Positions 1-64,000 of a stretch of 64,000 bases of DNA are shown here, one piece after another. The notes below the pieces were generated by a model, which saw nothing but the letters and a program-made list of their open reading frames with translations, was not told the origin of the DNA and did not search any database. The stretch comes from Nitrospirota bacterium (GTDB taxonomy: Bacteria > Nitrospirota > Nitrospiria > 2-01-FULL-66-17), in the NCBI GenBank assembly GCA_040757335.1, contig JBFLXB010000003.1, positions 53,899-117,898 of the forward strand, given 5' to 3'. Both the position numbers and the translations under genes were made by a program. Positions within the stretch are counted from its first letter, which is position 1, and each line of letters opens with the position of its first letter.

Positions 1-1
1 G

Positions 2-343
2 AAGGTCGTCGGCTATCATGACAGTTGGCCGTATTTCACGAAACGGTTCGGGCTCACCACCGTCGGATTCGTTGAACCCAAGCCCGGAGTTCCTCCGCCG
101 CCCAGTCACGTGTCGGAGTTGGCGGACCTCATCAAACGGGAGCAGGTACCGGTGATCCTCATGGAACCGTATCACGAACGGAGTATCCCGGATCTGTTGG
201 CCCGTCAGACGGGAATCAAGGTCTTGGTATTGGCTCCGACGGTCGGGGGAACTCCGGGAACGGAGAGCTACGTCGCGCTGTTCGACACGGATGTGGCGCG
301 CGTGGCGGAGGCGCTGGGCGCGGCGAGGCCCGTGGCTCGATAG
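2..343 (+). CDS. metal ABC transporter substrate-binding protein, C-terminal fragment (ZnuA/TroA family); 5' end lies outside the window
   Basis: Frame-2 ORF reads KVVGYHDSWPYFTKRFGL...VLVLAPTVGGTPGTESY. Typical ZnuA C-terminus and paralogous to the C-terminus of the ZnuA at 15684-16613. Stop codon at 341-343. Confidence 0.6.
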   Translation, partial: KVVGYHDSWPYFTKRFGLTTVGFVEPKPGVPPPPSHVSELADLIKREQVPVILMEPYHERSIPDLLARQTGIKVLVLAPTVGGTPGTESYVALFDTDVARVAEALGAARPVAR

Positions 344-347
344 CGGC

Positions 348-1109
348 ATGTTTGGACTCCCATTCATGCAGCAGGCGGCTTTGGCCTGCGTATTGTTGGC
401 GTTTGTGCTCGCGCCGCTGGGGACCGAGGTCATCCGCCGACGAATCGTGTTCGTGGATCTCGCGCTGGCCCAAATTGCGGCGCTCGGCGCGGCCATCGGC
501 ACCGCAGTGGACTGGGACCCGATCGCGACGTCGGTGGTTTTTACGTTGATCGGGGCCGCGCTCCTCTCTGTTCCGGCGGCAAGTACTCGTCTGCCCCAGG
601 AAGCGGTGATGGGCATGGTCTATGCGGTGGCGTCCGCGGCCGCCGTGTTGGTGGTCGCGAAGACCCCGCACGGCGATGCCGACTTCCTGCACCTGATGTT
701 CGGCAACATCCTGGCCGTGACCGACCGTCAAATCGCGGTGTTGGCGGGCCTGGCGATCGGTGTCGGGGGTTGGCGTGCGCTGACTCGACGCGCGGACCCG
801 ACCACGATCAGCCGCAGCGCCACGTTCGTCTTCTATCTGTTGCTCGGGGGGTCGATTGCGGCCGCGATCCGCAGCGCTGGCGTGTTGCTGGTCTTTACCT
901 ACCTGGTCGCGCCCGCGCTGGCGGTCAGGCTGCTGGCCATCGAGCGTGGGGCCGCGGCCCTGGCGGTCATCAGCGCGGCTACGTGCGGAGTCCTGGGGCT
1001 GTGGGCATCGTACCGCTGGGACCTGCCGTCAGGCTCCTCCGTCGTCGCCACGTTTGGAGTTTGGTTGGCGGTGACAGCTCTCGGAGCCACGGTATGGCGG
1101 CGCGCTTAA
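348..1109 (+). CDS. metal (Zn/Mn) ABC transporter permease, ZnuB/MntB family
   Basis: ORF 291-1109 with an internal ATG at 348, 4 nt after the upstream stop. Multi-TM protein paralogous to the ZnuB at 14061-14906. Confidence 0.7.
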   Translation: MFGLPFMQQAALACVLLAFVLAPLGTEVIRRRIVFVDLALAQIAALGAAIGTAVDWDPIATSVVFTLIGAALLSVPAASTRLPQEAVMGMVYAVASAAAVLVVAKTPHGDADFLHLMFGNILAVTDRQIAVLAGLAIGVGGWRALTRRADPTTISRSATFVFYLLLGGSIAAAIRSAGVLLVFTYLVAPALAVRLLAIERGAAALAVISAATCGVLGLWASYRWDLPSGSSVVATFGVWLAVTALGATVWRRA

Positions 1110-1141
1110 GATACGAGGCCGGCTGCTCAAATGGCATGCGA

Positions 1142-2320
1142 TCACGATCCCAAGATCAGCCCTGTCAGCCCGCCTCCGGCCACGAGCCAGACTGAATTGA
1201 GGCGGAACCCGACGAGGAGAATCAGGGCCGCCACGGCGAGAATCACGGTCCCCGCATCGACCAGCGCGGCTCGGCCTAGCTGCCACGTCACCACGGCCAT
1301 GAGGGCGAGCGAGGCGACGATGACTCCGTCGAGCGCGGCTCCCGCGGCCGGAGATTTTCGGATCCGCGGAACGAGCGGTCCGCTGAGGGCCACGAACACG
1401 AACGCCGGCAGAAAGATGCCGACCGTGGCCACGACTGCACCCGGCCAACCGGCGACGACGTATCCGACGAATGTGGCCGTGGTGAAGACCGGCCCCGGTG
1501 TGACCTGGCCGACCGCCACCGCGTCGAGCAGTTGCGTTTCGGTCAGCCAGCCCAGACGCTCCACGAAGTCCGCGCGGAGAAAGGCGAGCAACACGTAGCC
1601 GCTGCCAAAGAGCACGGCGCCGATTTTCGCGAACGTGGCGAAGAGCGCGCCGAGGCTCGCCGCCGCGCCGCCGGCGACTGCGCCCGCGGCGATCGCGGGT
1701 GTGGAAACGGGGAGCGCACCGGCCGTGGCCGCGAGCGCGGAAGATCGCCACATTCCCCTTCCGGCAACAGGACGACGGACGACCAGCGCACCCGCGGCTC
1801 CCGCGGCCGCGAGCACGGCGAGCTCGTGCACACCCAGAGCGGCCGCGGTCATGGCCACGAGGCCCAGCGCGGCCAGACCATACGATTTCACTGCTGAGCG
1901 GCCGAGGCTCCACAGCGCCTGGATCACCACCGCGATGACCACGGGCTTGATCCCGTAGAGAATCGCGGAGACCTCGGGCAACGCGCCGAAGCGAACATAG
2001 GACCACGCGAGCGCGCCGACCATGAGCGCGGCCGGAAGGATGAACGCGGCGCCCGCCACCAACAGTCCCGGCCAACCGGCCCTGGCGTGCCCGATGTGGA
2101 TCGCCATCTCTGTGGAGTTGGGACCGGGGATCAGGTTCGTGGCGCCGAGGTAGTCGAGGAATTGCTCGCGCGTCAGCCACTGCCGGCGGCGGACGACTTC
2201 GTCCTCCATCATGGCAATGTGCGCAGCGGGACCGCCGAACGCGATCGTCCCGAGTCGGAGGAAGAGGGCGGCTAGCTCAGCGAGCGAGGTGCGCGATCCC
2301 TCGCTTGGGCGGGCGCTCAC
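1142..2320 (-). CDS. chrA: chromate ion transporter (CHR family)
   Basis: 392-aa polytopic membrane protein with the N-terminal CHR motifs LFLRLGTIAFGGPAAHIAMMEDEVV...LIPGPNSTEMAIHIG and a second homologous half. Confidence 0.75.
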   Translation of the reverse strand: MSARPSEGSRTSLAELAALFLRLGTIAFGGPAAHIAMMEDEVVRRRQWLTREQFLDYLGATNLIPGPNSTEMAIHIGHARAGWPGLLVAGAAFILPAALMVGALAWSYVRFGALPEVSAILYGIKPVVIAVVIQALWSLGRSAVKSYGLAALGLVAMTAAALGVHELAVLAAAGAAGALVVRRPVAGRGMWRSSALAATAGALPVSTPAIAAGAVAGGAAASLGALFATFAKIGAVLFGSGYVLLAFLRADFVERLGWLTETQLLDAVAVGQVTPGPVFTTATFVGYVVAGWPGAVVATVGIFLPAFVFVALSGPLVPRIRKSPAAGAALDGVIVASLALMAVVTWQLGRAALVDAGTVILAVAALILLVGFRLNSVWLVAGGGLTGLILGS

Positions 2321-2345
2321 GCGTCAGTGTGTCGGTGCGGAGGGC

Positions 2346-2816
2346 TTACGTTTCCAGCAGGCTGCGCAACATCCAGGCGGTCTTTTCGTGCAGTTGGATA
2401 CGCTGGGTCAGCAGATCGGCCGTGGCCTCGTCGCCGGCCTTTTCCGCGATCGGGAAAATCGACCGGGCGGTGCGGACCGCGGCTTCCTGGCCTTCCACCA
2501 GGACACGAATCATCTCTTCGGCCTTGGGCACGCCGGGAGTTTCCTTGATCGAACTCAGCCGTCCGAACTCCGCGTATGTGCCGGGAGCCGGAGAGCCCAA
2601 CGCACGAATCCGCTCCGCGATCAGGTCCACGGCGGTGGCGAGTTCCGTGTACTGTGTTTCGAACATCAGGTGGAGCGTCTGGAACATGGGGCCGGTCACG
2701 TTCCAATGGAAGTTGTGCGTCTTCAGATACAGCGTGTAGGTGTCGGCGAGGAGCTTGGACAGTCCGTTCGCGATCTCCGCGCGGTCCTGTTCTTTGATTC
2801 CGATGTCGATTTTCAT
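2346..2816 (-). CDS. dps: Dps family DNA-binding ferritin-like protein
   Basis: [45 protein letters not shown]... carries the classic Dps ferroxidase-site residues. The start ATG was chosen at the MKIDIG motif inside the longer ORF. Confidence 0.8.
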
Positions 2817-2921
2817 GGCGTGATCCCTTCCAGGTGTGAGTGATCCGACTATACGCCTTGAACCAACCGAAGACAATGCCCCAACCGGAGCGGCGCTCGA
2901 CGTTCGTTCGGACACGATATC

Positions 2922-3887
2922 CTAACTCGAAGTGTGGATCACCGCGACCTGATCCGTCCCGGACTCGGGCAACCACACCTCGCCCGGTCGGCCGAGGATC
3001 TGACGTACTCGCGCGTCGCGGGTCGGGAGATGGAACGTGCTGAACTGTTCCGTGGTTGGATCAAAGCGTATGATCACGTCGTTGCCGAAGTCCGACAGCC
3101 AGACCATGTCCTTGTCGTCCACGAACACGGCATAAGTCTGCGGGCCTTTGCCCGGCAGTTTCCACTCGCGCCACTGATTTGTCTTGGGATCGTAGACCGC
3201 CACTTGCCCTGCATTCCATTCGCTGACCCAGACGCGGTTTTTGGAATCCGCCCACACGCGCCGCGCTCCCCGCCCACGCGTGGGCGGGTCGATGACAGTG
3301 GCCTCACCGGTTGTCGTATCGATCTTCGCGATATGCGAACCGGCCAGCGACGCGTACCACACGCTGCCGTCCGGCGCAGTACAGATCCCATACGGTCCGC
3401 GCCCACGCGGTGCTTCGAACGCTTCAACCTTGCCGGTCTTGGGGGCCACGCGGCCGTAATACCCGCTCTGCCCCGTGAACCACAGCGTGCCGGCGCGATC
3501 GAACGTGGCGGTGTTGAGATTGACGTTTTGTTTGATCGGCAGGGGGTAGGTGGTGACCTTGTCGGTCTTCGGATCTACGCGCACGATCGCGTTCATGCCC
3601 GAATCTGTGATCCACGGCGCCCCATCAGGACCCACGATCACGCCGTGCGGCGCCGAATCCTCGCCAAGCGGAATGTGCCGGGTCTTGCCGGTCTTGGGAT
3701 CGAGATATCCCAACGCCCCCTGATGCTGGGCCGTGTACCACACGCCCCCGTCTGCTGCGGGCGCGACGTCGTGCGGGTGTGAGCCCTTGGGAACAGGGTA
3801 TTCCCGGATCGGTTGATCGTCTGCGCGTGACCCCGTAGTCGCGAGGACAAGCACCGCAGCGGCAACGATGCTCGTTCTGGTCTTCAT
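2922..3887 (-). CDS. secreted beta-propeller protein, Vgb (virginiamycin B lyase)-like repeat family
   Basis: N-terminal signal peptide MKTRTSIVAAAVLVLATTGSRA. Repeated PHDVAPAADGGVWYT / PHGVIVGPDGAPWIT / PYGICTAPDGSVWYA blades typical of streptogramin-lyase-like 7-bladed propellers. Confidence 0.5.
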   Translation of the reverse strand: MKTRTSIVAAAVLVLATTGSRADDQPIREYPVPKGSHPHDVAPAADGGVWYTAQHQGALGYLDPKTGKTRHIPLGEDSAPHGVIVGPDGAPWITDSGMNAIVRVDPKTDKVTTYPLPIKQNVNLNTATFDRAGTLWFTGQSGYYGRVAPKTGKVEAFEAPRGRGPYGICTAPDGSVWYASLAGSHIAKIDTTTGEATVIDPPTRGRGARRVWADSKNRVWVSEWNAGQVAVYDPKTNQWREWKLPGKGPQTYAVFVDDKDMVWLSDFGNDVIIRFDPTTEQFSTFHLPTRDARVRQILGRPGEVWLPESGTDQVAVIHTSS

Positions 3888-4021
3888 AGGCGACTTCCTC
3901 GGGAGGGGACGAGCTATTGTCTCGGAGCGCGAGGCGGTTTGTCCAGTGAAGGCAGCAGTCGAGGGCTACTTCGCCGCGCGATAGGGCAGGAGGGCTTATG
4001 ATCGTTCACCAAGCCGACACC

Positions 4022-4528
4022 TTACATGAACGCATACACGATGGTGGAGCCGACAAAGCTGAATCCGCGGGTTTGGAGATCTTTCGACAGCGCGTCCGAT
4101 TCGGGAGAACGATCCGGGCTCCGGCCGCCAGGGTGGCGCCGCCGAATCGGCCGCCCGCCGACAAAGTCCCACAAGTAGTTCGAAAACGTCTCGAATTCCC
4201 CTCGGACCGTGAGCACGGCCTTGGCATTGTTGATGGCGGCGTCGATCTTCTGGCGGTTGCGGATGATGCCTGCGTCCGCGAGCAGTCGATGTCGTTCCCG
4301 CGCGCCGTAGCGCGCCACCTGATCCGCCTGAAAGTTATGAAACGCCCGCCGAAAGTTCTCGCGCTTGTAAAGAATCGTCCGCCACGACAGCCCGGCCTGA
4401 AACCCGCTCAGCACCAACTGTTCGAACAACAGCCGATCATCCCGCACCGGCACGCCCCACTCATCGCGGCAGACGATGAACAACGGATCATCGGTCTCCC
4501 AGCATTGGCAGCGGCCCGTCCGTTCCAT
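4022..4528 (-). CDS. tag: DNA-3-methyladenine glycosylase I
   Basis: CRDEWGVPVRDDRLLFEQLVLSGFQAGLSWRTILYKRENFRRAFHNF matches the Tag family (Zn-binding Cys/His, HhH). Confidence 0.8.
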   Translation of the reverse strand: MERTGRCQCWETDDPLFIVCRDEWGVPVRDDRLLFEQLVLSGFQAGLSWRTILYKRENFRRAFHNFQADQVARYGARERHRLLADAGIIRNRQKIDAAINNAKAVLTVRGEFETFSNYLWDFVGGRPIRRRHPGGRSPDRSPESDALSKDLQTRGFSFVGSTIVYAFM

Positions 4529-4540
4529 GCCCGCCTCGTG

Positions 4541-5071
4541 TTACCGGAACCGCCCCTTCAGGAAACCCTCCACGAAGCGCTGGAAGAAGAACAGATCGGT
4601 CGAAGGAACGGAGGCACGGATCATGCGATTCATTGCGCGCCGGATCTGAAGCTTCGTGATTTTGAAGCGGCGGATCAGAAACCGCGCGTCTTGGATATCG
4701 GAATCGCGCATCACGCGGAGTTTGGACATGACCAGATCGAGCGGCGAGAGAATACGCACCGTGACCCGGCCGCGTCGCCTGATCGTTTTCGCGCGATTGC
4801 GGTAGCCCGGAGGGAGATCGATCATCCCCCAGTGGGACACATCCGCGCTCAGGTCGGCCGGGAACCCGAGCAATTTCCACAGGCGCGTGAGTTGAGGCCT
4901 GGTCAGCGACGAGACTTCGGCGTCGAGGTCGCGCGTCTGTCGTGATGACCCGTACCAGGCCATCGCAAGGCCGCCGAGGAGGATGACGCTGACCGGCCGC
5001 CGGCTGATCGACTCGACCGAGCGGATGAGGGCGTCAATTGCATCTTCCGCAGCCAGATACTCTCGCGCCAT
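4541..5071 (-). CDS. putative nucleotidyltransferase (AbiEii/DUF1814-like NTase motif)
   Basis: Starts at MAREYL inside the 248-aa ORF. Motif ILLGGLAMAWYGSSRQTRDLDAEV matches the minimal NTase-fold signature hG[GS]x9-13DhD. Confidence 0.35.
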   Translation of the reverse strand: MAREYLAAEDAIDALIRSVESISRRPVSVILLGGLAMAWYGSSRQTRDLDAEVSSLTRPQLTRLWKLLGFPADLSADVSHWGMIDLPPGYRNRAKTIRRRGRVTVRILSPLDLVMSKLRVMRDSDIQDARFLIRRFKITKLQIRRAMNRMIRASVPSTDLFFFQRFVEGFLKGRFR

Positions 5072-5403
5072 CGCTGCTCCTCTGATCGAGTGACCGTGAT
5101 CGCCGTGTCGTTGGCTCGCCCGGCGTACCACACGCGCAGGGGACGCCCGAGCCAGTAGCGTGTCGCCGTACGCCAGACGGAGGAAAGCCGCGAGGCCTTC
5201 TCGCCCTGTTGGTGCAGCGCGGCGGCGAGTCGGGCGGGGACGGCGAGTCGTTTCCAGGGGATTTCGTTCACAGCCAGGTACAGCCACACCAGGTTGCGGG
5301 TTCGCGGCCGTGTCAATGCCTGCGCAACGATCTCGGACCGGGAGCCATGAAAGACTCGTCCGGTATACACTGCAAAGATGTCAAGGTCGAGGGAAGCCTT
5401 CAT
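4903..5403 (-). CDS. hypothetical ORF overlapping the NTase gene out of frame; either a small partner protein (only 5403 to about 5075 would be real) or the frameshifted N-terminal part of a longer NTase
   Basis: 166-aa ORF on the same strand in a different frame, overlapping 4903-5071. No recognisable domain. Confidence 0.2.
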   Translation of the reverse strand: MKASLDLDIFAVYTGRVFHGSRSEIVAQALTRPRTRNLVWLYLAVNEIPWKRLAVPARLAAALHQQGEKASRLSSVWRTATRYWLGRPLRVWYAGRANDTAITVTRSEEQRWRESIWLRKMQLTPSSARSSRSAGGRSASSSSAALRWPGTGHHDRRATSTPKSRR

Positions 5404-5473
5404 ACCGCGCAGTATATGACACTTCTTAGATACCCGACAAGCCGGGCGATCGCCCTTACTCAGCCCCGATCGC

Positions 5474-8400
5474 CTAGGCGCGCGCTTCTTCGGAATGGGA
5501 GAGCGTTGAGACGGGTCTGGTGGAAGGCTGTGCGGCGTAGTCGCGGCCCAAGTACAGGTAGACGGCGGGCACGACGAACAGCGTGAATGCGGTCCCGATG
5601 GTCATGCCGGTCGCGATGACCAGGCCGATGGAAAAACGAGCGGCGGCGCCCGGGCCGGTCGCGATCAGCAGCGGGACCACCGCGAGGACCAGGGCCGCGG
5701 TGGTCATGAGCACCGGGCGCAAGCGGATGGCGGCGGCTTCTTCGATCGCTTCCCGTTTGGTTCGGCCTTGTTCCTGCAGTCGGTTGGCGAATTCCACGAT
5801 CAAGATGCCGTGTTTGCTGATCACGCCGATGAGCGTGACGAGGCCGACTTGGGTGTAGATGTTGATGGTGGTCAGTCCCAGGCTCACGAAGATCAATGCC
5901 CCGCAGATGGACATGGGCACCGTGACCAGCATAACCACGGGGTCTCGGAAGCTCTCGAACTGCGCCGCGAGTACGAGGTAGATGATAATCAGCGCGAAGA
6001 AGAACGTCAGCACCAAGGCCGCGCCCTCGGTCTTGAACTGACGCGACTGGCCCGCGTAGTCCACGGTGTAGCCCGGCGGCAGAACCTCCTTGGCCGCCTG
6101 TTCGAGCACGCCCAGCGCCTGGCCCAACGTCACGCCCGGTCGCGGTACGCCGGAGATCACCACGGCGTTGAGCTGCTGGAAGCGTTTGAGCTGTTGCGGT
6201 TCCACGGATTCGCGCAAAGTCACCAGCGTGGAGAGCGGCACCAGCTTGCCGGACCCGGTCCGCGTGTAGTACTCCGTGAGCTGGTCGGCGTTCAAACGAT
6301 CCGTGCGCTGGACCTGCGGAATGACCTTGTAGCTCCGGCTCTCCATCGAGAACCGATTGACGTACCCGCCCGACATCATGGCGGCCAGATCGCTCCCCAG
6401 TTGGCGCATATCGATCCCGAGCAGCGCGGCCTTGTCGCGATCCACCTCGATGTTGATGCGCGGTTTGTCGATCTTGAGGTCCGTGTCCAAGAAGATGAAC
6501 TTGCGGCTCTCGAACCCTCGTTGGAGAATGCCCCCGGCCACTTCGTTGAGCACCTGGACCGGCTGCGTGCTGGCGACCACGAACTCGACCGGAAACCCCG
6601 CGCCGCCCGTGGGCAGGGGCGGCGGGGCGAACACGGCATTCTGTAGCCCTGCGATCTGTCCCGCTTTCTGCTGCACGTCCTGGATGACGGGCTGGGTCTT
6701 CCGTTCGCGTTCGTCCCATGGTTTCATGACGATACCGGAGATCGCGGTGTTGGTCCCCACCGCTGATCCGCTCCCGCCCACGCCGTTCATCAAAAAGTAG
6801 TTCTCTTTCTCCGGAATGTTGTTCGCGATCGCGGTCAACTCGTTGGTGAACCGCGTGAGGTAATCGAGCGAGGAGTACGGATCGCTCTGCGAAAAGATCA
6901 ACATGAAGCCCTGATCCTCTTCCGGTGCCAGCTCCCGCGGCGAGGTCAGGTACAGGAAGTACGTGCTCGTCAGCACGATCACGCCGAACGCGGCGATGAC
7001 CTGTTTGTCGTTGAGCGCGCCGTGCAGGCGGCGCTGATACCCGTGTCGCAGTCGATCGAATTGCCGATCCAACCACTTCTCCAGGCGGCGCCCGCTGCTT
7101 TGGTCGCGCGAACGCAAGAGTCTGCTGCACATCATGGGCGAAAGCGTGAGCGCGATGACCCCGGAGAGCAGCACGGCGCCCGCCAGCGCAAACGCGAACT
7201 CCACGAACAACGTCCCGGTCATGCCGCCGATGAAGCCGATCGGCAGGTACACCGCGACCAGCGTGATGGTCATGGCGATCACGGGCAGGCCCAACTCGCG
7301 CGCGCCCTTGATGGCGGCGTCGAACGGCCTCATGCCGGCCTCGATGTGGCGATGGATGTTCTCCAGCACGATGATGGCGTCGTCCACCACCATGCCGATG
7401 GCCAGCACCATCGCCAACAACGTGAGCAGGTTGATGGAAAAGCCCATCACCCACATCAGGAACAATGCGCCGATGATGGACAACGGCACCGTGACCGCGG
7501 GAATGATCACGGATCGCAGCGAGCCCAGGAATAGAAAGATCACCACGATCACGATAATGACCGCTTCGGCGAGCGTGATGACGACCTCGTTGATGGCGTT
7601 GCGGATGTAGCGCGTGCTGTCGTACGGGATGTTGGCTTGCAGGCCCTGCGGCAACTGCGCCAAGATGTCCGGCCACTCTTGGCGAACCCGAGCGACCACG
7701 TCCAGGGAGTTGGCGTCGGGAGCCACTTCGACCCCGATAAACGTTGCGCTTTGCCCGTTGAACGACACCTCGGTGCTGTATGTCTCGGCGCCCAATACCA
7801 CATCGGCCACGTCGCCGAGGCGCACGATCGCGTCACCCTCGGAGCGGATCACTAGATGACGAAATTCTTCCGCGGTCTGAAGGTCGGTGTCCGCTTTGAG
7901 GTCGACCGAGACCAACGCGCCCTTGGTGGCGCCCACCGCGGCCTGGACGTTGTTGGCTTGAAGCGCGGCCTGGACGTCGCTTGCGGTGAGGTTGAGCGCC
8001 GCCAGACGTTCCGGCTTGAGCCAGACGCGCATGGCAAAGGTCCGATCGCCGATGATGAGCGCGCGCTGCACGCCCGGCAACGTCGACAACCGGGGCTGGA
8101 TCACGCGCACCAGGTAATCCGTGATCTGATTGTTGTCGAGGATGTCGCTGTAGAAGCTCATGTACATCGCGGCGATCGTCTCACCCACCGACAGCTCGAC
8201 CACCGGGTCCTCGCTGCCCTCGGGCAGGTCGCGGCGGACCTTGTTGACTTTGGCGGCGATTTGGGTCAGCGCTTCGTTCGGATCGTAGTCCAGGCGAAGA
8301 TAGGCCTGGATCGAGCTCACGCCCGGGAGACTCGTGGACTGGATGTAGTCGATGCCTTGTGCACTCGCGATTTCCCGCTCGAGCGGCGTGGTGATGAACC

Positions 8401-8581
8401 CCTGGATCAACTCCGCGTCCGCCCCGACAAAGGTCGTTGCGACCGTGACCACCGCGTTTTTCATTTCGGGGTACTGGCGGACGTTCAACTCGGTCCAGGC
8501 GCGCAGGCCGAGCAATAGGATCATGAGGCTCACCACCGCGGCCAGTACGGGTCGCCGAATGAAGATGTCCGTGAAGTTCAT
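5474..8581 (-). CDS. RND efflux transporter permease (AcrB/HAE1 family)
   Basis: 1035 aa with 12 TM segments and two large periplasmic loops. N-terminus MNFTDIFIRRPVLAAVVSLMILLLG is the canonical AcrB start. Confidence 0.9.
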   Translation of the reverse strand: MNFTDIFIRRPVLAAVVSLMILLLGLRAWTELNVRQYPEMKNAVVTVATTFVGADAELIQGFITTPLEREIASAQGIDYIQSTSLPGVSSIQAYLRLDYDPNEALTQIAAKVNKVRRDLPEGSEDPVVELSVGETIAAMYMSFYSDILDNNQITDYLVRVIQPRLSTLPGVQRALIIGDRTFAMRVWLKPERLAALNLTASDVQAALQANNVQAAVGATKGALVSVDLKADTDLQTAEEFRHLVIRSEGDAIVRLGDVADVVLGAETYSTEVSFNGQSATFIGVEVAPDANSLDVVARVRQEWPDILAQLPQGLQANIPYDSTRYIRNAINEVVITLAEAVIIVIVVIFLFLGSLRSVIIPAVTVPLSIIGALFLMWVMGFSINLLTLLAMVLAIGMVVDDAIIVLENIHRHIEAGMRPFDAAIKGARELGLPVIAMTITLVAVYLPIGFIGGMTGTLFVEFAFALAGAVLLSGVIALTLSPMMCSRLLRSRDQSSGRRLEKWLDRQFDRLRHGYQRRLHGALNDKQVIAAFGVIVLTSTYFLYLTSPRELAPEEDQGFMLIFSQSDPYSSLDYLTRFTNELTAIANNIPEKENYFLMNGVGGSGSAVGTNTAISGIVMKPWDERERKTQPVIQDVQQKAGQIAGLQNAVFAPPPLPTGGAGFPVEFVVASTQPVQVLNEVAGGILQRGFESRKFIFLDTDLKIDKPRINIEVDRDKAALLGIDMRQLGSDLAAMMSGGYVNRFSMESRSYKVIPQVQRTDRLNADQLTEYYTRTGSGKLVPLSTLVTLRESVEPQQLKRFQQLNAVVISGVPRPGVTLGQALGVLEQAAKEVLPPGYTVDYAGQSRQFKTEGAALVLTFFFALIIIYLVLAAQFESFRDPVVMLVTVPMSICGALIFVSLGLTTINIYTQVGLVTLIGVISKHGILIVEFANRLQEQGRTKREAIEEAAAIRLRPVLMTTAALVLAVVPLLIATGPGAAARFSIGLVIATGMTIGTAFTLFVVPAVYLYLGRDYAAQPSTRPVSTLSHSEEARA

Positions 8582-8631
8582 CGTATGTCTTGAAGGCCTT
8601 TGAGCTGGGAGAGCCTGTTCAAGGACAGGCT

Positions 8632-9801
8632 CTAGCTTTCAGGGGGGGAGGGATTCAATTTCGCGCCGGGTTCGACCGCATTGTTGATCACCACGGCCGC
8701 ACCGTTTCGCAGCTTGAGCAGCCCCGAGGTCGCGACGCGTTCGCCGGGTTGAATCCCCTCGAGCACCGCTACAAAGTCGCCTCGGGTGGGGCCGGTCTTG
8801 ATCAACCGTCGGTTCACCACCAACTGGGGCCCCTCGCTGTCGCCCGCTGCCTGCACGTCCCCTTGGGGGGCCTCTCCTGCGGTAGGCGGCGCTGCTTGCA
8901 CGATGTACACCGAGTTGCCGTAGGGGTTATAGCTGACCGCGGTTTGCGGGATCACCACGTAGCTCTCCGCGTTGGGCAGCGCGATGTGAATGCGCGCAAA
9001 GAGCCCGGGCTGGAGGCGGGTGCTCGCGTTGCGGAATGTGGCCTGGGCGTTGAAGTTGCGCGTATTTTCATCCACCCGCGGTTCAATCGCGGTGAGGCGT
9101 CCCTCAAAGCTGGCGTCGGGAAACGCATCGACGCTGGCGGCGACGGGCATCCCGACGGCCAGTATCCCCAGGCGTTGTTCGGGCAGGGCGAAGTTCACAT
9201 AAATCGGATCCAGCGACTGGAGGGTCACCAGCGGCGTGCCCGGGCTCACGTACTGTCCGAGGTTGGCCTGCCTGATCCCGAGCACCCCCGCAAACGGGGC
9301 GCGGATCGTCTTCTTGGCGATGAGGGCGCGCTGCGCCTCGACCCGGGCCGCAGCCTGGGCTGCTTCGCTTTCCAGTTTGTCGAACTGTGACTTGGCCATG
9401 ACCTCAGACCCGAACAGCTCTCGTCCGCGAGCCAACTCCGTCTCGGCCAGGTCTCTCTGCGCTTCCAGGGTTCGCAGCTCAGCCTGGTCCATCACGGAGT
9501 CGAGGGTAACCAAGATGGTGCCCTCGGTGGTGCGTTCTCCGGATTGAAACCGAATGGACTGAACCACACCGGCGACCTCGGCGCTGACCGCGATGCCGTT
9601 GACCGCGGTGACCGTGCCGACCGCGTCGATGGTGGCGGGCCATGTTTGCTCGAGAGCCTCGGTGACCGTGATCGCCACCGGCGGGATCGGCATGTTGTCG
9701 AAGAACTGGTTCATCATCTTGTTGCCGAACCACTTGAACCCGAAGATGGCGCCGAAGACCACGCCCGTCGACACCAACATGATGACCATTCGCTTGTTCA
9801 C
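8632..9801 (-). CDS. RND efflux periplasmic adaptor (membrane fusion protein)
   Basis: N-terminal TM anchor, then coiled-coil and beta-barrel/lipoyl motifs. Co-directional, 50 nt upstream of the RND permease. Confidence 0.85.
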   Translation of the reverse strand: MNKRMVIMLVSTGVVFGAIFGFKWFGNKMMNQFFDNMPIPPVAITVTEALEQTWPATIDAVGTVTAVNGIAVSAEVAGVVQSIRFQSGERTTEGTILVTLDSVMDQAELRTLEAQRDLAETELARGRELFGSEVMAKSQFDKLESEAAQAAARVEAQRALIAKKTIRAPFAGVLGIRQANLGQYVSPGTPLVTLQSLDPIYVNFALPEQRLGILAVGMPVAASVDAFPDASFEGRLTAIEPRVDENTRNFNAQATFRNASTRLQPGLFARIHIALPNAESYVVIPQTAVSYNPYGNSVYIVQAAPPTAGEAPQGDVQAAGDSEGPQLVVNRRLIKTGPTRGDFVAVLEGIQPGERVATSGLLKLRNGAAVVINNAVEPGAKLNPSPPES

Positions 9802-9946
9802 GATCGCGCCTCACCGCGAGTGGATTTGAATTGCGTCTCGTTCACGGCCTTTATACAACGTCTGGGCGGCTTGTTCCAGCGAGACAAATTCCCATCCAAA
9901 CGCATCGGAGAGCATTGGTCGGCGCGGGTTGACGCAGGGTGCGGGT

Positions 9947-10390
9947 TTAACTGTGCTTGAGGACCGCCGCCATCAGGATGGTGAGCACGCCGAGGACCAA
10001 CGTGGCTTCCTGATAGGGGAAGTGCTGAAGGGGCTTTTTGTCGCCGAGTTCCTTGAGGTGGAGGAGGTAGAACGTCAACAGGATCGTAAAAAAGAAAATC
10101 TTGAGCATCAGGGCGTTGAAGTAGAGGCTGTTGAACGTCCCCCGGTATTGTTTGGCGAAGTGAATGTTGATCCCGCCGGTCACCAGCAACAACGTCACGA
10201 ACGCGCCGGAGAGTTTCTGAAAGCGGCCGTGGATTTGGCGAAGGAACGCGCCGCGGACGTCTTTGTCCAGATGCTTTTCGGCCGCGGGCAACAGGACGAG
10301 ACTGGAAAAAATAACGCCGCCGATCCAAATGAACGCCGAAACCAGATGCACCCAGAAGTTGACGATCCGAAAGATTTGATCCGCTTCCAT
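9947..10390 (-). CDS. small 4-TM membrane protein, HemJ/CopD-superfamily-like
   Basis: 147 aa with four hydrophobic helices. First helix FWVHLVSAFIWIGG has the H-x6-W-x-G-G spacing of the HemJ (UPF0093) signature. Start is 1 nt from the stop of the radical SAM gene, so the two are translationally coupled. Confidence 0.4.
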   Translation of the reverse strand: MEADQIFRIVNFWVHLVSAFIWIGGVIFSSLVLLPAAEKHLDKDVRGAFLRQIHGRFQKLSGAFVTLLLVTGGINIHFAKQYRGTFNSLYFNALMLKIFFFTILLTFYLLHLKELGDKKPLQHFPYQEATLVLGVLTILMAAVLKHS

Positions 10391-10391
10391 G

Positions 10392-11720
10392 CTAGCCTTT
10401 GGGAATCAGCCCTTGAAATCGTCCTGCGTCGAACACCGGGGTTTCGTTGCCGAACGTGCGTTTTCGCAAAGCTTCCATGAGCTCCGGCGTGATCATGGCG
10501 ACGCCTTGCTCCCGGCCAAACTTCTCCACGCGTTGCTTGACCATCTTTTGGAGGAAGAAGGGCAGCCGATGGAGGCGTTCCATCGCGGCCTCGCTCCACG
10601 GGGGCGGCGGACCGTCAAAGCTGTCGGTTAAGGGCTGGATCTTGGGTCCGCCCTTCGGGGTGTAATGGCACCACAGGTCCTCATCCAGGTAGTCCCCGTG
10701 TGAGGCGAATGGGCGCGCGCGGCAGCCGCCGCACAACTCGCCGTACTCGCAATCTCCGCACTTCCCCTTGAGCTTCGGCGCGCGCAGGTCGGCGAAGACC
10801 GGCGAGTTGTGCCACAGCGCTTCGAATCCCGATTGCCGCAGGTTGCCGACCGACAGCGGCATGAACGGGCAAGGCGTAAGGTCGCCCTCCGGCGTAATCC
10901 GTGCGTAATGCGTACCGGCCAAACATCCGCCGCCCTCGTAACCCTGGGCCTTGGTGATGGGTGACTCGGGATTCTTTTCGTAGGCGATGCGCTTGAAGTG
11001 CGGGGCGCAGCGCGAGCGCACCAGCATGCCGGGAAATTTGGTTTGAACGTCGAGCAGGTACCCGAGCACCTGCTCGTATTGCTCGGGGGTGATGTCGGAC
11101 ATTTCTTCGCCGCGCCCGGTGCACACGAGGAAGAACAGGTTGTAGACGCGAGCCCCCGCGCGATGGGCGAATTCCATGATCCTGGGGATTTCGTCGTAGT
11201 TCATGGAACTCGCCGTGGTATGAACCTGGAACTGCAGGCCGTTGCGGCGGCAGGCTTCGATCCCCGCGAGCGAGCCCTTGAGCGCGCCGGGCAGGCGGCG
11301 GAAGGCGTCGTGGTTGTGTTCGTCGAGCGAATCCACGGAAATCGAGACGCCCATGACCCCGGCGTCCAGCAGCTCCCGGATTTTGGCGTCGGTAAGCAGG
11401 GTGCCGTTGGTTCCCACCACGACCATCATGCCTTTGGTCGTGGCGTAGCGCGCGATCTGCGGAATATCGCGCCGCAGCAGCGGCTCGCCGCCCGTGAGGA
11501 CGAGGATCGACGCCGGGTTGACGGCCGCCATCTCGTCGACCACGCGGTAGCATTCCTCGGTCGTCAGTTCGTCGATCGAGCCCGCGTCGCGCTCACCGGC
11601 CGAGAGATAGCAATGCGCGCAACGCAGATTACAGCGTTTGGTCAGGTTCCAGGCGATCAGGAAGGGTTTGAAGTCTTCCTGTCGGGGAGTCAGGAGTGGG
11701 AGGTCTAAGTCGGTCGTCAC
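10392..11720 (-). CDS. radical SAM / SPASM-domain enzyme with a C-terminal PCP_red-like (protochlorophyllide reductase subunit B C-terminal) domain
   Basis: CNLRCAHCY is a CxxxCxxC motif. Auxiliary-cluster Cys motifs follow (GGCLAGTHYARITPEGDLTPCPF and CGDCEYGELCGGCRAR). C-terminal WSEAAMERLHRLPFFLQKMVKQRVEKFGREQGVAMITPELMEA resembles the PCP_red domain. Confidence 0.8.
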   Translation of the reverse strand: MTTDLDLPLLTPRQEDFKPFLIAWNLTKRCNLRCAHCYLSAGERDAGSIDELTTEECYRVVDEMAAVNPASILVLTGGEPLLRRDIPQIARYATTKGMMVVVGTNGTLLTDAKIRELLDAGVMGVSISVDSLDEHNHDAFRRLPGALKGSLAGIEACRRNGLQFQVHTTASSMNYDEIPRIMEFAHRAGARVYNLFFLVCTGRGEEMSDITPEQYEQVLGYLLDVQTKFPGMLVRSRCAPHFKRIAYEKNPESPITKAQGYEGGGCLAGTHYARITPEGDLTPCPFMPLSVGNLRQSGFEALWHNSPVFADLRAPKLKGKCGDCEYGELCGGCRARPFASHGDYLDEDLWCHYTPKGGPKIQPLTDSFDGPPPPWSEAAMERLHRLPFFLQKMVKQRVEKFGREQGVAMITPELMEALRKRTFGNETPVFDAGRFQGLIPKG

Positions 11721-11750
11721 GACGATCGGTAACTTGACGGGCCGTAGAGC

Positions 11751-11883
11751 CCGTTCAGGGACGCGTCAGACGCAAGGCGCCGCGAGCACCGGACCTGTAG
11801 GGGCGTATTGCAATACACCCCTACAGAAACGTGAGCACCGGATGCGCAGCGGCAACGCAGCAGATGACCGTTCATGGACGGGC
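11751..11883. repeat. interspersed ~118-bp TIR-bearing repeat, copy A (minus orientation). Its central segment is replaced by a near-perfect 35-bp palindrome at 11792-11826
   Basis: Aligns to the copies at 22667, 39388, 42273 and 52036 (cccgttcagg...gcaaggcg...cgcagcggcaacgcagcagatgaccgttcatggacggg). Supplies the stop codon of the upstream USP gene. Confidence 0.8.
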
Positions 11884-13911
11884 AACGGGTTCGGCCTTCT
11901 TGGGCATGAACTTCGCCAGGATCTCTTCCATCTTGGCGGGATTCTTCATCGCCTCTTCCATCGCGGCCTTCGCTTTTTCGATGCCCTCGTTGCAGATCTC
12001 CAGCGTGATGGCGCGCACGCCATGTTCACGAGCGTGGGTCTCGACCATGCCCTTGGTGCAATCGCGCATGTAGCCGGCCGGAACCCGCTCGATTCGTTGG
12101 ACCGCGTCCCGGGTCCACTCGAACTCGGGAGGCGGCGCGGCCAGCTTTTCTTCCGCGTCGCCGGCCAGCAACTCGTCTTTCCAGCTCACCTCGGAGGCGT
12201 ATTCCATGATGACCTTGCTGGCAAACTCGGTGGTGATCGTCTTGAGCCCCATCTTGCGGGCGGACTTGTCGATGATCGCCTTGGCGCGTCGCCGCATGTA
12301 TCCGGACGGCACCGCTTTGAGCCGCTCCTTGGCTTCGGCGGTCCACTGGATCACCACGTCGTCGTACGCGATTTCCACTTCGACGTTGCCTTCGGCCTTG
12401 GCCGCGGCCACGATGATGGATTTGTCGATGAGTTTGAACTTGGAGCCGTCGGCCGGACAGATCGGGCATTTGACCGGCTGGCCGCCTTTCGCCAGATACC
12501 CGCAATCGCTGCACACCCAGTAGTCCAACTCGCGGCGCTCTTCGTAGCTCAAGATTTTCTGGCCCGCACTTGCCGCGGCCGTGTCGCCCATCAGCCCCAT
12601 GATCTGCGCGCCCTGGGCGCCCATCAGGTCCTTCACCACCTCGTCGCTGGCTTCCATCTTGTTGCGGTCGACGCCCGCAGCGTCCAGCGTTTTCCCAAGC
12701 CCCTTCATCGCGGCCACGGCATCCGGCGGCAGGAGGTGCCCCATCGCCGCGTCCACGACTTCGTTGGAAATGATGGTATGGCCCTTCTCGATCGCGTAGC
12801 GGTAAATCGCGGTCCGGGCCACGCCGCGCGCGAAGACCGGGACCTTTTCCATGCGCTTGGCGGCTTCCTCGGTCCACGCGATCGTATACTGGGCCATGGT
12901 GTCGATCGGCGGTACGTAGGTGCGGTTGGAAATCAGGATGTTGCAGCCCGCCAGGCGCATGAGGTTCTCGGAGTTGCTTCCGATGTCCATGGTGTCGTCG
13001 GAGTGCACGCCGATGCGGCCCATCACCAGCAGCCACGGCTTGTTCTTCTTCACGTACTGCAGGCAGCGCTCGAACGCCTTGCCGTCGAGCAGCGTGGTCT
13101 TGAGCTCCATGCCTTCGGCCTGCGCGACTTGTTTCCCGATGTCCAGGTGCGCCTGGTAGATCTTGGCCAGGCCGGAGTCGATGATCTCTTCGTGCAGCTT
13201 CTCCTGCTCCTTGAACCGGAACACCTTACCGGCTTCTTCGGAGAGCACGTCCGCGATGCTGTTGAACATCGCGTAATGGAAGTAGGGGTCGAACGCCGAG
13301 ATGGCCTCGACCGGCACGTTGAGGGCTTTGCCCAACGCCAGGGCGGTCATCAAACCGCCGTAGGAATGGCCGCTGCCGTCGAGCGCGCACACGATCGGAC
13401 CGTCGGGCTCGATGGCCTTGGGGTTCTTCACGATGAAGAAGTCCGAGTCGTGGACCCGGCGGACCGTGCGCTCCACCACGCTCCCGATCACGCTGTCGCG
13501 GACCGCGCCCACGCCCAGGGCGCCCATGATTACCAAGTCGTATTTGTGGGTCTTGATGTCTTCGACCAGCACTTGGAAATTTTTCCCCTCCAGGAAGCGG
13601 CGCTCGAACCCCACGTTCGCGCTCTTGCACTGCTGATCCACCACGTCCAAATAACAATCGGTGATGATCTCCAGACCGCGGGTGATCAGCGAGTCGTGAA
13701 TGCGGCGTTGCCGCTCCAGCTCCTTTTCGTCGTGGTACTCCTCGGGCAGGCCGGCCTCCATCTGCTTGAACCGTTTGTCGTGCATCTTCGCCGCGTAGGC
13801 GTGACTGCCGACCACGGTGGCGCCGAACTGTTGGGCGAGTTTGACCGCGAGTTCAATGGCGCGGTTGGAATGATCCGAATTGTCGACGGGAACGTAAATC
13901 GTCTTGTACAT
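11872..13911 (-). CDS. multidomain protein: UspA - UspA - PCP_red-like - zinc-ribbon (rubredoxin-like) - PCP_red-like - PCP_red-like
   Basis: Two universal-stress-protein domains with an ATP motif (GALGVGAVRDSVIGSVVERT). CSDCGY...CPICP forms a CxxC...CxxC zinc ribbon. Three repeats W-T-x-E/D-A-x-x-R-hxxVP-x-G/F...R beginning WTEEAAKRMEKVPVFARG, WTAEAKERLKAVPSGYMR and WTRDAVQRIERVPAGYMR. Confidence 0.75.
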   Translation of the reverse strand: MYKTIYVPVDNSDHSNRAIELAVKLAQQFGATVVGSHAYAAKMHDKRFKQMEAGLPEEYHDEKELERQRRIHDSLITRGLEIITDCYLDVVDQQCKSANVGFERRFLEGKNFQVLVEDIKTHKYDLVIMGALGVGAVRDSVIGSVVERTVRRVHDSDFFIVKNPKAIEPDGPIVCALDGSGHSYGGLMTALALGKALNVPVEAISAFDPYFHYAMFNSIADVLSEEAGKVFRFKEQEKLHEEIIDSGLAKIYQAHLDIGKQVAQAEGMELKTTLLDGKAFERCLQYVKKNKPWLLVMGRIGVHSDDTMDIGSNSENLMRLAGCNILISNRTYVPPIDTMAQYTIAWTEEAAKRMEKVPVFARGVARTAIYRYAIEKGHTIISNEVVDAAMGHLLPPDAVAAMKGLGKTLDAAGVDRNKMEASDEVVKDLMGAQGAQIMGLMGDTAAASAGQKILSYEERRELDYWVCSDCGYLAKGGQPVKCPICPADGSKFKLIDKSIIVAAAKAEGNVEVEIAYDDVVIQWTAEAKERLKAVPSGYMRRRAKAIIDKSARKMGLKTITTEFASKVIMEYASEVSWKDELLAGDAEEKLAAPPPEFEWTRDAVQRIERVPAGYMRDCTKGMVETHAREHGVRAITLEICNEGIEKAKAAMEEAMKNPAKMEEILAKFMPKKAEPVARP

Positions 13912-14004
13912 CAGGACTCTCCTCTATGACGCATCCAGCGACCGCACGTAGTGTCCGGGTAGGTGACGCCTGGGACCACCCAGGATGGTGTGCGAAAACG
14001 GCCC

Positions 14005-14033
14005 ATTATAGTCCGAGGGGGCGGCGTTTGCAA
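14005..14033 (-). promoter_or_regulatory. sigma70-like promoter (TTGCAA-N17-TATAAT on the minus strand) driving the USP/PCP_red gene
   Basis: Reverse complement of 14005-14033 reads ttgcaa acgccgccccctcggac tataat. Located 95-120 nt upstream of the ATG at 13911, with an AGGAGAG Shine-Dalgarno sequence in between. Confidence 0.5.
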
Positions 14034-14060
14034 CGATTTGGACACCACGGCACCCATTCC

Positions 14061-14906
14061 TTACGCGGACGACGGGGTCGTGCGGGGGCGGGCAGCCCGC
14101 AGCCGGCGGCGTTTTGGCGAGAACGCGGCGGCGACGAAAAACAGCGCGGTGGCCAGGAGCACGATCGTGGCGCCGGACGGGACGTCGAACTGATACGAGA
14201 TGAGCACGCCGCCCACTGAAGACCCCACCCCGAGCGCCACCGCGAACGCCATCATACCCAGCATGGTGCGTCCCATCTGATACGCAGCGGCCGCTGGGAT
14301 GACGATCATCGCGAACACCAGCAGGGCGCCCACGGTTTTGAGCGACACGACCACGGTCAGCGCGATCAGGTTCAGCAAGAGGAAAAACAGTCGCTTGGAC
14401 GCGATCCCGGTGGCTTCGGCCATCTCGGGGTCGAAGGTGATGAAGTGAAACTCCTTGTAGAACAGCGCGACCAGCGTCAGCACGCCGCCCGCCAACCACA
14501 ACATCGCCGTCAAGTCTCCCCGCGTGACGGAGAGCACGCTTCCGAACAGGAAACCGTAGACTTCGGCGTTGTACGTGCCCATGAGGCCGAGAAACAGCAC
14601 GGCGAGCGCCATGGTGAAGGTGTAGAAGATCCCGATGGAGACGTCGAGTTTCATGATTCCGCGCTGATACAGCGCGTGGACGATCCAGACGGTTCCCAAT
14701 CCGAAGATGATCGCCATTGCGAACGGCGACACTCCGATCAGGTATCCGAACGTCACGCCTGCGAACGCCGCGTGGGACGTCCCGGCGCCGATAAACGACA
14801 GTCCTCTTAGGACCACGAAGACTCCGATCACTGCGCAGAGCGCACCGATGATCACCGAGGCGGCCAGGGCTCGCTGCATGAAGCCAAGGGAGAGCAGTTC
14901 ATGCAT
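14061..14906 (-). CDS. znuB: zinc/manganese ABC transporter permease
   Basis: 281-aa multi-TM protein of the ZnuB/MntB family. Overlaps the znuC stop by 8 nt. Confidence 0.8.
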   Translation of the reverse strand: MHELLSLGFMQRALAASVIIGALCAVIGVFVVLRGLSFIGAGTSHAAFAGVTFGYLIGVSPFAMAIIFGLGTVWIVHALYQRGIMKLDVSIGIFYTFTMALAVLFLGLMGTYNAEVYGFLFGSVLSVTRGDLTAMLWLAGGVLTLVALFYKEFHFITFDPEMAEATGIASKRLFFLLLNLIALTVVVSLKTVGALLVFAMIVIPAAAAYQMGRTMLGMMAFAVALGVGSSVGGVLISYQFDVPSGATIVLLATALFFVAAAFSPKRRRLRAARPRTTPSSA

Positions 14907-15687
14907 GGTGGTCCCCCACGATCACATAAGGCGCGGCGCCGTGGTTGGTGACCACGATTTCCTTCCCGTACACTTGGGCGAGGGTCTCGCGCCGCAGGAC
15001 GTCGGCGGGCGCGCCGGCGGCGAGCAGTCGTGTCTTAAGCAGCAGCAACCGATCAGCCGCTCCGCTGATGAGGTTGATGTCGTGGGTGACGAACAGGATG
15101 GTGAGCCGCAGGTCGCGGTGCAGCTTGGAGATCAACTCCATGATGGCGTGCTGGGTCGGCGCATCGATTCCGGTGGTGGGTTCGTCGAGGAGCAGAATCT
15201 CGGGGCGTTGCGCGAGTGCCCGCGCGATCATGACGCGCTGCTGCTGGCCGCCCGACAACTCCCCCACGGCCGCGCGCGCCAGCGGAACCAGGTCCACGGC
15301 GGCCAGCGCTTGGTTCACGATCTGTCGGTCGGCCCGCCCCGGGTAGCGGAACAATCCGATGGTGCTGTACCGCCCCATCATCACGGCCTCGGCCACGGTG
15401 AGGGGAAAGTGGGGATCGAGATGCTCCGTCTGTGGAAGATATCCGATGCGAGCACGGTGTTCGCACCGAAGGCGGTCGCAGGCGCAGTCGAAGACGCGCA
15501 CCGACCCGGAAGCGGGCGAGACTAAGCCCAGGATCGCCTTGAGGAACGTGGTCTTGCCGGACCCGTTGGGCCCGATCACGCCGATAAACTCTCCGGCGCG
15601 GACCCCGAGGGTCACGTCTTCAAGCGCGAGCCGGTCGCGATAATAGATCGTGGCGTGGTCGAAGGTGATGACGTCCGCGGCGGTCAC
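14899..15687 (-). CDS. znuC: zinc/manganese ABC transporter ATP-binding protein
   Basis: Walker A GPNGSGKTT, ABC signature LSGGQQQRV and Walker B ILLLDEPT. Confidence 0.85.
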   Translation of the reverse strand: MTAADVITFDHATIYYRDRLALEDVTLGVRAGEFIGVIGPNGSGKTTFLKAILGLVSPASGSVRVFDCACDRLRCEHRARIGYLPQTEHLDPHFPLTVAEAVMMGRYSTIGLFRYPGRADRQIVNQALAAVDLVPLARAAVGELSGGQQQRVMIARALAQRPEILLLDEPTTGIDAPTQHAIMELISKLHRDLRLTILFVTHDINLISGAADRLLLLKTRLLAAGAPADVLRRETLAQVYGKEIVVTNHGAAPYVIVGDHHA

Positions 15688-16613
15688 CGCAGGGCCTCCA
15701 GCAGCGTGGCCGCATTGTACCGCATCATGGACAGATAGTCGTCCGTGCCGGGAAGGGCCCCGGGCAGGGGCGTGAGCACGACCACCTTGGCTCCGGTCTC
15801 CTGCGCGAGGGCTTCCGGAATTTTGGGCGAGAGTTGCGGTTCGGAAACGATCACCCGGATCTGCTCTTTCTTGATGACGCGGACCAGCCCTGCAAGGCGC
15901 TTGGCCGAGGGCTCCGACCCGATCTGCGTGAAAATTTCGGCGCGGATGCGCAGGTCCAACCGTCTGGCGAAATACGGCCAGGCCGCGTGGTGCGTGACGA
16001 TCTTGCGGTTGGGGATGGACGCGAATTGAGCGACCAGGCTTCGCTCCAAGTCGTCGAGCTGCTTGAGGTAGGCGGCCTGGTTCGCGAGGTAGGCCTTGCG
16101 GTGGGCGGGGTCTGCTTTGATCAAGCCGTCCGTGACGTGGCGGACCATGATCTGGGCGTTCTCAGGGTCCAGCCACACATGAGGGTTTCCGCCGCTCCGG
16201 CGTTCTTCGGCGCGCGACAGCCCCTGCTTCTCGTCGCCGTGACCGTGTGGCTCCTCCCCCCGCATCAGGGCGATGCCCTTGGACGTGTCCACCACGATGA
16301 GCCGGGGATTCTCGGCGTTATTGATCAGCCCATTGACCCAGACCTCGAGACCGAGGCCCACTTTGACTAGGACCGCGGCCTGGCGCACGGCTTCGACGTC
16401 GCTCGGTTTCGGCGTGTAGGTGTGTTCGCTCTCGAGCCCGGTGATGAGGCTTCGGACGCTGACATGCTCCCCTCCGACCGCCCGCACGAAATCCGCGAGG
16501 ACCGGGAGCGTCGCGACCACCGGCAGCGACTCCGCAAACGCGCTGGGTCCGGCGATGATGGCGGCGACGGGGATCGCGAGGACCAGGCGCCGCAACGCGG
16601 CCCGGTTCACGTG
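15684..16613 (-). CDS. znuA: metal ABC transporter substrate-binding protein (ZnuA-like) with a His/acidic-rich loop
   Basis: Cluster A-I SBP. His-rich loop EEPHGHGDEKQGLSRAEE. Start placed at a GTG (VNRAALRRLVLAIP, signal-peptide-like); the upstream part of the ORF is Arg-rich GC-shadow sequence. Confidence 0.65.
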   Translation of the reverse strand, partial: HVNRAALRRLVLAIPVAAIIAGPSAFAESLPVVATLPVLADFVRAVGGEHVSVRSLITGLESEHTYTPKPSDVEAVRQAAVLVKVGLGLEVWVNGLINNAENPRLIVVDTSKGIALMRGEEPHGHGDEKQGLSRAEERRSGGNPHVWLDPENAQIMVRHVTDGLIKADPAHRKAYLANQAAYLKQLDDLERSLVAQFASIPNRKIVTHHAAWPYFARRLDLRIRAEIFTQIGSEPSAKRLAGLVRVIKKEQIRVIVSEPQLSPKIPEALAQETGAKVVVLTPLPGALPGTDDYLSMMRYNAATLLEALR

Positions 16614-17071
16614 GGGGGCTCGACGCGCGTGAGGAGGATGGTGTTCTCGATATCGTTGTCCACGAACTCGGTGGGCCGCACGCCCAGGGCGGCGGTATGC
16701 GGCATGCGGATCTTGAGTTTGTCTCTTCGCGCGAACTCCGCGATCGCCCGGATGGTGACGGTCTTTCCCTCGGTGACGGCGTCGAGGTCGAGCCACACCG
16801 GATCGTGCGAGCGGTCGAAGCGATAGCGGTACGGCAGGTTCGCCGCGCCGATCGTCATGGTCCCGGAGCCGTCGTCGTTGAAGGTAAACGTGACTTGGTT
16901 GTCAGTTGCGCGATTCGACCACGTGCCGACCAGGGTCGGCGCGAACACCCGGGGGTAGACCCACAAGGCAACCGCGGCCGCCACAACCACGCCGACCCAC
17001 ACCCACGGTCGCCGGCTCCGAGGAGGTGCAGGCAGGCCCGCGCCTTCGCTGGTTTGCGCGACGTCTTCCAT
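16607..17071 (-). CDS. hypothetical exported or membrane-anchored protein
   Basis: N-terminal hydrophobic segment WVWVGVVVAAAVALWVY. No recognisable domain. Confidence 0.4.
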   Translation of the reverse strand: MEDVAQTSEGAGLPAPPRSRRPWVWVGVVVAAAVALWVYPRVFAPTLVGTWSNRATDNQVTFTFNDDGSGTMTIGAANLPYRYRFDRSHDPVWLDLDAVTEGKTVTIRAIAEFARRDKLKIRMPHTAALGVRPTEFVDNDIENTILLTRVEPPT

Positions 17072-18010
17072 CTATGGCTGCCACAAGTACAGAAAGCCGG
17101 GCTGCCCTGCGGGCCAGAGGTCGAGGTCGATGTTCACGACCGGCGCGGCGTAGAGACTGCCCTTGTATTCACCCGGCCTGGTGTAGGTCACCACCACGGC
17201 CGAATCGAGGCCCGCGGCTTCGCGCAGCCCGGCGACGGCGTCGTCCAGGTATCCGATTTCGTCCACGAGCCCGGCGGTTTTTGCTTGCTCAGCGGTGTAG
17301 ATCCGGCCGTCCGCGAGCTCAAGGACGCGATCGCGAGCGAGAGAGGGGCGACCGGCGGTTACCGCGTCGACGAAGCGCAGGTATAAGTCGTCGATGACGG
17401 TCTGGAACAGGGCGCGCTCGTCATCGTCGAGCGGATGGAACGGGGAACCCATCCCCTTGTACGGGCCGGACGTGATCTCCGCCGTCTCCACCCCGATCTT
17501 TCCCAGGAGCCCGCTGAACGACGGCCTGACCATGATCACGCCGATGCTGCCTGTGACGGTCGTGGGTTGGGCCACGATTCGGTCCGCGGCTTGGGCGATG
17601 TAGTACGCCCCGGACGTCCCGAGATCCAGAATATGCGCGACCATGGGCACCCGCGCGCGCTGCTTGTAGGCGAGCAGCTCATGGTAGAGCGTGTCTGACG
17701 CGGTGACCGTCCCGCCGGGACTGTTGATGCGGAGAATGACGCCCTTGACGCGCGAATCTTTTTCGGCCTTGCGGACGATCTCCGCAACCTCGGACACGAG
17801 GCTCGGCCGCGTGTCTCCCAACACCGCGTTGCCGCGCTGTTGACCGGAAAGAAAGCCCGCAATCTCGACCAACAGCAGCTTGTTCTTGCCCTGACCGCTC
17901 AGGCGGGTTTCCTGCAACGGCTGGGGAACGGACCGGACATTCACCGTGATGCAGGCGGTGAGGGACAGGCCGAGCAGCAGGGCAACGGCGGTGGAAGTCC
18001 ATCGTGGCAT
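17072..18010 (-). CDS. sppA: signal peptide peptidase SppA (S49 family, 36K type)
   Basis: SGAYYIAQAADRIVAQPTTVTGSIGV contains the S49 catalytic Ser motif. Start at MPRWTSTAVALLLGLSLTAC (lipoprotein-like signal). Confidence 0.75.
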   Translation of the reverse strand: MPRWTSTAVALLLGLSLTACITVNVRSVPQPLQETRLSGQGKNKLLLVEIAGFLSGQQRGNAVLGDTRPSLVSEVAEIVRKAEKDSRVKGVILRINSPGGTVTASDTLYHELLAYKQRARVPMVAHILDLGTSGAYYIAQAADRIVAQPTTVTGSIGVIMVRPSFSGLLGKIGVETAEITSGPYKGMGSPFHPLDDDERALFQTVIDDLYLRFVDAVTAGRPSLARDRVLELADGRIYTAEQAKTAGLVDEIGYLDDAVAGLREAAGLDSAVVVTYTRPGEYKGSLYAAPVVNIDLDLWPAGQPGFLYLWQP

Positions 18011-18141
18011 GTCGATCCTCGCGAAATCGAAGAGGCATTCTACCGTGTCGGGTCGCCACATGCAACGGCTTGTCCCCTGATGACGCGACGGCACACGGGC
18101 GGTATCGCCCCCCGGGGTGAGCGCGGGTGGAGCGGGCCGGC

Positions 18142-18255
18142 TACTGGAGGAAATTGATGAGCAGACCGACGAGGCTGAGCGCGAGGATGACGAACCCTAA
18201 CCCCCGTTCAACGCTGGCGGAACCCGGCTGGCGGGCGGAATCCGTGGTCTTCATG
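18142..18255 (-). CDS. possible 37-aa hydrophobic small protein
   Basis: MKTTDSARQPGSASVERGLGFVILALSLVGLLINFLQ* lies in a 400-bp intergenic region. It has a single TM helix and no other support. Confidence 0.2.
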
Positions 18256-18434
18256 GAGCACCCTGATATGAACGTGTGGCGGTGAGTATAACGCGGGGAG
18301 GAGAAGTGTCAAAGGCGCAGAGAAAAGGCAAGAACGGGATAAGGTGGTTGCTTGCCCCGCGCGAATCGCGGGGCGGCGCCACCCGTAAGGTGAGAACCGC
18401 GATTTTGATCGCAAGCCCCTGGCTCGCTGCGGGT

Positions 18435-18463
18435 TTGACTTCATTTTGGGCGCACGTTACACT
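18435..18463 (+). promoter_or_regulatory. candidate sigma70 promoter (TTGACT-N17-TACACT) for uppS
   Basis: Hexamers at 18435-18440 and 18458-18463, about 35 nt upstream of the uppS ATG at 18497. Confidence 0.3.
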
Positions 18464-18496
18464 ACCGCTGCTCAAGCCCATGATGTCCGTCCAACG

Positions 18497-19285
18497 ATGA
18501 TGCCCACCTCGGTTGTCGGGCACGAATCCGACGAAGAGCTCAAATCCCTGGTGCTGCGCGGTCCCTTGCCCCGGCACGTGGCCATCATCATGGACGGCAA
18601 CGGTCGCTGGGCGGCGATGCGACACCTCCCGCGCGTCGCGGGACACCGAGAAGGGATCAAATCGGTCCGGGAAACCGTGACCGCCTGCCGCGAACTCGGG
18701 ATTTCTGCGCTCACCATTTATGCGTTTTCCGCAGAAAACTGGCGTCGCCCCACCTTCGAAGTGCAGGAGCTGATGCTGCTCCTGGAGCTGTATCTCCAGC
18801 GAGAGCTCGTCACGCTCATCGACAAGGACATCCGCTTTCGAACCATCGGGCGGATCGAGCGGCTGCCCGCCAGCGTGGTGGATTGGATTCGGCGGGTCGA
18901 ACACCAAACCGCCGCGTGCAGTGAGATGACCCTGACGTTGGCGCTCAGCTACAGCGGCCGCAGCGAGCTGGTGGATGCGGCGCGCCGCATGGTGGCGGAC
19001 GCCCAAGCCGGCGCGCTCGACCCGGCCACGATCGACGAAGACACGTTGGCTCGGTATCTGGATACGCGGGACGCTCAGGATCCCGACCTGGTCATTCGCA
19101 CCAGCGGCGAATACCGTATCAGTAACTTCCTGCTGTGGCAGATCGCCTATTCCGAACTGTACTTCACCAAGACATTGTGGCCGGACTTTCGTCGCCGCGA
19201 TCTGATGTTGGCGTTGCTGGATTATCAACGCCGTGAGCGGCGGTTTGGTCGCACGGGGGAGCAGCTCCAGGGGAGCACCGGGTGA
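18497..19285 (+). CDS. uppS: undecaprenyl diphosphate synthase
   Basis: HVAIIMDGNGRWA and the RTSGEYRISNFLLWQ motif. Confidence 0.85.
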   Translation: MMPTSVVGHESDEELKSLVLRGPLPRHVAIIMDGNGRWAAMRHLPRVAGHREGIKSVRETVTACRELGISALTIYAFSAENWRRPTFEVQELMLLLELYLQRELVTLIDKDIRFRTIGRIERLPASVVDWIRRVEHQTAACSEMTLTLALSYSGRSELVDAARRMVADAQAGALDPATIDEDTLARYLDTRDAQDPDLVIRTSGEYRISNFLLWQIAYSELYFTKTLWPDFRRRDLMLALLDYQRRERRFGRTGEQLQGSTG

Positions 19286-20142
19286 GGGAACACGCCGGGC
19301 GGGTGATTACCGCCCTCGTTGCCCTCCCGCTTGTGTACGGGGCCGTAGTCTGGCTGCCGGCCTGGGCGTTTGCCGTTCTGATAGGCGTCGTGGTGGTCGT
19401 GGCCCAGGTCGAATTGTACGCGATGGTTCTCCCGCTGGCCGACCGCAGTACGTGGCGCTCCGGCAGACTGCCGGTGTTCGCACTCGGGGTGCTCGGGGGT
19501 GTGGCGCTGACTGCGATCGTCGCCAGTCAAGGCGCGCGGGCGACCGCCTTGCCGATAGCGGCGACGGGGCTCGTGGCCGGGCTTGCGGTCACCGCCCTGG
19601 CATCTGGCCGCGATTTGCGGGTGGCTACCACGGACGCCGCGTTCGCGTTGTTCGGCGTCTGGTACGTGGCGTGGCTGCTCGGGCAGATCGTGTTGCTTCG
19701 AGGCGCCCCGCGCGGTGAGTGGCTGGTCTTGTTCGCGCTCTGGGTGACGTGGCTGGCGGACGCGGCCGCGTTCTACGTGGGACGTCTCTGGGGTCGGAGG
19801 CCGCTGGCGCCGCGGGTCAGTCCTCGCAAGACAGTTGAGGGCGCGGTCGCGGCGCTTGTCGGCGGCGTGTCGGCGGCGGTGCTCGGGGCCGCGTGGTTCG
19901 TGCCGGACTTCTCCCCGGGAGAAGCCGCGGTCTTGGGAGCGCTGATGGCTGCGGCGGGAATGGCCGGCGACCTGGTGGAATCGCTCATCAAGCGTGGAGC
20001 GGGCGTGAAGGATTCGGGCGGGCTCATCCCGTCGCACGGCGGCCTGCTCGACAAGATCGACGGCCTGTTGTTTACGGCTCCTCTCATCTATCATTACGTG
20101 GTGTGGGCGAAGGGATATGGAGGCGCCGGGGCCTCGCCCTGA
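19282..20142 (+). CDS. cdsA: phosphatidate cytidylyltransferase
   Basis: Multi-TM protein with the C-terminal CDS signature KRGAGVKDSGGLIPSHGGLLDKIDGLLF. GTG start overlaps the uppS stop. Confidence 0.8.
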   Translation: MREHAGRVITALVALPLVYGAVVWLPAWAFAVLIGVVVVVAQVELYAMVLPLADRSTWRSGRLPVFALGVLGGVALTAIVASQGARATALPIAATGLVAGLAVTALASGRDLRVATTDAAFALFGVWYVAWLLGQIVLLRGAPRGEWLVLFALWVTWLADAAAFYVGRLWGRRPLAPRVSPRKTVEGAVAALVGGVSAAVLGAAWFVPDFSPGEAAVLGALMAAAGMAGDLVESLIKRGAGVKDSGGLIPSHGGLLDKIDGLLFTAPLIYHYVVWAKGYGGAGASP

Positions 20143-20157
20143 GGACGCGACGACGCG

Positions 20158-21351
20158 ATGACGCGCAAGCGACTGACGATTCTCGGGTCGACCGGATCCA
20201 TTGGATGTGCCGCGCTCGATGTGGCGGCGTCGTTCCGCGACGAGTTCGAGGTGGTGGGGCTGGCCTCGGGTCGGGGCGGAGACGCCTTCGAACGCCAACT
20301 CCGGGCGTGGCGCCCCCAGCTGGCATCCGTCGCGTCGGCTGATGAAGCCGTGCGCCTACGCTCCCGGTGTGCTGATCTTCCGACCGAAATTCTGGGCGGC
20401 CGCGACGCGGCGGTGACTGTGGCGGCGTCCACCGACGCCGATGTGGTGGTGTCCGCGATCGTCGGCGCGGCCGGACTCCTTCCCACGTTGGCCGCGATTC
20501 GTGCGGGTCGGACGGTGGCGCTGGCGAACAAGGAGACGATGGTGATGGCCGGCGCCCTGGTCACGGCCGAGGCCGTACGTTGCAACGTATCCATTCTGCC
20601 GGTGGACAGCGAGCACAACGCGATCTTTCAAGTTTTGGCCGGGCATCGCCGCGACGACGTCAGACGGCTGATCCTGACCGCTTCGGGCGGGCCGTTTTGG
20701 GACTTGCCCAGCGATCGGCTGTCACGGGTGACGCGCGAGGACGCGCTCCGGCACCCCACGTGGTCGATGGGTCCGAAGATCACGATCGACTCGGCCACGC
20801 TCATGAACAAAGGCCTGGAAGTGATCGAGGCGCACTGGTTGTTCGGAATCCCCGCGGAGCGGATCGACGTGGTGGTCCATCGACAGAGCGTGGTGCATTC
20901 GATGGTCGAATACCGCGACGGGTCGATTCTCGCCCAGATGGGCCCGGCCGATATGCGCGGGCCCATCGCCTATGCGTTGAGTTATCCGAGGCGGCTGCCG
21001 CTGCCGGTGCCCGCGCTCGACGTGGTGGCGCGCGGTGCGCTGACGTTCGAGCCGCCGGATCTGGTCAGGTTCCCGTGCCTAGGGCACGGATACGCGGCGC
21101 TCAAGGCGGGTGGCACCGCACCCGCGACGCTCAACGCCGCCAACGAGGAGGCCGTGGCCGCGTTCCTGGAGGGGCGGATCGACTATGTGCGAATCGCCGA
21201 CACGATCGACCGGGTGTTGAACGCGACGGCCGGTGGTTCGGCGGCCACGGTCGACGACGTGTTGGAGGCCGACGCCGCGGCGCGCCGCATCGCGCGCCGC
21301 GCCCTGGGAACGGCGCCCGCGGAATCGCTGGTCTCCAGCGGCGCCGGATAA
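20158..21351 (+). CDS. dxr: 1-deoxy-D-xylulose 5-phosphate reductoisomerase
   Basis: LTILGSTGSIGCAALDV is the NADPH-binding motif. Conserved Dxr catalytic region follows. Confidence 0.9.
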   Translation: MTRKRLTILGSTGSIGCAALDVAASFRDEFEVVGLASGRGGDAFERQLRAWRPQLASVASADEAVRLRSRCADLPTEILGGRDAAVTVAASTDADVVVSAIVGAAGLLPTLAAIRAGRTVALANKETMVMAGALVTAEAVRCNVSILPVDSEHNAIFQVLAGHRRDDVRRLILTASGGPFWDLPSDRLSRVTREDALRHPTWSMGPKITIDSATLMNKGLEVIEAHWLFGIPAERIDVVVHRQSVVHSMVEYRDGSILAQMGPADMRGPIAYALSYPRRLPLPVPALDVVARGALTFEPPDLVRFPCLGHGYAALKAGGTAPATLNAANEEAVAAFLEGRIDYVRIADTIDRVLNATAGGSAATVDDVLEADAAARRIARRALGTAPAESLVSSGAG

Positions 21352-21364
21352 TGTGAGGTGATGA

Positions 21365-22666
21365 ATGATTGACACGGTGTTGGTGTTTCTGGTTGTCCTG
21401 GGGTTTTTAATCTTCGTCCACGAGCTGGGCCATTTTCTGGTTGCGCGCTGGACGGGGGTGCGCGTGTTGCGCTTCTCGCTCGGCTTCGGTCCCAAGATCT
21501 ACAGCCGGCAGGTGGGCGACACCGAATACATGATTTCGGCGATTCCGCTGGGGGGATACGTCAAAATGGCGGGCGACGACCCCACGCAGGAGACTCCCAA
21601 ACAACCGGACGAGTTCTCCGCCCGCACCTTGGGAGAACGCACGCGCATCGTTCTCGCCGGTCCCGTGATGAACATCTTGGTCGCGTTCCTGTTGATGCCC
21701 GTGGTGTACCTGATCGGGACCCAGGTTCCGGCCTTCTTGGAACAGCCGCCGGTCGTGGGGTGGGTGGAAGAGGACTCTCCTGCGCAGACCGCGGAGTTTG
21801 AAGCCGGGGACCGGATCGTGTCCATCGGCGGAACCGACGTACCCACGTGGGAGGCTGCGGTTTCCCAACTCGTGCGCAACCCCGAACAGGCGGTGGACGT
21901 CGTGGTGGAGCGCGGCGATCAGCGACTCACCTTGCCGATCACCGTGCCCGCGCAGTTCGAGAAGGGCGCAGGCACGCTGGGATTCCTCCCGGAGAAACCG
22001 CCGGTGGTGGGGATGGTCAGCCCCGGCATGCCCGCGGCCGTGGCTGGGCTCAAGCCGGGCGATGAAATCGTCTCGCTCAACGGCGAGCCGATTCATAACT
22101 GGTATCAGATGTCCGCCGCGATCCAGAAGAACCAAGGTACCCAGATGACACTGGGGTACCGGCGCGACGGCGTCGAGTCCACGGTGGAACTTACTCCCGC
22201 CATGGACGACGTCTCTGATCGGTGGGTCATCGGGATCGGGGGGAAAGACGCGACGCTGGTGCGCCAGTACGGGTTCGGCGAAGCCGTGGTCAAGGGCACG
22301 GAAAAGATGTGGGAGCTCACCGGCCTCACGTTCCAAGTGCTCGGACAGCTGTTCACGGGGAATCTGTCGATCAAGGCGTTGGGCGGCCCGATCATGATCG
22401 CGCAGGTCACGGGTGAGGCCGCGGACTCCGGGTTTACCGACGTGATACGGCTGGTGGCCTTCATCAGCCTTCAACTGGGCATCATGAACCTATTGCCCAT
22501 CCCGGTGCTGGATGGTGGGTGGCTGGTGTTTTTCTTGATCGAGGCGATCCTGGGACACCCGCTGAATCGCCGCGGGTTGGAGATCGCCCAAACAGTGGGG
22601 ATGGTATTGCTAATCACTCTCGCACTGGTCGTGTCGTATAACGACATAATGAGGATTATTGGGTAA
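21365..22666 (+). CDS. rseP: RIP zinc metalloprotease RseP (site-2 protease) with PDZ domains
   Basis: HELGHFLVARW HExxH motif in TM1, two PDZ domains, and a C-terminal LDGG motif. Confidence 0.85.
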   Translation: MIDTVLVFLVVLGFLIFVHELGHFLVARWTGVRVLRFSLGFGPKIYSRQVGDTEYMISAIPLGGYVKMAGDDPTQETPKQPDEFSARTLGERTRIVLAGPVMNILVAFLLMPVVYLIGTQVPAFLEQPPVVGWVEEDSPAQTAEFEAGDRIVSIGGTDVPTWEAAVSQLVRNPEQAVDVVVERGDQRLTLPITVPAQFEKGAGTLGFLPEKPPVVGMVSPGMPAAVAGLKPGDEIVSLNGEPIHNWYQMSAAIQKNQGTQMTLGYRRDGVESTVELTPAMDDVSDRWVIGIGGKDATLVRQYGFGEAVVKGTEKMWELTGLTFQVLGQLFTGNLSIKALGGPIMIAQVTGEAADSGFTDVIRLVAFISLQLGIMNLLPIPVLDGGWLVFFLIEAILGHPLNRRGLEIAQTVGMVLLITLALVVSYNDIMRIIG

Positions 22667-22784
22667 GCCTGTCCATGAACGGCCATCTGCTGCGTTGCCG
22701 CTGCGCTTCCGGTGCTCACGTACAACTCAGTACGCTGCGCTCCGGTTCTCGCGGCGCCTTGCATCTGACCGTTCCTGAACAGGC
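22667..22784. repeat. interspersed ~118-bp TIR-bearing repeat, copy B (plus orientation)
   Basis: gcctgtccatgaacgg...ccgttcctgaacaggc form 16-bp terminal inverted repeats. The internal sequence aligns to the other copies. Confidence 0.8.
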
Positions 22785-22799
22785 TAAGGGCCAACGTCA

Positions 22800-23903
22800 G
22801 TGAACATCGTGAGGCGCAAGACCAGACAAATTCACGTCGGCAATGTCGCCATCGGCGGGGATGCGCCGATTTCGGTGCAGTCCATGACCACGACCGAGAC
22901 GTGGCAGATCGACAAGACCGTGGCGCAGATCGCGGAGCTGGAGCGCGCCGGGTGCGAGATCGTGCGGGTGGCGGTGCCGGACGTGCCCTCGGCCGAAGCG
23001 CTGCCGGAGATTCGCCGGCAGACCGCGCTGCCGCTGATCGCGGACGTGCACTTCGACTACAAGCTCGGGCTCAAGGCCCTGGACGCGGGGGTGGATTGCC
23101 TGCGCATCAACCCCGGGAACATCGGGGATCGCGACAAGGTCGAACGGGTGGTGAAGGCCGCCAAGGAGCGGCGCACGCCGATCCGCATCGGCGTGAACGC
23201 GGGCTCACTCGAGCGCGAATTGCTCGACAAGTACGGCTATCCCACTCCGGATGCGATGGTGGAGTCGGCGCTGGCGCACATCCGCATCCTCGAGGAGCTC
23301 GACTTTCACGACATCAAGGTCTCGCTCAAAGCCTCGAACGTGGGTCTCGCGGTCGCCGCGTATCGCGCGTTCTCCCTGGTCAGCGACTACCCGCTGCACC
23401 TGGGCATTACCGAAGCGGGCACGACGTTCTCCGGCGGCATCAAGTCCGCGGCCGGGTTGAGCATTCTCTTGGCCCAGGGGATCGGCGATACGATTCGCGT
23501 GTCGCTCGCAGCCGATCCGGTCGAAGAAGTCAAAACCGGGTTCGAGATTCTGAAAGCGCTCGAGCTCCGGCGGCGCGGCGTCAACGTGGTGGCCTGCCCC
23601 ACCTGCGGGCGGCTGGAGATCGACGTGATCCGCATGGCCAATGAGGTCGAGCGTCGTCTCGCACACGTCAAGGAACCGTTGACCGTGTCGATCCTCGGCT
23701 GCGTGGTGAACGGGATCGGTGAAGGCAAGGAAGCGGACATCGGCATCGCGGGCGGCCGCGGCGTCGGCTTGCTGTTCAAACACGGCGAGATCGTACGCAA
23801 GGTGCCGGAGTCCGAGCTGTTCGAGGTGCTGCTCAAAGAAATCGACGCCATGCTGGCGGAACGCGGAGAGCCGCAGCCCGCCAGCCTGCCTCTTCATTCG
23901 TAG
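22800..23903 (+). CDS. ispG: 4-hydroxy-3-methylbut-2-enyl diphosphate synthase
   Basis: GcpE family, with [18 protein letters not shown] and the C-terminal CPTCGR...GCVVNG [4Fe-4S] ligands. Confidence 0.9.
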
Positions 23904-23938
23904 GGCGGGTTTGACCCCGCTCCGACGAACGTAGTCCC

Positions 23939-25654
23939 ATGCGGTATTCCACCCTGCTGATTCCCACGCTGCGCGAGGACCCCGGCGAGGCCGAGACCGT
24001 CAGCCACCGGCTGCTGCTGCGCGCCGGGATGATCCGCAAGGTCGCGGCCGGGATCTACAATTTCCTGCCGCTCGGGTTGCGCGTGCTCAAGCAGGTGGAG
24101 CGCATCGTGCGCGAAGAGATGAACCGTGCTGGCGCGCAAGAGATCCTGATGCCGTTCGTGCAACCCGCCGAGTTGTGGCAGGAGACCGGACGGTGGGGCC
24201 AGTACGGGAAAGAGCTCGCCAGGCTCAAGGACCGGCACGACCGCGACTTCTGCCTGGGCCCCACGCACGAGGAGGTCGTGACCGACCTGGTGCGCCGAGA
24301 GGTCAAGTCCTACCGACAGTTGCCGATCACGCTCTACCAGATCCAGTCGAAGTTTCGCGACGAGGTTCGCCCGCGCTTCGGCCTGATGCGCGCGCGCGAG
24401 TTCCTGATGAAGGACGCGTACAGCTTCGACCGAGACGATGAAGGGAGCAAGAAGAGCTATGACGCGATGTTCCAGGCGTATTCGCGGATTTTTGCGCGCT
24501 GCGGGCTCACGTTCAAAGCCGTCGAGGCCGACGCGGGATTGATCGGCGGCAGTTCGTCGCATGAGTTCATGGTGCTGGCGGAAACCGGGGAAGACGCGAT
24601 CGCGAGTTGCGATCGCTGCGGGTACGCGGCCAACCTGGAACGCGCCGAAGCCAAAGCCACGTCCGCTGCGGAGGTGCCCTCGCCGGCAACGGTTCCTTCG
24701 GCCAAAGAGGTGTCTACCCCGGGCAAACATACCGTGGCGGAGGTGGCGACGTTTCTCAACGTGCCGACCGAGCGTTTGGTCAAAACCATGCTCTACCAGG
24801 CCGGCGAGCAGATCGTCGCCGTGCTCATCCGCGGCGACCACGAGGCCAACGACGTCAAACTGAAACGCCATCTGAAGGTCGATCACGTCGCGCTCGCCTC
24901 TGATGCAGCGATCGCCCGGACGACCGGCGGCCCCAAGGGGTTTTCGGGCCCGGTGGGCCTTGGCGGAGTCAGGATCATTGCCGATCATGCGGCGGTGGTA
25001 CGCGACGCGGTGGTCGGAGCGAACAAGGCCGATGCGCACTTCGTGCACGTGGAGCCGTTTCGAGATTTTCAGATCGACGCGATCGCGGACCTGCGGAACG
25101 TGGTCGACGGTGACCCGTGCCCTCGGTGCGAGGCCGGGCGGCTGTCCATCTTCCGGGGAATCGAGGTCGGACACGTCTTTCGCCTCGGCACCAAGTACAC
25201 GGAGGCCATGAAGGCTATGTACTTGGATCAGGACGGCAAGGAGCGCGCCATCGTCATGGGCTGCTACGGCATCGGCGTGAGCCGCATCGCGGCCGCCGCA
25301 GTGGAGCAGAACCATGATGCCAAGGGCATTATCTGGCCCGCGCCGCTTTCTCCTTTTGCGGCGCATCTCATCCCGTTGAGCGACAAGCCGGCGGTGGTCG
25401 ACGCCACTGCACGCATCGAATCCATTCTGGCCGAAGCCGGCGTGGATGTGCTGATCGACGATCGGCCCGAGCGCCCGGGCGTGAAGTTCAACGACGCGGA
25501 TCTGATCGGCATATCACTCCACGTCGTGCTCGGCGACAAGTCGCTGGCCCAGGGCGAGGTCGAATTCAAAGAACGCCGCACCGGCAACGTCCGCAAGATC
25601 AAACTCGACGACGCAGCCGGCGCGATCGTCGCCTGGGCGAACGCTTCGCAATGA
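23939..25654 (+). CDS. proS: proline--tRNA ligase
   Basis: Class II aaRS motifs and a bacterial-type ProRS with an insertion (editing) domain. 571 aa. Confidence 0.9.
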   Translation: MRYSTLLIPTLREDPGEAETVSHRLLLRAGMIRKVAAGIYNFLPLGLRVLKQVERIVREEMNRAGAQEILMPFVQPAELWQETGRWGQYGKELARLKDRHDRDFCLGPTHEEVVTDLVRREVKSYRQLPITLYQIQSKFRDEVRPRFGLMRAREFLMKDAYSFDRDDEGSKKSYDAMFQAYSRIFARCGLTFKAVEADAGLIGGSSSHEFMVLAETGEDAIASCDRCGYAANLERAEAKATSAAEVPSPATVPSAKEVSTPGKHTVAEVATFLNVPTERLVKTMLYQAGEQIVAVLIRGDHEANDVKLKRHLKVDHVALASDAAIARTTGGPKGFSGPVGLGGVRIIADHAAVVRDAVVGANKADAHFVHVEPFRDFQIDAIADLRNVVDGDPCPRCEAGRLSIFRGIEVGHVFRLGTKYTEAMKAMYLDQDGKERAIVMGCYGIGVSRIAAAAVEQNHDAKGIIWPAPLSPFAAHLIPLSDKPAVVDATARIESILAEAGVDVLIDDRPERPGVKFNDADLIGISLHVVLGDKSLAQGEVEFKERRTGNVRKIKLDDAAGAIVAWANASQ

Positions 25655-25702
25655 CCCGGCGCCCGGCTCGCTGGCGTTTGCGCGGTTTCGCAACGAACGT
25701 TC

Positions 25703-26620
25703 ATGAATAATCCGGGCTGGACGCTCGCGCGGCCCATGTCCACGGCGCGGTCGCACTGCGCGGCTGCGGTTTACAGCGATCGCATCTATGTCTTCGGCGG
25801 CGGCGGCCAAGCCTTTGCCGCGCTCAAGACCGCCGAATGTTACGACCCCGCCAAGGACACGTGGACGCCGATCGCGACCATGCCCACCGCGCGATCAGGC
25901 ATCGTCGCCGTGCCATTCCAGAACCGCATCTACGTCATGGGCGGCGGTTTCAAGAAACCCGACGGCACGTTCCAGTTCCTCACGGTGGTCGAGATCTACG
26001 ATCCCGGAAAAGACTCCTGGACCAAAGGCCCCGACCTCCAACGCCGCCACGACGCCCCGGCCGCAACGGTCATGGGCGGACGGATCTACCTGGTCGGCGG
26101 CCACCTGCCGGACACACCGGGCGGCCCGTTGACCGATCCTGCGTTTAATTTCTTCGAGGTGTTCGACGTTGTCAACGGCCGCTGGCTCGAACTCTCCCCC
26201 ATGCCGACGCCCCGTTTCTCCCTTGCTCTAGTTCCGTGGGAAGGTAAGTTGCTTGCGATGGGCGGCGGTGCTTTTCGCGACAACACGTTCCGTAACTTCG
26301 ACGTGATTGAAGCCTACAACCCAGCCAAAGGCGCTTGGGAAACCTCAGACATCAGCCCGCTCCCATGGCCCACCGCCGGGGTGGCTGCCGTGCTGGTCAA
26401 TGATTCGATCTACGTCTTCGGCGGCAACGACGGTATCGGCATTCAGCCCAAAGCTGCTCGCTACACACGCGATGCCGGCTGGACCATGCTGCCGCCAATG
26501 CCCGAACCCCGGGCCGCAGCCGCTGCGGTGACCCTCTGCAGCGCCATCTACCTCATCGGTGGTCGCGCCGCTGACGGGAGGACGCCGTCGGATACGCTCA
26601 TGGCTTTCCGGAACCCCTAA
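25703..26620 (+). CDS. Kelch-repeat beta-propeller protein
   Basis: Six repeats of the (R)IYV(F/M)GG...W pattern. Confidence 0.6.
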   Translation: MNNPGWTLARPMSTARSHCAAAVYSDRIYVFGGGGQAFAALKTAECYDPAKDTWTPIATMPTARSGIVAVPFQNRIYVMGGGFKKPDGTFQFLTVVEIYDPGKDSWTKGPDLQRRHDAPAATVMGGRIYLVGGHLPDTPGGPLTDPAFNFFEVFDVVNGRWLELSPMPTPRFSLALVPWEGKLLAMGGGAFRDNTFRNFDVIEAYNPAKGAWETSDISPLPWPTAGVAAVLVNDSIYVFGGNDGIGIQPKAARYTRDAGWTMLPPMPEPRAAAAAVTLCSAIYLIGGRAADGRTPSDTLMAFRNP

Positions 26621-26640
26621 TCTGGACGATTTGTTTTCTG

Positions 26641-26856
26641 CTAACGAAAATCTGCTCGGTCGATTCCCGCCTGTTTGAGGATTGAGAGGAGGGTGCCTTT
26701 CGGGAGATCGCCGCGGTGAAAGGGCACGGTCACCCGGCGTTTTGTAGTGGGGTGGTAGTACAGGCGATGGCTTCCGGACGAGTGGTCCAGGATGAAGCCG
26801 TGACGTTCGAGGATTTTGATAACCTGTTGCGACGTCAGCGTCGGCAGCTTAGGCAT
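26641..26856 (-). CDS. hicA: HicA-family mRNA interferase toxin
   Basis: 71 aa. VIKILERHGFILDHSSGSHRLYYHP is YcfA/HicA-like. Confidence 0.75.
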   Translation of the reverse strand: MPKLPTLTSQQVIKILERHGFILDHSSGSHRLYYHPTTKRRVTVPFHRGDLPKGTLLSILKQAGIDRADFR

Positions 26857-27115
26857 ACCGGACGCGTAGCGTGCTTTCCAAGACCTCCGAATCGTCTGGG
26901 ATGGGTTCCCCGTGTTTTTTCAGGCTCTGCAGATACACCGCGATGGCGTCGGAGGCCATTAAGCGAGCGTCCTCGACCGTTTCGCCATACGTCACGCACC
27001 CCGGAAGTGAAGGGACAAGTACGGTGTATCCCCCCTCAGGCTCCGGCCGCAGCAGGATGCGGTAGGACAACTCTTTCTTAAGAACGGGTGCCGCTTTACG
27101 TCGTTTAGTCGCCAT
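26849..27115 (-). CDS. hicB: HicB-family antitoxin (UPF0150)
   Basis: 88 aa. YRILLRPEPEGGYTVLVPSLPGCVTYGETVEDA. Overlaps hicA by 8 nt. Confidence 0.7.
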   Translation of the reverse strand: MATKRRKAAPVLKKELSYRILLRPEPEGGYTVLVPSLPGCVTYGETVEDARLMASDAIAVYLQSLKKHGEPIPDDSEVLESTLRVRYA

Positions 27116-27258
27116 GCCTTGGGTTTGGAGCGTCTTTCGCCGCGATATTCCTTGCCAGCGTGCTTTTGATCGTAGCGGATCGCGTCAGATGCGGTCAAGT
27201 GCGGACTTCGTTTCGGGGTGGGCTTGCATTGCCACATGGGCCGCGATAGATTCGGTCC

Positions 27259-27963
27259 ATGACGCGCCTTGAGCGCCTCTTGGGGATCGCGCTCCTCTTG
27301 TCCGCGCGGCGGCGGTTGCGTGCGGATGACCTGGCAAGCCATTTCAGCATCAGCCTACGAACCGTGTATCGCGACGTGCGCGCGCTGCAGGCGTCCGGGT
27401 TTCCGGTGGTCGGCACGGCTGGGGACGGGTATCGGCTGCCGCCTACGTCGCAGCTCAGGCCGCTGGCGCTTGATCCGCAGGAAGCGGAAGCCTTGGCGGT
27501 CGGCGCTCGGCTGCTGGCCGGGCTCGCCGATGCGCCGTTAAAGGACCGGCTGAAAACGGCGATGGCCAAGCTGGAGGCGGTGCTCCCGCCGGCTGCGATC
27601 GACCGGGTCGCTGATGTGAGCGAGAAGGTGGTGGTGGAAGGCTCTCGGTCGGCCACCGGGCCGCTCGCAACGCTCCTGGAAGCGGTCAATGATCGGCGCG
27701 TGGTGGATCTGACCTATGACGGCATTGCGCGCGGAGAAGTCACGCGGCGCGAAATCGAGCCGTTGGGGCTCGTGCGGTATGCCAATGTCTGGCTCATCCC
27801 CGCGTACTGTCGTCTCCGCGATGATCTCCGCGTGTTCCGCGCCGACAGGATCTTGGGCGCCAAGCTGACCGCATCCACCTTCACGCCGCGGCCGGGATTG
27901 AGTCTCAAGGACTACCTACACAAGGCCGAAATAGAGGCCGCGCGTTTCCCGCACGACTCCTGA
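27259..27963 (+). CDS. HTH + WYL-domain transcriptional regulator (YafY-like, short form)
   Basis: N-terminal wHTH (RLERLLGIALLLSARRRLRADDLASHFSISLRTVYRDV). A WYL domain follows (VVDLTYDGIARGEVTRREIEPLGLVRYANVWLIPAYCRLRDDLRVFRADRI). Confidence 0.65.
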   Translation: MTRLERLLGIALLLSARRRLRADDLASHFSISLRTVYRDVRALQASGFPVVGTAGDGYRLPPTSQLRPLALDPQEAEALAVGARLLAGLADAPLKDRLKTAMAKLEAVLPPAAIDRVADVSEKVVVEGSRSATGPLATLLEAVNDRRVVDLTYDGIARGEVTRREIEPLGLVRYANVWLIPAYCRLRDDLRVFRADRILGAKLTASTFTPRPGLSLKDYLHKAEIEAARFPHDS

Positions 27964-28034
27964 CACCCTCCTGTCACCAGCGCGTTGTATTGTCCATCCG
28001 CGTGAGGATCGGCACCACTCACCCGGAGGACAAA

Positions 28035-28424
28035 ATGAACGCGCACACGCAAACCATCACCATCAACACCGCACCCAAGGTCGTCTTTGATTTCGTCGCC
28101 AACCCGGAGAACCTGCCCAAATGGGCCGTCGTGTTCTGCCGCGGCCTGCGGCATGAGGAATCGCGGTGGATCGTCACCACGCCCGAGGGGGACATGGTGA
28201 TCCGGTACGAGTCCGACGCCAAGACTGGGGCGATCGACATGTACGTGACGGTTTCGCCGAGCGTCGAGAGCCCGGCGTTCTCGCGCGTGCTGGCGAACGG
28301 CGAGGGGTCCGAGTACGTGTTCACGTTCTTTCAGCCGCCCGGCCTTCCGGATGAGGAGTTTCGCAACCAGACGGAGGCGCTGAAGAAAGAGTTGGGTGTG
28401 CTGAAAGGACTTTTGGAGGCGTAG
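28035..28424 (+). CDS. SRPBCC-superfamily protein (polyketide cyclase / AHSA1-like)
   Basis: TITINTAPKVVFDFVANPENLPKWA is the typical SRPBCC N-terminal motif. Confidence 0.5.
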   Translation: MNAHTQTITINTAPKVVFDFVANPENLPKWAVVFCRGLRHEESRWIVTTPEGDMVIRYESDAKTGAIDMYVTVSPSVESPAFSRVLANGEGSEYVFTFFQPPGLPDEEFRNQTEALKKELGVLKGLLEA

Positions 28425-28456
28425 AGGTATCAGAACGACATTGGAGGAGGCTGATC

Positions 28457-28828
28457 ATGGATCGAGCAGACACGACAGGACAGATTGACCGGGGGCAGGT
28501 TGTCGAGTGGGCACCGTTCGAACTGGCGGACGGGGCGAGCGAGGCCGACCTGTTAAAAGCCTCTGCGGCCCTTCAGAGCGATTTCTTGGACAGGCAGCCG
28601 GGGTTTGTTCGCCGAGAGCTGCTCAAGGGCAAAGACGGCAAGTGGGTCGACCTCGTGTACTGGAGCAACCGCGAGGCGGCGGAACGAGCCGTGCAGGAGG
28701 CGGCGGCCAGCCCGGCGTGTCATCGGTACTTTCAACTGATGCGTGAAGCGGACCACGCCGACCCCGGTGCCGGCGTGGTCCACCTCGAACGGGCCATGAC
28801 GTATCCCGCTTTGCCCGTTGCGTCGTGA
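28457..28828 (+). CDS. small alpha+beta-barrel protein, ABM-monooxygenase-like
   Basis: 123 aa. Secondary-structure pattern and conserved acidic/aromatic positions resemble ABM or stress-responsive dimeric alpha/beta barrels. Weak call. Confidence 0.35.
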   Translation: MDRADTTGQIDRGQVVEWAPFELADGASEADLLKASAALQSDFLDRQPGFVRRELLKGKDGKWVDLVYWSNREAAERAVQEAAASPACHRYFQLMREADHADPGAGVVHLERAMTYPALPVAS

Positions 28829-28856
28829 CCCCCGGGTGATCCCGGCCAGCGACAGA

Positions 28857-29276
28857 TCATTGACCGCCAGCTTCGTACATCAGTTTCGCCTGCGCCAGTG
28901 TGGTGCCTGACGCGTCCACTACCGACACGGTCCATTCGCCAGTCCAACTCGGATCGAGTTGTTTGCTGGACCACACGCGCCAGCGCGGGGCTTTCACGTC
29001 GAAGGTCACCGCGGCCTTGACCTCTCCGGCGTATTCCCATTTGTGCGCGACGGCCTGACCTTCGAGGCCCGTCAGTTCGGTGTAGAAAAAGACCTGGGGG
29101 ACGTCGTTCGTAAGCGAGGTGATCTGGTCCGCGGGTTCGCGGTCCGCCACGCCGGTGGTGAACATGGCGCGGGCGACTTTGTCGGAAGCGGGAGCTGCTC
29201 CTGGCGGAGTGGATTCCTGGGCGAAGAGCGGGGCGGTGAGCAAGAGTCCCAAGACGGTGAACACGAGTCGTTTCAT
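28857..29276 (-). CDS. secreted hypothetical protein, DUF2914-like
   Basis: Signal peptide MKRLVFTVLGLLLTAPLFA. VAHKWEY...RWRVWSSK...GEWTV motifs. Confidence 0.4.
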   Translation of the reverse strand: MKRLVFTVLGLLLTAPLFAQESTPPGAAPASDKVARAMFTTGVADREPADQITSLTNDVPQVFFYTELTGLEGQAVAHKWEYAGEVKAAVTFDVKAPRWRVWSSKQLDPSWTGEWTVSVVDASGTTLAQAKLMYEAGGQ

Positions 29277-29361
29277 GGGAGGCCTCCTTTTTTGCGGTGC
29301 CGAGAGCGGTTGGCGGGCAAAGCCTAGCGCATTGTGTCGGGTTGGCAAGGCGTGTTGTTTA

Positions 29362-29478
29362 GCCACGTGAGGGGGGCTGCGGCGCGCGGGATGGCGCGCT
29401 GCACCTTGCTTCGCCATGTGAGGGGAAGCCTGCGGCGTCATAGAAGGCGCACCACTTTGTGGTGCGCTGCACATTGAC
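29362..29478. repeat. two imperfect ~50-bp direct repeats plus an embedded palindrome, in the divergent promoter region upstream of rplI
   Basis: gccacgtgaggggggctgcggcg...ggcgcgctgcaccttg is repeated as gccatgtgaggggaagcctgcggcg...ggtgcgctgcacattg. The palindrome ggcgcaccac-ttt-gtggtgcgc is inserted in the second copy. Confidence 0.55.
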
Positions 29479-29537
29479 ATCCCTCGGGCGGCTCCGGTAT
29501 CATCGATCCTTCGTTCGATACGTATGGAGCTGCGGTT

Positions 29538-29990
29538 ATGAAGATTATTCTACGAGAAGACGTGGATCACGTTGGCAAAATGGGCGATCTGGTGACCGTC
29601 AAAGACGGGTACGCCCGCAACTACCTCCTGCCCCGCGACATGGCGGCGCCGGCCACCGAGCGCAACGTGCGGGCCTTGGAGCACCAAAAGCGCCTGATCG
29701 AAGCTAAGCGCAAGAAAGAACGCGCAGCCGCCGAGGAACTGGTCAAACGGCTGACGTCGATTCCTTTGACGTTCCCCGTGCAGGCCGGGGAAGACGACAA
29801 GCTGTTCGGCTCGGTGACGAGCAAGGATATTTCCGAGGCCCTGGCTGCAAAGGATTTTGTGGTCGATAAGCGGAAGATCGTGCTGGACAAGCCCATCAAA
29901 GCGCTCGGGACCTTCACGGTCCCGATCAAGCTCTCCTCGGAAGTTGTCGGCGAGGTGACGGTCTCGGTGGTTAAACAGGAAACGGTTTAA
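29538..29990 (+). CDS. rplI: 50S ribosomal protein L9
   Basis: MKIILREDVDHVGKMGDLVTVKDGYARNYLLP is the canonical L9 N-terminus. Confidence 0.85.
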   Translation: MKIILREDVDHVGKMGDLVTVKDGYARNYLLPRDMAAPATERNVRALEHQKRLIEAKRKKERAAAEELVKRLTSIPLTFPVQAGEDDKLFGSVTSKDISEALAAKDFVVDKRKIVLDKPIKALGTFTVPIKLSSEVVGEVTVSVVKQETV

Positions 29991-30066
29991 AGCGGTCCCT
30001 CGTGGCCGCGGTTGCCTGACCTCCCCGCATCAGCTAGACTCATCCCCGTTCCCCGTCACAGAGGGC

Positions 30067-30594
30067 GTGGCGATGGTTTCCTTCCCAATTCTGGTCGGCT
30101 TTCTGGGATTCTTGAGCGCGTCGTCTCCGGAGACGTCCCACTCGCCCTTCCTGACCCGTGTGGATCCCGCGTGTGAGCGTACGCTGTCAACGCGCCTGGT
30201 CCAATCCGTCTCGGGGCGGTCCGGGGTGACCCTGGTCCCGCGCGATTCCCGTTCCGGCGCTCACGGCACCTGCAACTATGCGATCAGCGGCGAGATCGTG
30301 ATCTTGTCGGTTGCCATCAACCCGCTGACCAATCCTGCGTTTTACGAGAGCTACCGGCGCAACTGCGGGCATGAAGCGCCGGCGGTTCGTATCACGGGGG
30401 TTGGCGACGAAGCGCTCGCCTGTGCCGCGTATGGAGGCGGAGCCGACCACGCGGTGGTGGTCCACAAGGGACGGCTCGTCGTGGTGATCCAGAGCACCAA
30501 GCGCCTGGACCCTCAGACCCGCCGGATCCGCGAAAGTTACTTCACGACCGACCAGTTGACGGAGCTGGCGCGCACCGTCGTCAGGAACCTGTAA
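30067..30594 (+). CDS. hypothetical exported protein
   Basis: N-terminal hydrophobic segment and several Cys residues. No recognisable domain. Confidence 0.35.
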   Translation: MAMVSFPILVGFLGFLSASSPETSHSPFLTRVDPACERTLSTRLVQSVSGRSGVTLVPRDSRSGAHGTCNYAISGEIVILSVAINPLTNPAFYESYRRNCGHEAPAVRITGVGDEALACAAYGGGADHAVVVHKGRLVVVIQSTKRLDPQTRRIRESYFTTDQLTELARTVVRNL

Positions 30595-30753
30595 ACCGGC
30601 GCTCAGGGACGAGCCCGTTCCATCGCCGCGTCGTGCGGGTTTCGACACTGCCCGGCGTGCTTGAACTCGGCGACCAGCGGGCGTATTGTGAAAACGTTTG
30701 TCCGGCGCACCGTGCGTCGGGTGGGAGACGCGATGAGGCGAAAAGGAGATCGG

Positions 30754-31455
30754 ATGAGTATGCGAGGGATAGCGGCGGTAGCGGTAATCGTCGGACTGTT
30801 GTCGGGAGTTGCCCATGCGCAAAACAAGCCGTCGCTCAAAACCGACCAAGAGAAAGTCAGTTACAGCATCGGGCTGGACATCGGGGCCAACTTCAAACGG
30901 CAGTCGGTGGAGCTGGATTCCAAGGCGCTAGCTGCCGGCATCTCCGACGGCCTATCGGGCGCAAAACCGGCGCTGAGCGAAGACGAGGTGAAAAAGGTCT
31001 TGGCGGATTTTCAACAGCAGATGCGGGCCCGAGCCGCTGCAATGGCCCAACAACTGGCTGATCAGAACAAGAAGAACGGCGAGGCGTACCTGGCGGAGAA
31101 CAAGAAGCAGAAGGGCATCGTGACCCTACCCAGCGGACTCCAGTACAAGGTCCTGAAGGAAGCCAAGGGCGCCAAACCCAAGGCCACCGACACGGTCTCC
31201 GTGCATTATCGCGGGACGTTGATCGACGGGACGGAGTTCGACAGTTCGATCAAACGAGGTCAACCGGCCGAATTTCCCGTGAACCAAGTCATCCCGGGCT
31301 GGACCGAAGCCCTCCAACTCATGCCGGTGGGCTCCAAGTGGCAGTTGTTCATCCCGTCCGGCCTGGCCTATGGAGCGCAGGGCGCCGGCAACATGATCGG
31401 ACCCAATTCTACCCTGATCTTCGAGGTGGAGTTGCTCGAGATCAAGAAGAAATAG
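30754..31455 (+). CDS. FKBP-type peptidyl-prolyl cis-trans isomerase (FkpA/Mip-like)
   Basis: Signal peptide MSMRGIAAVAVIVGLLSGVAHA and an N-terminal dimerisation helix. The FKBP domain carries VSVHYRGTLIDGTEFDSS...GWTEAL...LAYG. Confidence 0.8.
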   Translation: MSMRGIAAVAVIVGLLSGVAHAQNKPSLKTDQEKVSYSIGLDIGANFKRQSVELDSKALAAGISDGLSGAKPALSEDEVKKVLADFQQQMRARAAAMAQQLADQNKKNGEAYLAENKKQKGIVTLPSGLQYKVLKEAKGAKPKATDTVSVHYRGTLIDGTEFDSSIKRGQPAEFPVNQVIPGWTEALQLMPVGSKWQLFIPSGLAYGAQGAGNMIGPNSTLIFEVELLEIKKK

Positions 31456-31485
31456 GCGACGAACGCCGCTCCCGCGTCTGCGGCC

Positions 31486-32112
31486 GTGACCCACGAAACG
31501 GATCAACGGCCCACTCGGCTGTCCGATGATCTGCGCGCGATCCTCGACCGCGCCGCTGGCAACGCGCTCTCGCTCCGCCAAATCGTGGAGGTCCTGCACG
31601 GCCGGGGTTTTGACGTCCTGGTCATCATCCTGGTCCTGCCGTTTTGCCAGCCGATTCCACTGCCCGGTCTCTCCACACCCTTCGGCCTGGCGCTGATGTT
31701 CTTCGGGTTGCGCATCGCCCTCCGACAACGACCGTGGCTGCCCGACTGCCTGCTGCGGCGTGAGATCTCGTACGAGACCCTGGCCAAGATCGTGACCACC
31801 GCGACGGCCGTGGCCAAACGCCTGGAAAAGGTGATCCACCCGCGGTTCCGATTCATGAAACAGTGGTGGAGTTTCAATGCGGTCAATGGATTGGCGATCG
31901 CGTCCAGCTCGTTCTTGCTGATGCTGCCGCTGCCCATCCCGTTTTCCAACACGATCCCGGCTTGGTCGATCTTGTTGCTCGCCCTGGGCATGATGGAGGA
32001 AGACGGAGCGGTGATCGTGCTCGGTTATCTCATGGCCGGTGCGGCATGGACGTATATCGTGACGCTGTGGATGTTGGGGGAGGCGGGAATCCAGCGATTG
32101 GGTTTGTTCTAA
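31486..32112 (+). CDS. ExoD-family membrane protein
   Basis: SLRQIVEVLHGRGFDVLVIILVLPFCQPIPLPGLSTPFGL is ExoD-like. Confidence 0.7.
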   Translation: MTHETDQRPTRLSDDLRAILDRAAGNALSLRQIVEVLHGRGFDVLVIILVLPFCQPIPLPGLSTPFGLALMFFGLRIALRQRPWLPDCLLRREISYETLAKIVTTATAVAKRLEKVIHPRFRFMKQWWSFNAVNGLAIASSSFLLMLPLPIPFSNTIPAWSILLLALGMMEEDGAVIVLGYLMAGAAWTYIVTLWMLGEAGIQRLGLF

Positions 32113-32113
32113 A

Positions 32114-32806
32114 TTAGCCCTTACGCCGCGCGACCATCACGCCGTCCCGGATTGGGTTGAGAAAACAGTCGTAGTCCGGGTCATCGGCGATCAGGCGGTT
32201 GTGTTCCCGGATGGCTTCGGTCCAGCCCGGCGCCACATCGTCCACCACGCGTTGCTGCACCACGCGGCCGTACCAGAGCGTGTTGTCCGCGATGTACAGG
32301 CCTCCGGGCCGGATGCGTTCGCGGGCCAGGCGCCAGACCTCGGGATAGGCGTCTTTGTCCACGTCGTTGTAGACGACGTCGAACAAGCCATCGGTCTCGC
32401 GGAACACGTCTTGCGCCCAACCCACCCGAAAATCGATCCGGTCCCAGCGGCCCACGCGCTCCAGGTACGCGCGGGCCTTTCGGGCGTTCTCGGCCTTCCC
32501 GTCCGTGCAGATCACGGCGCCGACGGCGCCGACCGCGCGAGAGAACCAGTAGGCGGAATACCCGTACCCGCTGCCGAACTCAAAGATCCGCCGCGCCCTC
32601 ACGCTGAGCGCCATGACCTCCAAAAACGCGCCGACCACGCGGCCGACGATGGGGAAGCCGCGCGCTTCGGCCTCGGCCTCCATTTCAAGGATCACCGGTT
32701 CGTCGCGGCGCCGGTGAAGGGTCGTGAGGTAATCAAAAACCTTCGGGTGGACTGGTTCGATGAGTCCACGCGGCGTTCGACTCGGATTGAGCGGGCGTCT
32801 CGGCAT
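32114..32806 (-). CDS. class I SAM-dependent O-methyltransferase (family 3, caffeoyl-CoA OMT-like)
   Basis: SAM motif EFGSGYGYSAYWF and YNDVDKDAYPE. Start at MPRRPL inside a longer GC-shadow ORF. Confidence 0.7.
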   Translation of the reverse strand: MPRRPLNPSRTPRGLIEPVHPKVFDYLTTLHRRRDEPVILEMEAEAEARGFPIVGRVVGAFLEVMALSVRARRIFEFGSGYGYSAYWFSRAVGAVGAVICTDGKAENARKARAYLERVGRWDRIDFRVGWAQDVFRETDGLFDVVYNDVDKDAYPEVWRLARERIRPGGLYIADNTLWYGRVVQQRVVDDVAPGWTEAIREHNRLIADDPDYDCFLNPIRDGVMVARRKG

Positions 32807-33422
32807 GCGGACCTCCGTGACACGGGTGGTCGCGCTTCTGTACCATGAGCCCTTGTCGTCAATCAACGAGAGACGGGTGGAACTGGTTATCGACGGATAC
32901 AACGTGATCGGCAGCCGCGGGGGCTTGTACGGCGACGTGGCGGCCAAGCGCGAGGCGTTCGTCGCGGAGTTGGGGCGGTACGCGCGTCTCAAAGGCCACG
33001 CCATCACCGTGGTCTTCGACGGCTTTCCGCCGGGTCTGGCCCCCACGGCGGGCGGGGCGTCCGGCGCGGCGCGGTATCCGGCGAGCGTGCGGGTGCGCTT
33101 CGCCGAGCACGAACGGGCCGACGATGTGATCATTCGCCTGGCGCAACGACTCCGCGAAGGGGGGACGATCGTGTCCTCCGACCGGGAGGTGCGCGACGCG
33201 TGTCGAGCATACGGCTGCGTGGTCTTGGGCGCGCAAGCCTTTGATCAACGACTGGTCGATGCGCTAGTCAGCAACCAGGGGTTGTCGGGCGACCCGGGAG
33301 CTGAACCGGATAAGGACAGGGATGCTGACTCCGGATTGGACGGTCGAAGGGTCAAGCGCGGCAATCCGCGGCGCCTGTCGAAGGTCGCACGCAAGACGCG
33401 AAAGCGCCTGGACCGGCTCTAA
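32805..33422 (+). CDS. NYN-domain protein, YacP/Rae1-like
   Basis: LVIDGYNVIG...VVFDG...IVSSDREV are PIN-like NYN catalytic motifs. Confidence 0.5.
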   Translation: MRTSVTRVVALLYHEPLSSINERRVELVIDGYNVIGSRGGLYGDVAAKREAFVAELGRYARLKGHAITVVFDGFPPGLAPTAGGASGAARYPASVRVRFAEHERADDVIIRLAQRLREGGTIVSSDREVRDACRAYGCVVLGAQAFDQRLVDALVSNQGLSGDPGAEPDKDRDADSGLDGRRVKRGNPRRLSKVARKTRKRLDRL

Positions 33423-33441
33423 ATCGGGAGCGTGAAGGCGT

Positions 33442-34977
33442 TCAGCGCCCCGCGATCGACGCAGCCGGGACCGTGCGTCGCTGCGTGAGACGGTCTTTGA
33501 ACATCGCGCGGTAGTATCGGTACCAATCGCTCTGGAAGAGCTCGCCGGGGTCGTAGCGCTGCTTGAGCGTCAGGAACTCCGCCATCTGCGGGTAACACGC
33601 CTCGATCTGTTCGCGGGTGGCCCATCGGTGGTAGGTGAGGAAGTATTTGCCGCCGTGTTCGACGGCGCGGTCGATGATCCGCCGAAAATTCGCTTCCGCC
33701 TGCGCGAGGCCCTCCGGGGTGTGGGTCACGTGCAGGTTCATGACGGTACACGCCCACGGTTCGCTCGCCCACGCGAGGAACGACTCCTTGTCGGGTTCGA
33801 TCAGCCGGATGGTGCCGTAGATCACGTGGACCGAGTGACGACGAAAGTCGTCGCGCAGCGTGGCGAGGAACGCGGCGAGCTTGGGGCGCGGGACGTAGAC
33901 CTCCGTGATCATCTCCGTGCCTTGTGCTGGGGCGTGCAGGCGTCGGTCCACCTCACGGTGGTAGTTCTCGATATACACGCTGAGCTGATGGGTGTCTGAC
34001 CAGTAGCGCTGCCCGGAGGTCGTGAGGTAGTAGGACGAGTACCGCTCGAAGGCCCGCTTGGTGTCGGCGTGGGCGAGGTAATACAGCTCCCGCCAGTCAT
34101 CCGGAGCCAGTTCTCGCTCCACGTCCGGCATGGCGGCATCGTCCGGTAGCGGCCGGTAACACGAAAACACCCCGGTTTTCAGGAAGGCGTCGGACGGGGT
34201 GTCGATCGAGAACTGACAGTCGCCGTAAAGAAACCCGTCCGCGATGCGCTTCTCCAGGGCCGGCATCAGGTCGTCCACGTCAATGACTTCCACCACGCGT
34301 TCGAGCTTCGTGCGGGGCATCAGGCGCAGACGGACCCGTACCACGACCCCGAAGTTGCCGTACCCGCCGATGACCAGCCGAAACAATTGAGCGTTTTCGG
34401 TGCGGCTGCACGTCAGGACCGAGCCTTCGGCGTCCACCAGATCGAACGATTCCACGTCTCCGATCATGGGCCGGAGCCGCAGCCCTCTGCCGTGGATGTT
34501 GGCGCCCAAGGCCCCGCCGATGGTGAGCCGATCGGCTCCGGTTTGCTTCTGGATAATGCCCCACGACTTCGCGTCGCCGGCTTGCAGCGCGACCAGCGCC
34601 TTGATCAAGTCGGGCCATTGGATGCCGGCCTCGACCTCCACCACGCCGCGCACGGCGTCCAGATCCAGGACGCGATTCATGGGCCGCGTGTCGATCAGCA
34701 CGGTGTCAGCGCCGAATTGCTGGCCGCCCATGGCATGCCTTCCGCCGGCCACGCTGACGGTCTTGCCGGCACGGCGGGCGGTGTCCAGGGCCGATCGAAG
34801 CGCGGTCAGTGAGTCCACAGCAAGAACCCGATCCACCTGCGTGGGGTTGAGCTGGGAGTGGACGTCATTGACCAGCACGCCGGCCGAGGGCCGAACGATC
34901 CACGAGCAGGCGCTCGGAAACAGGGCGAGCCCGGCGCCGCCGGCCATTGTGGTGAGGAACGTCCGTCGCGTGAGCAT
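33442..34977 (-). CDS. Tat-exported FAD-binding (PCMH/VAO-type) oxidoreductase
   Basis: Twin-arginine signal MLTRRTFLTTMAGGAGLALF. FAD-binding motif VSVAGGRHAMGGQ. ALO/VAO-like C-terminal domain. Confidence 0.7.
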   Translation of the reverse strand: MLTRRTFLTTMAGGAGLALFPSACSWIVRPSAGVLVNDVHSQLNPTQVDRVLAVDSLTALRSALDTARRAGKTVSVAGGRHAMGGQQFGADTVLIDTRPMNRVLDLDAVRGVVEVEAGIQWPDLIKALVALQAGDAKSWGIIQKQTGADRLTIGGALGANIHGRGLRLRPMIGDVESFDLVDAEGSVLTCSRTENAQLFRLVIGGYGNFGVVVRVRLRLMPRTKLERVVEVIDVDDLMPALEKRIADGFLYGDCQFSIDTPSDAFLKTGVFSCYRPLPDDAAMPDVERELAPDDWRELYYLAHADTKRAFERYSSYYLTTSGQRYWSDTHQLSVYIENYHREVDRRLHAPAQGTEMITEVYVPRPKLAAFLATLRDDFRRHSVHVIYGTIRLIEPDKESFLAWASEPWACTVMNLHVTHTPEGLAQAEANFRRIIDRAVEHGGKYFLTYHRWATREQIEACYPQMAEFLTLKQRYDPGELFQSDWYRYYRAMFKDRLTQRRTVPAASIAGR

Positions 34978-34978
34978 G

Positions 34979-35638
34979 TCAATCTCCCGTGGTCGGTGAG
35001 TCGAGTAGGCGGCGGGCTGTGAGATAAAAGAGCCCCATCGCGACGCCCTGGACGGCGTGATACAGCGCGTTGTGGCTGAAGTAGACGGGGTGTACCGTCA
35101 CGCCCGCGCGTTGCGCCATCGCGGCCAGCAACATCAGCGCCACGGAGACCGCTCCCAGACCGAACGCAAATTGGTGTCCCTGAAAGTATCGAGTCGTGAA
35201 TGCCCCGAGAAGGAACAACGCGGAAGGCGCGTAGTGGGCAATCGCCACCGCGAAGGTCTGTGTGACACCCAGCACCACCACCGCGTAACCCGCGAACGCG
35301 ACCGCCGCCGCCGCGGTCACCCGACGCGCCCAGCGGGTAGGCAGCACCACATAGCCGCCGATAGCCCATGCCGACACCGCGGTGCCGCCGATCGCCAGGA
35401 GGCTCAGCGGCCACAACACGCCAAATCCCAGTGACTGCTCGTCCGGAAAGAACCCGTGCACCGTGCCTCCGGTCACGGCCGCGAGGCCGATGGTCCCAAA
35501 AAACAGGGCGAGCCACCCACGCAACCGTCGATCGGGAGTCTTGCGCCGGGCGATCCACGTTGCCAGTACCGCGCACTCGACCGCCAGACCGTAGTCCGTG
35601 AACGTGACATCAGGTTCCAGAGCCGTCATGCGGTCCAT
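34979..35638 (-). CDS. polytopic membrane protein of unknown function
   Basis: 6-7 predicted TM helices. Start ATG 2 nt downstream of... rather, its stop is 2 nt upstream of the FAD oxidase start, so the two are co-directional and adjacent. Confidence 0.4.
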   Translation of the reverse strand: MDRMTALEPDVTFTDYGLAVECAVLATWIARRKTPDRRLRGWLALFFGTIGLAAVTGGTVHGFFPDEQSLGFGVLWPLSLLAIGGTAVSAWAIGGYVVLPTRWARRVTAAAAVAFAGYAVVVLGVTQTFAVAIAHYAPSALFLLGAFTTRYFQGHQFAFGLGAVSVALMLLAAMAQRAGVTVHPVYFSHNALYHAVQGVAMGLFYLTARRLLDSPTTGD

Positions 35639-35756
35639 CCGGTCTCGGAAGTCGTGGGCGCATGATCGACGTGATACCGCCCAAGTGTGCACAAACGCGG
35701 ACAGAACGGCACCCAAGATGAACGAGGACCGAGTGCTGGGCACAGCCTGCGCACGC

Positions 35757-36305
35757 TCAGGTCTGATCCAAACCCGGCAAACCGTCGATGCTGCGCGCGT
35801 TCTTGTCTTGGCGATACGCCCGGAGCATGGTCGGTCCCTTTGCGTCCGCCCATTGCTCGAGCGCGTCTCGGTCGGCGCGATGGTCGAACAGCGGGACCCC
35901 GAATCCGCAGGAGTCGGACACCCGGGTCACGTTGATCTTGATAAAGGCCCGCGTCCCAACGCGGTTGGGGAACTGTGCTCGGAGGAAGTTGAACTCCGGA
36001 TGCTCCGGCGAGATGACGTCGCCCCGTCCGTGTAATCTGACGATTTTGGGCGGGCCCTCGAACGCGCAGAACATAATCACGATGCGGCCGTTGTCTCGGA
36101 GGTGGGCGATCGTTTCCACGCCGCTTCCGGTCAGGTCCTGATACGCGACGGTTCGTGGGCCGATGATGCGAAACGCATCCCCGCCTTTGGGTGAGCAGTT
36201 GACGTGCCCGTCCCGGGACAGGGGCGCCGTGGCCACGAAGAAGACGCGTTGCCGCCGAATCCAAGCCGCGAGTTGATCGTCGATCCGGTCGTGGAGTCTT
36301 CCCAA
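35757..36305 (-). CDS. pyridoxamine 5'-phosphate oxidase-like FMN-binding protein
   Basis: RVFFVATAPLSRDGHVNCSPKGG is the split-barrel PNPOx-family N-terminus. Confidence 0.65.
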   Translation of the reverse strand: MGRLHDRIDDQLAAWIRRQRVFFVATAPLSRDGHVNCSPKGGDAFRIIGPRTVAYQDLTGSGVETIAHLRDNGRIVIMFCAFEGPPKIVRLHGRGDVISPEHPEFNFLRAQFPNRVGTRAFIKINVTRVSDSCGFGVPLFDHRADRDALEQWADAKGPTMLRAYRQDKNARSIDGLPGLDQT

Positions 36306-36527
36306 GACGACCCTCCGTTACCATGCCGTGGTGCACGGTTTGCCGTCGTACCCCACGCGGATCATGTCCTGCCGCTCTTTTCCGGTTCTGCCAGGATCAT
36401 GCGGAGAACACGATGGGTTGTATTGGACCGTAGGAGACAGCAGCGTGTCAATCGTTGATTTGTGATGATTTGACCCAGGCTGCCCGTCCGCCTTTGCCGG
36501 CCCAAGAACGTCCTCCCGCCGGATTCC

Positions 36528-36556
36528 TTGACAGCATAGCCCGCCGGGCCTATGAT
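36528..36556 (+). promoter_or_regulatory. sigma70 promoter (TTGACA-N17-TATGAT) for marC
   Basis: ttgaca at 36528-36533, a 17-nt spacer, and tatgat at 36551-36556. It lies inside the 5' end of the annotated ORF, so the real start must be downstream at 36627. Confidence 0.45.
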
Positions 36557-36626
36557 CCCGGCCGTACTGCGAGGGGTTGGTGTCGAGTCGACACGGATCG
36601 TCGGCGACGACGCGGCCCACGCTGCC

Positions 36627-37250
36627 ATGACGGCCCTCTCGTTTCTGCAACAGCCCGACGCGCTCGAGCGCTTTGTGCTCGTGTTTATCCCGATCTTCGT
36701 TGCCGTCGACATCATCGGCGTCTTGCCGACCTACTACGCCCTGACCGCCCCGCTGGCGGCCGACGAGAAACCGCGCATTGCGCGTCTGTCCGTGCTCACG
36801 GCATTTTCCATCACAGTGACGTTCATCTTGCTGGGAAACGCCACGTTCGCCGTCCTGGGCGTGCGCGTCGAAGACTTCATGGTAGCCGGCGGGATTTTGT
36901 TGCTGGTGTTTGCGGTCTCGGATCTGCTGCGCGACGGCACGCGGTCCGCCGCCCCCAAGGCGGCGCAGACGTTGGCGGTGGTGCCGCTGGGCACGCCCAT
37001 CATCGCGGGGCCGGCCACGCTCACCACATCGCTGATGCTCACCGGGACGTACGGCTTCGGGCTGGTCTTCGTGTCGCTGGCGCTCAATCTCCTGCTCGCG
37101 TGGGTGGTGGTGCGGTATGCCGACCAAGTGATCGGCGTATTGGGCGTGAACGGCGCAACGGCCATCGCCAAAGTGTTCTACCTGTTGCTTGCGGCGATCG
37201 CAGTGAGTATGATTCGCCGCGGATTGGCGGGGTTTTTGACCGCCGTCTAG
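36627..37250 (+). CDS. marC: MarC-family (UPF0056) membrane protein
   Basis: FVLVFIPIFVAVDIIGVLPTYYAL... is a 6-TM MarC signature. Confidence 0.75.
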   Translation: MTALSFLQQPDALERFVLVFIPIFVAVDIIGVLPTYYALTAPLAADEKPRIARLSVLTAFSITVTFILLGNATFAVLGVRVEDFMVAGGILLLVFAVSDLLRDGTRSAAPKAAQTLAVVPLGTPIIAGPATLTTSLMLTGTYGFGLVFVSLALNLLLAWVVVRYADQVIGVLGVNGATAIAKVFYLLLAAIAVSMIRRGLAGFLTAV

Positions 37251-37256
37251 GGTCGT

Positions 37257-38633
37257 ATGGAGCCCACTGCGACATATCAAGGCCGCATCGGCGCGTATCC
37301 GTTGACGCCGTCGCAGATCCTGGTCCTCTGGTTTGCCGGGGCGGTGGCGCTGGGGACGATCTGCCTGTTGCTGCCGGTCGCGTCCGCGCCGGACCGCTCG
37401 ATCCGTTTCGTCGACGCGCTGTTCATGGCGACCTCGGCGATCTGCGTGACCGGCCTCGTTGTCAAGGACCTGGCGTCCGATTTGAGCACCACCGGCCAGA
37501 TCATGATTCTCGTCCTGATCCAACTCGGTGGGCTCGGGTATATGGTGCTGTCCACCATCATCATCATCTTGTTGGGCAAGAAAGTCGGTATCAAGCAGCG
37601 TCTCGTGATGCAGGAAGCCCTCAATGTCTTGACCGTCGAAGGGGTGATCGGGCTGCTCAAAGGTATTCTCCTGCTGACGGTCGTCGCAGAGGGACTCGGC
37701 GCGATCCTGCTGGCCATCCGGTTTTCCGTGGAATTCCCGTGGCCTCGTGCAGCCTATCTCGGACTGTTTCACGCAATCTCAGCGTTCAACAACGCGGGGT
37801 TTTCGCTGTTTCCCACGAGTCTGGTTGCGTACCAACGCGATTGGGTGGTCAACTTCCTGGTGACGATCCTGGCGATCATCGGGGGGATCGGCTTTATCGT
37901 GTACCGGGATCTCATCCGCCTGGTCAAGCGGGAGGTTTTTCGGCTGACGGTCCACTCCTGGATGGTGTTGAGCATCACGGCGGCGTTGATTGTCGGCGGC
38001 ACCTTGCTGTTTCTGGCGCTGGAAGGGGGAAACCCCAAGACGCTTGGCTCCCTTCCGCTCAGGGCTCAAGTCTTGGTGTCATATTTTCACTCGGTCACCG
38101 CGAGGACGCTGGGATTCAACACGATCGACATTGGTGCCTGCACCGGAGCCACGTTGTACCTCTTGGTGCTGTTGATGTTCATCGGCGCCTCGCCGGGCGG
38201 AACCGGCGGCGGGGTCAAAACCTCGACGTTCGGGACCATGGTGGTCGGCGTGTGGGCGGGCATTGTGGGGCGGAGTGATGTCACCGCGTTTCATCGTCGG
38301 ATTCCGCAAGAGACCGTCATCCGGGCGTTCTCCGTGGCGTTGTTGGCGTTCGCGCTGGTCACGGGCGTGACACTTATTCTTCAGGTCAGCGACCGCCAAG
38401 ACTTCCTGCGCACGTTGTTCGAGTCCGCCTCCGCGTTCGGCACGGTGGGTTTGTCGACCGGTGACGGCGGGGTGTTGAGCTTTTCGGCGCTGTTTACGGA
38501 CTTCGGTAAGCTGATGGTCGTCCTGACGATGCTCGTCGGACGAATCGGTCCGCTGACCGTCAGCGTCGCCTTGGTGCGACTGGAGGAAACGCGCCGATTT
38601 CGGTATCCTCCGGAACGCGTCCTTATCGGGTAG
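37257..38633 (+). CDS. ktrB: Trk/Ktr-type K+ transporter membrane subunit
   Basis: Four MPM repeats with selectivity-filter-like glycines (LIQLGGLGY, AFNNAGFSL, GASPGGTGGGV). Confidence 0.85.
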   Translation: MEPTATYQGRIGAYPLTPSQILVLWFAGAVALGTICLLLPVASAPDRSIRFVDALFMATSAICVTGLVVKDLASDLSTTGQIMILVLIQLGGLGYMVLSTIIIILLGKKVGIKQRLVMQEALNVLTVEGVIGLLKGILLLTVVAEGLGAILLAIRFSVEFPWPRAAYLGLFHAISAFNNAGFSLFPTSLVAYQRDWVVNFLVTILAIIGGIGFIVYRDLIRLVKREVFRLTVHSWMVLSITAALIVGGTLLFLALEGGNPKTLGSLPLRAQVLVSYFHSVTARTLGFNTIDIGACTGATLYLLVLLMFIGASPGGTGGGVKTSTFGTMVVGVWAGIVGRSDVTAFHRRIPQETVIRAFSVALLAFALVTGVTLILQVSDRQDFLRTLFESASAFGTVGLSTGDGGVLSFSALFTDFGKLMVVLTMLVGRIGPLTVSVALVRLEETRRFRYPPERVLIG

Positions 38634-38642
38634 GAGCACACG

Positions 38643-39332
38643 ATGGCTCGTCAATTTGCTGTAATCGGCCTTGGGCGGTTCGGGTACAGCGTCGCAGAAA
38701 CGCTCATCAAGAAAGGCTACGAGGTGCTGGCCATCGACAGCAACGAGGACCAGATCGAGGCCGTGAGCGACTTTGCGACCTACGCGGTGCAGTGCGACGC
38801 CACGGACGAACGTGCGCTCAAAGCGGTCAGCATTCAGAACGTCGACGTTGCGGTGGTGAGCATCGGGGAGAACATCGAGGCAAGCATTCTGATCGTCATG
38901 ACGCTCAAGGAACTGGGGGTCAAGGAGATCATTGCCAAGGCCGTGACCCCGCTGCACGGGAAGATCCTGGCCAACATGGGCGTGACGGAAGTGATCTATC
39001 CGGAACGGGACGCGGCGATCCGGCTCGCGCACCGCCTCATTGCTCCGAACGTGCTCGAGTACCTCGAACTTGCGCAGGGTTACAGTATCGAAGAGATCGA
39101 GGTGCCGGGGCAGTTCGTGGGCAAGCCGCTGAAAGAAGCCTCGATCCGGACCTCCTACGGCATCAACGTCATTGCGATCAAGCGCCGCGTCACCAAGCTC
39201 GTTCGCGGGGAGTGGAAGAGCGTCGAGGAGATGAACGTCAACCCCGACGCGGAGGACATCCTCCAGAAGGGCGACGTCATGGTTATTGTTGGCAAAGAGG
39301 AGGACTTAGACCGTCTTTCCAAATTAGATTGA
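38643..39332 (+). CDS. ktrA: Trk/Ktr K+ uptake regulatory subunit (RCK_N + RCK_C)
   Basis: Rossmann motif FAVIGLGRFGYSVAETL and a C-terminal TrkA-C domain. Confidence 0.85.
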   Translation: MARQFAVIGLGRFGYSVAETLIKKGYEVLAIDSNEDQIEAVSDFATYAVQCDATDERALKAVSIQNVDVAVVSIGENIEASILIVMTLKELGVKEIIAKAVTPLHGKILANMGVTEVIYPERDAAIRLAHRLIAPNVLEYLELAQGYSIEEIEVPGQFVGKPLKEASIRTSYGINVIAIKRRVTKLVRGEWKSVEEMNVNPDAEDILQKGDVMVIVGKEEDLDRLSKLD

Positions 39333-39387
39333 CCGCCATTTTTGCAGTTTCTATCCCCACCCTGCAGTCGTAGCCCTAGAAGTCGAC

Positions 39388-39504
39388 ACTCGCGCGCCCG
39401 TTCAGGAACGCGTCAGATGCAAGGCGGAGCGAGCGCCCGCACCGCAGCGTACTGGGTCGTACGTGAGGAGCGGACGCGCAGCGACAACGCAGCAGATGAT
39501 CGTT
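39388..39504. repeat. interspersed ~118-bp TIR-bearing repeat, copy C (minus orientation)
   Basis: cccgttcaggaacgcgtcagatgcaaggcgg...cgcagcagatgatcgttcatggacggg is the reverse complement of the copy B/D/E consensus. Confidence 0.8.
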
Positions 39505-39563
39505 CATGGACGGGTGCTGCCTAGGCCCTTCGCCCCAAGGCCGCGGTTAGGTCCTTTAGCCGC

Positions 39564-39592
39564 TTGACTGTCGAAAATACGGCGTGTTACAA
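39564..39592 (+). promoter_or_regulatory. weak candidate promoter (TTGACT-N17-TTACAA) for the nuo operon
   Basis: Good -35 element but a poor -10. Lies between repeat copy C and nuoA. Confidence 0.2.
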
Positions 39593-39627
39593 CGTCCGCT
39601 CCGGTAAAAAAATCAAGGCCCTATGGC

Positions 39628-40017
39628 GTGGCGATGACTCCGGATTCCGTGCTCTCTACATACCTGGCGAACTACGGTCCAGTCGTCATCTTTATGGCGA
39701 TTGCGGCGGCGTTCGGGGCCGGGACGCTGGTCTTCAGCTACCTGATCCACCCGCGGATCTACTCCACCGAGAAGCTTTCGGCGTACGAGTGCGGGAGTGA
39801 GCCGATTTCCGACGCACGGATGCCGTTTCCGGTCCGCTACTACATCATCGCCATGTTGTTCGTGATCTTCGACGTGGAACTCGTGTTTCTCTATCCCTGG
39901 GCCGTGGCGTTCGACAAAATCGGCCTGTTCGGGTTGATCGAGATGATCATCTTCATCCTGCTGTTCGTCGCGGCCTACGCGTACGCCTGGCGCAAGGGAG
40001 CGTTGGAATGGGATTGA
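39628..40017 (+). CDS. nuoA: NADH-quinone oxidoreductase subunit A
   Basis: 3-TM protein with YECG and PFPVRYY motifs. Confidence 0.85.
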
Positions 40018-40538
40018 TCAACATCACGCCGAGCGCGGGCGACGGCAAGACCGGGGACGTGGGGTTCGTCACCCTCAAGCTGGAGCAGGCCGTCAACTGG
40101 GCCCGCAAAGGCTCGTTGTGGCCCATGACGTTTGGGCTGGCGTGCTGCGCCATCGAGATGATCGCGGCGGTGTCGTCGCGTTACGACATGGACCGCTACG
40201 GCGCCGGGGTGTTTCGCGCCTCGCCGCGACAATCCGACCTGATGATCGTCGCCGGCACGGTTTGCCGCCGCATGGCGCCCGTGATCCGCAAGGTGTACGA
40301 CCAGATGCCCGAGCCCAAATACGTGATCGCGATGGGCTCGTGCGCCACGTCGGGCAACATCTACAACAGCTACCCGGTGGTCCAGGGCGTTGACCGCTTC
40401 GTGCCGGTGGATATCTACGTGCCGGGTTGCCCGCCGACGCCGGAGGCGTTGTTCGACGGGATTTTGCGGCTGCAAGAGAAGATCATGAAGCAGCGGGTGT
40501 TTGTTCAACGCGAAACATACGGGGCCATTAAAGCCTGA
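40008..40538 (+). CDS. nuoB: NADH-quinone oxidoreductase subunit B
   Basis: Contains the [13 protein letters not shown] and PGCPP N2-cluster ligand motifs. Confidence 0.9.
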
Positions 40539-41053
40539 TGCATCCGGTTGCTGAACAGATCAAAGCCAAGTTCCCCGAGACGTTCGTGCGGGCCACGGAG
40601 TTTCGCGGGGATTGGGCGGTGGAGGTCACGCGTGAAGGGCTGTTGGAAGTCGCCCGGTTTTTGCGCCACGACCCCGCGATGGACTACGACTACATCGTAC
40701 ACGTCAGCTCCGTGGACTGGCTCGGCGAGCCCGTGCGGTTCGAAGTGGTGTGGGAGATTTACTCCGTACGGCGCCGGCACCGGATTCGACTCAAGACGCG
40801 CGTGCCCGAATCCGACCCGGTCGTGGAGTCGCTGACCGGGTTCTGGAAGGGCTGTGAGTTCATGGAGCGCGAAGTGTACGACATGATGGGCATCCGCTTC
40901 GCGCATCACCCGGACCATCGCCGAATCCTGATGCCCGATGACTACCCCGAGGGGTACCCCCTGCGCAAGGATTTCCCGCTGGTGGGCAAGGGTTGGCGCG
41001 ACACGTTTGACTTCATGGAAGGCGGCGCCCCGTCGCCGCCGCGTAACCCATGA
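40538..41053 (+). CDS. nuoC: NADH-quinone oxidoreductase subunit C (30 kDa)
   Basis: EREVYDMMGIRFAHHPD...PLRKDFP motif. ATGA overlap with nuoB. Confidence 0.85.
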   Translation: MHPVAEQIKAKFPETFVRATEFRGDWAVEVTREGLLEVARFLRHDPAMDYDYIVHVSSVDWLGEPVRFEVVWEIYSVRRRHRIRLKTRVPESDPVVESLTGFWKGCEFMEREVYDMMGIRFAHHPDHRRILMPDDYPEGYPLRKDFPLVGKGWRDTFDFMEGGAPSPPRNP

Positions 41054-42270
41054 CCACGCCGGTCCAAACTCCCCCTCACTCCCAGAAAAAGCTGCCGCTG
41101 CTGCGGACCGAAGAACTCATGCTCAACATGGGACCGCAGCACCCCAGTACCCACGGCGTGTTGAAGGTCGTGCTGGAGTTGGAAGGCGAGCGGATCATGA
41201 AGGCCACGCCGGTGATGGGCTTCCTGCATCGTGGTGTGGAAAAGCTCGCCGAAGACGGAACCTATCACCAGTTCATCCCGCACACGGATCGGCTCGACTA
41301 CGTGTGCGCGATGTACAACAACTTTGCCTACGTCCGGGCCGTTGAGAAGCTCATGGGGATCACGGTCCCTCCGCGCGCCGAATACCTCCGTACCGTCGTC
41401 GCCGAAGTGCAACGGATCATCGGGCATCTGTTCTGGCTCGGCACCCAGGCCCTCGACATCGGCGCGATGACCGTGTTCTTCTACACGTTTCGCGACCGCG
41501 AGGAGCTGCTCGATTTCTTCGACAAGCTGTGCGGCGCGCGGCTGACCACGAGTTGGTATCGGATCGGCGGGGTGGAGCGCGACTTTACGCAGGATCTGAT
41601 CGACCAGCTCTACGCGTTCATCAAGACCTTTCCGCCCAAGATCGAGGAGTACAACGTGCTTCTCGAAAAGAACCGGATCTGGATGGCGCGCACCAGGGGA
41701 ATCGCCGTGATCTCGGCCGAAGACGCGTTGAGTTTCGGCCTGTCCGGTCCCACGTTGCGCGGCTCCGGGGTGGAGTACGATCTGCGCAAGGCCGAGCCCT
41801 ACGGCGCGTACGCCGACGTGGAATGGAGCGTGCCGATCGGCACCAACGGCGATACCTACGACCGGTATTGGGTGCGCATCGAGGAACTCAAAGAGAGCAG
41901 CAAAATCATCCGGCAGTGTCTGGACAGGCTGCCGGACGGGCCCATCATGGCCGATGTGCCTCAGGTCGTGGCGCCGACCAAGGACCGGGTGTTCAACAAC
42001 CTTGAGAGCATGATCATGCAGTTCAAGTTCTTTTCCGTGGGCTTTCCCACGCCCAAGGGGGAGATCTACTGTGGGACCGAGGCGCACAAGGGCGAACTGG
42101 GCTTCTACATCGTCAGCAACGGCGAGGGCAAGCCGTACCGGCTCAAGATCCGCGCGCCCTCGTTCATCCATATGGGCGCGTTCGACTATATGTCGCGGGG
42201 CTATATGATCGCCGATATCGTCACGATTTTTGGGACGTATGACATTGTTATGGGGGAGTGCGACCGGTGA
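41050..42270 (+). CDS. nuoD: NADH-quinone oxidoreductase subunit D (49 kDa)
   Basis: MLNMGPQHPSTHGVL...C-terminal DIVMGECDR. Confidence 0.9.
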   Translation: MTTPVQTPPHSQKKLPLLRTEELMLNMGPQHPSTHGVLKVVLELEGERIMKATPVMGFLHRGVEKLAEDGTYHQFIPHTDRLDYVCAMYNNFAYVRAVEKLMGITVPPRAEYLRTVVAEVQRIIGHLFWLGTQALDIGAMTVFFYTFRDREELLDFFDKLCGARLTTSWYRIGGVERDFTQDLIDQLYAFIKTFPPKIEEYNVLLEKNRIWMARTRGIAVISAEDALSFGLSGPTLRGSGVEYDLRKAEPYGAYADVEWSVPIGTNGDTYDRYWVRIEELKESSKIIRQCLDRLPDGPIMADVPQVVAPTKDRVFNNLESMIMQFKFFSVGFPTPKGEIYCGTEAHKGELGFYIVSNGEGKPYRLKIRAPSFIHMGAFDYMSRGYMIADIVTIFGTYDIVMGECDR

Positions 42271-42272
42271 TC

Positions 42273-42393
42273 GCCTGTCCATCAACGGCCATCTGCGGCG
42301 TTGTCGCTGCGCGTCCGCTCCTCACGTACGCACCCAGTACGCTGCGGTGCGGGCGCTCGCTCCGCCTTGCATCTGGCGCGTTGCTGAACAGGC
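42273..42393. repeat. interspersed ~118-bp TIR-bearing repeat, copy D (plus orientation)
   Basis: Begins 3 nt after the nuoD stop. cgcctgtccatcaacgg...gcgttgctgaacaggcg. Confidence 0.8.
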
Positions 42394-42414
42394 GCCGCTA
42401 CGCGGATTGGAAAG

Positions 42415-45189
42415 ATGGCTGAAGAGTTAATTTCAATTACCACGGACAAACCTGCGGTCCAGCTCACGATCGACAACGAAGTCGTCAATGTGCCGGAGGG
42501 GACGTCGATCTACGACGCGATCGTGGGGATGGGCAAGACTATCCCGAGCATGTGTTACCACTACACGTTCAATCCCTTTGGGTCCTGCGGCGTGTGTCTG
42601 GTCGAGGTCGAGGGGAAGAAGGCGCCGGTGCGATCGTGTACGTCGCCGGTTGCCGCGGGAATGATCGTGCGCGTGGACACCAAGGCCATGTTCGACGCGC
42701 GCAAAAAGGCGGTCGAGAAACACCTGCAGACGCATCCGCTCGATTGCCCGGTGTGCGACGCGGACGGACACTGCGAGCTGCAGGACATGAGCTTCAACTT
42801 CGGCATCGTCCAGATCGGCGAGGTCAAGCAAAAGGGGTTGCCCGAAGATCGGCGCAGCACCGTGCTCGATTTCAACATGAACCGGTGTATCCTGTGCGCG
42901 CAATGCATCAACATCTGCAAAGAAGTGGTCATGGTGGACGCCCTGCAGTTTTTCAAGAAGGGCGGCTTCACGCACGTGGTGGCCAAGGGCGACAAGGCCC
43001 TGGAGTGCGAATTTTGCGGCGACTGCCTGGCGGTGTGCCCGGTGGGCGCGATCACCAACAAGTTCTCCAAGTATCTCTACAAACCGTGGCAGCTCAAGCG
43101 GACCGTGACCGCGTGCAACTACTGCGCGGACGGCTGCCAGATGCGCGTCGAGGTCAAGGACGACGCGGTGGTGCGCGTGACGTCGCTGCTCTCCTGGAAG
43201 GACAAGTGGGACGACCACACTGCGACTGTGGACGGCCACGGCGGGTTGTGCGTCAGGGGGAGGTTCGGGTTCGCGTACATCAATAGCCCCGAGCGCCTGA
43301 AGAAACCGCTGATTCGCAAGGACGGCCGACTCGTGGAGGCGTCGTGGTTCGAATCGACCAACGAAGTCGTCAGCCGGCTGAAGGCGATCAAGGCCCAACA
43401 CGGCCCCGACGCCGTCGCCGGGTTGATCACCGCCCGGTGTACGAACGAGGATCTCTACGCGTTCCAGCGGTTCATGCGGCAGGTGGTGGGCACGAATCAA
43501 GTGGATTCGAGCAGCCGCTACGGCCACGCGGTCTACGTGGAGGCGATGGAGCGCGCGTTGGGCGTGGTGCAGCCCACGGTCTCGTTCCGCGACCTCACGC
43601 TCGCGCGCGCGATTCTGGTCGTCGGGTCGGACGTGACCGAGACCAATCCCATCACGGCGCTGCGGATCAAGGACGCGTTCAGCAATTTCCACAGCCAGTT
43701 GATCGTCGCGCATTCGATGCAGACCAATTTGGCCAAGCTGGCGCCGTATCCCTATCAAATTGCGGTGGCTTCGGAGGGTGCATTCATCCAGGGCTTGACC
43801 AAGGCCGTGCTGGAGGGGGAATTGGTCCCGTCCCGCGTCGTCAATGAGCACGGGACGGCGCTGAGTGCGCTCAAAACCGCGGTTGGGACTCTGTCGTGGG
43901 ATGCGCTGTGTGCCGCAACCGGCCTCTCTCGCGAGGCGTTCACCGAAGCCGCCCGAGTCTTCATGTCGGACGGTTCGCGCGTGATCGTGCTCGGCGAGCA
44001 GATCGTGGATCGGCCGGACGCGTACGCCAACGTGTTGCGGGTCGCCGACCTCATGCTGGCCGCCGGGATGGTGGGACAACGTGGTTCGGGCGTGCTGCGC
44101 TTGTGTGAAGAGAACAACGAGCGCGGCGCGGTGGCGGTGGGCGCGATGGCGGATCGGCTGCCCGGCGGATCCCGGTACGGCGACGTTGCGGCGCGGGCCA
44201 AAGTCGAGACCGCGTGGGGCGGCGGGCTGCCGAACGGTGGGGCGACGCTGACCGAGATTCTCGACGGGATCCGCGCGGGCCGAATCAAGGCGTTGTACGC
44301 CGTGGGCGAAAACCCGTTGGGGACGTTGCCCTCGAATGCGGACGTGCGCGACGCGTTGACGAAGCTCGATCTGGTGATCGTGCAGGACGCGTTTCTGACC
44401 GAAATGGGTGACGTCGCCCACATCGTGCTACCGGCCGCACTGGCGGCCGAGAAGGACGGGACGTTCCTGGACGGACAGGGGAAACTGCAGCCGGTCGTAC
44501 GGGCGCTGGATGCTCCGGGTGAGGCTCGAAGTGATTGGGAGATTTTTTCGGAACTGGGCCAGCTCATGGGCGCGCCGTTCGATTACACGGCGCCGGAGGA
44601 AATCCGGCGCGAATTGCTCCAGATCGCGCCGGGGGTGTTCGAGATGCCGACGCCGGTCGCGCGGCGCGACGACCGGGCGACCGACCTGACGGCTCGGTAC
44701 GCGCAGCCAGCAGTGGCTGGCGACGCGCCCAGCAAGGAGTATCCCTTCGACCTGTCGCTCTACCAGGTGCTCTATCATTCGGGCAAGATGTCCACCCGAG
44801 ACAAAGGGCTGCTCGAAATCCATGCCAAGAAGCTGCTACAAATCTCGGCGAAAGACGCCGAAGCGCTGGGCGTCACTGATGGCGGCCGGGTGAAGGTCAC
44901 CTCGCCGTATGGGTCGGTCGAGGTCGGCGTCGAAATCAGCCTCGACCTCCCGAACGGATCGTGTCGGTTTCCCGAACACTTCAACGACCCGGCAGTGAGA
45001 GATCTGTTGCCAATGCGCGTAGATCCGGTGAGCAAGGCGCCGGTGTTCAAGTCGGGACGGGTGCGGATCGAGAAAGTCGCCCCCCCACCCGGCCCTCCCC
45101 CGCAAGGGGGGAGGGTGGAAAATCACACCGTGACCATTCCCTCCCCCTTGACGGGGGAGGGCGAGGGAGGGGGTGTGTCCGGCGCATGA
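42415..45189 (+). CDS. nuoG: NADH-quinone oxidoreductase subunit G-like (2Fe-2S, 4Fe-4S, molybdopterin-oxidoreductase fold)
   Basis: N-terminal 2Fe-2S region (CYHYTFNPFGSCGVCLV), His-ligated HPLDCPVCDADGHC, then two 4Fe-4S motifs. Long MoCo-like domain. The last ~35 codons are encoded by GC hairpin repeats. Confidence 0.8.
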   Translation: MAEELISITTDKPAVQLTIDNEVVNVPEGTSIYDAIVGMGKTIPSMCYHYTFNPFGSCGVCLVEVEGKKAPVRSCTSPVAAGMIVRVDTKAMFDARKKAVEKHLQTHPLDCPVCDADGHCELQDMSFNFGIVQIGEVKQKGLPEDRRSTVLDFNMNRCILCAQCINICKEVVMVDALQFFKKGGFTHVVAKGDKALECEFCGDCLAVCPVGAITNKFSKYLYKPWQLKRTVTACNYCADGCQMRVEVKDDAVVRVTSLLSWKDKWDDHTATVDGHGGLCVRGRFGFAYINSPERLKKPLIRKDGRLVEASWFESTNEVVSRLKAIKAQHGPDAVAGLITARCTNEDLYAFQRFMRQVVGTNQVDSSSRYGHAVYVEAMERALGVVQPTVSFRDLTLARAILVVGSDVTETNPITALRIKDAFSNFHSQLIVAHSMQTNLAKLAPYPYQIAVASEGAFIQGLTKAVLEGELVPSRVVNEHGTALSALKTAVGTLSWDALCAATGLSREAFTEAARVFMSDGSRVIVLGEQIVDRPDAYANVLRVADLMLAAGMVGQRGSGVLRLCEENNERGAVAVGAMADRLPGGSRYGDVAARAKVETAWGGGLPNGGATLTEILDGIRAGRIKALYAVGENPLGTLPSNADVRDALTKLDLVIVQDAFLTEMGDVAHIVLPAALAAEKDGTFLDGQGKLQPVVRALDAPGEARSDWEIFSELGQLMGAPFDYTAPEEIRRELLQIAPGVFEMPTPVARRDDRATDLTARYAQPAVAGDAPSKEYPFDLSLYQVLYHSGKMSTRDKGLLEIHAKKLLQISAKDAEALGVTDGGRVKVTSPYGSVEVGVEISLDLPNGSCRFPEHFNDPAVRDLLPMRVDPVSKAPVFKSGRVRIEKVAPPPGPPPQGGRVENHTVTIPSPLTGEGEGGGVSGA
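45093..45161. repeat. two 23-nt GC hairpins with an identical 9-bp stem (ccctccccc/gggggaggg) embedded in the nuoG 3' end
   Basis: 45093-45115 ccctccccc-gcaag-gggggaggg and 45139-45161 ccctccccc-ttgac-gggggaggg. Confidence 0.6.
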
Positions 45190-45737
45190 CGCTCAAGGAA
45201 CTTTTCGATAAGGCGGTGATGACCGAGATCTTGGACGGCTTGAAGACCACGTTCAAGCACATGTTCGTGAAGCCCGTGACCTTCCAGTATCCGCACGAGA
45301 AACGCGAGATACCCGACACGCATCGGGGCGCGCTGTGCCTGTTGCGGTACGACGACGGCAAGGAACGCTGCGTGGGCTGCGATCTCTGCGAGGCGGCCTG
45401 CCCCTCGCGCTGTATCAAAGTCGTGAGCGAAGAGGACCCCGAGACCCCGCTGCGCCGGATCGCGACGGAATTTTATATCGACATCACCAAGTGCGTGTTT
45501 TGTGGGTTCTGCGTGGAGGCGTGCCCGGTCAATGCGCTCGGCATGACCAAGATGTACGAGTACTCCACGACGAATAAGCGCGATTTGATGTTCGACAAGG
45601 CTCGGCTCTACCAGATCGGCGATCAGTTGCTCGCCGACGCCAAGAAGTACCTCGTTGCGCACCACCAGGAAGAGAGCGACGAGGCCGCCCGCCAGTACCG
45701 CTACAAGTTCCCCTACGCCACCGCCAGGAAGGGCTGA
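45186..45737 (+). CDS. nuoI: NADH-quinone oxidoreductase subunit I (2x[4Fe-4S] ferredoxin)
   Basis: CVGCDLCEAACP and CVFCGFCVEACP. ATGA overlap with nuoG. Confidence 0.85.
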   Translation: MTLKELFDKAVMTEILDGLKTTFKHMFVKPVTFQYPHEKREIPDTHRGALCLLRYDDGKERCVGCDLCEAACPSRCIKVVSEEDPETPLRRIATEFYIDITKCVFCGFCVEACPVNALGMTKMYEYSTTNKRDLMFDKARLYQIGDQLLADAKKYLVAHHQEESDEAARQYRYKFPYATARKG

Positions 45738-45745
45738 TTGGGCGG

Positions 45746-46378
45746 ATGAGCGCGGTCGCTTTCTACTACCTCGCCGCGGTCACCATTGTGACCGGCGTGC
45801 TCGCCATCACGCTGCGCAGTCCCGTGCACTGCGGCCTGTCGCTGGTCGCGATGCTCATCCACATGGCCGGCTTCTTCGTCCTGCTGAACGCCGAATTCAT
45901 CGCGGCGGTCCAGGTGATCGTGTACGCGGGCGCGATCCTGGTCCTCTATTTATTCGTGATCATGCTCTTGAACCTCAAGAGCGACGAGCGGGTGTTCCAC
46001 AAACGCTATATCGGCATCGGGCTCATCACCATCGCGATCATCACCCAGGTGGCGATCCTGGTATTTCGCTCGCCGTATGCCGGGATGACGGGCGACGCGA
46101 CCCCGGAGGTCGTGCTGGGGGTGGGACAGACCAAGGCGATCGGGATCGTCATGTTCCGCGACTACCTGTTGCCGTTCGAGCTGATCGGCCTCTACCTCCT
46201 CGCAGCGATCGTAGGCGCGATCGTGCTGGCCAAGACGCCCGCGGCATCGGATCGGCCCGCGCTGGCCGAGGGAGACCGGTTGCCGCTTGGGACGGGGGAT
46301 GGCGACGGGTTGCCGAGTGCGGCATCCGAGGAGACAGCGGAGACCGTCGGCGGCCACCATGGAGGCCACGGTCCCTGA
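45746..46378 (+). CDS. nuoJ: NADH-quinone oxidoreductase subunit J
   Basis: 5-TM ND6-like protein with a low-complexity C-terminal tail. Confidence 0.8.
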   Translation: MSAVAFYYLAAVTIVTGVLAITLRSPVHCGLSLVAMLIHMAGFFVLLNAEFIAAVQVIVYAGAILVLYLFVIMLLNLKSDERVFHKRYIGIGLITIAIITQVAILVFRSPYAGMTGDATPEVVLGVGQTKAIGIVMFRDYLLPFELIGLYLLAAIVGAIVLAKTPAASDRPALAEGDRLPLGTGDGDGLPSAASEETAETVGGHHGGHGP

Positions 46379-46683
46379 TGACGATCACGCTGACCCACTA
46401 CCTCGTCGTCAGCACGATCATCTTTTCACTCGGGCTTCTCGGCGTGCTGATCCGCCGCAATTTCATCATCGTGCTCATGGCCGTGGAAATGATGCTCAAC
46501 GCCGCCAATCTCAATCTGGTGGCGTTTTCGCACTACCTCAATTCCCTCACCGGCCAGATGGTCGCATTGTTTACGATCGCCATTGCCGCGGGCGAGGCCG
46601 CGGTGGGGCTCGCCATCATCGTGGTGATTTTCCGCGGCAAGATCGCGACCAATGTGGATCAGATCAATCTCCTGAAATGGTGA
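46378..46683 (+). CDS. nuoK: NADH-quinone oxidoreductase subunit K
   Basis: 101-aa 3-TM ND4L-like protein (LMAVEMMLNAANLNLVAFS). ATGA overlap with nuoJ. Confidence 0.85.
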   Translation: MTITLTHYLVVSTIIFSLGLLGVLIRRNFIIVLMAVEMMLNAANLNLVAFSHYLNSLTGQMVALFTIAIAAGEAAVGLAIIVVIFRGKIATNVDQINLLKW

Positions 46684-46717
46684 GACCGACCTCCGTCAAT
46701 CCCGGAAATCCCCCCAT

Positions 46718-46804
46718 CCCCCCTTTTTCAAAGGGGGGTAGAGGCGGGGCGGCTCCCGTGAATCTGTTGACCCTTCCTAGTATCCCCCCTTTGGAAAAGG
46801 GGGG
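46718..46804. repeat. two 21-nt hairpins (ccccccttt-NNN-aaagggggg) flanked by G-runs, in the nuoK-nuoL spacer
   Basis: 46718-46738 and 46784-46804. The loops are ttc and gga. Confidence 0.6.
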
Positions 46805-46833
46805 TGAGGGGGGATTTGGTTTTAAAACCTAGC

Positions 46834-48828
46834 ATGCTCTCCGTCGTCCTCATCCCGCTCCTGCCGCTGCTGGCCGTCCTCATCAACGGCGTGTTCGGCC
46901 GCCGGTACCTCAAAGAAGCCTCGCACTACTTCGCGGTAGGGTCGGTCGCGATCTCGTTCGTGCTGTCCATCTCGCTCTTGCTGCGCGTGATGGGCGGCGA
47001 TTCGCCGATCTCCGTTCCCATCTACTCGTGGATTTTTGGCGGAGGCCTCGATATCCACCTGGGATTCCTGATCGATCCGCTCTCCGCCGTGATGTTGATG
47101 GTGGTCACGGGCGTGGGGTTGCTGATCCACATCTATTCGATCGGGTACATGCACGGGGACCCCGGGTACTACCGCTTCTTCACGTACCTCAATCTGTTCA
47201 TGGTCTCCATGCTCCTGCTGGTGATGGGGGACAACTACCTGGTCCTCTTCATCGGGTGGGAAGGCGTGGGCCTGTGCTCGTACCTGTTGATCGCGTACTA
47301 CTTTGAGAAGGAATCCGCGACCAAAGCGGGCACCAAGGCGTTCGTGGTCAACCGCATCGGCGACGCGGGTTTTCTCGTCGCGATCTTTCTGATCATCCAG
47401 GAGTTCGGCACGCTGAACTATCTGGAAGTCTTCGACCGCGCCCACGAGCTGTCCACGGGCATGGCCACCGCGATCGCGTTGTGCCTGTTCATCGGCGCGA
47501 TCGGTAAATCCGCTCAGATCCCGCTGTACACGTGGTTGCCGGACGCGATGGAAGGTCCCACGCCGGTCAGTGCCTTGATCCACGCGGCCACCATGGTCAC
47601 CGCCGGGGTCTACATGGTAGTGCGCAACCACGCGATCTACGACCTGGCGCCGGTGGCGCTGACCACGGTGGCGGTCATCGGCGGGCTGACCGCGATCTTC
47701 GCCGCGACCATCGGCTTGGTCCAAACCGATATCAAGCGCGTGTTGGCCTACTCGACCGTGAGCCAGCTCGGGTACATGTTCCTGGGCTGCGGCGTAGGCG
47801 CGTACGCGGCCGCGATTTTCCACCTGGTTACACACGCGTTTTTCAAGGCGCTGCTGTTTTTGGGCTCCGGCAGCGTGATCCACGCGTTGGGCGGGGAGCA
47901 GGACATCCGCAAGATGGGCGGACTCAAGGCTGAGATTCCGGTGACTGCGCTGACGTTCTTAATCGGCACGATCGCGATCGCCGGGCTGCCTCCGTTGGCC
48001 GGGTTTTGGAGCAAAGACGAGATTCTTGGCATGGCGTTCAAGGGCGGGCACGGCGTGCTCTGGCTGATCGGCATGACCGGCGCATTCCTGACGTCGTTCT
48101 ACATGTTCCGCCTGTTCTATGTCACGTTCACCGGTACCACCAGGATGGACCACCACGTGGCGCAACACGTCCACGAGTCGCCCGGCGTGATGACCGTCCC
48201 GTTGATGATCCTGGCCGGGTTGTCGTTGCTCGGCGGGCTGATCCTGGGTGTCCCGCCCGAGGGCGGGTTGCTCCATGCTTTTCTCGCGCCGGTGGCATCG
48301 GCCGAGGGCGGGGAGGCGCACCACGGGTTCGGCGCCACTGACGTGGTCCTGATGGTCGCGTCCGTCCTCATTGCGCTGGGCGGCTGGTGGCTCGCGTACA
48401 CCATGTATGTGCGTCGTCCCGAGATGGCCGAGGCGTGGGCGCTGAAGTACGGGAATGCGCACCGTTTATTGCTGAACAAGTATTGGGTGGATGAGCTGTA
48501 CGATTTGCTGGTGGTCGAGCCGTCCAAGCGTCTCAGCGAGATCTGGGCGTGGTTCGACAACGTGGTGATCGACGGCGTGGTCCGCGGTGCGGCGCGCATG
48601 ACCCAGAGCAGTGCCTGGCTGTCGACCGCGATCGAGAAGTACGTTATTTATGGCTTCTTGAATGTGGTGGGCTACTCCAATCACTTGGGCGCGCGCACGT
48701 TCCGCCTCTTGCAGACCGGGTTTGTGCACCACTACGCGTTCATCCTGGTCATCGGCCTGGCGTTGATGGTGTATGTCTTCTGGTGGTGGAGCGGAGGCAG
48801 CGTGGCCGGCCTGCTGGCGCAGCGATGA
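46834..48828 (+). CDS. nuoL: NADH-quinone oxidoreductase subunit L (long form)
   Basis: ND5-like antiporter subunit, about 665 aa from MLSVVLIPLL. This is roughly 50 aa longer than E. coli NuoL (as recalled), which fits an extended lateral helix. Confidence 0.85.
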   Translation: MLSVVLIPLLPLLAVLINGVFGRRYLKEASHYFAVGSVAISFVLSISLLLRVMGGDSPISVPIYSWIFGGGLDIHLGFLIDPLSAVMLMVVTGVGLLIHIYSIGYMHGDPGYYRFFTYLNLFMVSMLLLVMGDNYLVLFIGWEGVGLCSYLLIAYYFEKESATKAGTKAFVVNRIGDAGFLVAIFLIIQEFGTLNYLEVFDRAHELSTGMATAIALCLFIGAIGKSAQIPLYTWLPDAMEGPTPVSALIHAATMVTAGVYMVVRNHAIYDLAPVALTTVAVIGGLTAIFAATIGLVQTDIKRVLAYSTVSQLGYMFLGCGVGAYAAAIFHLVTHAFFKALLFLGSGSVIHALGGEQDIRKMGGLKAEIPVTALTFLIGTIAIAGLPPLAGFWSKDEILGMAFKGGHGVLWLIGMTGAFLTSFYMFRLFYVTFTGTTRMDHHVAQHVHESPGVMTVPLMILAGLSLLGGLILGVPPEGGLLHAFLAPVASAEGGEAHHGFGATDVVLMVASVLIALGGWWLAYTMYVRRPEMAEAWALKYGNAHRLLLNKYWVDELYDLLVVEPSKRLSEIWAWFDNVVIDGVVRGAARMTQSSAWLSTAIEKYVIYGFLNVVGYSNHLGARTFRLLQTGFVHHYAFILVIGLALMVYVFWWWSGGSVAGLLAQR

Positions 48829-50450
48829 TGGAGCAGGTGTTCGCGGCGCAGCAGCTCGGATTCCCGATCCTCACCATCGTCACGTTCCTGCCGTTGGCCG
48901 GGGCGCTCGTGGTCTGGGCGCTGCGCGACGAAGCGATTGCCTGGAAAGTCGGGTTCGCGGTGGCGGCGGCCGACTTCGCGTTCAGCCTGCCCGTGTTTTT
49001 CGCGTTCACGCTCGACTCGTCGGCGATGCAGTTCGTGGAGCGGTACGCGTGGATTCCCGTTATCGGCGTGAGCTATCACGTCGGCGTGGACGGGATCAGC
49101 ATGCTGTTCGTGGTGCTGACCACGCTGCTGGGGTTCTTGATCGTGGTCTACGCGTCCGGGGTCGTGACGGAGCGCGTGCGCGGTTTCCTCATGGCGCTTT
49201 TCGCGTTGCAGACCACGATGTTGGGCGTGTTTGTCTCGCTGGATCTTGTGTTGTTTTTCCTGTTCTGGGAACTGATGCTGATCCCCTCGTACTTCATGAT
49301 TCGGCTGTGGGGCACCGAAGGCAAGGAGTACGCCGCGATCAAGTACGTGGTCTACACCCTATTGGGCAGCGTGCTGATGCTGGTGGGGATCGTGATCTTG
49401 TACCTGCAGCACTACCGGTTCGCGTCGATCCATGGTCTGGCCCCCGCGTTGTCGTTCGATCTGCTCGATCTGTTGCGGACGCCGATGTCCCTGGAAGTCC
49501 AGCTGGCGATCTTCGTGTTTCTCTTTTTCGGGTTCGCGTTCAAGACGCCGATCATTCCGTTTCACACCTGGATGCCTGATGCGCTGTATTCGGGGCCCAT
49601 CGCGATGAGTGTGATCCTGGCCGGTGTCAAGCTGGGAACGTTCGGGTTCGTGCGCTACTCGTTGCCGCTGGTGCCGGACGCGGCTCGTGCCGCGCTCCCG
49701 GTGATGATGGTGCTCGGGTTGATCGGCATTCTCTACGGTGCGTACATCGCGCTGATGCAGGCCGACTTCCGCAAGCTGTTGGCGTATTCCTCGATCAGCC
49801 ACCTCGGGTACGTGGCGCTCGGGATCTTCGCGCTGACGTACCAAGGGATCCAGGGAGGGCTGATCCAGATGATCAACCTCGGGATCTCGACCGCGGGGCT
49901 GTTCTTCTTCGCAGGCTTTCTCTGGACCCGGCGGCAGACGTTGACCATCGCGGAGTTCGGCGGGCTGGCCAAGACCACGCCCGTGCTGGCCACGTTTTTC
50001 CTCATCATGGTGCTCTCATCGATCGGCCTGCCGGGCACCAACGGGTTCATCGGGGAGTTCCTGATCCTGTTCGGCGCATTCAAAGCGCACTGGATCTACG
50101 GCGCGGTCGGGGTGCTGGGCGTGATCCTCGGCGCCGCGTACATGCTGTGGTTTTACGAACGCGCCGTTTTCGGCGCCGTGACTAAGGCCGTCAATGAACG
50201 CTTGCCGGACCTGGGCGGGCGTGAACTGGCGATTGCGCTGCCGCTGGTCGCGCTGGTCTTCTGGATCGGCGTGTATCCGTCGCCGTTTTTGCATCGGATC
50301 AACGGCTCGGTCGAGTCCCTGCACGCGCGGTTGCAGCCCAAAGCCGCCCTGTCAGCCACCGTTGGGGTTTCGCCTGATCAGGACGCGCTTTCTCCCCCTC
50401 TCCCAGTCGCCCCCTCTCCCCCTCGTCTTGCTTCTTCCGGGGCCCCGTGA
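48825..50450 (+). CDS. nuoM: NADH-quinone oxidoreductase subunit M (copy 1)
   Basis: ND4-like protein with a Pro/Ala-rich C-terminal tail. ATGA overlap with nuoL. Confidence 0.85.
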   Translation: MMEQVFAAQQLGFPILTIVTFLPLAGALVVWALRDEAIAWKVGFAVAAADFAFSLPVFFAFTLDSSAMQFVERYAWIPVIGVSYHVGVDGISMLFVVLTTLLGFLIVVYASGVVTERVRGFLMALFALQTTMLGVFVSLDLVLFFLFWELMLIPSYFMIRLWGTEGKEYAAIKYVVYTLLGSVLMLVGIVILYLQHYRFASIHGLAPALSFDLLDLLRTPMSLEVQLAIFVFLFFGFAFKTPIIPFHTWMPDALYSGPIAMSVILAGVKLGTFGFVRYSLPLVPDAARAALPVMMVLGLIGILYGAYIALMQADFRKLLAYSSISHLGYVALGIFALTYQGIQGGLIQMINLGISTAGLFFFAGFLWTRRQTLTIAEFGGLAKTTPVLATFFLIMVLSSIGLPGTNGFIGEFLILFGAFKAHWIYGAVGVLGVILGAAYMLWFYERAVFGAVTKAVNERLPDLGGRELAIALPLVALVFWIGVYPSPFLHRINGSVESLHARLQPKAALSATVGVSPDQDALSPPLPVAPSPPRLASSGAP

Positions 50451-52036
50451 TGCTCGACCAGCACCTCTTGTCGATCATTCTGTTCGCGCCGTTCGTCGGC
50501 GCCGCCGTGCTCTTGTTCGTCGACGGCAAGAAGTTGATGCAGGTTCGCGTGATCGCGGCGGTTTCCAGCGGGATCTCGTTCGTCGCGTCGGTGTACCTGT
50601 TGTACGCCTTCAACTACGCGCCCGGGTCGCCGCAGTTTCAGTTCCTCGAACAGTACGAGTGGTCGAAGGACCTGGGGATTTCGTTCTTCCTGGGCGTGGA
50701 CGGCATGTCGGTGCCGCTCGTGCTGGCGTCGTCGGTGTTGTTGTTCGCGGGGGTGTTCGTGTCGTGGCACATCGAAGACCGGGCGCGCGAGTTCTATATC
50801 TTCCTGCTGATCCTGGCGTCCGCAACGATCGGCGTGTACGTCTCGCTGGACCTCTTCTTCCTCTACTTTTTCTACGAGATGTCGGTGTTGCCCATGTATC
50901 CGCTCTTGGGCGTGTGGGGCAGCCACACCAAGGGCTACCTGGAGATGAAGGACACGGCCAAACGCGACTCCGTGGGCTTCATTTTCAACTTCGCGTCCAA
51001 CAGCAAGGAATACGCCGCGATGAAGCTGACGTTGTTTCTGTCGGCCGGCGCGGTGGTGGCGTTGCTGGGGATCTTCCTGACCTATGTGGGCACCGGCCTC
51101 AACACGTTCAACCTCATCGAACTGCAGGGTCACGAGCAGCAGTTTTCGCCCGTGATGCGCAGCGTGATCTGGCTGCTGCTCTTTTTCGGGTTCGCCTCGA
51201 TCGCGCCTCTCTGGCCCATGCACTCGTGGTCTCCGGTGGGCCACGCGGCCGCGCCCGCCGCGGTGTCCATGCTGCACGCGGGCGTGCTGATGAAGCTCGG
51301 GCATTTTTCGATCATCCGCGTCGCGTACTGGCTGTTCCCCCAGACCACCCAGGAGTGGGCGTTCCTGATCGCGATCCTGTGCGTGTTCTCGATCATCTAC
51401 GGCGGACTGGTGGCGTTCTTCCAGCGCGACACCAAATACGTGATCGGCTACTCCAGCTCCAGTCACATGGGCTACATCTTCCTGGGGATGGCCGCGCTCA
51501 ACATGATCAGCATGACCGGCGCCGTGCTCTACATGTTTGCGCACGCGCTGGCCACGGGGATGCTCTTTGCCATGGCCGGCTGGGTGTACGACCAGACCCA
51601 CACGCGGGATATCCCCTCGCTGGGCGGCCTGGGCCAGAAGATGCCGTTCATCATGGGCGCGTTCGTCGTGGCCCTGGTGGCTTCGGTGGGGCTGCCGGGC
51701 ACCGTCAACTTCATCGGCGAGCTGATGATCCTATCCGGGAGTTGGGAGCAGTATCCCGTCCAGGTGGTGATCGCCGTGATCGGCATCGTCATCACCCTCG
51801 CGTATCTGATGCGGATGTTCATCGGATTGTTCCTGGGCGACATGCAGCCCAAGTGGGCGCACGCCGGCGACGCGCGCTGGATCGACCGCGTGCCTTTGCT
51901 CATCATGATCTTCGGGAGCCTGTACTTTGGGTTGTTCCCCAGCCAGTTCATCCACGTGATCAGCGCGGGCATGCAGCCGATCCTGGAACAAATTAACGCG
52001 GCGGGCGCAGTAGCCTCCGCCGGGGGCGGAGGCTAG
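50447..52036 (+). CDS. nuoM: NADH-quinone oxidoreductase subunit M (copy 2, divergent paralog with an internal insertion)
   Basis: ND4-like protein. Insertion GSHTKGYLEMKDTAKRDSVGFIFNFASNSKEYAAMK. Start overlaps the nuoM copy 1 stop. Confidence 0.8.
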   Translation: MMLDQHLLSIILFAPFVGAAVLLFVDGKKLMQVRVIAAVSSGISFVASVYLLYAFNYAPGSPQFQFLEQYEWSKDLGISFFLGVDGMSVPLVLASSVLLFAGVFVSWHIEDRAREFYIFLLILASATIGVYVSLDLFFLYFFYEMSVLPMYPLLGVWGSHTKGYLEMKDTAKRDSVGFIFNFASNSKEYAAMKLTLFLSAGAVVALLGIFLTYVGTGLNTFNLIELQGHEQQFSPVMRSVIWLLLFFGFASIAPLWPMHSWSPVGHAAAPAAVSMLHAGVLMKLGHFSIIRVAYWLFPQTTQEWAFLIAILCVFSIIYGGLVAFFQRDTKYVIGYSSSSHMGYIFLGMAALNMISMTGAVLYMFAHALATGMLFAMAGWVYDQTHTRDIPSLGGLGQKMPFIMGAFVVALVASVGLPGTVNFIGELMILSGSWEQYPVQVVIAVIGIVITLAYLMRMFIGLFLGDMQPKWAHAGDARWIDRVPLLIMIFGSLYFGLFPSQFIHVISAGMQPILEQINAAGAVASAGGGG

Positions 52037-52155
52037 CCTGTCCATGAAGGACCATCTGCGGCGTTGCCGCTGCGCATCCGGTGCTCACGTACGCACCCAG
52101 TACGCTGCGCTCCGGTGCTCGCGGCGCCTTGCATCTGGCCCGTTCCTGAACAGGC
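52036..52155. repeat. interspersed ~118-bp TIR-bearing repeat, copy E (plus orientation)
   Basis: gcctgtccatgaaggacc...cccgttcctgaacaggc. Begins at the nuoM copy 2 stop. Confidence 0.8.
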
Positions 52156-52191
52156 TTGTAGGGGCACGACATTGGATGGATATCTAGGCCA

Positions 52192-53658
52192 ATGGAATTC
52201 ACACTGACCATCTCGTTTGCCGACCTGCTCTTGATGCTCCCGGAGCTCTTGCTCACGGGATTGATCGGTGTCGTCCTCTTCATCGACTTTACCTTCACCA
52301 AGGTCAGCAAGAACTCCCTGGCTTGGATCACGGTCGCTGGCCTGTGCGGTATTCTGGCGAGTCTGGTGTGGATGTGGGCCGCGGGCGTCCAAGGGGCGTT
52401 GTTCAAGCAGACCTTCGTGCTCGATCCGTTCGCGGTGTTCTTCAAAATCGTGGTGGTGCTGGCGACGATCTTGATCGTGCTGGCGTCGCTCGACTACATC
52501 AAGCGCATCGTCTTGTTCCGCGGCGAGTACTACCTCATGGTCATGTTGTCGGCGTTGGGGATGCTGTTCATGGCGTCGTCCAACGACCTCCTGACCATGT
52601 TCATCACCATCGAGTTCTCCACGTTCGGCTTCTACATTCTGGTGGCCTATTTGCGCGAGGACGATCTTCGATCCAGCGAGGCGGGTTTGAAGTACTTCGT
52701 CCTGAGCGTCTTCACCGCCGCGGTGATGGTGTTCGGGATCAGCCTGATTTACGGCGAGACCGGCACGATCATTTTCCCCGAGATCGCGGCGGCACAGCCG
52801 GTCCTGACCGGCGGTTTGATCATCGGGTTCCTCTGCTTGTTGGTGGGCCTGGGATTCAAGATCGGCGCGTTCCCGTTCCACAACTGGATTCCTGATATCT
52901 ACCAGGGCGCGCCGACCCCGATCACCGCCTACCTGGGGATCGCCCCCAAAGCCGCGGCATTAGCGATCGTGCTGAGGGTGTTCTTTTCAACCTTCGGCCA
53001 GTTCAAGCCCGAGTGGGTGTGGCTGGTGATCGGCATGGCTGCGTTGTCCATGACCTACGGGAACGTGGTGGCCATTGCGCAGACCGACATCAAGCGCATG
53101 CTCGCGTATTCCGGCATCGCGCAGATGGGCAATATGCTGATCGGCCTCGCGGCCGGGACCAAAATGGGCGGCGACTCGGTGATGTTCTACCTGCTGACGT
53201 ACCTGGTGGCCAACATCGGGGCGTTCGCCGTGGTCATCGTCTTCTCCAACCTGACGGGCAGCGATCGCATCGAGGACTACCGAGGCCTGGCCCGCCGCGC
53301 GCCGCTGTTGGCCGCGGCGATGTTGGTCTTTCTGCTTTCGCTCGCCGGCGTCCCGCCGTTGGCGGGCTTCATCGCGAAGATCTACGTGTTCACGGCGGCC
53401 ATGAAGCAGGGGTTGATCGTGCTGGTCTGTATCGGCTTGGTCAACATCGTGATCTCGATGTACTACTACCTCGTCATCGTGAAGAGGATGTACATCAACG
53501 AGCCCACGGACCGTCGCCCGATCCCGATGTCGGCTCCGATGCAGGCCGTGGTCTACACCACGCTCGCGGGCACCGTGATCCTCGGCATCTACCCCAAGCC
53601 CTTCATCGAGTGGGCGGTCTCCTCCACCGCCCTGTTCGCGCACCTCGTCGGGCCGTAA
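52192..53658 (+). CDS. nuoN: NADH-quinone oxidoreductase subunit N
   Basis: ND2-like 14-TM protein. Confidence 0.85.
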   Translation: MEFTLTISFADLLLMLPELLLTGLIGVVLFIDFTFTKVSKNSLAWITVAGLCGILASLVWMWAAGVQGALFKQTFVLDPFAVFFKIVVVLATILIVLASLDYIKRIVLFRGEYYLMVMLSALGMLFMASSNDLLTMFITIEFSTFGFYILVAYLREDDLRSSEAGLKYFVLSVFTAAVMVFGISLIYGETGTIIFPEIAAAQPVLTGGLIIGFLCLLVGLGFKIGAFPFHNWIPDIYQGAPTPITAYLGIAPKAAALAIVLRVFFSTFGQFKPEWVWLVIGMAALSMTYGNVVAIAQTDIKRMLAYSGIAQMGNMLIGLAAGTKMGGDSVMFYLLTYLVANIGAFAVVIVFSNLTGSDRIEDYRGLARRAPLLAAAMLVFLLSLAGVPPLAGFIAKIYVFTAAMKQGLIVLVCIGLVNIVISMYYYLVIVKRMYINEPTDRRPIPMSAPMQAVVYTTLAGTVILGIYPKPFIEWAVSSTALFAHLVGP

Positions 53659-53698
53659 GTCCGTTGTCGCACCGGCTGTGTCACGCTCCATTCGTATC

Positions 53699-53727
53699 TT
53701 GAGCGGGGTGACGGCGTATGCCATAAT
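53699..53727 (+). promoter_or_regulatory. candidate promoter (TTGAGC-N17-CATAAT) for the M48 peptidase gene
   Basis: Hexamers at 53699-53704 and 53722-53727. Confidence 0.3.
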
Positions 53728-53748
53728 CCGCTTCCGAACGGAGTCGGA

Positions 53749-54531
53749 ATGAAGACCTCGCATCGTTGGCTGCTCGCCGCGAGCAGCGCGCTCGCCATGT
53801 TGGTCGTGGCGTGCCAGACCGTGCCGCTCACGGGGCGGCAACAGTTGATCTTGATCTCGACCGAGGAGGAACTGAGTCTCGGCGCCGAAGCGTATAAAAA
53901 GACGCTCAAGGAGTCGAAGCTTAGCCAGGATCAGGCGGCCACGGCCATGGTGCGCCGCGTGGGCGAGCGCATCGCCAAGGTGGCGAATCGGCCGGACTTC
54001 ACGTGGGAGTTCAATCTCGTCGAGGACAAGACTCCGAACGCGTTTTGCCTGCCGGGCGGCAAGGTCGTGGTCTATACCGGGATCTTGCCGTTCACCAAGG
54101 ACGAGACGGGCTTGGCCGTGGTGGTGGGCCATGAGGTTGCGCACGCTCTCGCCCGGCACGGGGCGGAGCGCATGTCCACCGGCGTGCTGGCCGATCTTGC
54201 GGGGAAGACCGCAGGGGTCGTGTTCGGGGGCGGGAATCCCGAGACCGCCAGCGCGGTGGAACAGGCGTTCGGGATCGGGAGTGGCGTGGGTGTGATTCTC
54301 CCGTTCAGCCGCCACCAGGAATCTGAGGCCGACAAGATCGGCCTGCTGCTGATGGCTCAGGCTGGGTACGACCCGCGCGCGGCCACGGAATTCTGGAAGC
54401 GCATGGGCCAGGGGAAAGACGGCGCTCCGCCGGAGTTTCTCTCCACGCACCCCAGCGACGAGACGCGGATCAAACGCATCGAAGGCTGGATGCCCGAGGC
54501 ACTGAAGATCTACCAGGCCGGGGCAGGGTAG
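53749..54531 (+). CDS. M48-family zinc metallopeptidase (lipoprotein)
   Basis: HEVAHAL zincin motif plus downstream ESEAD. Lipobox ALAMLVVAC. Confidence 0.75.
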   Translation: MKTSHRWLLAASSALAMLVVACQTVPLTGRQQLILISTEEELSLGAEAYKKTLKESKLSQDQAATAMVRRVGERIAKVANRPDFTWEFNLVEDKTPNAFCLPGGKVVVYTGILPFTKDETGLAVVVGHEVAHALARHGAERMSTGVLADLAGKTAGVVFGGGNPETASAVEQAFGIGSGVGVILPFSRHQESEADKIGLLLMAQAGYDPRAATEFWKRMGQGKDGAPPEFLSTHPSDETRIKRIEGWMPEALKIYQAGAG

Positions 54532-54614
54532 TCCGTCGCCCACGCCGGCATGGTCTTACCGCACGCCCGTCCGCCCCTTCCGATTGAACGCTTGATCCCG
54601 AGCTGCCGGACGGG

Positions 54615-57197
54615 CTACAGCGGCAATTCCGTTCTGGTCAGATCTAATGTGAGGGCCGGTGTGGGCGACCCCATGACGGTCCGAAGGTTGCGCCACTCGG
54701 CGGCGAGCATCCCGCGGTCCCACGGGACGCGCTGGGTGGTGAGATCCGCGTAGCGAAACAGGTCGAGCCGCGTGCCGTCGGTGACGATTTTCACGGCCCC
54801 GTCGAGGTCGGTGCGGAACACCGCGGCGTTGAGACGGTTGTAGGCCCTGAGCGTTTGCGGAGCGGGGTGGCCGTAGGTGTTGGTCGCCCCCACCGAGATC
54901 ACGGCGACCTTGGGCGCGACGGCGCGCAAGAACGTGGGGTCCAACGACCCGCGGCTGCCGTGGTGCGGCACCTTGAGGATCGTGCTCCGCAGCAGATTCC
55001 ACTGCGGATTGGCGGCGACCATCAGGCGCTCGCCCGCTGCCTCGATGTCGCCCGTCAACAGGATCGAGGCCCGGCCGTACTCCACCCGCAGCACGATCGA
55101 CCGGTCGTTCTCGGAGGCGTCTTTTGGCAGGGGGCTGAACGGGGACTCGGCCCAGGGATTGACCCGCCAGACGCGCACGGCATCGATCCACAGCGGCTGC
55201 TGCTTGGGAATGATCGAGGTTGGAATCCCCCGTTGCGTGAGCAGGTCCTCGAACTCGCGCGCCGTCCACCGGTCGGGCCGGCGGCCGTTGGTCCAGACCT
55301 CGCCGATCGGAAAACGATCGGCCACGAAGAGCAGACCCCCGATGTGGTCGAGCTGCGGGTGCGAGGCGACGAGATAATCGATCCGGTCGACCCCTTGGTT
55401 CCACAACATGGGAGCCACGACCAGGCGGCCGGCGTCGAGGTCAAAGAACCGCTTGCCCCCGTCCACCACCATGACGCGCCCGGATGGAAAGCGAATCACC
55501 GCGCCGTCGCCTTGGCCCACGTCGAGCCACGTGACCTCCAGCGCCGCCTTGGAGATCCAGCGCGGGGTCCCGACCAGCCAAGGCACGGCGAGGATCACCA
55601 GCGCGCCTCCGGCGAGACCGCGTTTCCAGGGTTTGACCCGCCGGTCCACCAGCGCGGCCAGCACGGCGTAGCAGACCGCAACCACCGCAATCGGAGGCGC
55701 GGCCACATGGGCGATCGCCATGGGCCACGACGCGAAGAAGTCCACCAGTCGGAGCAGGACGTCGAGCGCGGCCGCGTTCCAGTCGGCGAGGGGTAGGGTG
55801 GGTGACTGCGATGCAGCGGCGGCGACGCCGGACGCGAGTCCCAGCGGGACGACCAGGATGCCGGCCAGCGGGATCGCGATCGGGTTGGACACCACCCCCA
55901 CCCAATTGACCTGGTTGAAGTGATAGGCAACCAGCGGCGCGGTGCCGACGCCCGCGGCCACCGACGTGATCAGGAGCGCGGCAGTGTAGGACCGCAGGCG
56001 TTGGGTCCATCCCAGCGCGCCGGGGTCAGCTTGTTGGGGCGCTTGAGCCGACCACCATTCCACGCCGAGCGCGATGCACCAAACCGACAGGAACGAGAGC
56101 TGAAACGACACGTCGGTCAGGGCGTGGGGATCCCACGCGAGGATCAGGATCGCGGCAAAGGCGAGCGCGTTGAACAGGTCGTCTTCCCGATGGATGATGA
56201 CGGCTACGAGGTAGACCAGGATCATCACCAGCGCGCGAATCGTGGCCACCTGCCCGCCGGCCAACAGCGCGTAGAAGGTGACGGGGATCGCAGTGGCCAC
56301 CGCAGCGATCTGCGAGGGCATGACCACCAGCGTCAGGCGTACCAGGAGGCGTTCCGGCAACCACAGCACGGCGCGGCGGACTACGAAGAACACCACCAGC
56401 GCGATCAGGCCGAGATGCGACCCGGAGATCGAGAGCAGATGCACGGTTCCCGAAGCCATGAACCGTTCGCGGAGCTCCGCCGTGAGGTAGCCTGTCTCGC
56501 CGGTGATCATGGCGAGAAAAAACGGCGCCGTGTCCGCGGGCAGCGATGCCAGCGCCGCGACGCGAATGCGCTCCCGCCACTCGTAGACGCGATCAAGAAT
56601 CCGCGACGGTTGATGTCCGATGCGCGCGATGGCGCCCGGTTTGATCGTAGCGACCGCACCCACGCCCTGGCCCGCCAGCCAGTGTCCGTAATCGAAGAGA
56701 CCCGGGTTGCGAAAGCCGCGGGGTGCCCGGAATTGCCCCTCAACCCGGATGCGATCCCCGTACCGAAGTTCCGCGAACGCTTCGGGAGGGCCCGACAGCC
56801 TGAGGCGCCCCCTGACCAGCGTGGATGAGGGGCGTTCGACCAGGCGCACGTCGGTCGCGGTCACCGAGGACCACTCGTTCATGTGGCGGACCGGGGCGTC
56901 GAGGACCGCTTCGAGGGTCACGCGTCCCGACAGCACCCGGGGGTCTGGGGAGGGCGGTGGGGTCGCCATCGTATACGCCATTGCGACGCCCAACACGATC
57001 CAGTGCGTGGGGCCGAACGCCAGCGCCCGCGGCAGGGTCCGGCGCATCACGATGGTCGACGCCACGATGATCAGGCCGATGGCCACTGCAGAGAGCGGAA
57101 AACGCGCGGCCAGCGTGCCCAACGCACTGCCGACCGCGAGCGCAAGTGCCAAGGGCACTAGCGGCCTGACGACCCGCGTATCAGCCGAGACTTGCAC
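54615..57197 (-). CDS. comEC: DNA internalisation competence protein ComEC/Rec2
   Basis: Polytopic N-terminal domain plus a C-terminal metallo-beta-lactamase domain (HPQLDHIGG...LTGDIE...VPHHGS). Confidence 0.8.
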   Translation of the reverse strand: MQVSADTRVVRPLVPLALALAVGSALGTLAARFPLSAVAIGLIIVASTIVMRRTLPRALAFGPTHWIVLGVAMAYTMATPPPSPDPRVLSGRVTLEAVLDAPVRHMNEWSSVTATDVRLVERPSSTLVRGRLRLSGPPEAFAELRYGDRIRVEGQFRAPRGFRNPGLFDYGHWLAGQGVGAVATIKPGAIARIGHQPSRILDRVYEWRERIRVAALASLPADTAPFFLAMITGETGYLTAELRERFMASGTVHLLSISGSHLGLIALVVFFVVRRAVLWLPERLLVRLTLVVMPSQIAAVATAIPVTFYALLAGGQVATIRALVMILVYLVAVIIHREDDLFNALAFAAILILAWDPHALTDVSFQLSFLSVWCIALGVEWWSAQAPQQADPGALGWTQRLRSYTAALLITSVAAGVGTAPLVAYHFNQVNWVGVVSNPIAIPLAGILVVPLGLASGVAAAASQSPTLPLADWNAAALDVLLRLVDFFASWPMAIAHVAAPPIAVVAVCYAVLAALVDRRVKPWKRGLAGGALVILAVPWLVGTPRWISKAALEVTWLDVGQGDGAVIRFPSGRVMVVDGGKRFFDLDAGRLVVAPMLWNQGVDRIDYLVASHPQLDHIGGLLFVADRFPIGEVWTNGRRPDRWTAREFEDLLTQRGIPTSIIPKQQPLWIDAVRVWRVNPWAESPFSPLPKDASENDRSIVLRVEYGRASILLTGDIEAAGERLMVAANPQWNLLRSTILKVPHHGSRGSLDPTFLRAVAPKVAVISVGATNTYGHPAPQTLRAYNRLNAAVFRTDLDGAVKIVTDGTRLDLFRYADLTTQRVPWDRGMLAAEWRNLRTVMGSPTPALTLDLTRTELPL

Positions 57198-57241
57198 CGA
57201 CGCGGGCGACTCGCGCGCGCCGGATGCCGGCGGCTCGTTCG

Positions 57242-57976
57242 TCAGCGGTCGTGGCAGATGAAGCAGAGATCCTGGGCGGGCGCGCGGAGAAACGGCGCGC
57301 TGCCGTTATCGTGGGGGTCGTGGCAGCTGTCGCATTGGACCCGTCCCTCCGAGGTGCGGACGACCTGAACGCCCGGACTCGCGTCGTCCGCCGACACCGC
57401 GGGGACGGCCAGCAAACGCGAGGTGGGACCCGTCGGCAGGACCAGATCGCCGTTGCGAAGGTCGGGAATCGACCAATACCGGTATTGGTTGACCGTGGGG
57501 CGCTCGGGGATGAACTTGCCGTTGGCGCGGCGAGGGTAGACCACGTTGTACGGGTGGTCGAACTTCTGCGCGTCCGGGTCGCCCATTTGGTGAACCTCCT
57601 GGCCCAACACGCCGTCGTGACACCCGAGGCACGCCGTCGAGGACCCGCCGGTGGCCAAGGAGACGGTGTAGGCCGGTGCCCCTCGTTGCCAGAGCGGGGG
57701 TGCGGGAGGGGGCTCCGCGTCGAGAGGCGCACTCAGCGCGGGTGGGACCGCGACCTCCGGAGCTTGCGCTTCGTCCGCTCGCGGCGAGGTCGCGCCCGGA
57801 CCGACGCGCCCGGGTCCTTCCGCGTGGCAGCCGTAGCAGACGCGGCTTCCGATCGGGAACTCGGTCCGTGCAAAGAAGTTGTGCGGGCTGGACAGGACAG
57901 TTTCGTACGGCTCGAGCGCTGCAGCGCCCGTCGGGGCCAACGCGACCAGCGTCGCGAGGAGCAACCACCGGATCAT
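57242..57976 (-). CDS. periplasmic tetraheme cytochrome c
   Basis: Signal peptide [20 protein letters not shown]. Four CxxCH motifs: CYGCH, CLGCH, CDSCH, CFICH. Start overlaps the glmM stop by 4 nt. Confidence 0.75.
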
Positions 57977-59376
57977 TGGTCCACCGTCGAACCGGCGCCC
58001 ACACGACTTCTCAGCGCCTCGGCCAACTCTTCGGCGACGCGAGAAATCACGTGGAAGTCCTCGCCCTCCACCATCACCCGCAGCAGCGGTTCGGTTCCGG
58101 AATACCGGACGAAGATTCTCCCCTGGGGGCCCAATCGACGCTCCAAGTCGGACACGATTTGGGTGTAACCCTGAATGTCGGCGAGTTCGCGGCGCTCGGC
58201 CACGCGGACGTTGACCAGCACCTGGGGAAAGACCGTCATGCACGCGCTGAGTTCGGACAACCGTTTCCCGGTGCGCTCCATCGTGGCGAGGACTTGGAGC
58301 GCGGTAATGAGTCCGTCGCCGGTGGTGTTGAAATCCAGGAAGATGACGTGTCCAGACTGTTCGCCGCCGAACACGCACCCGTCTTTGAGCATCCGCTCGA
58401 GCACGTACCGATCGCCGACCGCGGTGCGCACGAGCGAGATGCCCGCGTGGCGCAACGCCAGTTCCAACCCGAGGTTGCTCATGACCGTGGCGACGACGGT
58501 GTGTCCCGCCAGTCGCCCCGCACGCTCCATCTCGAGCGCGCACAACGCCAGGATTTGGTCGCCGTGCACGACTTTGCCCTGCTCGTCGCAGAACACCACG
58601 CGGTCCGCGTCGCCGTCGTGGGCGATGCCGATGTCCGCGCGGTGCGCCGCCACCGCTTTCTGCAGGGCTTCGGGGTACAGGGCTCCGCAGTGCTGATTGA
58701 TGTTGGTGCCGTTGGGCCGGTCTCCGATCGTGATCACCTCGGCACCCAACTCGCGCAGCACCGTCGGCGCGACCTTGTACGCGGCGCCGTTCGCGGTGTC
58801 CACGACGATCTTCATGCCGTCGAACTGCATGCCCTTCGGCAACGTGTTCTTGACGAATTCGATGTAGCGGCCGTCGGCGTCGTCCACGCGGAACGCCTTG
58901 CCGATCTCCCGCGCGGTGGGACGTTCGTGGTCGATCGCCCCGGAGAAGATCAACTCTTCGATTTCTTGTTCCACCCCATCGGGCAGCTTGAAGCCGTCGT
59001 GTGAAAAGAACTTGATGCCGTTGTCTTCGAACGGGTTGTGCGAGGCGGAAATTACGACGCCGGCGTCGGCGCGGAGGCTCTTGGTCAGAAAGGCGATGGC
59101 CGGGGTGGGCATCGGCCCCACCAGCAGGACGTCGACGCCCATCGAGCAGATGCCGGCCGTCAGGGCGCTCTCCAGCATATAGCCGGATAGGCGGGTGTCC
59201 TTTCCGATCACGAAGCGGTGGTGTCCGGTCCGGTGCTTCTTGAAGAGATAGGCCGCCGCTCGCCCCAGCTTCATGGCGGTTTCGGCGGTGACCGGCTCGA
59301 CGTTGGCGGTGCCGCGAACGCCGTCGGTTCCGAAGAGTCTGCGCTCGACGCTCAGTCTCGACACGATGTCGGTCAT
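57973..59376 (-). CDS. glmM: phosphoglucosamine mutase
   Basis: GTDGVRG is the conserved N-terminal motif. The phosphoserine-loop motif is also present. Confidence 0.85.
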
Positions 59377-59430
59377 CTTAGCAGGCAGGTGCCACCTTTT
59401 CAACCAACGCGCTGCGCGGTGCGAAGCGGG

Positions 59431-60363
59431 TCAGGGCGTCTCGCAGCATCCGGTCCCCAGCAGCCCCACCCCGGCCAGCGTCAGCCCCACTCCGAGCCAT
59501 TCCCTCCCGGCGAGGCGCTCCTGGAGGCGATGTCGCGCGATCAGGATCGTAACCAAGGGATAGGCCGAGGCGATCGGGGCCGCCACCGCGGCCGGAGCGT
59601 CGCGAAGGGCGACGCCGTACGCGAAAAATGCCGTCAGGTCGAGCAACGCGGCCGCGACCACCACGCCCCAGAGTCCGTTGCGAGGCTCTGCGCGAGGTGC
59701 TGCGACGCTGGCGGACGAGGCCGGTTCGCGAGGCGTGCCGCTGGATCGGGATCGCCCGATCAGCCACCAGGTGCTGATGATCGCCAAAACCTCGAGACGC
59801 AGGGTGGCGACGGGAACGAACGCTCCCGCGCTCCGCACCGCGGGCAACAGCAATGCCGTCCCGGATCCCCACGCCAGCAGGGTGACCACCCCCGCGCGGA
59901 TCCCCTGCCGACGTCCTATCGGGGCCAGGGCGCCGATCGCGCCGGGGTCGGCTGAGAGGACGCAGATTCCGATCAAGGTCAGGCCGATGCCCCCGAGCCG
60001 GGCTCCGGACGCGGCTTCGCCGAAAAAACCGATCCCGGCCAGCACCGGCACGGCCGCGCCCGCGCTGCTGATGGGGCTGACCAGCGAAATCGCGCCGACG
60101 CGAAGACCGTAGAAGAACGCCAGATACCCGACCACGAAGCAGCCAGCGGCGGGCGTGATCCACACGAGATCGCGCGTGTCGGGGAGGGGCGCACGGAGGA
60201 TGGCCCACAACGACAACAGGACGGGCACACCGACCAGTTGGATGCGGAGCAGCGCACCAATTTCCCCCACCCGGCGCGTGACGCGCGCGGCGAGATAGTC
60301 CGCCACGCCCCATGCGAGACAGGTGACGACCGCACAGGCGATTCCGAGCGCCGGGGCGGTCAC
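59431..60363 (-). CDS. EamA/DMT-superfamily transporter
   Basis: 10 TM segments with two EamA repeats. Confidence 0.7.
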   Translation of the reverse strand: MTAPALGIACAVVTCLAWGVADYLAARVTRRVGEIGALLRIQLVGVPVLLSLWAILRAPLPDTRDLVWITPAAGCFVVGYLAFFYGLRVGAISLVSPISSAGAAVPVLAGIGFFGEAASGARLGGIGLTLIGICVLSADPGAIGALAPIGRRQGIRAGVVTLLAWGSGTALLLPAVRSAGAFVPVATLRLEVLAIISTWWLIGRSRSSGTPREPASSASVAAPRAEPRNGLWGVVVAAALLDLTAFFAYGVALRDAPAAVAAPIASAYPLVTILIARHRLQERLAGREWLGVGLTLAGVGLLGTGCCETP

Positions 60364-60382
60364 GGCGGGAATCGTCTGGCGA

Positions 60383-61114
60383 TTATCGTCGGATCCCGCA
60401 CGCCCGCGCGACGCCGTCTCGGTATGCGAGCCACAGATCGAGCGAACGCTCCATGGCGTGTACGACGCGCTCCTGGGCTTCAGGAGCGGTTGCGTAGTCC
60501 ATCACCATCTTCCAGGCGTCCCGGCGGTGGAGCCCTTCGACGGCTCCGTGCGCGCGGGCCAGCTCCAAGTACCGCGGAGCCACGTGATGGTACTTCACCA
60601 GCGGGTGTTCGGCGATCTTTCGCTCGATATCGGGTTCCTCCCGGACCGTGCCGTTCAACACCGCACGCTCGTGGACGCTCCCCTCGACAAAGATCGTGGC
60701 GACCGCCGCGCCCTCGATCCACGAGGCCGTGGTGGTGACTTGGTCAAGCCATCGCCGATAGGCCGCGCTTTCGGGCAGCAATTCAACGGTGTCGAAGTCC
60801 TGGGGGGAAAACCCGAGGCCTTCCATCAGATACAGGAAGAGGTCGGGGTGGGCGCGCCCGCGGGTCAGCCCGCCGGTTTCTTCCTCGTACAGGTTCTCGG
60901 CGAGCGCCCGCCGAACCGGAGTGGGCGGGTTCTTGCCGTGCACGCGGGCCAGAAAAACGGGGAAATCGCGGACGTAGACCGCGTACTCCTGTTGGAAGTG
61001 GGTCTTGAGTTGATCGACGGTGACCGCGCCGGTCGCGAACGCGTTCCACGCCCAGTGGTCCTTGTGATCCATCACGTTCAACAACCGCTCTCGAAACGCA
61101 TCGTGCGTCGTCAT
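60383..61114 (-). CDS. heme-oxygenase-like fold protein (TenA/PqqC family)
   Basis: ERLLNVMDHKDHWAWNAF...QQEYAVYVRDFPVFL is the typical TenA/PqqC helical core. Start at MTTHD. Confidence 0.5.
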   Translation of the reverse strand: MTTHDAFRERLLNVMDHKDHWAWNAFATGAVTVDQLKTHFQQEYAVYVRDFPVFLARVHGKNPPTPVRRALAENLYEEETGGLTRGRAHPDLFLYLMEGLGFSPQDFDTVELLPESAAYRRWLDQVTTTASWIEGAAVATIFVEGSVHERAVLNGTVREEPDIERKIAEHPLVKYHHVAPRYLELARAHGAVEGLHRRDAWKMVMDYATAPEAQERVVHAMERSLDLWLAYRDGVARACGIRR

Positions 61115-61236
61115 ACCGGTCCTCCGTGCCCTTCGATGTGCGGACGTCATTGTAACACAGCGCTGTGAGAAGCCGTGCGCGCCGACCATCACGATGTCCA
61201 GTCGGTCGCCTGGAAATGACCGGCGCGGGATCTGTG

Positions 61237-61266
61237 TTGACAAACGTTTTCCGCGCGGCATACAAT
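61237..61266 (+). promoter_or_regulatory. sigma70 promoter (TTGACA-N18-TACAAT) immediately upstream of the DsrE-like gene. Implies a leaderless or very short-leader transcript
   Basis: -10 hexamer ends 5 nt before the ATG at 61272. Confidence 0.35.
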
Positions 61267-61271
61267 TCGCC

Positions 61272-61610
61272 ATGAAAATCGGTATCTTGCTGACCACCGG
61301 CAGCGATCATGAGAACGGATACCTCGTGGGGAAATTGTCGGAGGCGTGGCTGAAACAGGGCCACGAAGTCGACCTGTTTCTGATGGGGGAGGGCGTGTAT
61401 CACGCGCAGGCCATCGCGTCTCCCAAGCGACCCTACGCGGCGATGCCGGCGTTGCTGGCCCTGGGTGCCAAGGTTGCCGTGTGTGGCGTGACCGCGGAGG
61501 CGCGGGGCGTGTCCGAAACCGACCTATATCCCGGGATTGAAATCGCAAGTCAGTACGAGCTGTCCCGCATCGTGGACCGAGCCGATCGGTTCCTCACCTT
61601 CGGCGACTGA
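61272..61610 (+). CDS. DsrE/TusD-like sulfur-relay protein
   Basis: MKIGILLTTGSDHENG...VAVCGVTAE. DsrE/DsrF-like family with a conserved Cys. Confidence 0.6.
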   Translation: MKIGILLTTGSDHENGYLVGKLSEAWLKQGHEVDLFLMGEGVYHAQAIASPKRPYAAMPALLALGAKVAVCGVTAEARGVSETDLYPGIEIASQYELSRIVDRADRFLTFGD

Positions 61611-61616
61611 TCGACG

Positions 61617-61961
61617 GTGAAAGGCGTGGTGGTGGCCGTCCGGAGCAGCCCCCTGACCACGGGGCGGGTTCATGAAGCGCTGCGGATGGCACTCGGAATG
61701 ACGCTCTCGAATCACCGCGTCACGGTGGTATACACGGGCGACGGTGCGTCTGCCGCGCTGACGCTGAACGGCGAAATCCTGCATCGCCCGGGGCTCGCCG
61801 AGTCGCTGGAGCTGCTGGACGCGTGCCAGATTCGAGAGGTGGTCGAGCGGGAGGCGTTGGCGCCCGGCAACCGATCCGCCCTGCGAAAACGCGTGGAACT
61901 TTTGGATCGCGACGCCGTAGTCGGGCTGCTCGCGGCGTCGGATGTGGTGATTGCATGGTAG
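61617..61961 (+). CDS. DsrF/TusC-like protein
   Basis: VVVAVRSSPLTTGRVHEALRMALGMT is DsrE/F fold. Confidence 0.5.
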   Translation: MKGVVVAVRSSPLTTGRVHEALRMALGMTLSNHRVTVVYTGDGASAALTLNGEILHRPGLAESLELLDACQIREVVEREALAPGNRSALRKRVELLDRDAVVGLLAASDVVIAW

Positions 61962-62218
61962 CCGGCCGTGCGCTCCATATCGTCCGACGGCGAGCGGACG
62001 GTCTGGCCATGTCCGTGATCGCCGCCCAGAGCGGCGTGCGACCGGTTGAGGTGGTATTGGTCCAGGACGGGGTCTTCGCCGACATTCCCCCGCCACTCGC
62101 GGTCTGCGTCAATGACGAGGACGTGGTCGCGCGCGGTATCGACACGCGGTATCGGCGGGTGGGATACGACGAGATCGCAGAAATGGTCTGTGACGCCGTC
62201 TGCGTCACGGTGTGGTGA
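61955..62218 (+). CDS. DsrH/TusB-like small protein
   Basis: 88 aa. Third gene of a DsrEFH-like triplet. ATG overlaps the preceding stop. Confidence 0.4.
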   Translation: MVAGRALHIVRRRADGLAMSVIAAQSGVRPVEVVLVQDGVFADIPPPLAVCVNDEDVVARGIDTRYRRVGYDEIAEMVCDAVCVTVW

Positions 62219-62242
62219 CGCGGGACGAACCGCAGAGAAAGG

Positions 62243-62500
62243 GTGGAGCACACGACGATGGGTGCAGCGTACACGATCGATCACGTGTTGGACTGCAAAG
62301 GACTGAACTGTCCGTTGCCGGTGATCAAGACCAAAAAAGCCATTGAAAAGATGACGGTCGGCCAAATTCTGCAGATGGTGGCGACCGATCCGGGGTCCAA
62401 ACCTGATATGGCGGCGTGGTCAAAGAGCACGGGTCACGAATTGCTCGAAACACGGGAAGAAGCGGGTTTGTACACGTTCTTCATCCGGAAGACGAAGTAA
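62243..62500 (+). CDS. tusA: TusA-family sulfurtransferase
   Basis: LDCKGLNCPLPVIKTKKAI contains the CPxP motif. Confidence 0.7.
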   Translation: MEHTTMGAAYTIDHVLDCKGLNCPLPVIKTKKAIEKMTVGQILQMVATDPGSKPDMAAWSKSTGHELLETREEAGLYTFFIRKTK

Positions 62501-62535
62501 CGACCGTGCGGCCGCGATCAATCATGAGGTGAGCG

Positions 62536-63135
62536 ATGGGGACGACGTCACAAGATCTCGATCAATTGGTGGCGGCCAAAGTCAAGGAGCTGGCCGAACA
62601 CCGACTTGAAGAACTTGTCCGCGAACAGGTCAAAGTTGCGCTCGACGCGGAAGCCCGTAAGGCATCTCGGCCCAAGCGGATCGCCATCGTCTCCTCCAAA
62701 GGGACACTCGACGCCGCCTACCCGCCGCTGATTCTGGCCACCACGGCGGCCGCACTGGACATGGAGGCGGGGGTCTTTTTCACCTTTTTCGGGCTCCACA
62801 TCCTGAAAAAGGAAGGCATCGAGAAGCTCAAATTCGTTCCGCTGGCCAACCCGGCGATGCCCATGCCGATGCCCAACCTGGTGGGGGCGCTTCCGGGTAT
62901 GACCGGGCTCGCCACGTTCATGATGAAACAGACCATCAAACACAAGCACATCGCGTCGATCCCCGAGCTCATGGATCTCGCCAAGGAGAGCGGAGTCAAG
63001 CTCTGGCCGTGTCAGATGACCATGGACATGATGGACATCAAGCGGGAGGATCTGATCGAAGGCCTCGAAGACCCGGTCGGGGCGGCGACGTTTTTGGAGT
63101 TCGCTTCACACAGCGACATCACGCTGTTTGTGTGA
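62536..63135 (+). CDS. DsrE2-like (DsrE/DsrF family, 'peroxiredoxin family protein'-type) sulfur carrier with an N-terminal helical extension
   Basis: RIAIVSSKGTLDAAYPPLILATTAAALDMEAGVFFTFFGL...LWPCQMTM. Confidence 0.5.
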   Translation: MGTTSQDLDQLVAAKVKELAEHRLEELVREQVKVALDAEARKASRPKRIAIVSSKGTLDAAYPPLILATTAAALDMEAGVFFTFFGLHILKKEGIEKLKFVPLANPAMPMPMPNLVGALPGMTGLATFMMKQTIKHKHIASIPELMDLAKESGVKLWPCQMTMDMMDIKREDLIEGLEDPVGAATFLEFASHSDITLFV

Positions 63136-63154
63136 CGACCAGTAACGACGCGAC

Positions 63155-63179
63155 AAGGGCACCCGTAGGGGGTGCCCTT
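63155..63179 (+). terminator. GC-rich hairpin (10-bp stem, aagggcaccc-gtagg-gggtgccctt) after the DsrE2-like gene
   Basis: Perfect 10-bp stem with no U-tract. High-GC genomes often lack one. Confidence 0.35.
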
Positions 63180-63233
63180 CGCGTATCGGAGATCCGCGTG
63201 GGCGCGGATGGCGACGGACAAGGAGGAGGACTG

Positions 63234-63416
63234 ATGTCGGATATTTTGGTGGTATCGTCGAAGATCAAGAAGTTCGTTCGGGAGAAAGCCGGGTTCAATA
63301 CCTCGGCGGAGACGCTGGAGGCGCTCAGTCAGCGGGTTGAGAAGATCTGTGCCGACGCGATCGAGCGCGCGCGGGCCGACGGACGCAAGACCGTCAAAGC
63401 GCGTGATATCGTCTGA
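63234..63416 (+). CDS. bacterial histone-fold protein (DUF1931 / HBb-like singlet histone)
   Basis: 61 aa. MSDILVVSSKIKKFVREKAGFNTSAETLEALSQRVEKICADAIERARADGRKTVKARDIV closely resembles bacterial histone singlets. AGGAGGAGGA Shine-Dalgarno 5 nt upstream. Confidence 0.6.
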   Translation: MSDILVVSSKIKKFVREKAGFNTSAETLEALSQRVEKICADAIERARADGRKTVKARDIV

Positions 63417-63467
63417 GCGCCGGCGGAGCCAGAGGCTGTGGATGGTGCCGGCGGGGCGAAATACCGT

Positions 63468-63496
63468 TTGACACGTTTGGGCAGGCCCCGTATAAT
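63468..63496 (+). promoter_or_regulatory. consensus sigma70 promoter (TTGACA-N17-TATAAT) for rho, followed by a ~220-nt leader
   Basis: Exact consensus hexamers with 17-nt spacing. Confidence 0.55.
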
Positions 63497-63721
63497 ATGA
63501 GCCGGTTTCCGTATCTTCCAAGCGCTGATCCCCAGACATATTCGCGGTGGTAGGGACATCCAACCCCCAAGTACGATTTGAACACCAACGGGCTTCGCAG
63601 TAGGACACACTAACCGAACGGACCACACTGTCCAACGCACGGGGATAAGCGCATTTGCGCGACACTGGCGAACGGTGGGATCGCGCGCGTGGGGCGTGAT
63701 CTCAAGCCGGTAGGAGGACCC

Positions 63722-64000
63722 ATGAATCTGAGCGAACTTAAAGAGAAGACGATCGCGGACCTGAACGAAGTTGCCAGGGACCTGAAAATCGAAGGGGCCA
63801 GCAACCTGCGAAAGCAGGAACTGATCTTTGCGATCCTACAGGCGCAGGCCGAGAAGAACGGGACGATCTACGGCGAGGGAGTTCTCGAGACGCTGCAAGA
63901 CGGTTTTGGGTTCCTGCGTTCGCCGGACTACAACTACCTCCCCGGTCCGGACGACATCTACATTTCCCCGTCACAGATCCGTCGGTTCAATCTGCGGACC
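63722..64000 (+). CDS. rho: transcription termination factor Rho, N-terminal part (continues beyond the window)
   Basis: [39 protein letters not shown]...[33 protein letters not shown]. Confidence 0.9.

Follow-up and report, generated by a model that had tools for sequence, protein, structure and literature searches.

A cluster of five small genes in an uncultured Nitrospirota, a relative of nitrite-oxidising bacteria, raises the question of what a sulfur relay does in such a host: to which sink would its products deliver sulfur, and how is its first gene expressed? The genes lie on the plus strand at 61272–63135 of the window, by which is meant the whole 64 kb stretch of DNA analysed, in the order dsrE-dsrF-dsrH-tusA-dsrE2. 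They form a genuine operon, every component of which comes from an already described family, and the elements listed in a preliminary description of the locus were found in their places or within 1 nt of them. Current understanding is not overturned by the operon. A single feature sets it apart, a conserved promoter abutting the first gene, so near to it that the mRNA is probably leaderless.

The gene boundaries, at first described as overlapping or near-overlapping throughout, are strictly so for the first three genes only. In other words, dsrE and dsrF are separated by 6 nt, and dsrF and dsrH share the heptanucleotide ATGGTAG (an overlap of 7 nt), whereas tusA and dsrE2 follow after gaps of 39 and 35 nt, respectively. 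This order and spacing are kept in loci L001 and L006–L010, which come from uncultured Nitrospirota (five genomes at species level). Purifying selection acts on all five genes, with dN/dS values of 0.05–0.14 for dsrE, 0.06–0.12 for tusA, 0.13–0.33 for dsrF and mostly 0.13–0.49 for dsrH, obtained at a dS of about 1–2, where synonymous sites are saturated. A G+C-rich hairpin without a U tract (63148–63184, plus strand; core GGGCACCC-GUAGG-GGGUGCCC), starting 13 nt 3' of the dsrE2 stop codon, is the probable 3' end of the operon or an attenuator; its region has a minimum free energy of −49 kcal/mol over 111 nt (z = −2.8). No further promoter-like or terminator-like site was found on the plus strand between 61266 and 63468. 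Genes for a complex I of aerobic style, two of its subunits being NuoM-like, lie elsewhere in the window.

The sigma-70-type promoter noted in the preliminary description, TTGACA-N18-TACAAT ending 5 nt before the first ATG, is present exactly so at 61237–61266 (plus strand), with TTGACA at 61237–61242, an 18-nt spacer, TACAAT at 61261–61266, and then TCGCC and the dsrE ATG at 61272. It matches the consensus at 11 of 12 positions, and is one of five sites of such quality on both strands of the 64 kb, where 0.02 are expected from Markov-shuffled sequence. Leaderless bacterial mRNAs are well documented in Actinobacteria and Deinococcus, and rare in E. coli. The sequence features by which they were recognised here, a −10 box that precedes the start codon by about 5–8 nt, the lack of a Shine-Dalgarno sequence and an initial AUG codon, are all found at dsrE, where the stretch from the −10 box to the ATG contains nothing resembling a Shine-Dalgarno sequence; moreover, in both cases only the first cistron is affected. 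The operon differs from these mRNAs in that the dsrE start is a predicted one, in that its promoter combines a −35 box of full consensus and a spacer of 18 nt, and in that the leaderless state is specific to one clade.

The earlier suggestion of a leaderless mRNA is strengthened by comparison of the loci. Indeed, the −35 box, the 18-nt spacer, the −10 box, a 5-nt gap of the form YYGCC and the ATG are kept in all five orthologous loci L006–L010 (four distinct sequences), while the remaining intergenic region has diverged. In all six loci the first codon of dsrE is ATG, never GTG, and the C-A (pyrimidine-purine) junction before it is invariant. Since promoter, spacing and ATG are kept despite saturated synonymous sites, a leaderless dsrE mRNA is well supported by comparison and is probable. 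Transcription would start from the A of the dsrE ATG, so that translation of the first cistron would be leaderless, those downstream relying on overlap coupling or on ribosome-binding sites of their own.

It is improbable that the mRNA is other than leaderless, either with the hexamers setting a start site at which the ATG is lost or with another promoter upstream that supplies a leader, and with translation from the same or a downstream codon. In favour of this, the transcription start is one predicted from sequence comparison, the 5-nt gap is one base below the commonest E. coli spacing, and the orthologous dsrE of locus L015 has a 22-nt leader with GGAGG, so that the predicted leaderless state is specific to the window's clade. 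Leaderless genes are not known to have been described in Nitrospirota, and no transcription-start data for the phylum were found in the literature. The invariance of gap, C-A junction and ATG in six loci at saturated dS nevertheless speaks for the leaderless form, as do the lack of a ribosome-binding site upstream of dsrE and of a second promoter-like site on the plus strand of the 157-nt intergenic region. A downstream start is also unlikely, because residues 1–10 of the protein (MKIGILLTT) align with the first strand of the DsrE model, position 1 of the Pfam model falling on residue 1. A conserved consensus promoter abutting the ATG offers a clean candidate for the study of leaderless translation in Nitrospirota.

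The triplet that this promoter precedes had been described as DsrEFH/TusBCD-like, and the profile models do assign its products to the DsrE, the DsrF and, weakly, the DsrH families. The dsrE-like gene (61272–61610, plus strand), whose ATG is also the predicted 5' end of the mRNA, encodes a putative active subunit of 112 residues that matches PF02635 over its full length (60.5 bits). Its Cys71 is invariant in six orthologues and 23 diverse family members, and aligns with Cys78 of both A. vinosum DsrE (2HY5_A) and E. coli TusD (2D1P_A) in the motif ‘vCvaaaqrRG’. Identity to 2HY5_A is below 30% (27 identities over 93 query residues in 110 alignment columns; phmmer E = 0.039), and the protein is not a TusD/DsrE equivalog, since it scores 25.3 bits with TIGR03012, against a cut-off of 89.25. 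The dsrF-like gene (61617–61961, plus strand; 114 residues) has a conserved GTG start. Its product is assigned to the fold by Pfam only (PF02635, 25.5 bits over the full length, cut-off 22.7), reaches 21.3 bits (E = 2e-4) with TIGR03010, where the cut-off is 94.15, and is 62–81% identical among orthologues, with a Cys70 that is invariant in the window's clade only. For the dsrH-like gene (61955–62218, plus strand; 87 residues), the start of which overlaps the dsrF stop by 7 nt, family assignment is weak (TIGR03011, 17.5 bits, cut-off 49.2), and no cysteine is invariant among 20 close or six distant sequences. The evidence for the triplet includes a DsrH-like fold of this product.

A canonical, type I identity as DsrEFH or TusBCD is ruled out by scores far below the cut-offs of the equivalog models (TIGR03012/NF001237 for TusD/DsrE, TIGR03010/NF001238 for TusC/DsrF and TIGR03011 for TusB/DsrH), together with the absence of a conserved cysteine in DsrH. 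With the canonical complexes of Allochromatium vinosum (PDB 2HY5) and E. coli (PDB 2D1P) the triplet has in common the position of the active-site cysteine in the E/D subunit and TusA as the expected donor. It differs in a shorter DsrE-like subunit (112 residues against 130), in a DsrH-like subunit without a conserved cysteine, where Cys20 of the A. vinosum protein was reportedly described as conserved by Dahl et al. in 2008, and in its position outside any dsr operon and away from tusE and mnmA. JGI annotators label these triplet proteins as TusBCD components.

The tusA gene (62258–62500, plus strand; 80 residues), with the ribosome-binding site AAAGGGTGGAG upstream, encodes a member of PF01206 (86.8 bits against a gathering score of 28.6), which stays below the cut-off of the E. 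coli-type equivalog NF001423 (63 bits against 78). The CPxP motif claimed for it is real: Cys18, the active-site residue of a C-P-L-P sequence, pairs with the cysteine of CPEP in an alignment to E. coli TusA that spans the motif, and both Cys18 and Cys13 are invariant in eight sequences. The dsrE2-like gene (62536–63135, plus strand) has GAGGTGA as its ribosome-binding site, and its product of 199 residues comprises a DrsE_2 domain (residues 47–199; PF13686, 172.4 bits) behind a charged N-terminal extension (residues 1–46); with NF047629 it scores 183.8 bits, below the cut-off of 210. The conserved C-terminal cysteine attributed to this protein is Cys159, its sole conserved cysteine, which is kept in 120 of 120 close homologues and has its equivalent in the best solved relative, the Sulfolobales DsrE2B (SSO1126, 2QS7), as well as in 3PNX and 3MC3. 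The 46-residue extension is found neither in the 159-position model nor in the solved DsrE2 structures. Neither of the findings that would have spoken against the preliminary description was made: in each of the DsrE, TusA and DsrE2 homologues the catalytic cysteine is in place and kept, and none of the profile models points to an unrelated family.

Within the DsrE2 group, for which linkage to Dsr or Hdr systems is the defining trait (PMC4175335), the prototype of the DsrE2A subgroup, Alvin_2601, has two strictly conserved cysteines and two predicted transmembrane helices (PMC4175335), although the transmembrane prediction is itself disputed. Membership of DsrE2A is ruled out here, as the window protein has one conserved cysteine, not two, and no segment at the hydropathy of a transmembrane helix (19-residue maximum 1.43, below 1.6). 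Archaeal DsrE2B neither reacted with nor bound partners in vitro, and the literature assigns DsrE2 no settled role (PMC4175335). As in the tusA-dsrE2 (rhd-tusA-dsrE2) pair of sulfur oxidisers, tusA adjoins a DrsE_2-family gene, but without rhodanese or hdr genes alongside.

From published traits, the triplet best resembles the ‘type II’ DsrEFH, the dsrE-like gene and two conserved hypothetical genes of the YTD cluster yedE-tusA-dsrE-chp-chp, whose describers recognise it by bit scores above 80 with three HMMs in an extension of HMSS2 (Plum-Jensen et al., ISME J 2026; PMC13293266). In type II, transfer from TusA to DsrE Cys67 and on to DsrC was shown in vitro, the sulfur-binding cysteine being Cys67 of DsrE in E. 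aureum and none being required in DsrF or DsrH; the trimer is of 33 kDa, and Nitrospirota make up 57% of subtype 1 (PMC13293266). The window locus likewise has three small syntenic genes of the DsrE/F/H fold, a family-wide conserved cysteine in the DsrE subunit only, less than 30% identity to type I with F and H subunits that sequence comparison hardly detects, a place in one operon with tusA, and subunits totalling 313 residues, in keeping with a trimer of about 33–34 kDa; it also shares with subtype 1 a phylum in which the latter is frequent. It differs from the YTD cluster in its order, dsrEFH preceding tusA, and in having a dsrE2-like gene after tusA instead of yeeE/yedE: no Sulf_transp gene occurs in the window or in L001 and L006–L010. 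The gene arrangement dsrE-F-H-yeeE-tusA-tusA surrounds a 46% identical DsrE in Methylomirabilota (L013/L014).

Taken together, we give about an even chance to the reading that the operon encodes a cytoplasmic persulfide relay with a type II-like heterocomplex, a dissimilatory oxidation sink and a leaderless first cistron. Its products would carry sulfane sulfur as cysteine persulfides in the cytoplasm. Sulfur would be loaded on Cys18 of TusA and passed to Cys71 of DsrE within a type II-like heterotrimer or hexamer of DsrE, DsrF and DsrH, in which the latter two, having no family-wide conserved cysteine, would act as scaffold subunits. From DsrE it would move to an acceptor whose gene would lie at another place in the genome, with the DsrE2-like protein, through Cys159, as an auxiliary carrier or adaptor working with TusA. 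What the analysis shows is the gene content, the families and folds, the kept cysteines, purifying selection, and the conservation of synteny and of promoter geometry; that the proteins form a complex, which way the sulfur flows, where it ends and the exact base at which transcription starts are inferred.

The sink is most likely dissimilatory oxidation of sulfane sulfur, by way of DsrC/DsrAB or an sHdr-type system, in a non-nitrifying Nitrospiria lineage that is autotrophic by the rTCA cycle and probably belongs to the order 2-01-FULL-66-17. This leaning comes from several sources: the C-P-L-P of TusA, leucine at X of CPXP having been described for TusA of sulfur oxidisers (PMC11094781); the linkage of the DsrE2 group to Dsr and Hdr; the prediction that hydrogen, sulfite and/or sulfide are used by that order, which is without nitrite oxidation and has been described as autotrophic through the rTCA cycle and as a user of electron donors (PMC9802188); the Dsr or Sox genes of early-branching aquifer Nitrospiria (PMC11033732); and the sulfur-compound permeases (YeeE, TauE) beside close relatives. 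In the 64 kb window itself, dsrAB, dsrC, sox, hdr, sqr, rhodanese and yeeE genes are all absent, and neither dsrAB/dsrC nor tusE/mnmA occurs in it or within 10 kb in L001. If the relay does feed sulfur oxidation, then an uncultured, early-branching, non-nitrifying order of Nitrospiria would be a sulfur-based autotroph, and type II DsrEFH would extend to an operon with DsrE2.

The distant relatives of the triplet make a biosynthetic role the serious rival. At 36–39% identity they stand beside genes for ThiS, ThiF, PALP (cysteine-synthase-like), JAB and rhodanese, a setting of thiocarboxylate-type biosynthesis: L018 reads Rrf2-PALP-ThiS/ThiF-dsrE-dsrF-dsrH-tusA-ThiS-PALP-JAB-rhodanese, and L019 has two triplets and a tusA near ThiS and PALP. 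The relay might, in assimilation or biosynthesis and not in energy metabolism, pass persulfide to enzymes that form thiocarboxylates or thiolate their substrates, for instance to carriers of the ThiS/CysO type, to Tus-like 2-thiolation of tRNA uridine or to molybdenum cofactor synthesis, a possibility that we regard as real though the less probable one. It gains from the location of the window and Caldisericia clusters among housekeeping genes, from the occurrence of the triplet in the manganese oxidiser Ca. Manganitrophus, from the roughly 21% of type II-carrying genomes that lack dsrAB (a figure derived from published percentages; PMC13293266), and from the JGI annotation. Set against this, the closest relatives (45–53% identical) adjoin YeeE or TauE permeases or DsrE2, the TusD, TusC and TusB models return 25, 21 and 17.5 bits where 89, 94 and 49 are called for, TusA carries the sulfur-oxidiser variant of its motif, and the surroundings of the window cluster include no gene for ThiS, ThiF, MnmA or TusE.

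Dissimilatory oxidation is also to be weighed against reduction or disproportionation of sulfur compounds, the role first proposed for the YTD cluster, which is upregulated during thiosulfate disproportionation and has been put forward as a marker in Desulfobacterota and Nitrospirota (PMC12998232, PMC13293266). The five-component set does recur in Caldisericia MAGs, some with a reductive label, but the window's complex I is of aerobic style, the lineage has been described as an rTCA autotroph with electron donors, the locus lacks yedE, and type II DsrEFH correlates poorly with disproportionation in the 2026 study (PMC13293266). We regard such a role as unlikely.

That the five genes belong together is supported beyond the window's clade as well: the same five-gene module is found with a TauE permease in L015, where DsrE is only 50% identical, and the five components are reordered in Caldisericia as dsrE2-tusA-dsrE-dsrF-dsrH (L020); elsewhere in the class Nitrospiria, relatives have tusA-dsrE2 without the triplet. 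Some depositors name the Caldisericia MAG protein ‘sulfur reduction protein DsrE’. It is conceivable, if rather unlikely, that DsrE2, TusA and DsrE/F/H form a self-contained module across these phyla (Nitrospirota, the L015 lineage and Caldisericia) that dispenses with DsrAB/DsrC and with a YeeE importer and feeds a novel sink, which could be a thiocarboxylate-type assimilation or, in non-nitrifying Nitrospiria, a cytoplasmic route of sulfur oxidation yet to be described; this form of DsrE2, with its long N-terminal helix, might then use that helix as an adaptor to a partner. Five components recurring in distant phyla provide a concrete set of proteins for testing the role of DsrE2.

The gene divergent from the operon (60383–61114, minus strand), with GGAGGA as the ribosome-binding site 5' of it, encodes a protein of the Haem_oxygenas_2/TenA fold (PF14518, 75.5 bits against a gathering score of 28.9), as the description of a heme-oxygenase-like neighbour of TenA/PqqC fold had anticipated. 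It matches 1RCW, 8VA9 and 9PJ4 (E = 3e-7 to CT610) and scores 50 bits with the CADD subfamily model TIGR04305, the cut-off of which is 200; it may be a heme-oxygenase-like iron enzyme related to the CADD 4-aminobenzoate synthase. Since it adjoins the operon in the window's clade only, a functional link to the relay is not supported, and it is probably not part of it. Its putative promoter has an extended −10 element on the minus strand at 61149–61157 (TGTTACAAT), and the motif CATTGTA[AGT]CA[CT]A is kept in all six loci though the flanking sequence has diverged.

The five plus-strand genes that diverge from a heme-oxygenase-like gene make up a real and conserved sulfur-relay operon belonging to a previously described kind, in which a type II-like DsrEFH triplet is joined to a TusA-DsrE2 pair, here in an uncultured lineage. 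The preliminary description, which had called it a sulfur-carrier cluster, was accurate in its observation and is upheld in its interpretation. By sequence and ORF reading the locus holds six genes: one on the minus strand and, divergent from it on the plus strand, a dsrE-like gene (61272-61610, 112 aa), a dsrF-like gene (61617-61961, 114 aa, GTG start), a dsrH-like gene (61955-62218, 87 aa), tusA (62258-62500, 80 aa) and a dsrE2-like gene (62536-63135, 199 aa), the last two each with a good ribosome-binding site. From dsrE to dsrF there are 6 nt, dsrF and dsrH overlap by 7 nt (ATGGTAG), and the two genes that follow are set off by 39 nt and 35 nt respectively. Since a strong G+C-rich hairpin (63148-63184, z = -2.8) lies 3' of the dsrE2 stop codon, and no further promoter-like or terminator-like site was found within the cluster, a single five-gene transcript is the simplest reading. 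An Rfam scan of 59000-64000 returned no credible RNA family. The G+C content of the window is 63.7% and the named closest homologues of its genes come from uncultured Nitrospirota/Nitrospiria; an exact-sequence look-up of the DsrE2-like protein itself gave no record.

The DsrE-like protein matches the Pfam DsrE model over its full length (60.5 bits), as does the DsrF-like protein (25.5 bits, cut-off 22.7), while the DsrH-like protein reaches 17 bits with Pfam DsrH, under the cut-off; TusA and the DsrE2-like protein score 86.8 bits (Pfam TusA) and 172 bits (Pfam DrsE_2). Against the NCBIfam models the values are 25.3 for TusD/DsrE (cut-off 89.25), 21.3 for TusC/DsrF (94.15), 17.5 for TusB/DsrH (49.2), 63 for TusA (78) and 183.8 for DsrE2 (210). 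All three subunits of the triplet are therefore far under the equivalog cut-offs, and the triplet is not canonical DsrEFH or TusBCD. No meaningful match among PDB sequences was obtained for the DsrH-like protein with phmmer or for a profile of the six DsrF-like sequences. Profile-profile comparison of the DsrF- and DsrH-like with the DsrE-like alignments matched 16-23 columns at the 'DGV' strand only, the profiles being too shallow (Neff ~1.6), and AlphaFold, given the DsrF-like sequence singly, produced a model of no use (pLDDT 47). A search of all window ORFs found no paralogues of the five proteins and no DsrC-type C-terminal Cys motif.

Cys71 of the DsrE-like protein aligns with the Cys of the 'C...RG' motif in Allochromatium vinosum DsrE and E. 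coli TusD, and does not vary among the six orthologues or among 23 family members with identities down to 33%. In TusA, Cys18 sits in a C-P-L-P motif and aligns with the active site of the E. coli protein, a second invariant residue being Cys13; CPXP with Leu at X has been reported in TusA of sulfur oxidisers (PMC11094781). The DsrE2-like protein has a single conserved cysteine, Cys159, present in 120 of 120 homologues and aligned with that of DsrE2B SSO1126, whose structure is solved. Alignments of DsrH-like homologues contain no conserved Cys, and Cys70 of the DsrF-like protein was rejected as a second active site, being conserved within the clade only. A DsrEFH-like triplet, a CPxP TusA and a DsrE2-type protein had been proposed from the outset, and missing cysteines in the DsrE and TusA homologues, or HMM assignment to unrelated families, had been named as grounds for abandoning the proposal; since Cys71, Cys18 and Cys159 are present and conserved, and the HMMs place the proteins in the DsrE/DsrF, DsrH (weakly), TusA and DrsE_2 families, those grounds do not arise.

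The closest described counterpart is DsrEFH type II, which comprises the dsrE-like gene of the YTD cluster (yedE-tusA-dsrE-chp-chp) along with its two hypothetical genes, has < 25-30% identity to type I and forms a 33 kDa trimer (Plum-Jensen et al., ISME J 2026, PMC13293266). In vitro, Cys67 of its DsrE takes sulfur from TusA and hands it on to DsrC; type II is present in 985 genomes, usually in synteny with tusA and yeeE, and its subtype 1 is found mainly in Nitrospirota (PMC13293266). The window triplet agrees with it in all testable features except the yeeE synteny, a comparison made on these features rather than with the authors' HMMs. The tusA-dsrE2 pair is well known in sulfur oxidisers, but the DsrE2A prototype has two conserved cysteines (PMC4175335), whereas the window protein has one; moreover, no convincing transmembrane segment was found in it. 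Its residues 1-46 (62536-62673) add an N-terminal extension that is charged at 17 of its 46 positions and probably helical, and which neither the 159-position DsrE2 model nor the solved DsrE2-type structures possess. The extension is seemingly common to close homologues, whose lengths span 184-223 aa with the exception of a single 148-aa fragment, and this long form with a single Cys is of modest interest.

Upstream of dsrE lies a promoter consisting of TTGACA (61237-61242), an 18-nt spacer and TACAAT (61261-61266), followed by TCGCC and the ATG; within the 64 kb just five sites lie equally near consensus, where 0.02 would be expected. Both hexamers, the spacer, the 5-nt gap (as YYGCC) and the ATG are retained in the orthologous loci of five different species (four different sequences), whereas the intergenic region, 118-226 nt in length, is otherwise diverged. 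Given that dS between the orthologous genomes is ~1-2, such that synonymous sites are saturated, this conservation argues strongly for function. The ATG has no ribosome-binding site in front of it, and residue 1 of the DsrE-like protein aligns with position 1 of the DsrE model. Transcription start sites usually prefer a pyrimidine-purine junction, which the C-A junction at the A of the ATG provides. Taken together, these features make a leaderless first cistron a well-supported prediction from sequence, in line with the original suggestion drawn from a promoter ending 5 nt before the ATG, and this comparatively well-supported candidate is again of modest interest. The trait would be clade-specific, since a more distant orthologue (L015) has, after its TACAAT, a 22-nt leader containing GGAGG.

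The order GlmM-EamA-heme-oxygenase-like / dsrE-F-H-tusA-dsrE2-histone-rho recurs unchanged in all six orthologous loci (L001 and L006-L010). One of the genomes is RIFCSPHIGHO2_01_FULL_66_17, from which, judging by the name alone, the order name 2-01-FULL-66-17 appears to derive; the order is listed under the non-Nitrospirales 'other Nitrospiria'. Scanning genome contigs with the DsrH-like alignment recovered five species of this clade only and no distant relatives, which were sampled instead by exhaustive protein search and genomic-context look-ups. With the DsrE-like protein, the exhaustive search yielded no more than 126 50%-identity clusters at E <= 1e-3, none exceeding 53% identity, the named relatives being Ca. 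Manganitrophus, Methylomirabilota and Caldisericia. The contexts are dsrE-F-H-yeeE-tusA-tusA in Methylomirabilota (L013/L014, DsrE 46%), the same five genes with a TauE permease (L015, 50%), triplet-tusA with TauE opposite (L016, 53%) and dsrE2-tusA-dsrE-dsrF-dsrH in Caldisericia (L020); that the five-component set recurs in different phyla is also of modest interest. Elsewhere in class Nitrospiria, relatives carry tusA-dsrE2 without the triplet. In one such relative (L003/L004, 9743-12170) the order is tusA-dsrE2, a dsrE3-like gene (126 aa) and a GcvH-like gene (145 aa), whose product may not be lipoylated, since ESGQ replaces the lipoyl-lysine motif ESVK.

The model with the best support is that of a cytoplasmic persulfide relay, in which sulfur would pass from Cys18 of TusA to Cys71 of DsrE inside a DsrE/F/H complex and thence to an acceptor encoded elsewhere, with Cys159 of DsrE2 as a putative auxiliary carrier. 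The 64-kb window contains no dsrAB, dsrC, sox, hdr, sqr, rhodanese or yeeE. Dissimilatory sulfur oxidation is favoured as the sink, at roughly an even chance, on the basis of the predicted physiology of the lineage, the motif in TusA, the linkage to DsrE2 and the association of the closest relatives with permeases. The order is described as rTCA-autotrophic, as without nitrite oxidation and as a probable user of hydrogen, sulfite or sulfide (PMC9802188), and Dsr or Sox genes are present in early-branching Nitrospiria of aquifers (PMC11033732). A biosynthetic or assimilatory sink, less probable yet a serious rival, would be in keeping with the housekeeping surroundings of the window cluster, with the triplet in a manganese oxidiser (L011, Ca. 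Manganitrophus, DsrE 45%), where it stands alone and adjoins a cytochrome c peroxidase, and with distant relatives in ThiS/ThiF/PALP contexts. These are Rrf2-PALP-ThiS/ThiF-dsrE-dsrF-dsrH-tusA-ThiS-PALP-JAB-rhodanese (L018, 4818-11933, DsrE 39%) and an archaeal-looking locus with two triplets and tusA near ThiS and PALP (L019, 36%). By appearance, the surroundings of the L018 relay are a CysO/CysM/Mec-type thiocarboxylate cysteine-biosynthesis cluster.

The minus-strand neighbour (60383-61114, GGAGGA upstream), which had been described as heme-oxygenase-like with a TenA/PqqC fold, proves to be a Haem_oxygenas_2/TenA-fold protein, a distant relative of CADD 4-aminobenzoate synthases. It is served by a conserved extended -10 box, TGTTACAAT (61149-61157, minus strand), which lies upstream of the gene's ribosome-binding site and ATG at a distance of ~28 nt, with no recognisable -35 box. 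Neither this gene nor the EamA permease was accepted as part of the system: both are adjacent in this clade only, with no such adjacency at any of the more distant loci, so there is no evidence that the neighbour belongs to it. Directly downstream of glmM, in the window and in L001, is a gene (approximately 57242-57976, minus strand) for a 244-aa multihaem cytochrome c with four CxxCH motifs and a Paired_CXXCH_1 domain.

Between dsrE2 and rho, all six loci encode a histone-fold protein (85-95% identity), whose gene starts only ~35 nt past dsrE2 in L001, L007 and L008. The 60-aa window protein (63234-63416, plus strand) shares ~60% identity (E 1e-18) with 8CMP and 8FVX, solved structures of the bacterial histone Bd0055/HBb from Bdellovibrio bacteriovorus, and looks like a bacterial histone in Nitrospirota. 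A perfect TTGACA-17-TATAAT promoter (63468-63496, plus strand) lies ~226 nt upstream of rho (ATG 63722), which implies a long rho leader, without a match to any Rfam family. Further away, an odd three-gene cluster (9947-13911, minus strand) encodes a CopD-like membrane protein, another that combines radical SAM, SPASM and PCP_red, and a third of 679 aa in which two Usp domains occur together with a rubredoxin-like domain and three PCP_red domains. A complex I operon (40008-53658, plus strand), assigned from translations with a Pfam check on the NuoG-like gene only, comprises nuoB, C, D, a fused NuoG-like subunit, J, L, M, M and N, without nuoE/F; it has two NuoM-like genes (48549-50450 and 50447-52036) and is similar to the '2M' complex I reported for Nitrospirota.

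Follow-up and report, generated by a model that had tools for sequence, protein, structure and literature searches.

A predicted HBb-type histone encoded between a sulfur-relay gene cluster and rho in Nitrospirota

The histone gene and its surroundings

Near the end of the window (the whole 64,000-nt stretch of Nitrospirota DNA that we analysed) a short open reading frame lies on the forward strand between a set of sulfur-relay genes and rho (Table 1). An earlier note, made from the letters of this DNA alone, had read it as a singlet bacterial histone preceded by a very strong Shine-Dalgarno sequence. The coordinates given in that note were right, although the product length of 61 residues was not: the frame runs from an ATG start to a TGA stop, and since its 61 codons include the stop, the product has 60 residues (MSDILVVSSKIKKFVREKAGFNTSAETLEALSQRVEKICADAIERARADGRKTVKARDIV; 6.7 kDa, basic, pI about 9.6). 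All three segments that the note had quoted (VVSSKIKKF, NTSAETLEAL and ADGRKTVKARDIV) occur exactly in the translation. A start at GTG 63009 would give a longer reading of 135 aa that overlaps dsrE2 in a different frame; N-terminal extensions in some homologue gene calls showed no conservation.

Comparison of the gene with orthologues that are 71-86% identical in DNA gave dN/dS values of 0.02-0.16, with synonymous sites saturated or near-saturated, and the gene is under strong purifying selection. A total of 14 independent metagenome contigs encode the identical protein in the same gene neighbourhood, and a first search returned 88 homologues, mostly of 60-61 residues, whose alignments begin at Met1 of the histone. 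Because of the low dN/dS, the 14 contigs and the 88 homologues, we regard the reading frame as a gene and not as a chance occurrence. When a profile of the family was used in place of the single sequence it matched 1,348 clusters (50% identity) at E<=1e-3 and 455 at E<=1e-10, with doublets and fusion proteins among them. The Shine-Dalgarno sequence of the earlier note is present as AGGAGGAGGA, the first GGAGG core of which ends 7 nt 5' of the ATG, and a GGAG-type motif stands within 20 nt 5' of the start in 25 of 25 Nitrospirota histone loci; from this sequence, high expression of the histone is plausible.

The placement between a sulfur-carrier cluster and rho was also read correctly in the note, a DsrE2 gene being the 5' neighbour and rho the 3' neighbour. 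The order dsrE-dsrF-dsrH-tusA-dsrE2, histone, rho was kept only in loci L001-L006, which encode the identical protein, and in four GTDB species (L007, L008, L009 and L013) whose histones are at least 86% identical to that of the window; the gap between dsrE2 and the histone gene is only 37 nt in L009. Neither the remaining Nitrospirota loci checked nor any of the Bdellovibrionota ones had a rho or dsr match at a distance of up to 5 kb from the histone, and in 44 Bdellovibrionota loci the histone gene adjoins a convergent ligA-like gene (judged ligA-like by eye from the translation), whereas the window histone lies between dsrE2 and rho. The rho gene has a promoter of its own, located 3' of the histone stop, with a leader of about 225 nt after it; across six loci its TTGACA hexamer is invariant and its -10 hexamer varies once, L009 having TATACT in place of the TATAAT of the other five. 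As rho has its own, essentially invariant promoter and the arrangement is limited to one clade, we consider the adjacency of histone and rho to be positional, not functional, and a functional histone-rho link was rejected; placement by rho and the sulfur cluster in a single clade does not indicate such a link.

We found no consensus sigma-70 promoter in the 300 nt 5' of the histone gene in the window or in L007, L008, L009 and L013, either with a relaxed scan or with the standard one. Several other Nitrospirota loci have sigma-70 promoters matching 10-11 of 12 consensus positions, with -10 elements that end 33-79 nt 5' of the histone start, and these promoters, together with the conserved Shine-Dalgarno sequence, fit a well-expressed, stand-alone gene family. 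Since no such promoter was found in the window clade, the level of histone expression there is uncertain. In the window and five relatives, just one site between the start of the sulfur-relay cluster and the histone ATG scored at least 9 of 12, a promoter-like element with invariant hexamers at the head of the cluster (61237-61266). From its position and sequence we infer that this element is a candidate promoter, probably leaderless, for a transcript extending into the histone gene, and in this clade the histone may share its transcript with the sulfur-relay operon.

Between dsrE2 and the histone gene lies a GC-rich hairpin; a fold of the region 63136-63240 gave z = -3.95. Its stem (GGGCACCC/GGGTGCCC) is kept in the window, L001, L007 and L013 and is absent in L008 and L009 (four of six loci), and the hairpin may act as a partial terminator or in RNA stability. 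No intrinsic terminators were called in 61000-64000, against 2.5 expected by chance, a hairpin after the histone stop (63418-63454) folded no better than shuffled sequence (z = 0), and a search of 63100-63760, which covers both intergenic regions and the rho leader, gave no match to Rfam families at E<=1.

Table 1. Features of the histone locus, with positions in the window; helices and loops are those of the predicted structure
Feature	Position	Strand	Evidence or context
Promoter-like TTGACA-N18-TACAAT	61237..61266	+	11/12 consensus; head of dsrE-dsrF-dsrH-tusA-dsrE2
DsrE-like gene	61272 (MKIGILL methionine, Pfam match start) to 61610		upstream of histone
DsrE/F-like gene	61617-61961		upstream of histone
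Weak DsrH-like ORF	61955-62218		upstream of histone
TusA gene	62243-62500		upstream of histone
DsrE2 gene	62536-63135		directly upstream of histone
GC-rich hairpin, 15 pairs with a 2-nt bulge, no U tract	63148..63184	+	between dsrE2 stop and histone
Shine-Dalgarno AGGAGGAGGA	63221..63230	+	sequence; GGAG-type motif kept in relatives
Predicted HBb-type ('bacterial dimer', alpha3-truncated) histone CDS with stop	63234..63416	+	translation, HBb match, PF00808, dN/dS
Helix alpha1, residues 2-19; S8-S9-K10 N-cap motif, K12, K13, R16, K18	63237..63290	+	model, conservation
Loop L1, residues 20-24 GFNTS; N22-T23-S24	63291..63305	+	model, conservation
Helix alpha2, residues 25-48, 24 residues; predicted dimer core L31, V35, I38	63306..63377	+	model
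Loop L2, residues 49-55 DGRKTVK; D49, clamp R51, putative K52-T53 DNA-binding motif, K55	63378..63398	+	model, conservation
Truncated helix alpha3, residues 56-58, one turn; R57 (putative DNA contact), D58 (R51 clamp partner)	63399..63407	+	model, conservation
rho promoter TTGACA-N17-TATAAT	63468..63496	+	12/12 consensus; 3' of histone stop
rho	starts 63722, runs off window		downstream of histone

Family assignment and predicted structure

A phmmer search against all PDB chains matched the protein to HBb (Bd0055; 8FVX, 8CMP) with an E-value of 1e-18 in a gapless alignment of residues 1-60 to residues 1-60, in which 34 of 60 positions (57%) are identical. With a profile of 33 family members the E-value for HBb was 4e-28, followed by HTkC (3e-11), HLp (2e-10) and HmvA (1e-9), then by Asgard and HMf-type histones (1e-5 to 5e-3) and by NF-YB at 0.08 or weaker (0.08-1.3); in bits, HBb scored 100, HLp and HTkC 44-47, and all other solved histones at most 47. 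Pfam searches matched histone-fold models alone and no other domain. The match to PF00808 (CBFD_NFYB_HMF) was a marginal pass (21.8 bits versus a gathering cutoff of 21.4, E 2.3e-4, residues 29-59 only), though this model was matched at E<=0.01 by 33 of 33 aligned relatives, and NCBIfam NF043032 (archaea_histone) gave 31.2 bits, significant yet below its cutoff of 50.

An AlphaFold2 single-chain model built from the family alignment had a mean pLDDT of 88.3, and DSSP assigned helices to residues 2-19, 25-48 and 56-58, so the structure prediction that the earlier note had proposed as a check returned the alpha1-L1-alpha2-L2-alpha3 fold. The top five Foldseek matches in the PDB were all HBb (TM 0.74-0.77, rmsd 2.0-2.2 A, 57-59% identity), with HTkC and HLp after them, and the reading of this gene in the note as a singlet histone of the HBb kind was thus borne out by phmmer, profile and fold alike. 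Compared with archaeal histones, helix alpha2 lacks about one turn, corresponding to a four-residue deletion relative to HmvA in a HMMER alignment. The archaeal HMfA and HMfB have the same histone fold and the same RKT(I/V)xxxD motif in L2/alpha3 as the window histone, and they dimerise through alpha2, as is predicted for the window histone, but the sequence match to them is weak (E 0.003-0.03), and the window protein has an alpha2 about four residues shorter and an alpha3 of a single turn. Bacterial singlet histones are without the sprocket arginine and the tetramerisation residues (PMC10627809).

The 'bacterial dimer' category of alpha3-truncated histones of Schwab et al. is one defined by sequence clustering (PMC11390915); its members are singlets of about 60-65 aa with an alpha3 of just 3-4 residues and an alpha2 that is 4-5 residues shorter than that of nucleosomal histones. 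The window protein clusters with HBb and has the singlet fold, short alpha2 and truncated alpha3 of this class as well as its motifs, namely RKTxxxD with the R-D clamp, S9-K10, and K12, K13 and K18 of alpha1 (invariant or nearly so in the clade). Sequence and model together support membership of the protein in the HBb-type singlets of this category, under PF00808.

The positions at which HBb contacts DNA include 8, 9, 10, 12 and 16, and its N22, T23 and S24 contact the DNA backbone (PMC11317129). Eight of the ten DNA contacts listed for HBb (PMC11317129) are identical in the window histone (N22, R57, S9, T53, S24, K10, K12 and K52), and the remaining two are conservative changes (T8S and K16R); T23 and A25, which are crystal contacts in HBb, are likewise identical, as are the R51-D58 clamp and D49. 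In the dimer core, residues are kept or conservatively changed (V11I, L31, I35V, L38I and I59). N22, T23, S24, R51, K52, T53, K55, R57 and D58 are invariant in the family alignment, and when we compared 25 Nitrospirota with 54 Bdellovibrionota sequences most of the mapped HBb residues (contacts, clamp and core) were invariant or nearly so, positions 8 and 16 varying in Nitrospirota.

The window histone is like HBb of Bdellovibrio bacteriovorus (8FVX, 8FW7, 8CMP, 9EZZ, 9F0E), then, in being a singlet fold without any other domain, in the short alpha2 and one-turn alpha3, and in S9-K10, N22-T23-S24, RKT, the clamp with D49, and the hydrophobic core. It differs in sequence and in its host. A four-residue C-terminal tail (IDHL or a near variant) is present in 54 of 54 Bdellovibrionota proteins and not in the window histone (64 versus 60 residues). 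The window histone has K55, A42 and R45 where HBb has M55, G42 and S45, so that its L2 region is more basic, and K55 is diagnostic of Nitrospirota versus M55 in Bdellovibrionota. Lastly, HBb comes from a predator, whereas the window histone comes from a Nitrospirota MAG. The Nitrospirota-specific K55, R/K45 and lost tail could alter affinity or oligomerisation relative to HBb.

Proposed role in DNA organisation and competing readings

HBb is reported to be essential, abundant and nucleoid-localised (PMC10627809), and to be a dimer in solution that binds DNA non-specifically via minor-groove phosphate contacts (PMC10627809, PMC11317129). We consider it very probable that the window protein is likewise a homodimeric histone that would bend or coat DNA independently of sequence as an architectural protein of the nucleoid, a reading that is drawn from HBb residues mapping one-to-one onto the histone. 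By homology, two chains would pair through antiparallel alpha2 helices to form a histone-fold homodimer, and the dimer would bind DNA without sequence specificity at backbone phosphates of the minor groove. Two modes of contact are expected: one through the paired L1/L2 loops, with N22-T23-S24 of one chain acting together with K52-T53 and R57 of the other, and one through the N-terminal turn of alpha1 (S8-S9-K10, K12 and R16). Binding would then leave the DNA bent, or coated at high density, and by analogy with HBb the protein would be abundant in its role as a nucleoid-associated architectural protein. How HBb itself acts on DNA is disputed, with edge-on coating filaments described from a crystal (PMC10627809) versus bending (PMC11317129).

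A more speculative extension, which we think unlikely, joins the promoter signals to the sequence differences from HBb: the histone gene, deprived of a promoter of its own, would now stand last in a dsrE-dsrF-dsrH-tusA-dsrE2 operon, and K55, R/K45 and the loss of the tail would give it a mode of DNA binding or oligomerisation unlike that of HBb. Were the histone indeed part of the sulfur-relay operon, the amount of a chromatin protein would depend on how strongly sulfur-oxidation genes are expressed.

Among the readings that compete with an HBb-type bending dimer, the one that survives best, improbable though we judge it, is that of an FtF-type histone like HLp (Leptospira perolatii, 9QT0-2) and HTkC (Thermococcus kodakarensis, 9F2C), which would form a stable tetramer wrapping about 60 bp of DNA. 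These two proteins, which form tetramers that wrap DNA (PMC12701072), are the next-best matches after HBb in both sequence and structure (Foldseek TM 0.68-0.71). Their fold is likewise alpha3-truncated, and they have in common with the window histone the RD clamp and an S-K motif where alpha1 begins. Moreover, R45, a serine in HBb, aligns with the tetramer contact R49 of HLp (PMC12701072), and R/K45 is typical of the Nitrospirota clade. However, HBb is closer to the family profile (100 bits versus 44-47) and to the histone itself (57% identity, against 33% for HLp and 41% for HTkC). Four of the five specific tetramer contacts are also unmatched, as S52, N53, T61 and F63 of HLp correspond to A48, D49, R57 and I59 (PMC12701072). 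The interface trio R49/N53/R55 of HLp has R45, D49 and R51 as its equivalents; N53 is unmatched, D49 being as in HBb, and R51, the equivalent of R55, is the universal clamp arginine, so the trio as a whole is not present in the window histone.

Still less probable, in our estimate, is that the protein is a sequence-specific or local regulator of the adjoining sulfur-relay operon or of rho. It passes PF00808, a model that also covers NF-YB, a Manganitrophus orthologue carries the NCBI name 'NFYB/HAP3 family transcription factor subunit', and the gene lies inside the interval from dsrEFH-tusA-dsrE2 to rho with no consensus promoter of its own in this clade. Against these points, the synteny is confined to relatives with histones at least 86% identical to that of the window, NF-YB structures were matched only at E 0.08-1.3, and no NF-YC-like or NF-YA-like partner was seen. 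The conserved contacts, moreover, are to backbone phosphates and not to bases (PMC11317129), and the rho promoter is separate and invariant.

The earlier note had assigned the protein to DUF1931, and here the HMM search that it proposed went against it. DUF1931 (PF09123) is described as a separate class of pseudodimers without DNA-binding residues (PMC11390915, PMC12701072), and its members would point to a fold that does not bind DNA and has another role, e.g., in protein-protein interaction. There is a weak match to PF09123 in the window histone (18.7 bits, E 0.002) and one at E<0.01 in 24 of 33 relatives, and the DUF1931 proteins of Aquifex (Aq_328, 1R4V) and Thermus (1WWI) have a distant histone-fold similarity to it, confined to the first half of the model. 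Yet the score falls short of the gathering cutoff (21.8 bits), only positions 1-53 of the 138 in the profile are matched, and the 33-member family profile found no DUF1931 pseudodimer structure in the PDB even at E<=10. The DUF1931 proteins are doublets (the model has 138 positions) and reportedly lack DNA-binding residues (PMC11390915, PMC12701072), whereas the window protein is a single fold that keeps all the HBb-type DNA-contact residues. We therefore rejected membership of DUF1931, and the corresponding non-DNA-binding role is already largely refuted, with very little probability left to it. Finally, a chance or mis-called ORF in a GC-rich intergenic region, a reading that could appeal to the length of only 60 residues and the want of a consensus promoter of its own, is already refuted by the low dN/dS, the 88 close homologues and the 1,348 profile-matching clusters, the confident fold prediction and the conserved Shine-Dalgarno sequence, and we give it next to no credence.

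Distribution, descent and significance

Among the best 80 GTDB matches we found the HBb-type histone in 25 Nitrospirota species-level genomes, including Candidatus Manganitrophus, a manganese oxidiser that grows in enrichment co-culture. The orthologue of Candidatus Manganitrophus noduliformans has the accessions NKE72072.1 and MCG3116143.1, and CP114561.1 and OY970371.1 are examples of complete Nitrospirota genomes with the histone. A neighbour-joining tree of 27 Nitrospirota and 54 Bdellovibrionota sequences placed the Nitrospirota sequences in a pure clade, and mean histone identity was 0.71 within Nitrospirota versus 0.59 between the phyla. The pure clade and the gap in identity argue against recent transfer between phyla, and recent horizontal acquisition from Bdellovibrionota is not supported. 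Searches of the 64-kb window by tblastn for histone paralogues, HU and IHF, with the histone and E. coli HU/IHF as queries, gave chance-level matches only; one of these, at 43462-43596, falls within a 924-aa ORF.

It was not until 2023-2025 that histones of bacteria came to be accepted as real chromatin proteins, and to our knowledge just two of them, HBb and HLp, have been characterised. The exact sequence of the window histone is in GenBank as MEW6681942.1, named 'MAG: histone-like protein [Nitrospirota bacterium]', and members of its cluster carry the JGI name 'histone H3/H4'. A protein 92-95% identical to it (OGW62712.1, of Nitrospirae bacterium RIFCSPHIGHO2_01_FULL_66_17, which is L013) is among the bacterial singlet histones in Supplementary Table 1 of Hocher et al. 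2023. Nitrospirota are not mentioned in the main texts of the key bacterial-histone papers, nor in the text supplements of Schwab et al. 2024, and a literature search for histones of Nitrospirota or Manganitrophus, experiments included, found nothing relevant. The HBb family, the catalogued protein and its close relatives are thus known, and the window histone is an uncharacterised, ordinary further member.

For annotation, the result means that such proteins are better named histones than 'hypothetical' or 'NFYB/HAP3 transcription factor subunit'; assigning them to DUF1931 is likewise wrong. A possible coupling of the histone to a sulfur operon would add modest interest. The Nitrospirota histones offer a second, diverged test bed (57% identity, a different tail and extra basic residues) for HBb-type DNA organisation, and their distribution means that histones of the HBb type have been retained, with strong purifying selection acting on them, in a monophyletic set of Nitrospirota lineages, which are free-living lithotrophs and not predators or spirochaetes.

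Relatives of the histone in other genomes

Many of the top matches to the histone profile (P0089–P0105 and others) were proteins of 120–270 aa, e.g., P0089 (133 aa, E-value 1e-39) and P0092 (274 aa), in which there were either two tandem folds like that of the Bdellovibrio histone HBb or one histone fold fused to other sequence; such proteins probably represent naturally occurring doublet and fusion forms within the HBb-like family. We noted that histones resembling typical Bdellovibrionota HBb, with an IDHI/IDHL tail, were found in a MAG labelled Pseudomonadota (locus L060) and in one labelled Bacillota (L075); both cases are more plausibly explained by mis-binning or mislabelling than by these two phyla truly possessing such a histone. 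The Candidatus Manganitrophaceae MAG SCUR01 had two histone copies (L016, 2677–2853, and L030, 747–923). Since translation of the L030 copy met a stop codon after residue 32, it may represent a pseudogene or an assembly error.

In 44 Bdellovibrionota-type loci (within L026–L084) a convergent gene similar to ligA (NAD-dependent DNA ligase) lay ~80 nt 3' of the HBb gene, with a ~500-aa gene usually preceding and gatC/gatA-like genes farther downstream, the ligA-like and gatC/gatA-like labels having been judged by eye alone from the translations.

Candidate promoter of the sulfur cluster and promoter of rho

Beside the minus-strand genes listed in the table, a promoter-like site precedes the sulfur cluster dsrE-dsrF-dsrH-tusA-dsrE2. 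Its 3' end lies only 5 nt ahead of an ATG at 61272, and both of its hexamers are invariant across the window and five relatives, suggesting that the operon mRNA is leaderless and that the ORF start given as 61194 is too far upstream. The ATG at 61272 opens the sequence MKIGILLTTG, and the Pfam DsrE match begins at this same methionine.

The promoter of rho was essentially invariant in six loci, the sole variant being TATACT in locus L009. It is followed by a leader of ~225 nt in which C exceeds G (GC skew is negative over 63460–63660) and which contains conserved blocks, e.g., GATCCCC. No Rfam family matched this leader, which appears similar to the one that is autoregulated by Rho in E. coli.

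Features flanking the sulfur cluster, histone gene and rho (window coordinates)
Feature	Position	Strand	Remarks
Multihaem cytochrome c	about 57242–58000	-	paired CXXCH motifs
Phosphoglucosamine-mutase-like gene	57973–59403	-	
EamA transporter	59431–60363	-	
Haem-oxygenase-like/TenA-family iron enzyme	60383–61297	-	
Promoter-like site	61237–61266	+	TTGACA-N18-TACAAT, 11/12 consensus match
GC-rich hairpin	63148–63184		no U run
GC-rich hairpin	63192–63209		no U run
GC-rich hairpin	63418–63454		no U run
rho promoter and leader	63468–63721	+	TTGACA-N17-TATAAT, perfect sigma-70 consensus

Transcription termination

A scan of 61000–64000 for U-tract intrinsic terminators found none, versus 2.5 expected from shuffles; in their place, GC-rich hairpins lacking U runs were found 3' of genes. 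Together, these sequence features hint that the lineage relies on hairpin-only or Rho-dependent termination.
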